Below, in pieces: positions 1 through 32,000 of a DNA stretch of 32,000 nucleotides. Position numbers and translations under genes: made by a program. The DNA comes from Gallaecimonas sp. GXIMD4217. GTDB lineage: Bacteria > Pseudomonadota > Gammaproteobacteria > Enterobacterales > Gallaecimonadaceae. Numbering within the stretch: the first letter of the stretch is position 1; every line of letters begins with the position of its first letter. The notes beneath the pieces are model-generated. The model saw only the letters and a list, made by a program, of their open reading frames with translations. It made no database searches and had not been told where the DNA came from. The stretch is taken from assembly GCF_038087665.1 (NCBI RefSeq), contig NZ_CP149925.1, positions 739,455-771,454 on the forward strand. Reading direction: 5' to 3'.

Positions 1-30
1 AGCCCTTGCCCCATCACAACGGCCGCTCCC

Positions 31-2346
31 CTAATGATCACTTGCGGGCTGCAGTTCCAGGCGCCACTTGGCCTGGCCGGCCAGCAGCGGCTGGGGACTG
101 CCCTCCAGCCAGGCGTCGTGGCCGGCCAGGTAATAGGGGCTGAGGGGGTGGCCGCTCTGGCCGCCCGGCATCACCAGTATGGCGTTTTCCTCCCGGCCCG
201 GGACCACCACCAGCCGTCCCGAGGCGCCGAAGCGGGCACCGCTGACATGGGGGGCGTGGGCGTCGCCGGATTGGGGGGCGGCCGGGGCGTCCAGGTAGCG
301 GCCGAGCCAAGGGGGCAGGGCGGCGCTCAGGGGATGACGGATGGCGCTGAGGTTCTGCTCCCCCCAGGTCGGCCAGTTGGCCTGGGCGTGATCGGCCACC
401 AGGCGGGCGGTGAGCTCGCTGAGCAGATCGTCCCAGCTCTGGTAGCCGGGGGGCAGCATGCTGTCGGGCCTGGCATTGAGCAACTGGCGCAGCGGGTATT
501 CCAGCTGGTTGTCCAGAGGCGAGGGATCGAACCTGGGCTCGGTCTTGGTCAGGCCGAACAGGGGCGCAAAGAGCCGCTTCATCAGGGCCTGGCGAAAGCC
601 CTTGATCAGCGGAAAGGCCCTCTCTTCCAGGCTGGCCCGTTGCTGCCAGCTGGACACCAGTCGCCTGGCCTTGACCACATCCGCCGAGGGCGGCAGCAGG
701 CTCAGCTCGGCATCCAGCCGGGTGGCCCAGTACTGGTAAAGGGGCACGCCGTCGTCATGCTGAATGGCGAAGAAGTCCTGTTCGTCGAAGCTGTCCCTGG
801 CGTAGAGGCGATCGCGGATCTGCCCGGCCCGGGCGCCAAGGGCGTAGCCGCCGTCGCCGATGCGCTCCAGCTCGGCGCCGCCCAGCATGCGCTGGTTGGC
901 ACTCCAGATCCGTCCCGTGGCCGGGTTGAGACGGCGGGGGTAGGCGCTGGCCGGCAGGCGCAGGGCAAAGGTCTTGTCGCCGTCGGCCAGGGACACCGGT
1001 GCCAGGCCGTCGTAGCCGCTGCGCTGGGGCAGGGGGCCGGCCGGGATCCAGGCCAGGTTGCCGCGGCGGTCGGCCAGCACCAGATTCTGGGTGGGAATGC
1101 CCATCTGGGGGGCCAGCGCCAGGGCGCAGGACACGTCCAGGCAGTGCACCAGCTCCAGCAGCTTGAGGTTGACGCCATCTTCCTGGTGGGCGGTCCACAG
1201 CTGGGCATAGGGGCGGCCGTCGGGCAGGGTGCCCATCACCGGGCCCCAGCGGCTCTCCTCGACGGTGAGGGTAACGGGCTCTGTGCCGGCCACCTGGATG
1301 GTTTCGGTGATCTTGGTCAAGGGCTCCGACCCGTCCGCTGTCCGATAATGGCCCTGCTCGTCCAGCTCCAGGGCCACCAGATCGGAAAAGTCGCCATAGG
1401 CGTTGGTGAAGCCCCAGGCCAGGTGGCCGTTGCTGCCGCTGACCAGGGCCGGGGCGCCGGGCAGGGTCAGGCCGGCCCTGAGCTGGCGGCCAACCCGGGC
1501 ACTGATGCGGTACCAGATATTGGGCACCCTCAGGGTCAGGTGCATGTCGTTGGCCAGCAGGGCCCGCCCGTCCTCGGTGAGGCGGCCGGACACCGCCCAG
1601 GCGTTGGAGCCGGGCAGCAGATCGCTGTCTTTTATGGTCACCTCGCCGGCCGGCAGCAGCTCGGCGGGCCAGGCCAGGGCCGGCATGGCCTTGAGTTGCA
1701 GCCTGCTGCCGTCCAGGGGGGCGTCCAGGGTGCCACCGCCCGGGGTGAGGAAGTCGACCAGCTCGGCGGGCCAGTGCTGGTTGAGGTAGGCCAGGCTCCA
1801 CTCCCTGGCCTCCAGGGTGCCCTGGAGATCCAGGTACATGGCGTAGATAACCAGCAGGGAGTCCTCCACCGTCCAGGCCTGGGGCTGCTGTCGCAGCAGC
1901 CAGTATTCGAAGGGTCTGCTGGCCAGTTCGTTCAGGCCGGCGTTAACTCCGGCCACGTAGGATTGCAGCAGCGCCTGTTGTGCCCGGTCGAGCCGCTGCC
2001 AGTTCTGCCTGGCACGGGCCCGGAAGCGGTGGCGGCGTAGATCCCGGTCGTGCTCCAGGGCTTTTTCGCCGAACAGGGCGGCCAGCTCGCCGGCGGCGGA
2101 GCGGCGCAGCAGGTCCATCTGGAAAAAGCGCTCCTGGCCGTGTAAAAAACCTAGAGCCCTGGCCATATCGGTTTCGTTTTCGGCCAGGATCAGGGGCACC
2201 CCCAGCTGGTCCCTGTCTATCCGAACCGGCTTTTCCAGGCCGGGCAGGGACAGGCGCCCCGCCAGGGTGGCGGTGCTGCTTTGCAGGAGCGCGTAAACGG
2301 AAAGGACGCTGACGATAACAAAGGCAATGGGCCATCTGTACCACAT
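31..2346 (-). CDS. Penicillin acylase / acyl-homoserine-lactone acylase family Ntn-hydrolase, secreted (771 aa)
   Basis: Same frame as track ORF 31..4113(-). I take the start at ATG 2346: AGGAA lies about 7 nt upstream and a hydrophobic signal anchor follows (MWYRWPIAFVIVSVLSVYALL). The 589 codons upstream are antisense to the GGDEF-EAL gene. Family motifs: LLPGSNAWAVSG (Ntn nucleophile Ser after the spacer), NDMHL, and PGGQSGHP near the C-terminus. Confidence 0.85.
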   Translation of the reverse strand: MWYRWPIAFVIVSVLSVYALLQSSTATLAGRLSLPGLEKPVRIDRDQLGVPLILAENETDMARALGFLHGQERFFQMDLLRRSAAGELAALFGEKALEHDRDLRRHRFRARARQNWQRLDRAQQALLQSYVAGVNAGLNELASRPFEYWLLRQQPQAWTVEDSLLVIYAMYLDLQGTLEAREWSLAYLNQHWPAELVDFLTPGGGTLDAPLDGSRLQLKAMPALAWPAELLPAGEVTIKDSDLLPGSNAWAVSGRLTEDGRALLANDMHLTLRVPNIWYRISARVGRQLRAGLTLPGAPALVSGSNGHLAWGFTNAYGDFSDLVALELDEQGHYRTADGSEPLTKITETIQVAGTEPVTLTVEESRWGPVMGTLPDGRPYAQLWTAHQEDGVNLKLLELVHCLDVSCALALAPQMGIPTQNLVLADRRGNLAWIPAGPLPQRSGYDGLAPVSLADGDKTFALRLPASAYPRRLNPATGRIWSANQRMLGGAELERIGDGGYALGARAGQIRDRLYARDSFDEQDFFAIQHDDGVPLYQYWATRLDAELSLLPPSADVVKARRLVSSWQQRASLEERAFPLIKGFRQALMKRLFAPLFGLTKTEPRFDPSPLDNQLEYPLRQLLNARPDSMLPPGYQSWDDLLSELTARLVADHAQANWPTWGEQNLSAIRHPLSAALPPWLGRYLDAPAAPQSGDAHAPHVSGARFGASGRLVVVPGREENAILVMPGGQSGHPLSPYYLAGHDAWLEGSPQPLLAGQAKWRLELQPASDH

Positions 2347-2433
2347 GGGGGTTGTTCCTGTGCTGGGCCGGGCTCGGATAGCCAAGATAACCATTGATTT
2401 GACCACATTCCACTCATTGCGCTGGGTATTGTT

Positions 2434-4275
2434 ATGGGCCTTTGGCTGCGGTTGTTCTCCCTTCCCGTCCTGCTGGCGATCCTGGCAGCCCTGTGTTGGT
2501 ACCAGGGCTGGCTGGCGCCGCTGTCCCAACCCTGGATCCTGCTGGCCCTGGTGGCCGTCTGCATCCCCTGGATGGCCTGGCAGAGCCATGCCTATATCCA
2601 CAGCTGGCTGGCCCTGACCCACAAGGACTCGCTGCCGACCCTGGTGCAGCGCCACCTGCAGCTGGAGGAAAAGGACAGGGCCCTCAGCCAGCTCAAGGTC
2701 CAGGCCGAAGAAGGCTGGCTGAAACTGGACAAGGACTTCTGCATCGAGGCCCTGGACGGCCAGGCGGCGCGGCTGCTGGCGGTGAAGCCTGAGGAGGTCA
2801 TGGGCCGCAACCTGATCTCCCTGGACAGCCTGCGCTGGCCCTACGCCGAGCTCAAGAGCTGGCAGGCGTCCGGCGCCAGCCAGGGCCAGTGGCAGGCCGG
2901 CGGCCTGGATCTGTTCGGCTTCCAGCTCAGGGGCCATTACTGGCTGCTGCTGCGGGCCGACAGCCGGCTGCAAAAGGAAAACCGCCGCCTGCGCCAGTAC
3001 ATCCGCCGCGATCCCCTCACCGGCCTCTACAACCGCCAGCGCTTCGTGCAGCTGCTGACCCGGCGCTGCGAGGAAAAGCCCCTGGGCCTGCTGGTGCAGC
3101 TCAACGTCCACCACTTCCGCCTGTTCAACGACACCATCGGCTTCGCCGCCGGCGACGTGTTGCTGCAGACCCTGGGCAAGACGCTGCAGGAGGCCCTTCA
3201 CCATGGCGAACTGGCCGCCCGCGGCGGCGGCGACGTGTTCTGGCTGCTGCTGGACAAGGCCGACAACTGGCAGGCCAGGCTCGAGGAGCTGCTGACCAGG
3301 CTGGGCGAGCTGCCCTGCCTGTGGCAGGACAGCGCCATTCGCCTGGATCTGATCGCCGGGGTGGCGGAGCTGGAGCCGGAGCTGGATCCCTGGGAGCTGC
3401 TGCGCCGGGCCGACGTGGCCTGCCACCACGCCAGTGAAACCGAGCTGGCCTGGCAGCGCTACCAGGAGGACTTGCCCGGCATCGACAACCGCCAGCAGGC
3501 CAGCCAGTGGGCCCAGAAGGTGTCCCGGGCCCTGGCCGTGGACGACTTCCTGCTCTTCTACCAGCCGCTGATGTCCCTGAAGCACCCCATGGGCCCCTTC
3601 AAGGCCGAGGTGCTGGTGCGCATGGTGGCCGACGACGGCACCCTGGTCAGCCCCGGGCGCTTCCTGGCGGCGGCGGAACGCTTCAAGCTGATGAAGCAGC
3701 TGGACCGCTGGGTGCTCAAGTCGGTCATCGACTGGCTCGGCCAGCACCGGGACTGCTGGGACAGGTTGATCCTGGCCGTGAACCTGTCCGGGGAGTCCAT
3801 GACCGATCCGCTGCTGGCCAGGCAGATCAGCCAGTGGCTGCTGGAGGCCGGCGTGCCTGGGCGCTGCCTGTGCGTGGAGATCACCGAGTCGGTGGCCATC
3901 GACAGCCTGCCCAGGGCCAGGCGCTTCATGGCCAGCCTGCAGAAGCTGGGCATCCGCTTCGCCCTGGATGACTTCGGCACCGGCTTTTCCTCCTTCCGCT
4001 ATCTGCAGAACCTGCCGGTGGACTACGTGAAGATCGACGGCTCCTTGATCCGGGATCTGGCCGGCAACCAGCGCGACCGGGCCATGGTCCAGGCCCTGGC
4101 CACCGTCTGCCATTCCTTGTCGCTGCCGGTGGTGGCGGAGTTCGTGGACGACGAGCGGCTGCTGCCCATCCTCAGGGAGCTGGGGGTGGACTTCGCCCAG
4201 GGCAACCTTATCGGCCGGCCGTCCCGCCTCGACCTGCTGCCCCAGGAACTGAACCCGGCCCAGCAGCAGGCCTGA
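2434..4275 (+). CDS. Membrane-anchored PAS-GGDEF-EAL cyclic-di-GMP signalling protein (GGDEF signature degenerate: GGDVF)
   Basis: 613-aa ORF with two N-terminal hydrophobic helices and a PAS-like segment (FCIEALDGQAARLLAVKPEEVMGRNL). GGDEF domain: RDPLTGLYNRQ ... RGGGDVF. EAL domain: YQPL, EVLVR, EITES, DDFGTGFSS, KIDGS, QGNLIGRP. Confidence 0.85.
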   Translation: MGLWLRLFSLPVLLAILAALCWYQGWLAPLSQPWILLALVAVCIPWMAWQSHAYIHSWLALTHKDSLPTLVQRHLQLEEKDRALSQLKVQAEEGWLKLDKDFCIEALDGQAARLLAVKPEEVMGRNLISLDSLRWPYAELKSWQASGASQGQWQAGGLDLFGFQLRGHYWLLLRADSRLQKENRRLRQYIRRDPLTGLYNRQRFVQLLTRRCEEKPLGLLVQLNVHHFRLFNDTIGFAAGDVLLQTLGKTLQEALHHGELAARGGGDVFWLLLDKADNWQARLEELLTRLGELPCLWQDSAIRLDLIAGVAELEPELDPWELLRRADVACHHASETELAWQRYQEDLPGIDNRQQASQWAQKVSRALAVDDFLLFYQPLMSLKHPMGPFKAEVLVRMVADDGTLVSPGRFLAAAERFKLMKQLDRWVLKSVIDWLGQHRDCWDRLILAVNLSGESMTDPLLARQISQWLLEAGVPGRCLCVEITESVAIDSLPRARRFMASLQKLGIRFALDDFGTGFSSFRYLQNLPVDYVKIDGSLIRDLAGNQRDRAMVQALATVCHSLSLPVVAEFVDDERLLPILRELGVDFAQGNLIGRPSRLDLLPQELNPAQQQA

Positions 4276-4286
4276 GCCACGGGCAT

Positions 4287-4318
4287 AAAAAAACAGGGCC
4301 TTTCGGCCCTGTTTTCTT
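4287..4318. terminator. Bidirectional rho-independent terminator shared by the GGDEF-EAL gene and raiA
   Basis: Stem acagggcc (4293-4300), loop tttc, stem ggccctgt (4305-4312). An A-run lies on the left and TTTTCTT on the right. Confidence 0.7.
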
Positions 4319-4333
4319 GTCCGGCTGGGTCAA

Positions 4334-4669
4334 TCAGACCGCGGCCAGCTGGCGCAGGGTCTCCTTGCCGCTGCGGGCGGCGCGGTGGGCCACCGGCTTT
4401 TCCTTCTGGCTCTTCAGCTGGCGCTCCAGCTTCTGGCCCAGGTTGTTGACGGCGGTGTACATGTCCTCGTGCTGGGCCTCGGCGAACAGATCCCCCTGGG
4501 GAATGCCGACAGTGGCTTCGATATGGAACTGGTCTCCTTCCTTCTTGACGATGACATGGGGGTTGATTAGGGGCACTTGCAGCTTTTTCAGCTTATCGAA
4601 TCGGCTTTGGATGCGGTCTTTCAGGGGAGCGGTAACGGTGAATGTTTTGCTGGTGATTTCAACAGGCAT
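4334..4669 (-). CDS. raiA: Ribosome-associated translation inhibitor RaiA (YfiA) / hibernation factor family
   Basis: 111 aa, colinear with my recollection of E. coli YfiA/RaiA: ITSK, LINPHVIV, HEDMYTAVN, KLERQL, and a basic C-terminal tail. GGAGG lies 5 nt upstream of the ATG. Confidence 0.85.
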   Translation of the reverse strand: MPVEITSKTFTVTAPLKDRIQSRFDKLKKLQVPLINPHVIVKKEGDQFHIEATVGIPQGDLFAEAQHEDMYTAVNNLGQKLERQLKSQKEKPVAHRAARSGKETLRQLAAV

Positions 4670-4736
4670 GGGGACCTCCGCATATTGCTTTTCTCTAGCC
4701 TCGACTTCACATTACTCCCGTCCGGACAGAAAAAGG

Positions 4737-4752
4737 TGTGATCCAGATCAAC
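4737..4752 (-). promoter_or_regulatory. CRP/FNR-family type palindrome upstream of raiA
   Basis: The plus strand reads TGTGATCCAGATCAAC. This fits GTGAT-N4-ATCAA (9/10 to the FNR consensus TTGAT-N4-ATCAA) or TGTGA-N6-TCAAC (CRP-like, good left half). A possible -10 AGTAAT (complement of 4712-4717) would put the site centre near -40. Confidence 0.35.
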
Positions 4753-4864
4753 CTTTTTCACGGCCAGGTCGGCAAGCTGTTTTTTGTGTGAGAAAGCCGG
4801 AAAAGCCGCGATCAAACCCTTGCCGGGAAAGCTTTCCCTCAGGCATAGTTGAGAGGATTTCACC

Positions 4865-6037
4865 TTGCCCCTGTTACCCGAAAATCCCCTGTCCCCCTCC
4901 CTGACCAGGCAATTGCTGTCGCTGCGCTACGCCCTGTGGCTGAGCGAAGGCGCCATGCTGGCCTGGATCCGTTTCGCCGGCCTCGACTTCGACTATCCGC
5001 TGCTGCTGGCCTGCTGGCTGGGCCATTGGCTGGCCATCAGCCTCAACCTGCTGCCGGCCCTGCGCCGTCGCCACCTGCTGCCGGGGCTGCTGCTGGACAT
5101 TGCCGCCCTGACGTTGCTCTTTGCCCTGTCCGGGGCCAGGGCCAACCCCTTCGTCAGCCTCTACCTGCTGCCGGTGGTGATCACCGTGCTGCTGATGCCG
5201 GGCCGCCCGGCGCTGCTGGCGGGGCTGGCGGCGGCCCTGGGCTACAGCGGCCTGATGCTGTTGCCCGAGTCCCACCAGTGGCACCAGGGCGGCCACTACT
5301 GGGGCATGTGGGCCAACGGCCTGCTGACCCTGGTGCTGCTGCTGTTCTTTGCCGGCCGCATGGGCGCCCAGCTCAGCCGCCAGCGCCAGCACCTGGCCGA
5401 GCTGCGGGAAGAGCAGCTCAGGAGCGAGCGGGTGATGGCGGTGGCGGGCCAGGCGGCCCTGGCCGCCCACCAGCTGTCCACGCCACTGTCGGTGGCCAGG
5501 CTGAGCGTGGACGAGCTGGCCCTGGAGTCCGCCGATCCCCGCCTGGTCGAGATCCGCACCGCCCTGGAGCGCTGCCAGCAGGCCCTGCTTGGGATCCGCG
5601 CCGCTGCCGACCAGGCCGAGCATCCCCATCCCATGGCCCTGGCCGAGCTGTTCGAACAGCTCGACAGGCAGTGGCAGCTGCTCAGGCCCGGGATCCCGCT
5701 GTGGCTGCCGGACGCAGGCGACATCCGCATCAGGGGCGACGCCAGCCTGGTGCCGGCGCTGCTGAACCTGCTGGACAACAGCGCCCACGCCGGCGGCGGC
5801 CGGCCCATAGAGATCAGGTGCCGGCAAGGGGACGGCAAGCTGCTGCTGCACATCCTCGACCAGGGCCAGGGCCTGGGCCCGGAGCTGGCCCTGGACAGGC
5901 CCAGGGAGTCCGACAAGGGCGGCCTGGGCCTGGGGCTGTTCCTGGCCCACGCCAGCCTGGAGCGGCTGGGGGGGCGGTTGTCCCTGGCCGAGGTGCAGGG
6001 ACAACACCGGGTGGAGGTGAGCCTGTGTCTGAGCTGA
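4865..6037 (+). CDS. regB: RegB/PrrB/RoxS-family redox-responsive sensor histidine kinase
   Basis: Polytopic N-terminus carrying GARANPF (5132-5152), which matches the GGXXNPF quinone-site motif of RegB. H-box AAHQLSTPLS, with a Cys 35 residues after the His (ALERCQQAL), similar to the RegB redox Cys. ATPase boxes NLLDNSAHAG, DQGQGLG, GLGLGLFLA. The TTG start at 4865 (GAGG 8 nt upstream) is uncertain. Confidence 0.8.
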   Translation: MPLLPENPLSPSLTRQLLSLRYALWLSEGAMLAWIRFAGLDFDYPLLLACWLGHWLAISLNLLPALRRRHLLPGLLLDIAALTLLFALSGARANPFVSLYLLPVVITVLLMPGRPALLAGLAAALGYSGLMLLPESHQWHQGGHYWGMWANGLLTLVLLLFFAGRMGAQLSRQRQHLAELREEQLRSERVMAVAGQAALAAHQLSTPLSVARLSVDELALESADPRLVEIRTALERCQQALLGIRAAADQAEHPHPMALAELFEQLDRQWQLLRPGIPLWLPDAGDIRIRGDASLVPALLNLLDNSAHAGGGRPIEIRCRQGDGKLLLHILDQGQGLGPELALDRPRESDKGGLGLGLFLAHASLERLGGRLSLAEVQGQHRVEVSLCLS

Positions 6038-6555
6038 AGCTGTTACTGTTGGAAGACGACGCCGCCCTGGCCGCCACCCTGGCCAGGGTGCTGGGGCGCC
6101 AGGGCTACGGCGTCACCCACCTGGCCAGCGGCGAGACCCTGCTGGCCACCGCCGAGCGGCTCAGGCCCCAGGTGGTGCTGCTGGATCTGAAGCTGGCCGA
6201 AGGCACCAGCCTGGGCCTGGTGGCGCCGCTGAGGGCGCTGCTGCCCGAGGCGCGCGTGCTGATGATCACCGGCTTTGCCTCCATCGCCACCGCCGTGGCC
6301 GCCATCAAGGCCGGCGCCGACGACTACCTGCCCAAGCCCCTGGACTTGGCCACGCTGTTGCAGAAGATCGGCGGCGAGGCCCTGGAGGCCGAGCCCGGGG
6401 CCGAGCGGCACCTGTCGCCCCAGCGCCTGGAATGGGAGCACATCCAGCAGGTGCTGGCGGAAAACGACGGCAACGTCTCGGCCACGGCCCGGGCCCTGGG
6501 CATGCACAGGCGTACCCTGCAACGCAAACTGGCCAAGCATCCGGTCAGAAGCTGA
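6025..6555 (+). CDS. regA: RegA/PrrA/RoxR-family response regulator (receiver + Fis-type HTH)
   Basis: GTG start at 6025 preceded by GGAGG; it overlaps the regB stop by 13 nt. Receiver motifs: LLLLEDD, VVLLDLKL, KAGADDYLPKP. C-terminal HTH: NVSATARALGMHRRTLQRKL. Only the last 176 codons of track ORF 4849..6555 are real. Confidence 0.87.
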   Translation: MSELKLLLLEDDAALAATLARVLGRQGYGVTHLASGETLLATAERLRPQVVLLDLKLAEGTSLGLVAPLRALLPEARVLMITGFASIATAVAAIKAGADDYLPKPLDLATLLQKIGGEALEAEPGAERHLSPQRLEWEHIQQVLAENDGNVSATARALGMHRRTLQRKLAKHPVRS

Positions 6556-6632
6556 GGGCCCCTTTGCCGCCAGCTGGCGCTTGGCTACGCCCGGCGCCTT
6601 CCTTGGCAACGCAAACTGGCCAAGCATCCGGT
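6519..6632 (+). repeat. Direct repeat: the regA 3' end (27 nt perfect) duplicated 87 bp downstream
   Basis: gcaacgcaaactggccaagcatccggt occurs at 6519-6545 and again at 6606-6632. Both copies run into an in-frame TGA 10 nt later (HPVRS* versus HPVRA*). Confidence 0.9.
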
Positions 6633-6690
6633 GCGAGCCTGAGTCATCTATTCCCGCAGTTCTCTGGCCGCTCAATCATCCTGGCCTGAA

Positions 6691-6717
6691 TAAAAAAGCC
6701 CCACCTGTGGGTGGGGC
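6691..6717 (-). terminator. Rho-independent terminator of the TonB-dependent receptor gene
   Basis: Stem gccccacc (6698-6705) pairs with ggtggggc (6710-6717) around a 4-nt loop. On the minus strand the hairpin is followed by TTTTTTA (6697-6691). Confidence 0.7.
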
Positions 6718-6749
6718 AAACATCTTCTGCGAAGTGTCGTCGGCTTGCG

Positions 6750-8699
6750 TCAGAAGGCGTAACGCCAGCTCAGCCCCAGGCTGCGGCCGGGCTCCGGCAG
6801 GCGCTGACCCTTGGCGGCGGCCTTACTGTCGATGCGGCTGACGCCGTTCAGGTGTGGCCGGTAGCCCTTGTCCAGGAGGTTGTCCAGGGCCAGGTGCCAC
6901 TGGCCCCAGGCGCTTGGCCAGTCCAGGCTCAGGGACCAGACCCCGAAACCGGGGGAGCGGGTCTCGCCGTTCAGGCGGTTGACCCTGTCCTGGCTGGCCA
7001 CCAGCCAGCCCTGCAGTTGCCACTGCCAGCCATGCTGCTGGCCGGTCAGGGCCAGGCGGGCCTGATCCGGCGCCACCCGGTATAGCCAGGCGTCGTTGTC
7101 CCTGTCCCTGGCCCGCACCAGGCTGTAGTGGCCCGACAGCATCAGGTTGTCGGCAAGGGCGGTCTCGGCGGTCAGCTCCAGGCCCCAGAGCAGGGCGTCG
7201 GTGTTGGCAAAGCACAGCGGCTCATCGTCGTTCATCATGGCCGCCGCCATCTTGATGGCCATGTCGGTGCAGGGCAGGCCCTGGATGTAGTCGTCCACCT
7301 GGTTGGCGAAGACGCCCAGCTCCACCGTGCTGTCCGCGCCCAGCCAGCTCAGGCCGGCGTCCAGCTGCAGCGCGGTCTCGGGAGCCAGTTCCGGGTTGCC
7401 CACATAGGTGCGGCCGTCGGCCAGGCCGCCGGAGGCCTGCATGGGCAGCCAGAGGTAACGGGCCTGGTAGTCCGGCACCTTGACCTTGCGGGCCAGGGTC
7501 AGCTGGCCTTCCCAGTCGTCGCCGAGCTGCCAGGCCTTGCGAGCATAGGCCTCCCAGAAGCTGTCGTCCTGATTGGCCTTGTCGAAGCGATCCAGCAGGG
7601 TGGCGATGGCCGGCATCATGGCCGCCATGGCATGGCGGGGCCGCTCGGCGTCGCCCTGGTGGTGGCTGGCCCGCAGCCCCAGCAGCCAGTCGCCGTTGTC
7701 GTACTCGGCCAGGGCGCTGAGGAAGTCCTGGCTGACATCGTTGAAGGTATCCACCAGGAACATGGGGTTGTTGGGATCGGTGACGGTGGCGTCGTGGCGG
7801 CTCTGCTGCCAGTCCAGGGCCAGCAGCCAGTGCTGTTGCTGCCAGGCCAGGCGGGCGGCGTTGGCGCGGCCCCTGGCCAGGGTCTGGCGGCTCATCATGG
7901 CGGCCGGACGCTGGCTGAAATTGTCCATCAGGTGATCGGTCTGCTGGTGGCTGGCCACCAGCGACCAGGGTCCGGCCTGCCAGCCGGCCTGCCAGAGATG
8001 GGCATGGATGTAGTTGATGTCCATGGGCAGGGCCGGGGTGGTGGCATCTTGGGTGTCCTGGTACTGGTAGTCCAGCCACAGTTCCTGCTCGCCCTGGTGG
8101 CGCAGATTCAGGCGGCCGTGGCTGCGCTCGTATTGCTGGGGCAGGGCGCCGAAGGCGCTGTCGCGATCGCCGCCCTTCTGCCACTGGCCGGACAGGCGCA
8201 GGCCCTGGCTGCCGTTGCCCAGGTTGAGGGCGGCGCTGCCCTGGCGGTGGCGGTCGCCGCCGTTAAGGCCCAGGGCCAGGTTGCCGATGAGGCCGGCGCC
8301 CGTGTCGGCCATCAGCCGCTCCAGGGCGATGGCGCCACCCAGGGTCTGGATGCCGGCGGACAGGGGCGCCGGGCCATCGTGCAGGCGCAGCTCGGCGATT
8401 TCCGAGCTGGGCACCTGGGACAGGCGGCTGTCCATGGCATTGGGGCCGGCGGTGAGCAGCTCCAGGCCGCTGAGGTTGACGCCGATGCGGTTGCCGAACA
8501 GGCCGCGGTAGCCGGCCAGCTTGGTGAGGCGGCCGTTTTCGGGCAGGGCGGCGCCGGGGGCCTTTTCCAGCAGGTCGCTGCTGTCCGGGGCCAGATCCCG
8601 GGCCGGCCGGGTCTCGGTGACGCTGATGACCTCGATATCCTCCTCGGCCAGGGCCGGGCAGGCAAGCAGGATGCACAGAGATAAGTGTCTAATTTTCAT
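6750..8699 (-). CDS. TonB-dependent outer-membrane receptor (649 aa)
   Basis: Start at ATG 8699 with signal peptide MKIRHLSLCILLACPALA. TonB-box/plug region EEDIEVISVTETR, beta-barrel-like alternating pattern, and the typical C-terminal LGLSWRYAF. Substrate is not inferable. Confidence 0.85.
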   Translation of the reverse strand: MKIRHLSLCILLACPALAEEDIEVISVTETRPARDLAPDSSDLLEKAPGAALPENGRLTKLAGYRGLFGNRIGVNLSGLELLTAGPNAMDSRLSQVPSSEIAELRLHDGPAPLSAGIQTLGGAIALERLMADTGAGLIGNLALGLNGGDRHRQGSAALNLGNGSQGLRLSGQWQKGGDRDSAFGALPQQYERSHGRLNLRHQGEQELWLDYQYQDTQDATTPALPMDINYIHAHLWQAGWQAGPWSLVASHQQTDHLMDNFSQRPAAMMSRQTLARGRANAARLAWQQQHWLLALDWQQSRHDATVTDPNNPMFLVDTFNDVSQDFLSALAEYDNGDWLLGLRASHHQGDAERPRHAMAAMMPAIATLLDRFDKANQDDSFWEAYARKAWQLGDDWEGQLTLARKVKVPDYQARYLWLPMQASGGLADGRTYVGNPELAPETALQLDAGLSWLGADSTVELGVFANQVDDYIQGLPCTDMAIKMAAAMMNDDEPLCFANTDALLWGLELTAETALADNLMLSGHYSLVRARDRDNDAWLYRVAPDQARLALTGQQHGWQWQLQGWLVASQDRVNRLNGETRSPGFGVWSLSLDWPSAWGQWHLALDNLLDKGYRPHLNGVSRIDSKAAAKGQRLPEPGRSLGLSWRYAF

Positions 8700-8702
8700 A
8701 AA

Positions 8703-8733
8703 AATACCGCCAGGTAAATTGCCTGGCGGTATT
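8703..8733 (-). terminator. Perfect 12-bp stem-loop with a U-rich tail, ending 3 nt before the receptor ATG
   Basis: aataccgccagg (8703-8714) pairs with cctggcggtatt (8722-8733) around a 7-nt loop. The minus strand reads hairpin-TTT-ATG. A second small hairpin, gggcagg/cctgccc, lies at 8742-8758. Confidence 0.5.
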
Positions 8734-8779
8734 GTATGAAGGGGCAGGGGGCCTGCCCATGTGGCAGATTGTCGCACCC

Positions 8780-9400
8780 TCAGTGGTGGTCGCCGTGCTC
8801 CACGAAGCCCTGCTTGATCAGCTTGCCGATCACCGGATCGCCTTCCATGTCGCCGATATCGGCGAAGTCGATCTGCTCGAAGCCCCGCCAGCGCCGCTCC
8901 AGGGCCTTGAGATCCAGCCCGGCCTGGCCGACCAGCTCCAGCCGGTAGTCGCCCTGGCTGAGGCTGGCCGGCAGCTGCCAGTCGCTGAGCCAGATCAGCT
9001 CCGCCTGGCCCTTCTGGTAGCGGCTGGCTTTCTGGCAGTGCACATCCTCGTGGCTCTCACCGGCCAGGCCCTCGAGCAGGGCCGGCGACACCGGGCTGCC
9101 CTGGGACGGCCAGTCCAGAGGCAGGCCCAGGGTGCGCAGATCGCCCTGGTAGTAGCTGAGGGTCTTGCCGGAATCCAGGAAGTGCTTGTCCAGCTCCAGG
9201 CGGCTGTTTTGGCGCTGCCAGACCTCCACCTGTTGTTGGTCGGGCCGGTAGCGGACCTTGCGATCCTCTTCCACCCACAGGTAGATGTCCTGGCTCTGGC
9301 CGTGCTGGCTGATGCGATAGTGCAGGCCGTCGGCCGGGCTCTGCAGGCAGGCCAGGGCCTGGGCGCTTAGCAGGGAAAACGACAGCAACAGGGTTTTCAT
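8780..9400 (-). CDS. Secreted hypothetical protein (206 aa), function unknown
   Basis: AGGAGA RBS 6 nt upstream of ATG 9400 and signal peptide MKTLLLSFSLLSAQALA. I recognise no family motif. The C-terminus ends HGDHH. Confidence 0.6.
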   Translation of the reverse strand: MKTLLLSFSLLSAQALACLQSPADGLHYRISQHGQSQDIYLWVEEDRKVRYRPDQQQVEVWQRQNSRLELDKHFLDSGKTLSYYQGDLRTLGLPLDWPSQGSPVSPALLEGLAGESHEDVHCQKASRYQKGQAELIWLSDWQLPASLSQGDYRLELVGQAGLDLKALERRWRGFEQIDFADIGDMEGDPVIGKLIKQGFVEHGDHH

Positions 9401-9419
9401 GGTGGCTCTCCTACAACAA

Positions 9420-9443
9420 GGCGGCAGGAGCTGTCCTGCCGCC
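9420..9443 (-). terminator. Stem-loop after alkaline phosphatase 1 (probable terminator/attenuator)
   Basis: ggcggcagga (9420-9429) pairs with tcctgccgcc (9434-9443), loop gctg. On the minus strand it is followed by TTGTTGT, a weak U tract. Confidence 0.45.
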
Positions 9444-9462
9444 CGGGGTACTGACTGGGGTC

Positions 9463-11076
9463 TTACTTGGTGGTGGCTTCGGCGCGGCCGACCAGATCGG
9501 CGGCGTGGTTCATCACGTGGAAGACCAGGCTCTGCTCGTTGGTGCCCTGCACCAGGGCGGCGCCGGGGCCGCGGGCGAACACCGCCACGTCTTCACCGGC
9601 GTGGCTCTCGCTGTCCTTGGGGATCAGCGCTTCCTGGTGGAAGTCCGGGTGCTGGACGTTGACGCCGTGCAGATCCTTGCGGCCCACGTCGATGTCCATG
9701 CCGTAGCGGTTGTCGCCGGCGCCAAACTCGGCAAAGCCCATGCCGTTGTAGTAGCCGACGGCGGTGTAGGGCATGCCGTTGGCGTCCAGGGCCGGGCCCG
9801 AGACCGGCTCGCCGCGACCGTCGTTACCCTGGACCAGGCCCAGGATGGGGTTGCCGCGGGTCGGGTAGCCGGCAATGGTCATCACGTGGCCGTGGTCGGC
9901 GGTGACGATGATCAGGGTGTCCTCGGCGCTGGTGTTGTCCATGGCCACCTTGACGGCCTCGGCCAGGGACAGGGTGTCTTCCATGGCGCGGTAGGCGTTG
10001 CCGGCGTGGTGGGCGTGGTCGATGCGACCGGCCTCGACCATCAGGAAGTAGCCCTTGTCGTTCCTGGACAGGATCTCCAGGGACTTCTTGGTCATCTCGG
10101 CCAGGGTCGGCTCGCCGGCCACGTCGTCACGGATGTCGGTGCTGTACTGCATGTGGGAGCTGTTGAACAGGCCCAGCAGGTGGTCGGTGCTGGCGGCGTC
10201 TATGGCGTCGAAGCCGGCCTTGTCCCAGACGTAGGCGGCGTTGTCGTACTTGGTGGTCCATTCGGCGGTCAGGTCACGGCCGTCGCCGCGCTTGCCGGCC
10301 TTGCCCTCGCCGTCGGTGACGGTGCTGGGGAGAAATTCGCGGCGGCCGCCGCCCAGGGCCACTTCGATGCCGTTGCCGTAGTTGAAGTCGATCAGCTGGC
10401 TGGCGATGTCCTTGCAGCCGGTCGCTTCGGCGGGCAGCTTGGTGTCGTTCTCCCAGTTGCGATCCGGGGCCACGGCATAGGTGGCGGCCGGGGTGGCGTG
10501 GGTCAGGCGGGCGGTGGACACCACGCCGGTGCTCATGCCGGCCTCTTCGGCCAGTTGCAGGGCGCTGACCAGCTCGTGGCCGGCCACGGTGCTGCAGTCG
10601 CCGCGTTCGACCGCTTCGGCCACATTGATGATGCCGGCGTCGGTCTTGACGCCGGTCATCATGGCGGTCATGGTGCCGGCGGAGTCCGGGGTCTGGGCGT
10701 CGGTGTTGTAGGTCTTGGCGAAGCCCACATAGGGCAGGGTCTCGAAGCTCAGCTTGTGCTCCTCGCCGCTGTAGCCGAGCTTCTGGCCCTCGAAGATGCG
10801 GGCGGCGGTGATGGTGGACACGCCCATGCCGTCGCCCACGAACAGGATGACGTTCTTGGCGGAGCCCTTGGCCAGCTCGGCGACCCGGGCGGCGTTGTCG
10901 GTGACCACCAGCTGGCCGTCGTTGAACCATTGGTTGGCCAGGGTGAAGTCGCCGGCGGGCTGCTCGGGCACCGTGGGCTTGTCGGGCTCGGCCGGGGTGC
11001 TGGTGGCGGTGTCGTTGTCACAGGCCGCCAGGCCCAAGACGGCGGCCATGCTCAGGGCAATGAGGTTCTTGTTCAT
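9463..11076 (-). CDS. Alkaline phosphatase (PhoA/PLAP superfamily), lipoprotein-type signal
   Basis: 537 aa. Lipobox-like MAAVLGLAAC. Motifs: FVGDGMGVSTITAARI (nucleophile Ser region), RLTHATPAATYA, GRIDHAHHAGNA, VTADHGH. Confidence 0.9.
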   Translation of the reverse strand: MNKNLIALSMAAVLGLAACDNDTATSTPAEPDKPTVPEQPAGDFTLANQWFNDGQLVVTDNAARVAELAKGSAKNVILFVGDGMGVSTITAARIFEGQKLGYSGEEHKLSFETLPYVGFAKTYNTDAQTPDSAGTMTAMMTGVKTDAGIINVAEAVERGDCSTVAGHELVSALQLAEEAGMSTGVVSTARLTHATPAATYAVAPDRNWENDTKLPAEATGCKDIASQLIDFNYGNGIEVALGGGRREFLPSTVTDGEGKAGKRGDGRDLTAEWTTKYDNAAYVWDKAGFDAIDAASTDHLLGLFNSSHMQYSTDIRDDVAGEPTLAEMTKKSLEILSRNDKGYFLMVEAGRIDHAHHAGNAYRAMEDTLSLAEAVKVAMDNTSAEDTLIIVTADHGHVMTIAGYPTRGNPILGLVQGNDGRGEPVSGPALDANGMPYTAVGYYNGMGFAEFGAGDNRYGMDIDVGRKDLHGVNVQHPDFHQEALIPKDSESHAGEDVAVFARGPGAALVQGTNEQSLVFHVMNHAADLVGRAEATTK

Positions 11077-11091
11077 GTTCTACTCCGCAAA

Positions 11092-12588
11092 TCAGTAAGA
11101 GGTGCCGCCCAGTTCCAGGGCTTGGTTGATGACGTGGAAGACGACGTTCTGCTCGATGGCGCCCTGCACCAGCTGGGCGCCGGGGCCCTTGGCGTGCAGG
11201 CTGATGTCTTCGCCGGCGTGGGTTTCGGAGCTCATGGGCACCAGGGCCTGCTGCATGAAGTCCTTGTCTTGGGTGTCCACCTCGCTCAGGTCGGCGCGCT
11301 CGCCGTCCACGGCGCCGGGGCCGTTCTGGTAGCCCAGGGTGGTGTAGGGCTTGCCGTCGGCGGCCAGGGACAGGCTGCCGTCCTGGTTCTCGACCAGGCC
11401 CAGGATGGGGTTGCCGCGGCGGGGATAGCCGCCGATGGTCAGCACGTGGCTGTGGTCGGCGGTGACCAGGATCAGGGTGTCGTCACCGGCCTTGTCGACG
11501 GCGGCCTGGACGGCCCTGGCGAATTCCACGGCGTCGGTCAGGGCGCGGTGGGCATTGCCGGCGTGGTGGCCATGGTCGATGCGGCCGGCTTCCACGGTCA
11601 GGAAGTAGCCGTTGTTGTTCCTGGCCAGCAGATCCATGGCCTTGGTGGTCATCTCGGTCAGGGAGGGCTCGCCGGCGGTGTCGTCGGCGCGGTCGGCCTC
11701 GTATTCCATGTGGGAGCTGTTGAACAGGCCCAGCAGCTTGTCGGTACCGGCCGGGTCGATGGCGTCGAAGCCGGCCTGATCCCAGACATAGGCGGCGCCG
11801 TCACGGCTGGCCCACTCGGCGGTCAGGTCGCGGCCATCGGTGCGTCTGCCGGACTTGCCTTCGCCGTCGGTGACTTCGGCTGGGATGAAGTTGCGGCGGC
11901 CGCCGCCCAGGGCCACGTCGATGCCGTCGCCATGGGGGAAGTCAATGAGTTGGGCGGCGATGTCGGTGCAGCCCAGCTGCTTGGCTTCGGCGGGCAGCTG
12001 GCCGTCGTGCTCCCAGCCGCGCTCCGGTACATGGGCGTAGGTGGCGGCCGGGGTGGCGTGGGTCAGGCGGGCGGTGGAGACCACACCGGTGGCCAGGCCC
12101 TTCTGTTCGGCCAGTTCCAGGGCGGTGATCAGCTCCTGGCCCCGGGCACTCTGGCAGTCGCCGCGCAGGGCGTCCTGGGTCACGGAGATGAAGCCGGCCT
12201 TGGACTTGACGCCGGTGACCATGGCGGTCATGGTGCCGGCGGAGTCCGGGGTCTGCTGGTTGGTGTTGTAGGTCTTGACCAGGGCGGTGTGGGGGAATTT
12301 CTCGAAGGACAGCAGGTGCTCTTCGCCGCCGTCGGGGTTGCTCTGCTGGCCTTCCAGGATGCGGGCGGCGGTCAGGGTGGAGATGCCCATGCCGTCGCCG
12401 ACGAACAGGATCACGTTCTTGGCCTTGGTGGCGGGGGCCTGGGCACTGGCCTTGTCGGCGGCCAGGGCGGCGCCCTCGGTGAACCAGGGGCTGGCGGTCT
12501 GGTGGGCGGGCAGCACGGCGGCCTGGGCACCCAGGCTGGCGCCGAACAGGGCGGCGCAGATGCCGTGGTAGAGCGCAGAGTGTTTCAT
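11092..12588 (-). CDS. Alkaline phosphatase paralogue (498 aa), secreted
   Basis: Start chosen at ATG 12588 (AAGGA 6 nt upstream; MKHSALYHGICAALFGASLGAQA). It carries the same motif set: FVGDGMGISTLTAARI, RLTHATPAATYA, GRIDHGHHAGNA, VTADHSH. A GGAG RBS for the downstream paralogue lies in the 15-nt gap. Confidence 0.88.
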   Translation of the reverse strand: MKHSALYHGICAALFGASLGAQAAVLPAHQTASPWFTEGAALAADKASAQAPATKAKNVILFVGDGMGISTLTAARILEGQQSNPDGGEEHLLSFEKFPHTALVKTYNTNQQTPDSAGTMTAMVTGVKSKAGFISVTQDALRGDCQSARGQELITALELAEQKGLATGVVSTARLTHATPAATYAHVPERGWEHDGQLPAEAKQLGCTDIAAQLIDFPHGDGIDVALGGGRRNFIPAEVTDGEGKSGRRTDGRDLTAEWASRDGAAYVWDQAGFDAIDPAGTDKLLGLFNSSHMEYEADRADDTAGEPSLTEMTTKAMDLLARNNNGYFLTVEAGRIDHGHHAGNAHRALTDAVEFARAVQAAVDKAGDDTLILVTADHSHVLTIGGYPRRGNPILGLVENQDGSLSLAADGKPYTTLGYQNGPGAVDGERADLSEVDTQDKDFMQQALVPMSSETHAGEDISLHAKGPGAQLVQGAIEQNVVFHVINQALELGGTSY

Positions 12589-12738
12589 TGTCATTCCTTT
12601 TGAACTGTCCTTGCCGGGCAAGGATGAAGATGCAAGTTGTGGTAAAAAGGCGGGGCCATTAAAAGGGAAGGGCATTGCAGATTTATTAAAAATTTATGTA
12701 ATTCAGAATGTTACATTTTGATGTCGGAGGGATGACGG

Positions 12739-13371
12739 ATGAGCGTTAAAGTCTGGGACGGCTTTGTCAGGACTTATCACTGGGCCCAGGTGGCCCTGTT
12801 GGGGCTGTGCTGGTACAGCGCCGAGCAGGGCCTGATGGACTGGCACCAGTACAGCGCCCTGGCGCTGCTGGGGCTGTGGCTGGGGCGGCTGGCCTGGGGG
12901 CTGCTGGGCTCGGAAAACGCCCGCTTTGGCCATTTCGTTCGCGGCCCCAGGGCCGTGCTCGCCTATGTGCGGGGCGAGCGGCAACAGGGCAGTGATGGCC
13001 ACAACCCCCTGGCCGGCTGGATGGTAGCCGTGCTGCTGCTACTGCTGGGGGGGCAGCTGGGCACGGGCCTCTTTGCCAGCGACGAGGTGCTCACCGAGGG
13101 GCCTCTCTATGGCCTGGTCAGCGAGGAAACCTCGGCCTGGCTCACCGAGCTCCATGAGCTCAACTTCAACCTGCTGCTGGGGCTGGTTGCCCTGCACGTG
13201 CTGGCGGCCCTGGCCCACCAGTTCAGGGGCGAGAACCTGATCGGCGCCATGATCACCGGTCGCAAGGCCGCCGAACGCAGCCCGGCACTGGGCAACGTGC
13301 TGCTGGCCTGGAGCTTGGTGCTGCTGGCCTGGGGTGGCCTCTACCTGTGGTGGGGCCGCCATATCGGCTGA
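12739..13371 (+). CDS. Cytochrome b561-family / Ni-Fe-hydrogenase b-type cytochrome-like membrane protein
   Basis: 210 aa. GGAGGG RBS. Four predicted TM helices with conserved His positions (VRTYHW, DGHNPLAG, ALHVLAALAH). Confidence 0.75.
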   Translation: MSVKVWDGFVRTYHWAQVALLGLCWYSAEQGLMDWHQYSALALLGLWLGRLAWGLLGSENARFGHFVRGPRAVLAYVRGERQQGSDGHNPLAGWMVAVLLLLLGGQLGTGLFASDEVLTEGPLYGLVSEETSAWLTELHELNFNLLLGLVALHVLAALAHQFRGENLIGAMITGRKAAERSPALGNVLLAWSLVLLAWGGLYLWWGRHIG

Positions 13372-13372
13372 C

Positions 13373-13400
13373 AAAAAAAGGCGCCCTGGGGCGCCTTTTT
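13373..13400. terminator. Bidirectional rho-independent terminator (cytochrome b / cytochrome c-prime)
   Basis: A-run 13373-13379, stem ggcgcc (13380-13385), loop ctgg, stem ggcgcc (13390-13395), TTTTT 13396-13400. Confidence 0.75.
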
Positions 13401-13414
13401 CATCTTGACCGCCA

Positions 13415-13870
13415 TCAGCGGTTCTTGAAGTCCTTGTGGCAGGCCTTGCAGTTCTTGGCCGCAGCCACGAAGGCCGGCTTGATGGCGTTCAGATCGCCGC
13501 TCTTGGCCTTGTCCAGCAGCGCCACCGTATCGGCCTGGAAGCCGCTCAGGCGCTTTTTGAACTCCTCGGTGTTTTCCCACACCTCGGCCCTGGCCTTGGT
13601 GTCGCCCTTATCGGCGCCCGGGTACAGGAAGCCTTCCAGGGGCATGTGGGACAGGGCCTTGAGGCTCTCGGCCCGGTACTGGAACTCCTCGGCGTTGAAG
13701 TCCTTCTTGCCCTTGACCATGGCGGCCATCTCACCGAAGTGCTTGGCAACCAGGGAGAACACGGAGCGGCGGTAGTCGATGGCTTCGTCCTTGTCGTCGA
13801 AGGCCTGGGCCAGGGGACTGGCCAGCAGGGGGGCGGCGAGGGCGGCCGCCAGGGCATACTTGCGCATCAT
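13415..13870 (-). CDS. Cytochrome c-prime (class II c-type cytochrome)
   Basis: Start at ATG 13870 (AGGA 6 nt upstream) with signal peptide MMRKYALAAALAAPLLASPLAQA. A single CKACH heme site sits near the C-terminus and the body is four-helix-bundle-like. Confidence 0.85.
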   Translation of the reverse strand: MMRKYALAAALAAPLLASPLAQAFDDKDEAIDYRRSVFSLVAKHFGEMAAMVKGKKDFNAEEFQYRAESLKALSHMPLEGFLYPGADKGDTKARAEVWENTEEFKKRLSGFQADTVALLDKAKSGDLNAIKPAFVAAAKNCKACHKDFKNR

Positions 13871-13979
13871 TGTTATTCCTTTCAAGACATTGCCGTCTCT
13901 TTCTATCCCAGGCTTGGGGCCCGTGCAAGGGCAGCCCGGGACAGGACGCGCTCAGCTGCGATAAACGACCGTCAAAAAG

Positions 13980-14008
13980 TTGACGCGGCCTGGTGTTACG
14001 GGTAAGTT
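13980..14008 (+). promoter_or_regulatory. Sigma70-like promoter TTGACG-N17-TAAGTT with no downstream ORF
   Basis: -35 TTGACG 13980-13985, 17-nt spacer, -10 TAAGTT 14003-14008. The -35 is the right half of the perfect palindrome CGTCAA-AAAG-TTGACG (13970-13985). Confidence 0.45.
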
Positions 14009-14014
14009 AGCAGT

Positions 14015-14121
14015 CAGACCTTGGCCGAGGCGCCTTCCAAGCCGGCGACTTTCGTTAAGGTTTTCAGCAAGTAGTCGAAATCTGCCAATTCAGACCCGGG
14101 CCACTTGCCCGGGCTTTTTTT
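14015..14121 (+). ncRNA. Candidate small RNA (about 105 nt) bounded by the promoter above and an intrinsic terminator
   Basis: There is no ATG-initiated ORF. The 3' end is the hairpin cccgggc (14095-14101) / gcccggg (14107-14113) followed by C + T8. No upstream plus-strand gene exists that could use this terminator. Confidence 0.35.
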
Positions 14122-14143
14122 AACTGCCGCTATGGCGTAGAAT
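14115..14143 (+). promoter_or_regulatory. Possible ssrA promoter (-10 TAGAAT)
   Basis: TAGAAT at 14138-14143 lies 14 nt before the mature tmRNA 5' end, consistent with a short 5' leader. The -35 region is only a T-run, so this call is weak. Confidence 0.3.
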
Positions 14144-14156
14144 GGCAGTCGTACTT

Positions 14157-14517
14157 GGGGCCGATTAGGATTCGACGGGGATCACGAAACCCAAGGTGCA
14201 TGCCGAGGTGCGGTTGGCCTCGTAAAAAAACCGCAAACAAATAGTCGCAAACGACGAAAACTACGCACTCGCTGCCTAATAAGCAGTAGAGAGCCCTTCC
14301 CCCTTAGCCCGCCTGTCGGCTTTGGATCAGGAAGGTCAAACCTGACAGGATCGCGTGGCGGCTTTGCCTGGAGCCAAAGCGTTAAAACCAATCAGGCTCG
14401 CTGCTTGATAGCCTGCCCCTCGGCGCTCAACGCAGTTAACTAAAAGAGACGGCTAAGCATGTAGTACCGACGGCGTAGGGTCAACGGACGGGGGTTCAAA
14501 TCCCCCCGGCTCCACCA
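14157..14517 (+). ncRNA. ssrA: tmRNA (SsrA), one-piece; tag reading frame ANDENYALAA
   Basis: 5' end GGGGCCGATTAGGATTCGACGGGG and 3' end GGGGGTTCAAATCCCCCCGGCTCCACCA (tRNA-like domain ending in CCA). Resume codon and tag GCAAACGACGAAAACTACGCACTCGCTGCCTAA at 14247-14279. Colinear with my recollection of E. coli ssrA. Confidence 0.97.
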
Positions 14518-14520
14518 AAC

Positions 14521-14562
14521 GCAAACAAAAACGCCTCCCAACCGGGAGGCGTTTTTGTTTGC
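14521..14562 (+). terminator. ssrA rho-independent terminator
   Basis: Perfect 19-bp stem gcaaacaaaaacgcctccc (14521-14539) / gggaggcgtttttgtttgc (14544-14562), loop aacc, with a T-run inside the descending arm. Confidence 0.85.
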
Positions 14563-14721
14563 GCTAGACGGTGAGCCCGGTGGGTGCCGAACCCCCTCGG
14601 GGTCACAAAATGGCAGGACAGCCATTTTGGAGCGCCGCAGGCGACCCCGTAGGGGCGAGGACCAGGGAAGGTCCGAGTCAAATCCCCCGGCGGTTGGCTT
14701 TCTCCGAAAAGTGACATACCT

Positions 14722-14825
14722 ATGGGTTCACCGGTTTGCCGGGAGCAAACCGGAACGGCCGCAGGCCGGCCCCGAGCGTAGCGAGCGGGTGAGGCGCAGG
14801 GACGCGCCGAATAAACCCCCCCCGG
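14722..14825 (+). repeat. Near-identical repeat copy 1 (core of U2)
   Basis: 104 nt. It matches 14903-15005 apart from two substitutions (T/C at 14779 versus 14960; C/T just after aataaa, 14816 versus 14997) and one C-run indel. Period 181 bp. Confidence 0.9.
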
Positions 14826-14902
14826 CGTATTTCATTCCCGATCTTGGGTGGCTTTTGTCGTTTTTGGCCTTTGACGAAGAGCCCGGCGGGTGCCGAACCC
14901 CC

Positions 14903-15005
14903 ATGGGTTCACCGGTTTGCCGGGAGCAAACCGGAACGGCCGCAGGCCGGCCCCGAGCGCAGCGAGCGGGTGAGGCGCAGGGACGCGCCGAATAAATCCC
15001 CCCGG
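14903..15005 (+). repeat. Near-identical repeat copy 2 (core of U3)
   Basis: See copy 1. Here it is preceded by module A (14879-14902), which otherwise occurs only at 14573-14596 (23/24 identical). Confidence 0.9.
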
Positions 15006-15153
15006 TGAGTGGCTTCCTCCTTTTTCCGACAATTCACATAATCCCCATGGGCTCACCAATCGGCAGGATAACCGATTGGCATATTGCGCAGAATAAGTGC
15101 CAGAGATAGCGCCACTGAACGTCCCTATTTCCTGATATCGAACGCCAATGCTG

Positions 15154-16053
15154 CTATAGCTGGTGTACCCAAAGGTCTTCACTGACGATCGCCAGCGGCC
15201 TACCATGTTTTTCCCGGTAATCAACAGCCTTTAAGATTTTGTTTCCGAAGGTAGTGTGACGCCAGTCCCTCGAGCCGTGCAGCCCTACGACCAAGTAGTC
15301 CAAGTCGCGTTTTATCCCTGTCATTATGGTGCCACCGCGAAGGCGTACGGCTTCCTCGCACTTTGATCTGGTGCCAAACTGGAATCGTCCGGTAAAGCAA
15401 AAAGCGGTGCCGTTAAAGTCCAACTCGGCGTCATGATCCAGCGGCATACCGCTTGAGAGCCCAGAGACGGCACCGTGTTCCATTGGATTTCCGGTCAGGT
15501 CCTCCAGCATGAGGGTCAATGTACTGCGCTCGTCCTCGGTGATGACACCATCGGCGAGAATCATGCGTAAGGTACTGGCCAGCTCACTGCCTGGCCAGCG
15601 CTGGCAAGCTGCCGGATTCATCCTGAACCAGCGATCTAAGGCCCGGATCTCCTGATCGTTGACGATGCCGTCTGCCAATATGCCGCAGGCAATGCCTACC
15701 AGCTCATCCACTTGGTGTTCGTCGCATCCCAACTCAACATCCAGCCAAACGGGGTTCTCGGCAATGGCAGTGCATAGGTAAAGTAGCTCACTTCGTTCCT
15801 CATCATCGATAACCCTGTCTGAGACAATGTTATCGATGCGCTCGGCTACACAGGCGGTTGTCTTATGGTTTCGAATGGCCCAGGCATCGGCGAGCCAAGT
15901 GGTGAGGTAAGCGAGTTCGGCATTGTTGAGCTTCTTATCAGCTGTAATACCTTTTAGAAGACCTTTCAGTGTATCGAACGCCTTGCGACGGTTATTTCGG
16001 AAGTTGATACCAAAGCTGCTCGGTTGACCATGCGGGTTCAACTCGATGTTCAT
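15154..16053 (-). CDS. Uncharacterised protein: two TerB-like helical repeat domains + C-terminal BRCT domain (299 aa)
   Basis: ATG 16053 has a perfect GGAGG 5 nt upstream. Four amphipathic segments of the TerB type: ITADKKLNNAELAYL, VSDRVIDDEERSELL, ILADGIVNDQEIRAL, ILADGVITEDERSTL. C-terminal BRCT as in the LigA C-terminus: FCFTGRFQFGTRSKCEEAVRLRGGTIMTGIKRDLDYLVVG ... W. GC is visibly lower than in the flanks. Confidence 0.8.
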   Translation of the reverse strand: MNIELNPHGQPSSFGINFRNNRRKAFDTLKGLLKGITADKKLNNAELAYLTTWLADAWAIRNHKTTACVAERIDNIVSDRVIDDEERSELLYLCTAIAENPVWLDVELGCDEHQVDELVGIACGILADGIVNDQEIRALDRWFRMNPAACQRWPGSELASTLRMILADGVITEDERSTLTLMLEDLTGNPMEHGAVSGLSSGMPLDHDAELDFNGTAFCFTGRFQFGTRSKCEEAVRLRGGTIMTGIKRDLDYLVVGLHGSRDWRHTTFGNKILKAVDYREKHGRPLAIVSEDLWVHQL

Positions 16054-16152
16054 GTGGACCTCCATGTCACTGATAATTGGGCACAAGACTAAAAGTGGTT
16101 CTTGGAGACGTCTTTCGCAAGCCAAGGGTGGATGGCCTCTAATCCTGGTTGT

Positions 16153-16192
16153 TTGACAAAGCATTGACAGCAGCAACCCTTGAGGCTTAGCT
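16153..16192 (+). promoter_or_regulatory. Possible promoter of the NRDE gene: tandem TTGACA hexamers, weak -10
   Basis: TTGACA occurs at 16153-16158 and 16164-16169. After a 17-nt spacer comes TTAGCT (16187-16192). The ATG lies 7 nt after the -10 and has no SD. Confidence 0.3.
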
Positions 16193-16198
16193 GACCCC

Positions 16199-16954
16199 AT
16201 GTGCACCGTCGTGATCCTGCGCCGGCCCGGCCATGATTGGCCGGTGCTGCTCGGCGCCAACAGAGACGAGATGGCCGACCGCCCCTGGCGGCCGCCGGGG
16301 CGGCATTGGCCCGGGCTGCCGGGCGTGACCGCCGGCCTGGATGTGCTGGGCGGCGGTACCTGGCTCGGGCTCAACGACCAGGGCCTGGTGGCCACTGTGC
16401 TGAACCGGCCCGGCTCCCTGGGGCCGGCCAGGGGCAAGCGCTCCCGGGGCGAGCTGCCGCTGAAGGCCCTGGCCCATGACAGCGCCGACGCTGCCGTCCG
16501 GGCTCTTACGGCCCTCGACGGCGGCGGCTATCGGCCCTTCAACCTGCTGCTGGCCGACCGCCATGGCGCCTACTGGCTCAGGGGCCTGGGCCAGGGGGCC
16601 ATCAAGGCCCGGGCCGTGCCGGAGGGCCTGTCCATGCTGACCGCCCATGACCTCAACGACGTCGAGAACAGCCCCCGCCTGGCCGCCAACCTGCCGCGCT
16701 TTCGGGCCGCGCCCGTGCCGGAGCCTGGCCGGGGCGACTGGCGGGCCTGGCAGGGGCTGCTGGCCGAACCGGGCCGGCTGCCGCCGGATCCGGCTCGCTT
16801 TCACATCAGGCCGGACGCGATGCAGGTGACCAGCTCGGTGGGCTTCGGCACCCTCTGCTCGGCGCTCATTGCCCTGCCGGCCACCGGCAAGCCGCTCTGG
16901 CTCAATGCCGACGGTCCGCCGGACAGCAGCCCTTTCCAGGCGGTGCCGTCCTAA
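16199..16954 (+). CDS. NRDE-family protein (DUF833 / TANGO2-like)
   Basis: 251 aa. N-terminal MCT (Cys2) and the hallmark GANRDE motif (LLGANRDEMADRPW). GGTWLGLN. Confidence 0.85.
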   Translation: MCTVVILRRPGHDWPVLLGANRDEMADRPWRPPGRHWPGLPGVTAGLDVLGGGTWLGLNDQGLVATVLNRPGSLGPARGKRSRGELPLKALAHDSADAAVRALTALDGGGYRPFNLLLADRHGAYWLRGLGQGAIKARAVPEGLSMLTAHDLNDVENSPRLAANLPRFRAAPVPEPGRGDWRAWQGLLAEPGRLPPDPARFHIRPDAMQVTSSVGFGTLCSALIALPATGKPLWLNADGPPDSSPFQAVPS

Positions 16955-17024
16955 CCCCTCCGATCTCTTGTGCCGCCATTTGCTGCCACACTGCTGTTTC
17001 CAAAACACTTTTTTGAGGAAGCCC

Positions 17025-18290
17025 ATGGCCGACAACAAGGGCGATCGCCGGGCCGTATGGAGCTGGGCCTTTTACGACTGGGCCAACTCCGCTTTCGCCA
17101 CAGTGGTGCTGGCGGGTTTCTTCCCGCTCCTTTACCAGGATTTCTGGAACCAGGGGGTGTCGGTGACGGAGGCCAACCTGCGCCTGGGCTGGACCAATGC
17201 CGCCGCCTCCCTGGTCATCGCCCTGATCGCCCCCTTTATCGGCGCCCTGGCCGACCAGGCCGGCGCCAAGAAGAAGCTGTTGCTGCTGTTCGCCGGCGCC
17301 GGCATGGTGGCCACCGCCGGCCTGGCCAGCGTGGGCCAGGGGGACTGGGCCTGGGCCTCTGGCCTGTTCGTGCTGGCCACCATCGGCTTTATGGGCGCCA
17401 ACCTCTTCTACGATGCCCTGCTGATGAGCGTGGCCCCCCAGTCGAAGTGGCATTTCGTGTCCGGCCTGGGCTTCGGCCTGGGCTACCTGGGCGGCGGCCT
17501 GCTGTACCTGGGCTGCGTGCTGGCGGCCCTGAACCCCCACTGGCTGGGCCTGGCAAGCGGCACCCAGGCGGTGCTGGGCTCGTTCTGGGTCACCGCGCTG
17601 TGGTGGGCGCTGTTCACCATCCCCCTGGCGCTCTGGGTGCGCGAGCCCAAGGCGTTGCAGGCGTCCGAGCAGGGGCTGTGGCGCGGCAGCCTGGGCCAGG
17701 TGTTCAGCACCCTCAAGCAGCTGCGCCGCTACCGCAGCGCCGGCCTCTTCCTGCTGGCCTACTGGCTGTACATCGACGGCGTCGACACCGTGGTGCGCAT
17801 GGCGGTGGCCTACGGCCGGGCCCTGGGCTTCGAGCGCTCGACCCTGATCCTGGCGCTGCTGCTGGTGCAGTTCGTGGGCTTTCCGGCCGCCATCGCCTTT
17901 GGCTACCTTGGCGAGCGCATCGGCCCCAGGCGCGGCATCTACATCGGCCTTTTCGTCTATGTGTTGGTGTGCATCTGGGCCGCCTTCATCAGCGCTCCCT
18001 GGGAGTTTTTCGTGATGGCGGTGCTGGTGGGCCTGGTGCAGGGCGGGGTCCAGGCCCTGAGCCGCTCCTGTTTCGCGCGGCTGATCCCGGCCGGGATGAG
18101 CGGCGAGTTCTTCGGTTTCTACAACCTGATGGGCAAGTTCGCGGTGCTGATAGGCCCGCCCCTGTTCGGCCTGTTCGGCACCTGGTTCGGCGACGTGCGC
18201 TATTCGATGCTGGCGCTGATCTTCCTGTTCCTGGCCGGCGGCGCCCTGCTGGCCCGGGTGCCGGCCTCGGCCCTGAGCGGCCAGCGTTAG
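17025..18290 (+). CDS. MFS transporter, UMF1 (Atg22-like) family
   Basis: Start at ATG 17025 (GAGGAA upstream). N-terminal signature WSWAFYDWANSAFATVV. About 12 hydrophobic helices. The first 52 codons of track ORF 16869..18290 overlap the NRDE gene end and are rejected. Confidence 0.85.
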   Translation: MADNKGDRRAVWSWAFYDWANSAFATVVLAGFFPLLYQDFWNQGVSVTEANLRLGWTNAAASLVIALIAPFIGALADQAGAKKKLLLLFAGAGMVATAGLASVGQGDWAWASGLFVLATIGFMGANLFYDALLMSVAPQSKWHFVSGLGFGLGYLGGGLLYLGCVLAALNPHWLGLASGTQAVLGSFWVTALWWALFTIPLALWVREPKALQASEQGLWRGSLGQVFSTLKQLRRYRSAGLFLLAYWLYIDGVDTVVRMAVAYGRALGFERSTLILALLLVQFVGFPAAIAFGYLGERIGPRRGIYIGLFVYVLVCIWAAFISAPWEFFVMAVLVGLVQGGVQALSRSCFARLIPAGMSGEFFGFYNLMGKFAVLIGPPLFGLFGTWFGDVRYSMLALIFLFLAGGALLARVPASALSGQR

Positions 18291-18388
18291 CCCGCACCCG
18301 GCAGAATTTGTGAACTGTGCCAAACTTAGCTGTGCTTACAGGAACTTGTGGCAGTTTGCAGTCGCCATTGTCAATCAGAGGAGCGGAT

Positions 18389-18655
18389 ATGAAAAAGCAA
18401 CTGACACTGGGCGCCCTGGTCCTGGCCACTGCGGTACTGGGCGGCTGTGCCAACACCGATCTGGAACGCCAGGTCGAGACCCTGTCCAACAAGGTCGATC
18501 AGCTTTCCAGCAAGGTGGATGCCCTGAGCGCCGACCACGGCGCCATGAACAGGGGCATCATGGACGCCAAGGCCGCCGCCGAGGAGGCCAAGGCCGAGGC
18601 CATGCGTGCCAACCAGCGTATCGACGCCATGTCGGGTTCGCGCTATTCCAAGTAA
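18389..18655 (+). CDS. lpp: Braun-type (Lpp-like) outer-membrane lipoprotein, 88 aa
   Basis: GAGGAG RBS, lipobox LGGC, heptad-repeat helix (LSNKVDQLSSKVDALS ... AKAEAMRANQRIDAM), and C-terminal Lys (RYSK) as in Lpp. Confidence 0.8.
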   Translation: MKKQLTLGALVLATAVLGGCANTDLERQVETLSNKVDQLSSKVDALSADHGAMNRGIMDAKAAAEEAKAEAMRANQRIDAMSGSRYSK

Positions 18656-18672
18656 CCCAACCATCCCAGACC

Positions 18673-18700
18673 AAGGGGCTCCAGCAGGAGCCCCTTTTGC
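18673..18700 (+). terminator. Terminator hairpin between lpp-like and the L,D-transpeptidase gene
   Basis: aaggggctcc (18673-18682) pairs with ggagcccctt (18687-18696), loop agca, followed by TTGCGTTTT. Confidence 0.7.
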
Positions 18701-18704
18701 GTTT

Positions 18705-19583
18705 TCAGGGGGAAACGGGCACCGGCAGGCCGCGCTGCTGTAGCAGCAGGCGGCGCACCAGGGCCTGATCGACTCCCTCGGCGGCCAGCAGCCTGAGCTG
18801 CTTGGGTGACAGCGTCAGCAGCTTGTCCCGGCCCGGCTCGCCCCGGCTCAGGGGCTCGTGCACCTCCAGGTAGAGACGGCCGTCCGGGCCATGGCCAAGC
18901 TTGACCGGCTGATCGAGGATCTGCACCAGGGTGCCGGCCTCGACCCGCTCGAACAGCTCGCCGATGTCCGGGTTTCTGAGCCGGATGCAGCCGGAGCTGA
19001 TGCGGGTGCCCACCCCCGCCTGGCGGTTGGTGCCGTGGATCAGGTATTCACCCATGCCGAGCCCCAAACGCAGGGCAAAGGGGCCAAGGGGGTTGTCCGG
19101 GCCGGGCGGCACCACCTCCGGCAGAGTGATGCCGGCCTCCAGGTAGGCTTCGCGGATGCCGTCCGTGGGGGTCCAGCTGGGCTCGGCATGCTTGGCGACG
19201 ATGCGGGTACGGCCCAGCGGCGTGCTGCGGCCGATGCGGCCGATGCCGATGGGGTAAACCTGCACCTGATCCTGTTCGAACAGGTAGAGGCGCAGTTCGG
19301 CCAGGTTGATGATGATGCCGTCCCTGGGGCCCTGGGGCAGCAGCGTCTGGCTGGGCAGCACCAGCCAGCTGCCTGGCGCCGGCAGCAGCGGGTCGACACC
19401 TGGGTTGGCGGCGATCAGGTTGAGCACGCTGAGATCGTGGTCCCGGGCGATGGCCTCGAAGTGGTCACCTGGCTTGACCAGGTAGGCGCCGGGGGCGCCG
19501 ATGAGATCCCCTGTCTCGGGCAGGGGGTAGGGCGCCCCCCAGGCCGGCAGGCAGCACAGCAGCAGTATCCGTATCCAGCGCAT
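18705..19583 (-). CDS. L,D-transpeptidase (LysM + YkuD domains; ErfK/YbiS/YcfS type)
   Basis: ATG 19583 has GGAGG 5 nt upstream, followed by a signal peptide. LysM: YLVKPGDHFEAIARDHDLSVLNLIAANP. Catalytic YkuD motif: IHGTN ... SSGCIRL. Confidence 0.88.
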   Translation of the reverse strand: MRWIRILLLCCLPAWGAPYPLPETGDLIGAPGAYLVKPGDHFEAIARDHDLSVLNLIAANPGVDPLLPAPGSWLVLPSQTLLPQGPRDGIIINLAELRLYLFEQDQVQVYPIGIGRIGRSTPLGRTRIVAKHAEPSWTPTDGIREAYLEAGITLPEVVPPGPDNPLGPFALRLGLGMGEYLIHGTNRQAGVGTRISSGCIRLRNPDIGELFERVEAGTLVQILDQPVKLGHGPDGRLYLEVHEPLSRGEPGRDKLLTLSPKQLRLLAAEGVDQALVRRLLLQQRGLPVPVSP

Positions 19584-19839
19584 TCCGGCCTCCACTTCGA
19601 ACCTGAATCGGTGATCTTGCCCGCTCTTGAATCTGGTGCAAGCGTCCCTATTATCTTTCCTGGCAATTCGCGTAATGCCTTGTTTTTAATTTAGTTGTTT
19701 CTGTTGCGACAGGACGTGAGAACAATGTTTTATTCGATGAACAGGCGCCAGGCCGTGGCCCGTCCTCCTCCCCGCCCGCCGCGTCGTCAGCCCAGGGTGG
19801 GATAGCGCGCCCACCTGCCCATCACATTTGGAGGACATC

Positions 19840-20769
19840 ATGCTGGAAGTCAAACAACTGACCCGACGCTACGGCCAACAGCTGGCCGTGGACGGGGTCG
19901 ATTTCACCATCCAAAGGGGTGAGATCGTCGGTCTGCTGGGCCACAACGGCGCCGGCAAGACCACCATCATGAAGATGCTCAGCGGCTATCTGGAACCGGA
20001 CCAGGGCCGGATCCGCCTGGGCGGCATCGACCTGGCCGAGGATCCCAAGGCGGTGCAGCGGCAGCTGGGTTACCTGCCGGAGAGCCTGCCCGTCTACCCG
20101 GACATGACGGTGGCCGACTACCTGGATTACGCCGCCACCCTCAAGGGCCTGGAAGGGCAGCCCAAGCAGGCCGCCATCCGCAAGGCCCTGGCCGCCACCG
20201 ATATCGGCGACAGGCTGCTGGCCCCCATCCACACCCTGTCCCGGGGCTACAAGCAGCGGGTGGGCGTGGCCCAGGCCATCCTGGCCGAGCCCAAGCTGCT
20301 GATCCTGGACGAGCCCACCAACGGCCTGGATCCGGCCCAGACCGAGCACATGCGCCGCCTGGTGCGCCGCCTGTCCCGGGACGCCACCGTGATCCTGTCC
20401 ACCCACATCATGCAGGAGGTGGAGGCGCTGTGCGACAGGGTGCTGATCATCCGTAACGGCCGCCTGGCCGTGGACGAGCGCCTGGAGCGGCTGCGCCTGG
20501 CCAACGAGGTGGAGCTGGCCAGCGACTTGCCCCAGGCCGCCCAGCGCCTGGCCAGCCTGGCCGGCGTGGCCGAGGTGCGGGCCCTGGGCGACAACGGCTA
20601 CCGGCTGGTGCTGGCCGAGGGCGCCTCGCAGCAATCGCTCTGCGCCGCTGCCGCCGCCCTGGTGGCCGAGGCCGGCGCCGCCCTCTACCGGCTGGCGCCG
20701 GTCAAGCGTGACCTCGAAAGCCTGCTGCGGGAAGTCAACCGGACGGAGGAGGTGAAGGATGCAGCCTAA
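19840..20769 (+). CDS. ABC transporter ATP-binding protein (GldA-like, ABC-2 type)
   Basis: ATG 19840 (GGAGGA 4 nt upstream). Walker A GHNGAGKTT, signature LSRGYKQRV, Walker B LLILDEPTNGLD. Confidence 0.88.
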   Translation: MLEVKQLTRRYGQQLAVDGVDFTIQRGEIVGLLGHNGAGKTTIMKMLSGYLEPDQGRIRLGGIDLAEDPKAVQRQLGYLPESLPVYPDMTVADYLDYAATLKGLEGQPKQAAIRKALAATDIGDRLLAPIHTLSRGYKQRVGVAQAILAEPKLLILDEPTNGLDPAQTEHMRRLVRRLSRDATVILSTHIMQEVEALCDRVLIIRNGRLAVDERLERLRLANEVELASDLPQAAQRLASLAGVAEVRALGDNGYRLVLAEGASQQSLCAAAAALVAEAGAALYRLAPVKRDLESLLREVNRTEEVKDAA

Positions 20770-23506
20770 GCAATCCCCCTGGCCCTGGCTGATGCGGGTG
20801 GCCGCCAAGGAGGCGCAGCAGTTCTTCGCCTCGCCCGTGGCCTACCTGTTCCTGGCCTGTTTCGCGGCCGTGACCCTGTTCGCCTTCTTCTGGGGCGAGG
20901 CCTTCTTCGCCCGCAATATCGCCGACGTGCGGCCCCTGTTCGAATGGATGCCGGTGCTGCTGATCTTCCTGGCCAGCGCCCTGACCATGCGGCTGTGGAG
21001 CGAGGAGCGCCGCACCGGCACCCTGGAGCACGTGCTGACCCAGCCGGTGCCGCTGTGGTGTTTCGTGCTGGGCAAGTTCCTGGGCTGCCTGCTGCTGCTG
21101 GCGGTGGCGCTGGTGATCACCCTGCCGCTGCCGCTGACCGTGGCCATGCTGGGGGATCTCGACTGGGGCCCGGTCTGGGCCGGCTACCTGGCCACCCTGC
21201 TGCTGGGCGCCTGCTACCTGGCGGTGGGCCTGTTCGTGTCCGCCCGCAGCGACAACCAGATCGTCAGCCTGATCACCGCCAGCGCCCTCTGCGGCGGCCT
21301 CTACCTGCTGGGCTCGCCGCTGCTCACCGAGCTGGTGGGCATCGAGGCCGGCCAATGGCTGCGGGCCCTGGGTACCGGCTCGCGCTTCGAGGCCATCGCC
21401 CGCGGCGTCATCGACCTTGGCGATCTCTATTACTACCTGAGCCTCACCGCCCTGTTCCTGGTGCTCAACACCTTGGTACTGGAGAAGGCCAGGTGGAGCC
21501 AGCAGGGCTGCGGGCGGCACCGGCTCTGGCACGGCGTCACCGCCCTGCTGCTGGCCAACCTGCTGGGCGCCAACCTCTGGCTGGGGCAGCTGCCGGGGCT
21601 GCGCCTGGATCTGACCGAGGGGCGGCTCTACTCCCTGTCCGAGGCCACCCGGGGCTACCTCAAGCAGCTGCGCGAGCCGCTGTTGATCCGCGGCTACTTC
21701 AGCAGCCAGACCCACCCGCTGCTGGCGCCCCTGGTGCCGAGGCTCCAGGATCTGCTGCGCGAGTACCAGGTGGCCGGCGGCGGCCAGGTGCGCCTGGAGC
21801 TGGTGGATCCGGCCCGGTCGCCCGAGCTGGAGGAGGAGGCCAACCGCCGCTACGGCATAGAGCCGGTACCCTTCCAGGTGGCCGACCGCTACCAGGCGTC
21901 CATCGTCAGCTCCTACTTCAATGTGCTGGTCCAGTACGGCGACGAGCACCAGCTGCTGGGCTTTCGGGATCTCATCGAGGTCAAGGCCAGGGGCGAAGGG
22001 GAGCTGGACGTGCAGCTGCGCAACCCCGAGTACGATCTGACCCAGGCCATCCGCAAGGTGCTGCGCAGCTACCAGGGGGGCGGCAACCTGTTCGACACCG
22101 TCAAGGGCGAGCTGGCCTTCACCGCCTACGTCTCTCCCGAGGCCCGGCTGCCGGAGCCGCTGGTGGCCTTCAGCGACGCGATCCGGGCGGTGCTCGACGA
22201 CTACCAGGCCCGCTCCGGCGGCCGCCTCAAGGTGGACTTCGTCGACCCCGAGGCCGGCGACGGCGCCCTGGCCAGGCGGCTGGCCGAAGACTACGGCTTC
22301 CAGCCCCTGACCCAGGATCTGCTCAGCCGCGAGGGCTTCTACTACTACCTGACCCTGGCCCGGGACGAGCAGGTGGTGCAGCTGCCGCTGGGGGATCTCA
22401 GCCGCGAGGGCTTCGAGCGCAACCTGGAGGCGGCCATCAAGCGCTTCGCCAGCGGCTTCACCAAGACGGTGGCCCTGGTCGCCCCGGGCGGCTATGGCGG
22501 CGGCTTCAACGAGCTGGAGGCCCTGCTCGGCACCGAACTCAACGTGGTGCGGGAGGACATCGATGACGGCGTCGTCGGCGGCGAGGCCGACATCCTGGTG
22601 CTGGTCGCTCCCGAGCAGCTGGACGACAAGGCCCTGTTCGCCGTGGATCAGTTCCTGATGAAGGGCGGCACCGTCATCGCCGCCACCTCGCCGTTCAGCG
22701 CCGAGCTGGGCGGGCGCAGCCTGGCCATGGGCCGCCATGACGCCGGCCTTGCCGACTGGCTGGCCCACCACGGCCTGACCATGGAGGAGCAGCTGGTGCT
22801 GGATCCCCAAAGCGGCGCCTTCCCCATCCCGGTGACCCGGGATTTGGGCGGCTTCCAGCTGCGCGAGATCCGCATGCTCGACTACCCCTATTTCGTCGAC
22901 GTGCGTGGCGCCGGCCTCAACGAGCAGCACCCGATCACCGCCCAGCTGCCCCAGGCCTGGCTGTCGCCGTCCCTGGACGTGCTGCCCGGCGCCGCCGGCT
23001 TCGCCCCCGAGGGCGAACAGGCCAGCCGGACCCTGGCCCTGGTGATGCAGGGCCGCTTCCAGTCCTATTTCGCTGGCAAGGCATCGCCGCTGCTGGCCAA
23101 GGCGGCCGAGGACGAGGCCGCCGAGGACGACCAGGAGCCGGGCCGCTTCGGCGCCGTGATCCAGAAGTCGCCGGCCTCGGCGCGGCTGATCCTGTTCGCG
23201 TCCAACGACTTCCTGCGCGATCAGGTGCTGCAGCTGGCCGGCGCCGTGGACGGCAACCGCTACCTCAACAGCCTGCAGCTGCTGGCCAACAGCGTCGACT
23301 GGGCCCTGGACGACGGCGGCCTGATGCAGATCCGCAGCCGCGGCCACTTCAACCGCACCCTGGTGCCCATGGAACATGACCAGCAGCTGTTCTGGGAATA
23401 CCTGAACTACGGCCTGGCGGCGCTGTTGCTGGCGGCCCTGGCGCTGCTGCAGCGCTGGCGCCGGCAACGCCGAAACGCGGCCTACCAGGCCCTGCTGGCC
23501 AACTGA
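20759..23506 (+). CDS. Fused ABC-2 permease (GldF-like) + GldG-like auxiliary domain protein (915 aa)
   Basis: Overlaps the ATPase gene by 11 nt, with a GGAGGAGG RBS. The N-terminal roughly 240 aa are polytopic. A large extracytoplasmic region follows (LLIRGYFS, YGIEPVPF) and a C-terminal TM anchor closes the protein. Confidence 0.8.
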   Translation: MQPKQSPWPWLMRVAAKEAQQFFASPVAYLFLACFAAVTLFAFFWGEAFFARNIADVRPLFEWMPVLLIFLASALTMRLWSEERRTGTLEHVLTQPVPLWCFVLGKFLGCLLLLAVALVITLPLPLTVAMLGDLDWGPVWAGYLATLLLGACYLAVGLFVSARSDNQIVSLITASALCGGLYLLGSPLLTELVGIEAGQWLRALGTGSRFEAIARGVIDLGDLYYYLSLTALFLVLNTLVLEKARWSQQGCGRHRLWHGVTALLLANLLGANLWLGQLPGLRLDLTEGRLYSLSEATRGYLKQLREPLLIRGYFSSQTHPLLAPLVPRLQDLLREYQVAGGGQVRLELVDPARSPELEEEANRRYGIEPVPFQVADRYQASIVSSYFNVLVQYGDEHQLLGFRDLIEVKARGEGELDVQLRNPEYDLTQAIRKVLRSYQGGGNLFDTVKGELAFTAYVSPEARLPEPLVAFSDAIRAVLDDYQARSGGRLKVDFVDPEAGDGALARRLAEDYGFQPLTQDLLSREGFYYYLTLARDEQVVQLPLGDLSREGFERNLEAAIKRFASGFTKTVALVAPGGYGGGFNELEALLGTELNVVREDIDDGVVGGEADILVLVAPEQLDDKALFAVDQFLMKGGTVIAATSPFSAELGGRSLAMGRHDAGLADWLAHHGLTMEEQLVLDPQSGAFPIPVTRDLGGFQLREIRMLDYPYFVDVRGAGLNEQHPITAQLPQAWLSPSLDVLPGAAGFAPEGEQASRTLALVMQGRFQSYFAGKASPLLAKAAEDEAAEDDQEPGRFGAVIQKSPASARLILFASNDFLRDQVLQLAGAVDGNRYLNSLQLLANSVDWALDDGGLMQIRSRGHFNRTLVPMEHDQQLFWEYLNYGLAALLLAALALLQRWRRQRRNAAYQALLAN

Positions 23507-23516
23507 AGGAGGCAAA

Positions 23517-24416
23517 ATGAGCAAGCTATCCAAGCTACTGGCCGTCCTGCTGCTGTTGCAGCTGGGCCTGGCCGCCGCCCTGTGGGGCCATGATCGCAGC
23601 GAACGCCACCAGCAGCAGGCCGGCCCCCTGCTGACCCTGGAGCGCAGCCGCCTGGACAGCCTGACCCTGTCCGGGCCGGACGGCAGCCTGACCCTGGTCC
23701 GCGAGGACGGCCGCTGGCGGCTGCCCGGGCTGGGCCAGCTGCCGGTCAACGAGCGCAAGCTGGAGCGGGCCCTGGATCAGGCCCTGGCCCTGGAGGCCGG
23801 CTGGCCGGTGGCCAGCACCGCCGCCAGCCATGGGCGCTTCAAGGTGGCCGAGGAGGGCTACGAGCGCCGGCTGAGCTTCAAGGCCGGCAACGACGAGCTG
23901 GTGTTGCTGCTGGGCAGCTCGCCGGCCTTTCGCCTCAGCCATGTGCGCCTGGCCGGCAGCGACGCCGTCTACCAGGGCGAGATCAGCGCCTACCAGTGGC
24001 CGCTGGCGGCCGAGGACTGGCTGGACAAGGGCCTGCTGGCCCTGGATCGGCTGACACGGATCCAGGGCGGCGATTTCGCCCTGGAGCACCGGGACGAGCA
24101 GTGGACCCTGGCCGGCGACGGCCAGGGTGACGCCACCGCCATCCAGGCCCTGGTCGGCAAGCTGCGTGGCCTGAGGGTCAGCGGCTGGCAGCCCGAGCTA
24201 CCCGCCGGCGCCGAGTCGGCCGGGGAGCTGACCGTCAACCGCGGCGACCAGCAGTGGCACTACCGCTTCAGCCGGGCCGGCGACAGCCACTTCGTCGAAC
24301 GCGGCGATCACCGGGGCGCCTTCACCCTGGCCAGCGGCGATTTCGACCGTCTGGCCCGGGCCAGCGCCGACAGCCTCAGCGCCAAGGAGGCGCCGGCTCC
24401 CGAGCCGGTGGAATGA
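23517..24416 (+). CDS. DUF4340-like protein that usually accompanies GldG-type ABC systems
   Basis: AGGAGG RBS and N-terminal anchor LLAVLLLLQLGLAAALW. The assignment rests on gene context and length and is tentative. Confidence 0.55.
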   Translation: MSKLSKLLAVLLLLQLGLAAALWGHDRSERHQQQAGPLLTLERSRLDSLTLSGPDGSLTLVREDGRWRLPGLGQLPVNERKLERALDQALALEAGWPVASTAASHGRFKVAEEGYERRLSFKAGNDELVLLLGSSPAFRLSHVRLAGSDAVYQGEISAYQWPLAAEDWLDKGLLALDRLTRIQGGDFALEHRDEQWTLAGDGQGDATAIQALVGKLRGLRVSGWQPELPAGAESAGELTVNRGDQQWHYRFSRAGDSHFVERGDHRGAFTLASGDFDRLARASADSLSAKEAPAPEPVE

Positions 24417-24420
24417 GTCA

Positions 24421-24448
24421 AAAGGCCACCATGAGGTGGCCTTTTTTC
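24421..24448. terminator. Bidirectional terminator (DUF4340 gene / yadH)
   Basis: aaaggccacc (24421-24430) pairs with ggtggccttt (24435-24444), loop atga. An A-run lies to the left and a T-run to the right. Confidence 0.75.
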
Positions 24449-25208
24449 ATTGCTTGAGCCGGTAGCCGGTGCGGAAGATCCACCACAGCAGGACAAGGCA
24501 CAGCACCAGGAACAGCAGCACCATGCCCAGGCTCAGGGCCAGGTTGACGTCCGCCACCCCGTAGAAGCTCCAGCGGAAGGCGCTGATCAGGTACACCACG
24601 GGGTTGAACAGGGTCACCTGCTGCCAGAAGGGCGGCAGCATGGAGATGGAGTAGAAGGTGCCGCCCAGGAAGGTGAGGGGGGTGATCACCAGCAGCGGGA
24701 TGATCTGCAGCTTCTCAAAGCCGTCGGCCCAGAGGCCGATGATGAAGCCGAACAGGCTGAAGGTGAGGGCGGTAAGCAGCAAAAAGGCCAGCATCCAGCC
24801 GGGGTGGGCTATCTCGAAGGGTACGAACAGCCTGGCCGTGGCCAGGATGATAAGACCCAGGATCAGCGACTTGGTGGTGGCCGCTCCCACATAGCCTATC
24901 AGGATCTCCAGCGGCGAGATGGGCGCCGAGAGCACCTCGTAGATGGTGCCGGAGAAGCGCGGCATGTAGATGCCGAAGGCGGCGTTGGAAATGCTCTGAC
25001 TCAGCAGCGACAGCATCACCAGGCCGGGGATGATGAAGGCGCCGTAGCTGATGCCGTCTATGGCTATCATCCGCGAGCCGATGGCGGCGCCGAACACCAC
25101 GAAATAGAGGGTGGTGGACAGCACCGGCGCGGCGATGCTCTGCATCAGGGTGCGGCCGGTACGAGCCATCTCGAAACGGTAGATGGCCTTGATGCCGTGG
25201 ATGTTCAT
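24447..25208 (-). CDS. yadH: ABC-2 type transporter permease YadH
   Basis: 253 aa, colinear with my recollection of E. coli YadH: [55 protein letters not shown]. Confidence 0.88.
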
Positions 25209-25285
25209 GCCACCTCCTGGGCTTGTCTTGTGGCGGTCACAGCCGCCTCGAAACGGTAGCTGGCCTTGCTCTCGTGGCTGTTCAT
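25165..25285 (-). repeat. 77-bp-offset duplication of the yadH 5' end
   Basis: The 44-nt blocks 25165-25208 and 25242-25285 align with about 8 mismatches (minus strand ATGAACATCCACGGCATCAAGGCCATCTACCGTTTCGAGATGGC versus ATGAACAGCCACGAGAGCAAGGCCAGCTACCGTTTCGAGGCGGC). Confidence 0.8.
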
Positions 25286-26211
25286 GCCCTGCTTCCCTTG
25301 ACCAGGCTGACGAAGATCTCCTCCAGGGAGCTCTGGCTGGAGCGCAGATCCTTGAAGTCGATGCCGTGCCTGTCCAGGCGCCTGAGCAGCTCGGCGATGC
25401 CGGTATCCTCGTGCTGGGCGTCGAACTGGTAGGCCAGCTCCAGGCCGTCGTCGGACAGGGCCAGCCGGTAGTCGGCCAGATCGGCCGGCAGCTCGGCCAG
25501 GGGCTGCTGCAGGGTCAGGCGCAGCTCCTTGCGGCCCAGCTTTTCCATCAGCTGGTGCTTGTCTTCCACCAGGATCAACTCGCCCCTGTTGATCACCCCC
25601 ACCCGCTCGGCCATTTCCTCGGCCTCCTCGATGTAGTGGGTGGTGAGGATGATGGTCACCCCGCGCTGTTGCAGGCCCTTGACCATGGCCCACATGTCCT
25701 TGCGCAGCTCCACGTCGACCCCGGCGGTGGGCTCGTCCAGGAACAGGATGTCCGGCTCGTGGGACAGCGCCTTGGCGATCATCACCCGCCGCTTCATGCC
25801 CCCGGACAGGGTCATGATGCGGGCGTCCTTCTTGTCCCAGAGCGACAGATCCCTGAGCAGCCGCTCTATGTAGGCCGGATCCGGCGCCTTGCCGAACAGG
25901 CCGCGGCTGAAATTGACCGTGGCCCACACCGACTCGAAGGCGTCGGTGCTGATCTCCTGGGGCACCAGGCCGATGCGGCGCCGGGCCGCCTTGTAGTCGT
26001 GGATGATGTGCTGGCCGTCCACCCGCACGTCGCCGGCGCTGGGGTTGACGATGCCGCAGATGATGCTGATCAGGGTGGTCTTGCCGGCGCCGTTGGGACC
26101 CAGCAGGGCGAAGAGCTCGCCCTTGTTGATGGTCAGGTTGACGCCCTTTAGGGCCTGGAAGCCGGAGCCGTAGACTTTGTCGAGATTCTCGACCTGGATG
26201 ATGGCGGACAC
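25282..26211 (-). CDS. yadG: ABC transporter ATP-binding protein YadG
   Basis: GTG start at 26211. Walker [38 protein letters not shown]-terminal LEEIFVSLV. Colinear with my recollection of E. coli YadG. Confidence 0.9.
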
Positions 26212-26280
26212 GAAACATCCTTGTGTTGAGATCCTTACCCATGTTGTGCCCTATCTGGCGCCGCCTGGCAACAGTCCCGA

Positions 26281-26931
26281 TCAGAGCCGTTGCTGGCGGC
26301 GGTAGCGGCGCTGCAGCTCCGCCCAGCGGCTGAGCCGGGCGCTGTTGCCGACCCTGATACCCCGGCCGCGGCGGTCGGCCAGCCAGTAGCCCCGGCTGTT
26401 GAAGGTGTACACGGGCAGCAGATCCGGCCTCTGGTCGGCGGGGACTATGGCGTCGGTGAGGTTGTCCAGCAGCAGCGGCACGGCATCCGGCTGCTGGTAG
26501 TAGGCCAGCACCATATGGGCGCGGCCGGCGCCGCTGACCTTGACGTAGAGCAGGCGCAGCCGCTCGACGGGAATGCCCAGGGCGCGCAGGGCAAAATACT
26601 TGGCGATGCTGAAATCCTCGCAATCGCCACCGCCGGCCTCCAGGAATTCCAGGGGCGTGGCCCAGTGATCCCAGCGGCTCCAGTTCTGCCAGTCCTCGTA
26701 ATAGGCAAAGCCGTTGATGGCATTGTTGACGGCGGCGAGCAGCTGGCGTTCGTCCAGGTGCCGGTAGCGGCTCAGCAGCTGGTGCCAGTGACGGCCCTGG
26801 CCGGACAGGGCGCCTGCGGTGGCGGGCTCGAGGGGTTCGGCATCGAGCCATTCCAGCACGGGCGGGGCCAGCAGCAGCGTCCAGAGCAGCAGCTGGCCGG
26901 CAAGACAGTGCCCCCTCTCGACAGCAAACAC
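26281..26931 (-). CDS. Bacterial transglutaminase-like cysteine proteinase (BTLCP, LapG family), periplasmic
   Basis: GTG start at 26931 (GGAGG 6 nt upstream) with a signal anchor. Cys-His-Asp triad context: GGGDCEDFSIAKY, RAHMVLAYY, LLLDNLT. Confidence 0.85.
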   Translation of the reverse strand: MFAVERGHCLAGQLLLWTLLLAPPVLEWLDAEPLEPATAGALSGQGRHWHQLLSRYRHLDERQLLAAVNNAINGFAYYEDWQNWSRWDHWATPLEFLEAGGGDCEDFSIAKYFALRALGIPVERLRLLYVKVSGAGRAHMVLAYYQQPDAVPLLLDNLTDAIVPADQRPDLLPVYTFNSRGYWLADRRGRGIRVGNSARLSRWAELQRRYRRQQRL

Positions 26932-27031
26932 GAGGCACCTCCATACGACCCGCGGTCGGATGGTGTCGTCGCCCTCTCCCTGCCAACAAAGTTGGACAAC
27001 GGCAAGGCCCGTTTATTCCGGGGAAAGGGGG

Positions 27032-28510
27032 CTACAGGGCCTCGGCCTGGCTGTGGAGGTGCAGGCGCCGGCGCAGCCACCGGGCCAGGGCGTCGACACC
27101 GATGTTGAGGGTCGCCGCGGCCAGCAGCAGCACCAGGGCGCGGTCGAAACGGAACTCGGCGAAGGCCGAGTCGATGAAGAAGCCCAGGGTGGGGATCCCC
27201 AGCATGCCAAGGATGGCGGTTTCGCGGATGATGGTCTCGAAGCGGTACAGGCTGTAGGCCAGAAAGGAACGGTACAGCCTGGGCAGCACCTCGAAGCAGT
27301 AGCGGTTGAGGCCGGTGGCGGCGTCCTCGCGAAGCTTTAGGGCGTCGGCATGGCGGCCCACCAGGTGGGCGATGATGGCGCCATTGTGCAGCCCCAGGGC
27401 CAGGATGGCCGGCAGCATGCTGGGCCCCCACAGCAGCATGCCGACGAAGGCCAGCAGGTATTCGGGCAGGGAGCGCATCAGCACCAGCAGGAAGTGGCTG
27501 GCACTGCGCCGGGCCGGGCCGCCGAAGTGGCGGCTGATGGTGGGGAACCAGGCCAGGGCCAGCAGGCCGGTGGCCAGCAGCGCCAGCAGCGACAGCACCA
27601 GGGTATTGGCCAGGCCAGGCCAGAGCTGATGCCGCCAGAGTTCGGCCAGCCAGGGCAGCAGCTCGGTGCCGCTGCGCAGCGGTGCCGGCACCAGATCGTG
27701 GCCGATGAAGTTGGCCACCAGGGTCCAGTTGAGTTCGGCCACGGGCGGCAGCCAGCAGAGCGCCGCCAGCAGGTAGAGGGGCACCAGGGCCGGCCTCAGC
27801 CACCATCTCAGGGTGGCGATGATCAGCAGCAGGGCGTAGAAGTAGCTGGCGCCTTCGCCGTAGTGGCCCTGGCGCAGCAGGGACTCCAGGTGGTAGCCCA
27901 GGGTCGGCAGGCCGATGAAGCCCAGCACCGCCGAGCTGCGGATGCCGCACTCCAGGCGGTAGGCGGTGTAGCTGGCCATGTGCCGCAGGCTCTGGGGCAC
28001 AGTGGTGAACAGGGCCAGGGACAGGCCGCCGCCCCCAGGGGGCAGGGCCGCCCTGGGGGCGGGATCGGCCTCCTCGAACAGCTCGCCGTAGATCTTGGCG
28101 AAGGTGCCGGCATAGGGCAGGGCGATGGCCAGTACCCCGGCCGGGGCCGACAGGCCCACCAGCTGGATGAACAGCAGGGCCCAGAACAGCTCGTGGATGG
28201 CCCGCAGCCCGGCCGCCAGGCGCCTTACCCAGCCGCGCCGGTAAGCCAGGGCCAGGGCCAGCCCCAGGGCCACGCCCAGGGCCACCCCCTGCAGGGCGAA
28301 GGCCAGGGTGTTGGCCAGGGCCTGGAACAGCAGGCCGGGGGAGGGCAGGGTCGGGCTGAGCAGGCCCTGGCCCAGCCGGCCCAGCTCCAGCCAGGGATCC
28401 TGGGTGGAAACGTGCAGGTCGGCCCAGGGCAGGCACAGCAGGGCCAGCACCAGGAACAGGACACTGGTATTGACCATGGAGGGGGAGCGGCCGGTGCGGG
28501 ATGCGGGCAT
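27032..28510 (-). CDS. Phosphonate-type ABC transporter permease, duplicated (PhnE-PhnE fusion-like, 492 aa)
   Basis: Two tandem polytopic halves, each with a PhnE-like core (IALPYAGTFAKIYGE / GLHNGAIIAHL ... TAILGMLGIPTLG). Its start overlaps the ATPase stop by 1 nt. An alternative start lies 11 codons in (MVNTSVLF). Confidence 0.78.
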   Translation of the reverse strand: MPASRTGRSPSMVNTSVLFLVLALLCLPWADLHVSTQDPWLELGRLGQGLLSPTLPSPGLLFQALANTLAFALQGVALGVALGLALALAYRRGWVRRLAAGLRAIHELFWALLFIQLVGLSAPAGVLAIALPYAGTFAKIYGELFEEADPAPRAALPPGGGGLSLALFTTVPQSLRHMASYTAYRLECGIRSSAVLGFIGLPTLGYHLESLLRQGHYGEGASYFYALLLIIATLRWWLRPALVPLYLLAALCWLPPVAELNWTLVANFIGHDLVPAPLRSGTELLPWLAELWRHQLWPGLANTLVLSLLALLATGLLALAWFPTISRHFGGPARRSASHFLLVLMRSLPEYLLAFVGMLLWGPSMLPAILALGLHNGAIIAHLVGRHADALKLREDAATGLNRYCFEVLPRLYRSFLAYSLYRFETIIRETAILGMLGIPTLGFFIDSAFAEFRFDRALVLLLAAATLNIGVDALARWLRRRLHLHSQAEAL

Positions 28511-29175
28511 CAGGCGTAGAGGGTCAGCAACTGCTGGGCGCTGAAGTCGCCGCTGGGGCCGTCCAGGGCGATCCGTCCCTGCTTGAGGCCGATGATGCGG
28601 TCACAGTGGCGCAGCGCCAGCTCCACATCGTGCAGGGCCAGCACTACCGTCTGGTGGCGTTGGCAGATGAGGGCCAGCAACCGGTCGGCCTGCTGTTCGT
28701 CCAGGGCCGACACCGGCTCGTCGCCCAGGAACACCGGGCGCTGCTGGTACAGGGCCCGGCCCAGACTGACCCGGCTCTGCTGGCCGCCGGAGAGCCGCTC
28801 CGCCCTGTGCCAGAGCCGGTGGCCCAGGGCCAGTTCGTCGGCCAGGGCGGCGATCTCGGCCCTGGGGCCGGCCAGGGGGCGGATCAGGTTGGCCAGGTTG
28901 AACCAGAAGGGATAGCGGTGCAACCGGCCCATGTAGATGTTGTGGAAGGCCGACAGCATGGGTACCAGGCCGGGTTGCTGGGGGCACCAGGCCACCTGCT
29001 CCGGCCGCTGCTGGCGCAGTTGGCGCAGCAGGGTGGACTTGCCGGTGCCGGACTGGCCCAGCAGGGCCACCTTTTCACCGGCGGCCAGCTCCAGGGTCAG
29101 ATCTTCAAGCACGGCCTGGCCCTGGTAACCCAGCTCGGCCCGGTGCAGGCGAAAGAGGCCGGCCTCCAGGGTCAT
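28510..29175 (-). CDS. ABC transporter ATP-binding protein (PhnC-like, 221 aa)
   Basis: ATG 29175 overlaps the binding-protein stop (ATGA). Walker A GQSGTGKST, signature LSGGQQSRVSLGRAL, Walker B VFLGDEPVSALD. Confidence 0.85.
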   Translation of the reverse strand: MTLEAGLFRLHRAELGYQGQAVLEDLTLELAAGEKVALLGQSGTGKSTLLRQLRQQRPEQVAWCPQQPGLVPMLSAFHNIYMGRLHRYPFWFNLANLIRPLAGPRAEIAALADELALGHRLWHRAERLSGGQQSRVSLGRALYQQRPVFLGDEPVSALDEQQADRLLALICQRHQTVVLALHDVELALRHCDRIIGLKQGRIALDGPSGDFSAQQLLTLYA

Positions 29176-30032
29176 TGCTGGGGATCCATGATGCCGATGG
29201 CCACGGCGGTCTCCTGGATGGGGCTGTAGTCGTGGTTGCTGGCGGGAATGAAGCCGCTGCGGGGGAAGGCGGCCAGCAGTTCGGGCGCTGTCATGGCCAG
29301 CAGTGCCTGCTTGACCCTGGCGGTGAAGCCCGGGCCGAAGCGTGCGTCCACGTCGCCGCGGATGGTCCACTGGTAGTCCGGGTAGCTGGGGGTGGTCCAG
29401 ATCACCCTGACCTTGCTGGGGTCAATCTTGCCGGCGGCCAGCTCGGCGTCCCAGACCGCGTAGTTGACGGCACCGAGCTGGTAGGCGCCGGACTGGACCA
29501 GGGCGATGGTCCGGGAATGGTCACCGGAGAAGCCGACCCGGGAAAAGATCTGCTCCGGGGCCTGGCCGAACTGCTGGCGCAGGTAGAATTCCGGCATCAG
29601 CCGGCCCGAGGTGGAGCCCTTGGAGCCGAAGGTGAAGCTCTTGCCGGCCATGGCCTTGGGGAAGGCGTCGCCGGCCTCGAGACCGGTGTCGGCATGGGCG
29701 ATGAAGTAGCTCTTGAAGGCGGTGTCTTCCACGCCCTGGGCGATGGCTTGGCTGCCGGGCACCAGCTGGCGGGCCTGGACGCCGGTCAGGCCGCCGAACC
29801 AGGCCAGCTGCACCTGGTCGTTGCGAAAGGCGCTGACGGCGGCCGGGTAGCTCTTCACCGGCACGTATTTCACCTCCACGCCCAGCTCCTGGCTGAGGTA
29901 GGAGGCGACCTTGCCGAAGCGCTCGTTGAGCTGGCGCTCGTCCTGGTCGGGGATGGCGGTGAACACAAAGGTCTCGGCCTGGGCGGCGAAGGCGGCCAGG
30001 CAGAAGGTCAGCAGGCTGACGAATTTTTTCAA
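29172..30032 (-). CDS. Phosphate/phosphite/phosphonate-type ABC substrate-binding protein (PhnD family)
   Basis: TTG start at 30032 (GGGAG 6 nt upstream) and signal peptide KKFVSLLTFCLAAFAAQA. PhnD-like blocks: FVFTAIPDQD, YPAAVSAFRNDQVQLAWFGG, FGSKGSTSG. The upstream 100 codons of the track ORF are rejected. Confidence 0.85.
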   Translation of the reverse strand: MKKFVSLLTFCLAAFAAQAETFVFTAIPDQDERQLNERFGKVASYLSQELGVEVKYVPVKSYPAAVSAFRNDQVQLAWFGGLTGVQARQLVPGSQAIAQGVEDTAFKSYFIAHADTGLEAGDAFPKAMAGKSFTFGSKGSTSGRLMPEFYLRQQFGQAPEQIFSRVGFSGDHSRTIALVQSGAYQLGAVNYAVWDAELAAGKIDPSKVRVIWTTPSYPDYQWTIRGDVDARFGPGFTARVKQALLAMTAPELLAAFPRSGFIPASNHDYSPIQETAVAIGIMDPQQ

Positions 30033-30112
30033 GGGAGGCTCCCAGGTAGTGGTTCCGTGGCGGCGCCTAGTATATCCAAAAGTGGCCGCCGGGTCGGGGA
30101 CAAAAGCCGCTT

Positions 30113-32000
30113 TCAGGCGCTTTCGCTCTGCCTGGGTTGGCGCTGCTCCCGCAGGGACATATCCCACAGGTGCACCACATAGCGGTGGCCACTGCCTTGG
30201 GCCAGCTCGAGGCGGCGGATCCTGAGCTGACAGGGGAAGGGCTGGCCATCGGCCCGCCTCAGTCCCCCTTCCCAGCTGCATTGGCCCTGTTTTTCCAGGC
30301 GGGCCTGGAGGGGGGCCAGATCCAGCCGGCACTGCTCGGCCAGGCTGCTGGCATCGCTCTGCATCAGCTGGATATCCCCCATCACCAGGGCCCGGGCAAA
30401 GGCCGGGTTGTGCTGACGCAACAGGCCCTGATCGTCAAAGACGGCGATACCCTCGCGGCCATCGAAGGCACACTGCAGGAGCTGATAGTGCTCCTGCATT
30501 TCCACCTCACCGTCGGCCGGGCGGCTGCAGCCGTAGAGCCGTACCAGCCGGCCCCCTTCGACCTGGGCCGCCAGGGTGCTGTGCAGCCAGAAACGGGCGC
30601 CCTGGTCGTCCTGGCACTGGTAGGTGAGTTGCTGGGGGCCGCTTTCGTGCTTGAGGCGGTGCAGGGCCGCCATGAACTGGCGCCGGGTGGCCGTCGGCAG
30701 GCGGCGCAGCCAGTCCAGCAGGCTGACATGGGCATCGGGGGCGAAATGGAGCAGGGCCCGGTGCTGCTGGGACTGGTAGTAGAGGGGCTGATCGAAGCGG
30801 AAATCGAAGAAGCCTTCGCCGGCCACCTGGTGGAAGAGCTGCAGGCGTTTCTCCAGCTGGCGCAGGGCCTGGTTGCGGCGGTGGCATTCCTCGGCGGCCT
30901 CCTCCAGCTGAACCTGGCCACGGGCCAGCCGCTCTTCACAGAGGGCGATCAGGGCATTGAGATCCTGGGCCAGTTCGTTGGCCTCCTGGCTGCTGCCCTG
31001 CTCCAGGGGACGCCAGCTGCGGCCGCTGAGGTAGCCCTTCAGGGCCTTGCCCATGTCGGTGAGGGGGGCGCCAAGGTGGTGGCGTGACAGGTGCCGGGCC
31101 ACCTTCAGGCCCAGCAGCAGGCTGACGATCAGGACGAAAGCGGTGCTCAGCAGCAGGTTGCGCCTGATCTGCACCAGGCCGTCCAGGTCATAGCTGGATG
31201 ACAGCACCATGTAGTCGGAATTCTGGAAGCGGGTACGGGTGAGGGCGATGGGCTGGTAATGGAACAGCCGATCGCCCTGGTGCTGGCGGACGCTTGCGCC
31301 TTCCTGCAGCCTGGCCAACAGCGACTGGGGCAGGATGAAGTCGTTGCCGGCGAAGCGGAACACCTTGTCGTCCAGGATCAGGTGCAGGCCCAGATCCTGG
31401 AGTATGGCCTCGCCATCGAGCAGCTTTTCGAACAGGTCGCGAAACAGGAAATCGGCCAGATCGGCGCCATAGCGCTGACTGAGGTAGACCTTGAAATCCA
31501 GGTCGATCTCGATGATGTAGTCGGCACCTGGGGGGCTGAAGTAGGCGTATTTCTTGATGATGCCGGTCTGGTCGGAAATGCCGATGCGATCGGTGAACAC
31601 CCGGCCACTGCCGTAGATGCCTTCCAGGTGGTCGGCCAGGGCGTCTGAGACATCGGCCAGGCGGAAGTGCAGATCCGGCGCGAAGTTGGTGTTCACCACC
31701 TGGGTGTCGCGGCGGATCACGTAGACATGGTGGAAGCCGAAGCGTTCGGCCAGCTCGGTCAGGCGTTTGGGGGGGATCTCGTGAAGGGGCTGGGGCTCGG
31801 CGAGCAGGGCGTCGGTGAGGGCCGGCAGATCCCGGGCGAAACGGGCGTTGAGTTCGGCCTCCATGCCGTCCATCAGGGCATCGAAGATGGCGAAGCGCTC
31901 ACTGACCTGGCGCTCCGTCCTGGCCAGCTCGGCCTCCAGCTCCTTGTCCAGGTGGCCGTCCAGCAACTGGTAGCCGGCCAGGGCCTGCAACAGCACCGGC
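30113..32000 (-). CDS. Membrane sensor, 5'-partial: Cache-like periplasmic domain, TM, HAMP-like linker, coiled coil, two PAS domains, no output domain
   Basis: 627 codons are visible and the ORF is open to the window edge. Periplasmic segment: YVIRRDTQVVNTNF ... IKKYAYF ... YIIEIDL. TM helix LLLSTAFVLIVSLLLGL. PAS blocks around EGFFDFRF ... RFWLHS and REGIAVFDDQG ... YVVHLWDMS. The stop comes 16 codons after the second PAS. Confidence 0.8.
   Translation of the reverse strand, partial: PVLLQALAGYQLLDGHLDKELEAELARTERQVSERFAIFDALMDGMEAELNARFARDLPALTDALLAEPQPLHEIPPKRLTELAERFGFHHVYVIRRDTQVVNTNFAPDLHFRLADVSDALADHLEGIYGSGRVFTDRIGISDQTGIIKKYAYFSPPGADYIIEIDLDFKVYLSQRYGADLADFLFRDLFEKLLDGEAILQDLGLHLILDDKVFRFAGNDFILPQSLLARLQEGASVRQHQGDRLFHYQPIALTRTRFQNSDYMVLSSSYDLDGLVQIRRNLLLSTAFVLIVSLLLGLKVARHLSRHHLGAPLTDMGKALKGYLSGRSWRPLEQGSSQEANELAQDLNALIALCEERLARGQVQLEEAAEECHRRNQALRQLEKRLQLFHQVAGEGFFDFRFDQPLYYQSQQHRALLHFAPDAHVSLLDWLRRLPTATRRQFMAALHRLKHESGPQQLTYQCQDDQGARFWLHSTLAAQVEGGRLVRLYGCSRPADGEVEMQEHYQLLQCAFDGREGIAVFDDQGLLRQHNPAFARALVMGDIQLMQSDASSLAEQCRLDLAPLQARLEKQGQCSWEGGLRRADGQPFPCQLRIRRLELAQGSGHRYVVHLWDMSLREQRQPRQSESA

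Follow-up and report, generated by a model that had tools for sequence, protein, structure and literature searches.

Probable RtT-type repeat units in tandem array downstream of the tmRNA gene of Gallaecimonas

The ssrA locus and its four tandem units

We analysed a stretch of 32,000 nucleotides of the Gallaecimonas sp. GXIMD4217 genome (hereinafter the window) that encompasses the tmRNA gene ssrA, its terminator and, between position 14564 and the stop of a minus-strand gene at 15154, a spacer of 590 bp (Table 1). The T-arm and acceptor sequence at the ssrA 3' end is GGGGGTTCAAATCCCCCCGGCTCCACCA, the template imitated by the ends of the repeat units that occupy the spacer. The ssrA terminator is matched by the terminator part of the Phe_leader model, and a promoter and terminator scan of 14000-16300 yielded no sigma-70-like promoter. 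With Rfam at the gathering threshold, tmRNA is the sole match in the region; an ARAGORN-detectable tRNA or tmRNA pseudogene was considered and rejected, none being found among the units. The minus-strand gene is variable cargo beside the ssrA hot spot.

Table 1 Features of the ssrA region in the window (R2, covariance model described in the text).
Feature	Positions	Strand	Cassette core	Basis and remarks
ssrA (tmRNA, tag ANDENYALAA)	14157-14517	+		ARAGORN call; Rfam 240.6 bits
ssrA intrinsic terminator (term0)	14520-14563	+		Perfect 20-bp stem palindrome, T-run inside stem
U1 (type I, allele 'aaaatggc')	14564-14705	+	14597-14683	Repeat/hairpin analysis; R2 68.4 bits (in training set)
U2 (type II)	14706-14860	+	14722-14817	R2 31.6 bits, E 2e-7
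U3 (type-I-like 5' module, type II core)	14861-15020	+	14903-14998	R2 32.7 bits, E 1e-7
U4 (decayed type I, allele 'ccaatcgg')	15021-15135	+	15047-15121	R2 19.3 bits, E 2e-4
Low-GC (~50%) 299-aa gene	15154-16053	-		Sub-threshold TerB and BRCT matches; context, outside the element

A preceding reading of this DNA, made from the sequence only, described four related units after the ssrA terminator, with perfect hairpins in which the differences between stems are fully compensated. The array (14564-15135, plus strand) is real, and every listed hairpin is in place, both the prominent ones (14606-14629, 14731-14753, repeated at 14912-14934, and 15057-15079) and those downstream of them (14633-14643 and 14756-14768; 14659-14674 and 14793-14808), as is the common core of U2 and U3 (104 nt, 97% identity, 181-bp period). 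The units recur with periods of 134-181 nt; GAGCCCGGYGGGTGCCGAACCCCC has two matches in the 32-kb window, compared with 0.00 expected, and the repeat motifs are absent elsewhere in it. A covariance model with U1 inside and U2-U4 outside its training set places all four units in one family on the plus strand.

The units share a cassette of about 85-95 nt with four hairpins, TCAC-hpA-hpB-CCCC(GNA)GGGG-CGAG-hpC-CGAG, in which a short closing helix lies between hpA and hpB, the CCCC-GNA-GGGG hairpin is invariant, and the two CGAG motifs bracket hpC, potentially forming tandem G.A pairs. In U1, the cassette is preceded by a 5' module (14564-14606) that consists of GGTGAGCCCGG, complementary to the ssrA 3' strand, the hairpin ACCCC-CTC-GGGGT and TCAC, and is followed by a pseudo T-loop and 3' end, TCAAATCCCCCGGCGG, at 14678-14693. 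U2 has a short 5' module, an insertion of GAGCGTAGCGAGC in the CCCC/GGG hairpin of its core and the pseudo 3' end TAAACCCCCCCCGG. U3 is a recent 181-bp duplication or a recombinant: its 5' module is 79% identical to that of U1, its core is 97% identical to that of U2, and its pseudo 3' end, ATAAATCCCCCCGG, lies at 14992-15005. U4 retains hpA as its only intact hairpin, and similarity to the 3' end of ssrA is seen in its 5' flank, TTCACATAATCCCCATGGGCTCACCA.

Conservation in Gallaecimonas and covariation of the hairpins

In each of the four other Gallaecimonas species examined, ssrA is likewise followed by the cassette in matching orientation; the reading of the array as plus-strand units following ssrA turns out to be right. 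The units come after the ssrA terminator in G. xiamenensis, G. mangrovi and G. kandeliae; in G. pentaromativorans, they lie past an 8-kb integrase island with a repeated ssrA end at its boundary and follow the ssrA end and terminator that have been displaced. Recombination is favoured by a comparison of G. xiamenensis with G. mangrovi, in which identity is 97.5% in ssrA and 98.8% in the terminator and 5' module, compared with 67% in the type I core. Both core alleles are present together in the window, in U1 and U4, and the allele in U4 is the one that adjoins ssrA in G. mangrovi and G. kandeliae. A scan of genome contigs with a 21-mer specific to U1 and U3 returned four chance matches only, all in Actinobacteria.

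The whole region is not exceptionally stable (folding energy z of -1.3 on the plus and -0.5 on the minus strand), and U1 is the sole unit that stands out (-3.1 and -4.0, respectively); the support for the structure comes from comparative covariation rather than from folding energy. The covariance-model alignment was used given that MAFFT misaligned hpB and hpC of the units. In this alignment of 48 distinct copies, which is fitted to the model and consists mostly of sequences retrieved by a pattern in which the CCCC/GGGG hairpin and portions of hpA are fixed, 95.0% of the cells are paired, compared with 77.6% in shuffles; both sides have changed in 20 of the 27 pairs, and there are 184 double-change cells against 46.7 expected. 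None of 500 shuffles attained these figures, and pairing in slid controls does not exceed 54%. The covariation extends to hpB, to hpC and to the interior of hpA, all of which are unconstrained by the retrieval pattern, and the Gallaecimonas orthologues show A-T to G-C double changes in hpB and hpC. The earlier proposition that the units are paralogous and that structure is kept while sequence changes is thus statistically upheld, both over the 48 homologues and within the genus. The alignment contains 16 G.U and 13 A.C cells, that is, no excess of G.U, and the triloops are of the form C(GNA)G; these features are at least as compatible with hairpins acting at the DNA level as with a strand-specific RNA.

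A T-arm scaffold and relationships to known repeat families

The sequence-only reading overlooked that the units are copies of the top half of tmRNA with an internal deletion, the cassette lying inside the T-loop. Each unit retains a 5' segment with complementarity to the 3' strand of the acceptor along with the T-stem 5' strand, and also keeps the T-loop, the T-stem 3' strand and the acceptor 3' strand, in the order T-stem 5' half, cassette, TCAAAT-CCCCC-GGC..., such that the cassette splits the pseudo T-loop between T and TCAAAT. The 3' end of the adjacent gene is copied in the units (TCAAATCCCCCGGC at 14678 and ATAAATCCCCCCGG at 14992, compared with TCAAATCCCCCCGG in ssrA). Such copies are clearer in the Gallaecimonas relatives (...tcaaatccccccagctcggcc) and near-exact at locus L017 (one mismatch in 22 nt), where the 3' module reproduces the local acceptor strand and CCA (tccattcccaccacctccacca). 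In the GXIMD4217 window, the pseudo 3' ends are decayed, with the acceptor part degraded and without CCA.

The same arrangement is found elsewhere. The cassette pattern retrieved 43 metagenome loci, and the metagenome cassettes in a T-loop context adjoin tRNA-Met, tRNA-Pro and another tmRNA gene. Wherever the cassette adjoins a tRNA or tmRNA gene, the T-stem of this gene reappears around it, one half on each side of the cassette, and these flanks covary with the adjoining gene: GGTGG...CCACC at tRNA-Met, GGAGG...CCTCC at tRNA-Pro, GTGGG...CCCAC at the L017 tmRNA, GGGGG...CCCCC at the Gallaecimonas tmRNA and AAGG...CCTT at the E. coli tRNA-Tyr. The orientation relative to the adjacent gene is fixed in 16 of 17 close pairs. 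We found no paper describing the insertion of such a cassette into a T-loop.

The cassette belongs to a single family together with Rfam RF02902 and the insert inside ERIC elements, and its relationship to the tyrT-distal RtT/rttR repeats of E. coli is significant. The fold, which the earlier reading did not recognise as that of any RNA family, is a known one: the units are diverged members of the RF02902 cassette family and share their architecture with RtT (RF00391). RF02902 (AaHKsRNA22, Aggregatibacter sRNA 22) comes from an RNA-seq catalogue of sRNAs (PMC5909427). It aligns over its full length, helix for helix, with U1 (22.3 bits) and with the G. xiamenensis orthologue (23.8 bits), both scores lying below the gathering threshold of 39.8 bits, which is passed by three of the 20 loci scanned among the 43 from metagenomes (85.2, 48.5 and 40.7 bits). 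The link runs through these intermediate metagenome copies: the RF02902-positive loci (L019, L038 and L041) and the Gallaecimonas units are both found by each of two models, R1, which scores non-seed Gallaecimonas units at 45 bits, and R2, trained without RtT and without U2-U4. Unlike the units, the Pasteurellaceae copies follow an uptake-signal terminator and do not lie within a T-loop.

The three E. coli RtT repeats, scored at 134-138 bits by Rfam RtT itself, are also each matched by R2 in register (22.7-23.6 bits, E ~0.002); RF00391, with a gathering threshold of 45 bits, has no match at E<=10 in 14518-15160. The RtT repeats, with rttR and tpr, are 178-bp repeats distal to tyrT/tyrV, and RtT has been loosely linked to amino-acid starvation responses. 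Like the units, they are co-oriented tandem repeats distal to a tRNA-like gene, each ending in a copy of the T-loop 3' half, T-stem, acceptor strand and CCA of the adjacent gene, and contain the T-stem 5' half (AAGGTTCGA) ahead of hpB, CCC-GAA-GGG and CGAAG-stem-GCA-stem-CTGAG; when RtT and the units are aligned, hpB, CCC-GAA-GGG and hpC correspond. The array in the window differs from RtT in that its host gene is ssrA rather than a tRNA gene, a strong terminator stands between this gene and the units, hpA is long and perfect, and the pseudo 3' ends are decayed. The rttR gene is an annotated E. coli sRNA that ends at 1287066, exactly 178 nt past the tyrV 3' end; the annotated RttR 3' end coincides exactly with the CCA of the first pseudo-tRNA end. 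RtT-family RNAs adjoining tRNA genes give Northern signals in A. pleuropneumoniae (PMC4986893).

In E. coli, the cassette recurs as the ~70-bp insert of the pepB-iscX ERIC (R1, 29.9 bits), and this insert is polymorphic, being present in 437 of 5426 E. coli genomes. An internal insertion of ~70 bp in some ERIC elements was reportedly described by Sharp (1997) and by Wilson and Sharp (2006). The title 'Insertions within ERIC' is cited in PMC3696847. The arms (GTGAATCCCCAGGAGCTTACAT...AAGTAAGTGACTGGGGTGAGCG) of ERIC, a MITE that is an imperfect palindrome of 127 bp, are absent from the window region and flank the cassette only in the enterobacterial copies, the scaffold in the window being, in contrast, the tmRNA T-arm copy. 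The refuting condition named in the earlier reading, that the units prove to be no more than ends from a mobile element family already known, applies in part: the cassette is the known ~70-bp ERIC insert.

Alternative explanations and the origin of the array

We consider it likely that the 590-bp spacer is an ssrA-linked array of RtT-type units, that is, tRNA-linked repeats; this kind of element is already known, and the linkage to ssrA is a new variant. The least credible alternative, to which we assign practically no probability, is that the array is a structured 3' UTR of the TerB/BRCT-like gene; it is favoured by adjacency only, and only in the GXIMD4217 genome. In each of the other four species, the co-oriented units stay linked to ssrA while the next gene changes (a WYL/CRISPR-Cas cluster, TetR or an unknown gene), and the gene in the window is low-GC cargo; this reading, which had also been offered for the locus, is refuted given that the downstream gene is not the same in any species. 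That the units are scars of serial integrative-element traffic, namely, displaced ssrA 3' ends (attR remnants) and stubs of deleted islands with unconstrained hairpins, is improbable. The locus does resemble ssrA island traffic in its repeated partial ssrA 3' ends and variable downstream cargo: ssrA is an active integration hot spot in the genus, as illustrated by the integrase island in G. pentaromativorans, a related MAG carries foreign sequence directly after CCA, the cargo past the units differs in every species, and the most distal unit is the oldest and most decayed. Genomic islands are said to move at ssrA (Williams, 'Traffic at the tmRNA gene'). However, the cassette occurs without any island inside ERICs, in greA-yhbY spacers and in tRNA arrays, and its helices covary, contrary to unconstrained scars. 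In a search for att relics, ssrA-like segments were present, but each was split by the cassette into flanking T-arm halves rather than forming simple direct repeats, and the window contains no integrase. The genuine island at locus L007 lies outside the unit and has ends unrelated to it, and the units do not look like the ends of islands. Neither BLASTN against phages and plasmids nor two pattern scans of viral contigs yielded a match. Nevertheless, integration traffic may be the source of the first duplicate of the ssrA 3' end.

A further reading treats the array as a sRNA of the CsrB/RsmZ type, assembled from RtT-like modules, that titrates CsrA/RsmA, with GGA loops as putative binding sites of the CsrA dimer. 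Like CsrB/RsmZ, it comprises multiple short hairpins, many with GGA loops: seven hairpin loops in ~570 nt contain GGA, the hpC loops in the window being CAGGGAAG and CAGGGACG and the hpA loops AGGACA and CCGGGAG. GGA co-occurs in the hpA and hpC loops across the family (both in 15 sequences, hpC alone in none), these counts being not independent given that the copies are homologous. The hpC loops of the subfamily (CAGGATG, CAGGGAYG or CATGGATG) resemble the CsrA consensus. Yet the Csr/Rsm models of Rfam have no match at E<=10, a search for a GacA/UvrY box was negative, there is no promoter and a strong terminator lies upstream, and neither the tRNA-Met-linked subfamily nor E. coli RtT has GGA loops; we regard such a sponge as very improbable. 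The possibility that the cassette is purely a non-autonomous mobile or structural repeat of DNA, REP- or MITE-like, with the hairpins acting as folded ssDNA and the RNA incidental, overlaps the preferred explanation, the sole difference being the molecule under selection. It accommodates the lack of G.U excess over A.C, the near-perfect palindromes with C(GNA)G triloops, the terminators between units, the presence-absence polymorphism of the ERIC insert, cassette-only tandem repeats with a 75-nt period, dispersed intergenic copies and the replacement of alleles at a fixed site. Against it stand the fixed orientation to the adjacent gene, the accumulation of relatives as stable RNAs, the in situ compensatory changes in orthologous copies and the lack of an associated transposase and of terminal inverted repeats, the cassette showing, in place of a clear target-site duplication, only an ambiguous TCA at both junctions. 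In its pure form, we hold this reading to be unlikely.

Under the preferred scenario of an RtT-type array, a 3' fragment of ssrA would have been duplicated downstream of the gene, and the cassette would have entered, or arrived with, the T-loop of this fragment. Unequal or homologous recombination between these ssrA-like repeats could then have multiplied and shuffled the units, with U2/U3 as the presumed latest event and U4 as the putative oldest, decayed copy. By analogy with E. coli RttR, the units of Gallaecimonas are probably transcribed with or after ssrA, which in GXIMD4217 would occur only through read-through of the strong terminator, and the transcript is expected to fold into a multi-hairpin domain closed by a tRNA-like stem. 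The pseudo 3' ends in the window being decayed and without CCA, processing of the RttR kind may not occur there. Recognition of the folded single strand probably explains why the hairpins are kept, whether it serves processing and stability or the propagation of the cassette itself.

More speculatively, and with considerable doubt, the common core of RF02902, RtT and the ERIC insert might be a single widespread, structure-defined cassette that occupies hairpin loops, foremost T-loops of tRNA and tmRNA, and uses the acceptor stem, T-stem and CCA of the tRNA top half as a scaffold for processing and stability; the GGA-loop subfamily, including the ssrA array, was perhaps recruited as a CsrA/RsmA-binding RNA. 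If so, the cassette would be a non-autonomous element targeting hairpin loops that has so far not been described as such. As far as our search went, the comparison provides the first link between E. coli RtT/rttR, RF02902, the ERIC insert and unannotated repeats by tRNA-Met, tRNA-Pro and tmRNA genes of many bacteria, four items that have one four-hairpin cassette in common, typically within a T-loop. It also offers a structural rationale for the tRNA 3' ends in tRNA-linked repeats and a testable model of RtT biogenesis. For annotation, it advises caution: 'novel structured RNAs' beside ssrA may belong to an RtT-like repeat family. For the window itself, the implication is modest, a conserved repeat array at an integration hot spot.

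Several other classes were considered for the array and rejected: CRISPR; integron attC, the RYYYAAC/GTTRRRY ends of which are not visible; and REP/BIME, which the units resemble as intergenic, structure-defined repeats located 3' of genes but from which they differ in having no GTAG head and no inverted REP pairs. A spurious-looking, Arg-rich ORF of 146 aa is present at 14555-14995; it was rejected as a coding sequence given that it spans the covarying hairpins, and it has a similarly Arg-rich, spurious-looking counterpart in tpr of the E. coli RtT repeats.

The unit array and its linkage to ssrA

A 590-bp spacer, bounded by the ssrA terminator and by the stop (15154) of a minus-strand gene, holds all four units. 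The array noted in the sequence-only reading is real, with every listed hairpin in place. U1 and U4 are type I units and U2 is a type II unit. U2 and U3 are 97% identical over 104 nt, with a period of 181 bp (repeat finder), and a search of the 32-kb window for the unit motifs yielded no further copies outside the array. Folding energy is not the carrier of the structural signal: the whole region gives z-scores of -1.3 (plus strand) and -0.5 (minus strand) and, when the units are folded one by one, only U1 is unusually stable (z of -3.1 and -4.0).

The product of the ssrA-adjacent cytochrome c' gene matches a protein of Gallaecimonas sp. GXIMD4217 at 100% identity. Using orthologs of this gene, we fetched the ssrA loci of four other Gallaecimonas species. 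The ssrA terminator of G. xiamenensis, G. mangrovi, and G. kandeliae precedes one type I and one type II unit, in that order and all co-oriented; in G. pentaromativorans, an 8-kb integrase island has integrated at the 3' end of ssrA, with the displaced ssrA end, the terminator, and a type II unit lying, in this order, past its other end. The gene content past the units differs in every species, including WYL and CRISPR-Cas I-E genes, TetR, unknown genes and, in the window, the low-GC TerB/BRCT-like gene. The units thus track ssrA, and the suggestion that they belong to the TerB/BRCT-like transcript, as its 3'-UTR, is ruled out by the synteny in these four species.

The G. pentaromativorans island (~8 kb), flanked by directly repeated copies of the final ~13 nt of ssrA (cccggctccacca), encodes a 651-aa phage-type integrase, a resolvase, BrxR/WYL, and DUF2787; the original terminator and the type II unit are located past attR. 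The type I-E CRISPR-Cas operon and WYL/BrxR regulator directly past the G. xiamenensis array are more defense-type cargo at the ssrA hot spot. In a MAG with an 84% identical cytochrome c', the stretch that the contig covers directly after the ssrA CCA is unrelated to what follows ssrA in the other species, terminator and units alike, which suggests another insertion at ssrA. For the minus-strand gene of the window, the 427-aa ORF called mechanically extends too far; translation probably starts at 16053 (ATG after GGAGG, 299 aa), the GC content is ~50% vs 65–75% in the flanks, and the TerB (19.0 bits) and BRCT (18.6 bits) matches are both sub-threshold. An arginine-rich ORF of 146 aa traverses U1–U3 and resembles the 'protamine-like' tpr ORF annotated within the E. 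coli RtT repeat and, given the covarying hairpins that it spans, is probably spurious.

Coordinates of features in the window and in the fetched loci
Feature	Sequence	Position	Strand	Source
ssrA	window	14157-14517	+	ARAGORN, Rfam
ssrA terminator, perfect 20-bp palindrome	window	14520-14563
tmRNA 3' end and its two paired copies	window	14499-14521; 14590-14612, 15040-15062		repeat finder
ssrA segment and its inverted match	window	14490-14516; 14570-14596		repeat finder
GGA hairpin loops	window	14615-14620, 14664-14669, 14739-14745, 14798-14803
GAGCGYAGCGAG motif	window	14771-14783, 14952-14964
GAGCGYAGCGAG motif	L016, L022, L026, L052, L053; L056 (RtT)
Arginine-rich ORF	window	14555-14995	+
Minus-strand gene, mechanical ORF	window	15154-16437	-
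Bounds of integrase island	L007 (G. pentaromativorans)	1935-2010, 9480-9530
CRISPR-Cas operon and regulator	L005 (G. xiamenensis)	1-8533
Unrelated sequence after CCA	L011 (MAG)	1-100
One of the two facing unit arrays	L009 (G. kandeliae)	5468-5660	+
The other facing unit array	L009 (G. kandeliae)	9250-9460	-
Cassette in pepB-iscX ERIC	L055 (E. coli)	1527-1600

A covarying cassette and its relatives

At gathering thresholds, Rfam reported tmRNA alone; at relaxed thresholds, RF02902 (AaHKsRNA22) was the sole full-length match on the units (22.3 bits for U1 and 23.8 bits for the G. xiamenensis ortholog), with the same helix order throughout, that is, GGUCAC, hpA, hpB, CCCC-NNA-GGGG, and CGAG-hpC-CGAG. 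A pattern derived from this shared architecture retrieved 43 metagenome loci, and 3 of the 20 that were scanned pass the curated RF02902 threshold (85.2, 48.5, and 40.7 bits), which makes the Gallaecimonas units diverged members of this cassette family.

In a model-based alignment of 48 distinct sequences, 95.0% of the cells pair, compared to 77.6% in shuffles, 20 of the 27 pairs show two-sided changes, and double-change cells number 184 against 46.7 expected, values that none of 500 shuffles reached and that are to be read with the alignment fitted to the model and with the outer hpA and the CCCC/GGGG hairpin fixed by the retrieval pattern. Slid controls pair at 54% or less. The elements unconstrained by the pattern, namely, hpB, hpC, the inner hpA, and the short closing helix, covary most. 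When five whole type I units of Gallaecimonas were folded jointly with RNAalifold, 10 pairs showed compensated changes; in hpB and hpC, ortholog pairs differ by double changes from A-T to G-C, and every stem change is compensated. The earlier argument that structure is kept while sequence drifts is borne out by both data sets.

The metagenome cassettes adjoin tRNA-Met(CAT), tRNA-Pro(CGG), or another tmRNA, almost always co-oriented; one locus (L052) carries a three-unit array after tRNA-Pro, and two (L032, L050) contain cassette-only tandem pairs with a period of 75 nt. Several enterobacterial copies are not tRNA-linked and lie in or beside an ERIC sequence. In the E. coli pepB-iscX ERIC, the cassette is the internal ~70-bp insert. 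BLASTN detects this insert, invariably as a single copy, in only 437 of 5426 complete E. coli genomes; it is a presence/absence polymorphism. Soil-type copies occupy ordinary spacers between convergent genes, for example, greA and a yhbY-like gene. A ~12-nt motif, GAGCGYAGCGAG, forms an extra mini-hairpin, with tandem G.A pairing possible, in differing cassette loops. Type II units carry it in the CCCC/GGG hairpin, several metagenome copies have it in the hpB loop, and in E. coli RtT it takes the place of hpA. It acts as a module nested within another.

Copies of tRNA and tmRNA ends, and the relation to RtT

The repeat finder paired the tmRNA 3' end with two unit segments directly and with a third in inverted orientation, and TCAAATCCCCCCGG has further copies at 14678 and 14992 with at most 2 mismatches (3 sites vs 0.37 expected). 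On direct reading, U1 GGTGAGCCCGG is complementary to CCGGCTCCACC of the ssrA 3' strand, and the type II a-module ...GTAGGGGGTTCA resembles ssrA ...GTAGGG[..]GGGTTCA minus an internal part. The unit ends of the relatives are clearer copies of the ssrA end, as in G. xiamenensis, where gagtcaaatccccccagctcggcc precedes a terminator-like hairpin.

Two layouts were observed. In type A, as in Gallaecimonas, the intact gene, terminator, and short spacer are followed by a hairpin ([T-stem 3'-like]-GNA-[T-stem 5']), TCAC, and the cassette, and then by CGAG, TCAAWT, and the T-stem 3' strand, acceptor 3' strand, and CCA of the local gene, often with a second terminator; in L017, the unit end is tccattcccaccacctccacca and its own tmRNA reads ttcgattcccaccacctccacca. 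In type B, a tRNA-Met copy runs from its 5' part as far as GGTGGT and there abuts the cassette, followed by TCAATTCCACC, a decayed acceptor strand, and the next intact tRNA-Met. Seven metagenome loci (L015, L020, L023, L032, L043, L049, L050) carry such tRNA-Met copies directly upstream of intact tRNA-Met, with the cassette splitting the T-loop of the copy, whose 5' part is intact and whose acceptor 3' strand has decayed.

The 5 bases on each side of the cassette covary with the adjoining gene: GGTGG/CCACC for tRNA-Met, GGAGG/CCTCC for tRNA-Pro, GTGGG/CCCAC for the L017 tmRNA, GGGGG/CCCCC for the Gallaecimonas tmRNA, and AAGG/CCTT for E. coli tRNA-Tyr. Such covariation with the T-stem of the neighbor gene places the cassette within a T-loop and makes each unit a copy of the tRNA/tmRNA top half with an internal deletion.

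The tyrT-tyrV distal region of E. coli K-12 has the same design. The 178-bp repeat ends with AATCCTTCCCCCACCACCA, the 3' end of tRNA-Tyr, preceded by ...CCAAGGTTCGA, then CTCGAGCGCCAGCGAGAG AG CGTTGCC-GCA-GGCAACG A CCC-GAA-GGG CGAAG-CGC-GCA-GCG-CTGAG, then T. The RtT model (RF00391) covers the repeats at 134–138 bits, and the annotated end of the sRNA rttR (1287066) is exactly 178 nt past the tyrV 3' end, at the CCA of the first pseudo-tRNA end. A second covariance model of the cassette, R2, built from 54 matches excluding RtT and U2–U4, hits the three RtT repeats in register (22.7–23.6 bits, E ~0.002 in 116 kb, E-values of the cassette models being rough), U3, U2, and U4 of the window (32.7, 31.6, and 19.3 bits), and the relatives' type II units (22–26 bits). 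The fold belongs, as a distant member, to a known, poorly understood class that comprises the RtT-type tRNA-linked repeats, RF02902, and the ERIC insert, and the window array is a new, ssrA-linked variant.

RNA or DNA, and exchange of units

RtT-family RNAs beside tRNA genes are expressed in A. pleuropneumoniae and have been described as released from tRNA operon transcripts (PMC4986893). Such expression of relatives favors RNA, as do the multi-helix closure, an orientation fixed relative to the tRNA gene, and the CGAG/CGAG brackets, which are potential tandem G.A pairs. A DNA-level constraint may nevertheless apply: G.U cells are no commoner than A.C cells (16 vs 13), most triloops are C(GNA)G, which makes very stable hairpins in DNA, terminators are located between the units, and no promoter was detected around them. 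In the family alignment, a GGA in the hpC loop always comes with one in the hpA loop (both in 15 sequences, hpC only in 0). The hpC loops of the GGA subfamily (CAGGATG, CAGGGAYG, or CATGGATG) are CsrA-site-like; the tRNA-Met-linked subfamily has GGA in neither loop. A possible reading of particular interest is a T-loop-targeting cassette, perhaps with CsrA-binding GGA loops.

The G. xiamenensis and G. mangrovi loci share 97.5% identity in ssrA and 98.8% in the terminator with the 5' module, but only 67% in the type I core. Both core alleles are present in the window ('aaaatggc' in U1 and 'ccaatcgg' in the decayed U4), and U3 combines a U1-like 5' module with the U2 core. Together with the inverted partial array of G. 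kandeliae, these patterns make it evident that units recombine and are swapped as cassettes. In that species, a second unit II copy and the beginning of a unit whose hpA allele is 'aaaatggcaggacagc' lie inverted, 3.7 kb from the ssrA array, an arrangement that resembles the outcome of an inversion or insertion whose breakpoints fell within the units. The unit II copy next to ssrA is truncated, and the segment between the facing arrays encodes an AHH-nuclease-domain protein and unknown genes.

Follow-up and report, generated by a model that had tools for sequence, protein, structure and literature searches.

The 1999 work of Nesper et al. is said to have shown that Orf2 of the P2-like Vibrio cholerae phage K139 confers superinfection immunity. 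The K139 record annotates this gene in a PL 'lysogenic operon' of the order cI-orf2-glo-int, and the same protein occurs in identical form in K139, Kappa kp3, VPUSM8, 919TP and VcP032. The corresponding phage protein family, PHROG 3989, carries no assigned function. Also related is PDC-S48 of PADLOC, a computational candidate for phage defence; long forms related to it carry an RNase_T exonuclease. In the BRCT domain of RFC, a TG motif hydrogen-bonds a phosphate of the DNA backbone. The affinity of this domain for 5'-phosphorylated dsDNA is tied to the motif, which in phosphopeptide-binding BRCTs is where the phosphate binds (PMC9359705).

We identified an intact, horizontally acquired, stand-alone copy of this widespread temperate-phage accessory family beside ssrA in Gallaecimonas sp. 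GXIMD4217. The gene is located in a 32,000-nt stretch of DNA that was analysed as a whole (the window). Residues 10-298 of its product match positions 2-291 of the 296 positions of phrog_3989 (E 1.6e-83), a tblastn alignment to K139 orf2 / Kappa kp3 covers 98% at 31.5% identity (E 8e-44), and the protein spans positions 1-293 of 295 in the family profile. On the evidence of these alignments, it is almost certainly a full-length member of the PHROG 3989 / K139 Orf2 family. The preliminary description of the locus had found no characterised function for this fusion, a view that gives way to homology with PHROG 3989 / K139 Orf2, for which a review cites Nesper 1999 on superinfection immunity. The closest relatives are at most 41% identical to the protein and, thus, transfer of function is tentative. 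Family membership is known territory; new are the orphan setting at the ssrA flank, the vertically inherited clade in Pseudohongiellaceae, and the refutation of an RNA module (below). Coordinates of the features are given in Table 1.

Table 1. Features of the ssrA flank and of the BRCT-protein gene (positions within the window).
Feature	Position	Strand	Basis or remark
ssrA (tmRNA), tag ANDENYALAA, left landmark of the variable site	14157..14517	+	ARAGORN; Rfam RF00023, 240.6 bits
ssrA terminator hairpin, perfect 20-nt inverted repeat	14520..14563	+	repeat analysis
Repeat array of structured modules, separating ssrA from the 3' end of the BRCT gene	14565..15091	.	genus-conserved
299-aa ORF, K139-Orf2/PHROG 3989-family gene	15154..16053	-	open frame and phrog_3989 match
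Predicted BRCT domain, residues about 210-298	15160..15426	-	Foldseek, family profile
Predicted helical repeat unit 2, residues about 112-187, common to 200-aa short forms, weak TerB match	15493..15720	-	AF2, hhalign
Predicted helical repeat unit 1, residues about 18-104, two ADG/SD..E motifs	15742..16002	-	AF2 helices, hhalign
Divergent intergenic region, BRCT gene / TANGO2-NRDE gene	16054..16198	.	145 nt, unique in genome
GGAGG ribosome-binding site	16059..16063	-	5 nt ahead of ATG, from sequence
TANGO2/NRDE-family gene, right boundary, native composition	16199..16954	+	Pfam PF05742; GC3 0.90

The reading frame contains no internal stop and translates to the full 299 amino acids. Its GC content is 0.534 and its GC3 0.613, compared with GC3 values of 0.87-0.94 in five neighbouring genes and a GC content of 0.67 for the window. 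Single 60-nt lines contain 28/60 G+C at 15961-16020 and 48/60 at 16261-16320, the latter in the neighbouring NRDE gene. These hand counts, the sharp difference in composition and the perfect GGAGG ribosome-binding site had all been reported in the preliminary description and were found again here, the counts exactly. The gene is single copy in the 3.35-Mb, one-contig genome. Among five congeners it occurs in one (G002), at a different site (between TetR/HlyD and NhaA), and the copy there falls in another clade of the family. Thus, the two copies in the genus represent independent acquisitions. We conclude that the gene is foreign, because its GC3 is 0.61 against about 0.9 in its surroundings and because only one of five congeners has it, elsewhere in the genome and as a member of another clade. 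A promoter scan of the divergent intergenic region recognised no consensus sigma-70 site.

An AlphaFold model built from 52 homologues (pLDDT 88.8, pTM 0.75) predicts two helical bundles, a linker and an alpha/beta domain at residues 217-298. The predicted helices of unit 1 are at residues 18-36, 44-56, 64-78 and 84-99 (pLDDT 90+). Each unit is acidic, with four to five helices and two ADG-x5-E-type motifs, and in unit 2 the residues G124, E135, D168 and E175 are invariant across the family. An hhalign comparison of unit 1 with unit 2 gave 99.8% (E 3e-28, 75 columns), which identifies the pair as a true internal duplication. The four xxADGxxxxxE-type motifs noted at first sight are therefore real and form this duplication, and profile and fold also agree with the proposed layout of two helical repeat units followed by a LigA/RFC1-type BRCT. 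The family has two architectures: one of about 300 aa, as here, and one of about 205 aa with a single helical unit plus BRCT. A short N-terminal D-x-x-G-Q-P peptide is kept in both. The architecture contains no enzymatic domain, and no membrane segments were predicted, the protein consisting of all-helical bundles and the BRCT.

The helical units had been labelled TerB. The likeness to TerB (PF05099) and to the DjlA N-terminal domain consists of a helical unit with two ADG-x5-E acidic motifs. Comparison by hhalign with 30 bona fide TerB domains gave 42% and 28% (E 2.6e-4 and 6.5e-4; reversed control, 0.9%), and aligned both ADG..E motifs of unit 1 with TerB motifs, with about 33 TerB residues missing. 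Weak matches at E<0.01 also occur in the family (TerB PF05099 in 8/52 members and DUF533 in 3/52). Such matches could be taken to indicate a Ter-type protein, involved in tellurite or metal stress, that acts via its TerB-like domains. However, the PF05099 score of the protein itself (19 bits) is below the gathering score of 24.4, the hhalign values are only those given above, and TerB comprises about 116 residues versus about 80 for the unit here. Foldseek searches with the helical part (N-terminal 200 residues, model pLDDT 73.7) returned generic helical bundles (best E 0.39) and no match to a TerB fold. There are no Ter genes near the BRCT gene, and no Ter operon. A PF05099 scan of the genome at E<=1e-8 did not pick up the gene, and found a bona fide TerB-domain gene at 393.9 kb. 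A Ter-type role is thus very improbable. The motifs behind the label hold up, and the units may be called 'TerB-like' in a loose sense, with at most a remote and doubtful kinship to TerB.

On the protein alone, the BRCT model PF00533 scores 18.6 bits, under its gathering score of 21.3. Among the relatives, 34 of 52 match it at E<=0.01 (best E 7.8e-9). Foldseek searches with the predicted C-terminal domain retrieved the RFC1 BRCT-DNA complex 2k7f (rmsd 2.3 A over 86 columns), as well as 2ebu, LigA and other BRCTs, and the family profile matches the BRCTs of RFC1 (E 6.8e-7) and LigA (about 1e-5) in the PDB. T221-G222 and W264 are invariant, and R229 and K272 are present in 51/52 family members; T221-G222, R229 and K272 align with the TG, Arg and Lys of RFC1. 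Profile and model place the C-terminal domain among the BRCTs of RFC1/LigA class, its predicted phosphate pocket (TG/Arg/Lys) being intact, and bear out its earlier description as LigA-type. Matches in NCBIfam are limited to the BRCT tails of LigA (residues 208-263) and of an epsilon-like exonuclease. The adenylation, OB, Zn and HhH domains of NAD-dependent DNA ligase were not matched, only its BRCT tail. The name 'NAD-dependent DNA ligase', given to some family members, is a misnomer, as these proteins have no ligase catalytic domain.

The family is large. From a 90%-identity collection, 167 of 1,314 word-sharing candidates matched at E<=1e-3, and a 50%-identity library contains at least 3000 representatives at E<=1e-3 (299 at E<=1e-30). 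Longer relatives carry the module fused to an RNase_T exonuclease, to HIRAN, or to HhH2+BRCT, all of which act on DNA ends or nicks. In the maximum-likelihood family tree the window protein forms a long lone branch, and K139 Orf2 is in a different clade. PDC-S48 is matched by 47/52 family members (best E 1.5e-12). It shares with the window protein a helical unit + BRCT module (profile positions 238-375 of 411), and has about 237 further N-terminal positions that the window protein lacks. Membership in PDC-S48 was rejected, as the match is confined to the shared module. Literature searches on BRCT plus TerB plus prophage, on PDC-S48 and on BRCT defence proteins returned nothing specific.

The surroundings of ssrA differ among species of the genus. 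Cytochrome c', ssrA and the first repeat modules are kept upstream in the congeners, and everything past the array differs. In G004, the flank is an islet of low GC that contains genes for an AHH nuclease toxin and an Imm11-like protein as well as a 449-aa ORF without assignment; the same 100-nt repeat, in an inverted copy, marks its boundary. In G001 it holds TetR and a Kdp operon. Because different content follows the array in each congener, we conclude that the ssrA 3' flank is a variable site and a synteny breakpoint in the genus. Reconstruction of the empty site from the congeners failed: synteny past ssrA differs in every species, and the NRDE gene lies megabases away from ssrA in G001 and G004.

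Signs of an integrated element were sought around the gene. The window contains no second ssrA 3' end (25-mer, up to 3 mismatches) and no cI-like or integrase-like ORF. None of the five tyrosine recombinases of the genome is within 120 kb, and the sole S24 peptidase is 103 kb away. This confirms the earlier view of an orphan beside ssrA without an integrase; an ssrA-integrated island or prophage would have an integrase and, at the borders of the insert, a directly repeated ssrA 3' end, and neither was found here. Could the gene be a passenger without function, all that is left at the ssrA hotspot of a prophage or island that has decayed, and not (yet) inactivated itself? A single low-GC gene without integrase, repressor or att repeat would fit such an origin, as would a breakpoint with different cargo in each congener and the position of the protein on a long lone branch. 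However, the frame is complete when set against the family profile and keeps every invariant family residue, it is preceded by a strong ribosome-binding site, and it is not flanked by gene remnants or pseudogenes (the islet consists of the gene and flanks of about 150 nt). Orphan copies elsewhere are also conserved across species. We therefore consider a passenger gene unlikely.

The repeat array consists of two 104-nt copies (14719-14822 and 14900-15003) plus module heads at 14590 and 15040, and repeats of this type occur nowhere else in the genome. The preliminary description raised the possibility that the gene works with the structured array on its 3' side as a compact protein + RNA module, for example in defence or addiction. 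The array does physically adjoin the gene, and the hairpins of its modules look structured. However, it is found 3' of ssrA in all five congeners, including the four that lack the gene (G001, G003, G004 and G005), and in G004 the repeats flank different cargo (the AHH toxin/Imm11 islet). When compared by blastn with loci L001-L081, about 30 of which are loci of homologues, the array was found only beside ssrA in this genus. Its retention in congeners without the gene refutes the module, and a joint function of gene and array has next to no chance of being correct. The array belongs to the ssrA site and not to the system of the BRCT gene. A defence-type function of the gene, also raised in the preliminary description, is a reasonable guess.

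Homologues occur in three settings: prophages, next to an S24 repressor (lambdoid, P2-like and Mu-like); defence or IS islets; and orphan chromosomal positions. Nine homologues located by exact-protein look-ups all belong to lambdoid prophages; they lie in the cI/early-left gap, at a distance of 0-3 genes from the S24 repressor. These include all three closest homologues with long contigs, and the hosts of S24-linked prophages include Oceanimonas, Aeromonas hydrophila and Serratia. Gene order in Stutzerimonas phage PG1 is S24 repressor, hypothetical gene, BRCT protein, and in Pseudomonas phage Lodos it is integrase, lipoprotein, BRCT protein. The phage copies belong to the lysogeny/immunity module, where they adjoin the cI repressor gene or share its transcript. 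Other contexts include RhuM with SIR2-HerA, ISL3 or IS110 transposases, and a Mor activator. One homologue adjoins an MTase-Mrr fusion and IS1595 (GC 0.43 vs 0.61), and another shares a small islet with an M78-HTH/DUF4411 pair. Orphan copies recur in Aeromonas spp., in Sedimenticola and in the congener G002. In several Aeromonas species the orphan copy is near-identical and has LacI/PTS genes on one side and acetyltransferase genes on the other.

The only recurrent neighbours in an all-against-all comparison were cI, cII, a replication protein and an integrase. No conserved partner gene was found among the neighbours of homologues and, thus, we infer that the protein acts autonomously. Autonomous action is also indicated by the orphan copy described here, taken together with the Aeromonas orphans and the vertical Pseudohongiellaceae copies.

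Species-representative genomes gave 78 loci, and about 39 of these belong to Pseudohongiellaceae, SAR86 and related MAGs. The latter have a single conserved housekeeping neighbourhood in common, which comprises UGSC, thiolase, Band_7, an ECF sigma factor and a 478-aa thioredoxin-like protein whose identity between species is 70-84%. These loci contained no phage-like ORFs, and a PDB sequence search with two of the conserved Pseudohongiella neighbours gave no matches. The copies form one clade with support of 100 in the maximum-likelihood tree, nested in a 99-supported clade with the copies of K139, a Mu-like element, a SIR2-HerA island and the congener. Nesting among mobile copies suggests one domestication from the mobile pool, a secondary event after which the clade has been inherited vertically. 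Homologues as core genes with conserved neighbours, the pattern that the preliminary description had set against its own proposal, are thus found in Pseudohongiellaceae/SAR86 alone and not family-wide.

Such stability raises the question of whether the protein serves the cell rather than excludes phage. It may be an accessory factor of DNA repair or replication, sensing nicks or ends together with LigA or other host DNA-transaction proteins, which would be useful to host and phage alike and would not constitute immunity. Vertical inheritance in about 39 Pseudohongiellaceae/SAR86 species-level genomes (clade support 100%) with conserved core neighbours is consistent with this role, as are the BRCT of LigA/RFC1 class, the fusions of the module to HIRAN, RNase_T and HhH2, and the stable orphan copies in ordinary contexts across Aeromonas species. 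One Rhizobium short form is convergent with ligA, the sole ligA adjacency in the sample. Against this role, prevalence is low and patchy (a screen of 400 gammaproteobacterial genomes gave about 17 strong matches, and the gene occurs in 6/41 relatives including the present genome and in 1/5 congeners) and the composition of the window gene is foreign. The dominant link is to prophage immunity regions and to defence or IS islets, and the vertical clade is nested among mobile copies, which indicates secondary domestication. We regard a role in DNA maintenance as possible, though the less probable reading.

We favour a role in phage exclusion or defence, with a probability of about 0.5. In its favour are the linkage to phage immunity regions and to defence/IS islets, the module shared with PDC-S48, and the citation for K139 Orf2 in the review. 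Points against it are the clade of about 39 Pseudohongiellaceae/SAR86 species in a housekeeping neighbourhood (such stability is unusual for defence genes), the ligA-adjacent short form, the absence of a recognised promoter and the identity of at most 41% to relatives. A further point against is that BRCT pockets can bind phosphopeptides in place of DNA.

If the protein is an exclusion or defence factor, it would act alone and be made constitutively. Foreign DNA, whether incoming or replicating, would be bound by the BRCT pocket at 5'-phosphorylated ends or nicks, and the part of the helical units would be multimerisation, metal-dependent regulation or the binding of a partner. Acting after DNA entry, the protein would bring about superinfection exclusion or a defence against phage, for example if ends were occluded from ligation/circularisation or from replication restart. 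A logic based on DNA ends is consistent with the fold match to the RFC1 BRCT-DNA complex, with the kept residues T221/G222/R229/K272, and with the fusions to RNase_T, HIRAN and HhH2+BRCT. Occlusion of ends as the specific mechanism is speculative and rather doubtful. More broadly, but still tentatively, the family may represent an uncharacterised class of single-protein, non-enzymatic immunity, in which a BRCT 'end reader' caps or marks 5'-phosphorylated ends or nicks of injected phage genomes and the acidic units serve as switch or multimeriser. Such a class would have repeatedly left prophages and become fixed in marine lineages (Pseudohongiellaceae/SAR86). The window gene is modest as a finding; it offers a clean single-gene target for phage-challenge and DNA-end-binding work.

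Several described systems can be compared with the window protein. The BRCTs of RFC1 (p140) and LigA have the fold, the TG motif, the Arg and the Lys in common with it, whereas RFC1 and LigA also have clamp-loader or ligase catalytic domains, neither of which is present here. K139 Orf2 aligns with the protein end to end and has the same length, architecture and conserved motifs. However, orf2 is located inside the PL lysogenic operon of a phage, whereas the window gene is alone, with no phage genes in the window or nearby. The products of lambda rexAB, P22 sieB and K139 Glo, as well as BstA, have no sequence or fold kinship with the window protein, which is predicted to be soluble, but its homologues occupy the same slot beside cI, and lysogens are expected to express them. 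In many unrelated temperate phages, the family is found at the position classically taken by exclusion genes.

In genomes resembling Pseudohongiellaceae and SAR86, the BRCT-family gene (homologues of the gene for P0001, the 299-aa K139 Orf2-family protein of the window) is vertically inherited. It lies there amid conserved housekeeping neighbours (L132-L190, ~39 loci; L193 5476-6369), which include genes for a 478-aa thioredoxin-like protein, UGSC, thiolase, S1-P1 nuclease, Band_7 and an ECF sigma factor. These copies form a single clade nested among mobile copies. A near-identical orphan copy is common to Aeromonas veronii, A. sobria and A. finlandensis (L194/L195 7001-7912), with LacI/PTS genes on one side and acetyltransferase genes on the other; phage genes are absent around it. 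Its sister is a prophage copy from A. hydrophila.

The conflict cargo at the ssrA site differs in a sister species, as congener G004 (locus L029) has a toxin islet 3' of ssrA with a GC content of 0.51-0.56 vs ~0.67. The islet encodes an AHH-family HNH nuclease toxin and a protein resembling Imm11, together with a 449-aa ORF that has no annotation; no integrase was found within it. Structured modules lie immediately 3' of ssrA throughout the genus, where they are conserved, with further copies in L014, L016 and L017, and the GXIMD4217 genome has them only at this site. Each module opens with AAYCCCC-NNN-GGGYTCAC and continues into a hairpin whose architecture is constant and whose stem sequence varies (AAAATGG/CCATTTT, CGGTTTG/CAAACCG, CAATCGG/CCGATTG). 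Because an inverted copy borders the G004 islet, the modules may be recombination or insertion sites. Upstream of ssrA, ~6.2 kb of the window (6546-12747), with genes for a TonB-receptor-like protein and for two alkaline phosphatases in tandem as well as a 206-aa ORF, is missing from a region of G004 that is otherwise collinear (window 4933-6545 and 12748-13840 correspond to L029 3812-5409 and 5451-6543).

Coordinates of features at the ssrA site and in BRCT-family genes
Feature	Location	Strand	Remarks
Structured modules	window 14565-15091		~100-180 nt each; directly 3' of ssrA
Structured modules, G004	L029 7059-7309, 9291-9348, 10989-11089		
Low-GC islet, G004	L029 7768-10799		3' of ssrA
201-aa short form and ligA, Rhizobium	L026 7001-7606 and 7627-10056	convergent	20 nt apart
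BRCT gene/cI 3'-end overlap	L024 8874-8882; L028 7871-7879	convergent	9 nt
D/N-x-x-G-Q-P peptide	P0001 residues 6-11; window 16021-16038	minus	before first helix

The short form of the family adjoins ligA, the NAD-dependent DNA ligase gene, in a Rhizobium genome where recN is also nearby; this adjacency was not seen at any other sampled locus. The BRCT gene and the cI repressor gene are convergent and overlap at their 3' ends in two enterobacterial prophages, so that transcription of one could interfere with that of the other. The N-terminal peptide of P0001, which is conserved across the 300-aa and 205-aa architectures alike, could serve as a short linear motif for interactions.
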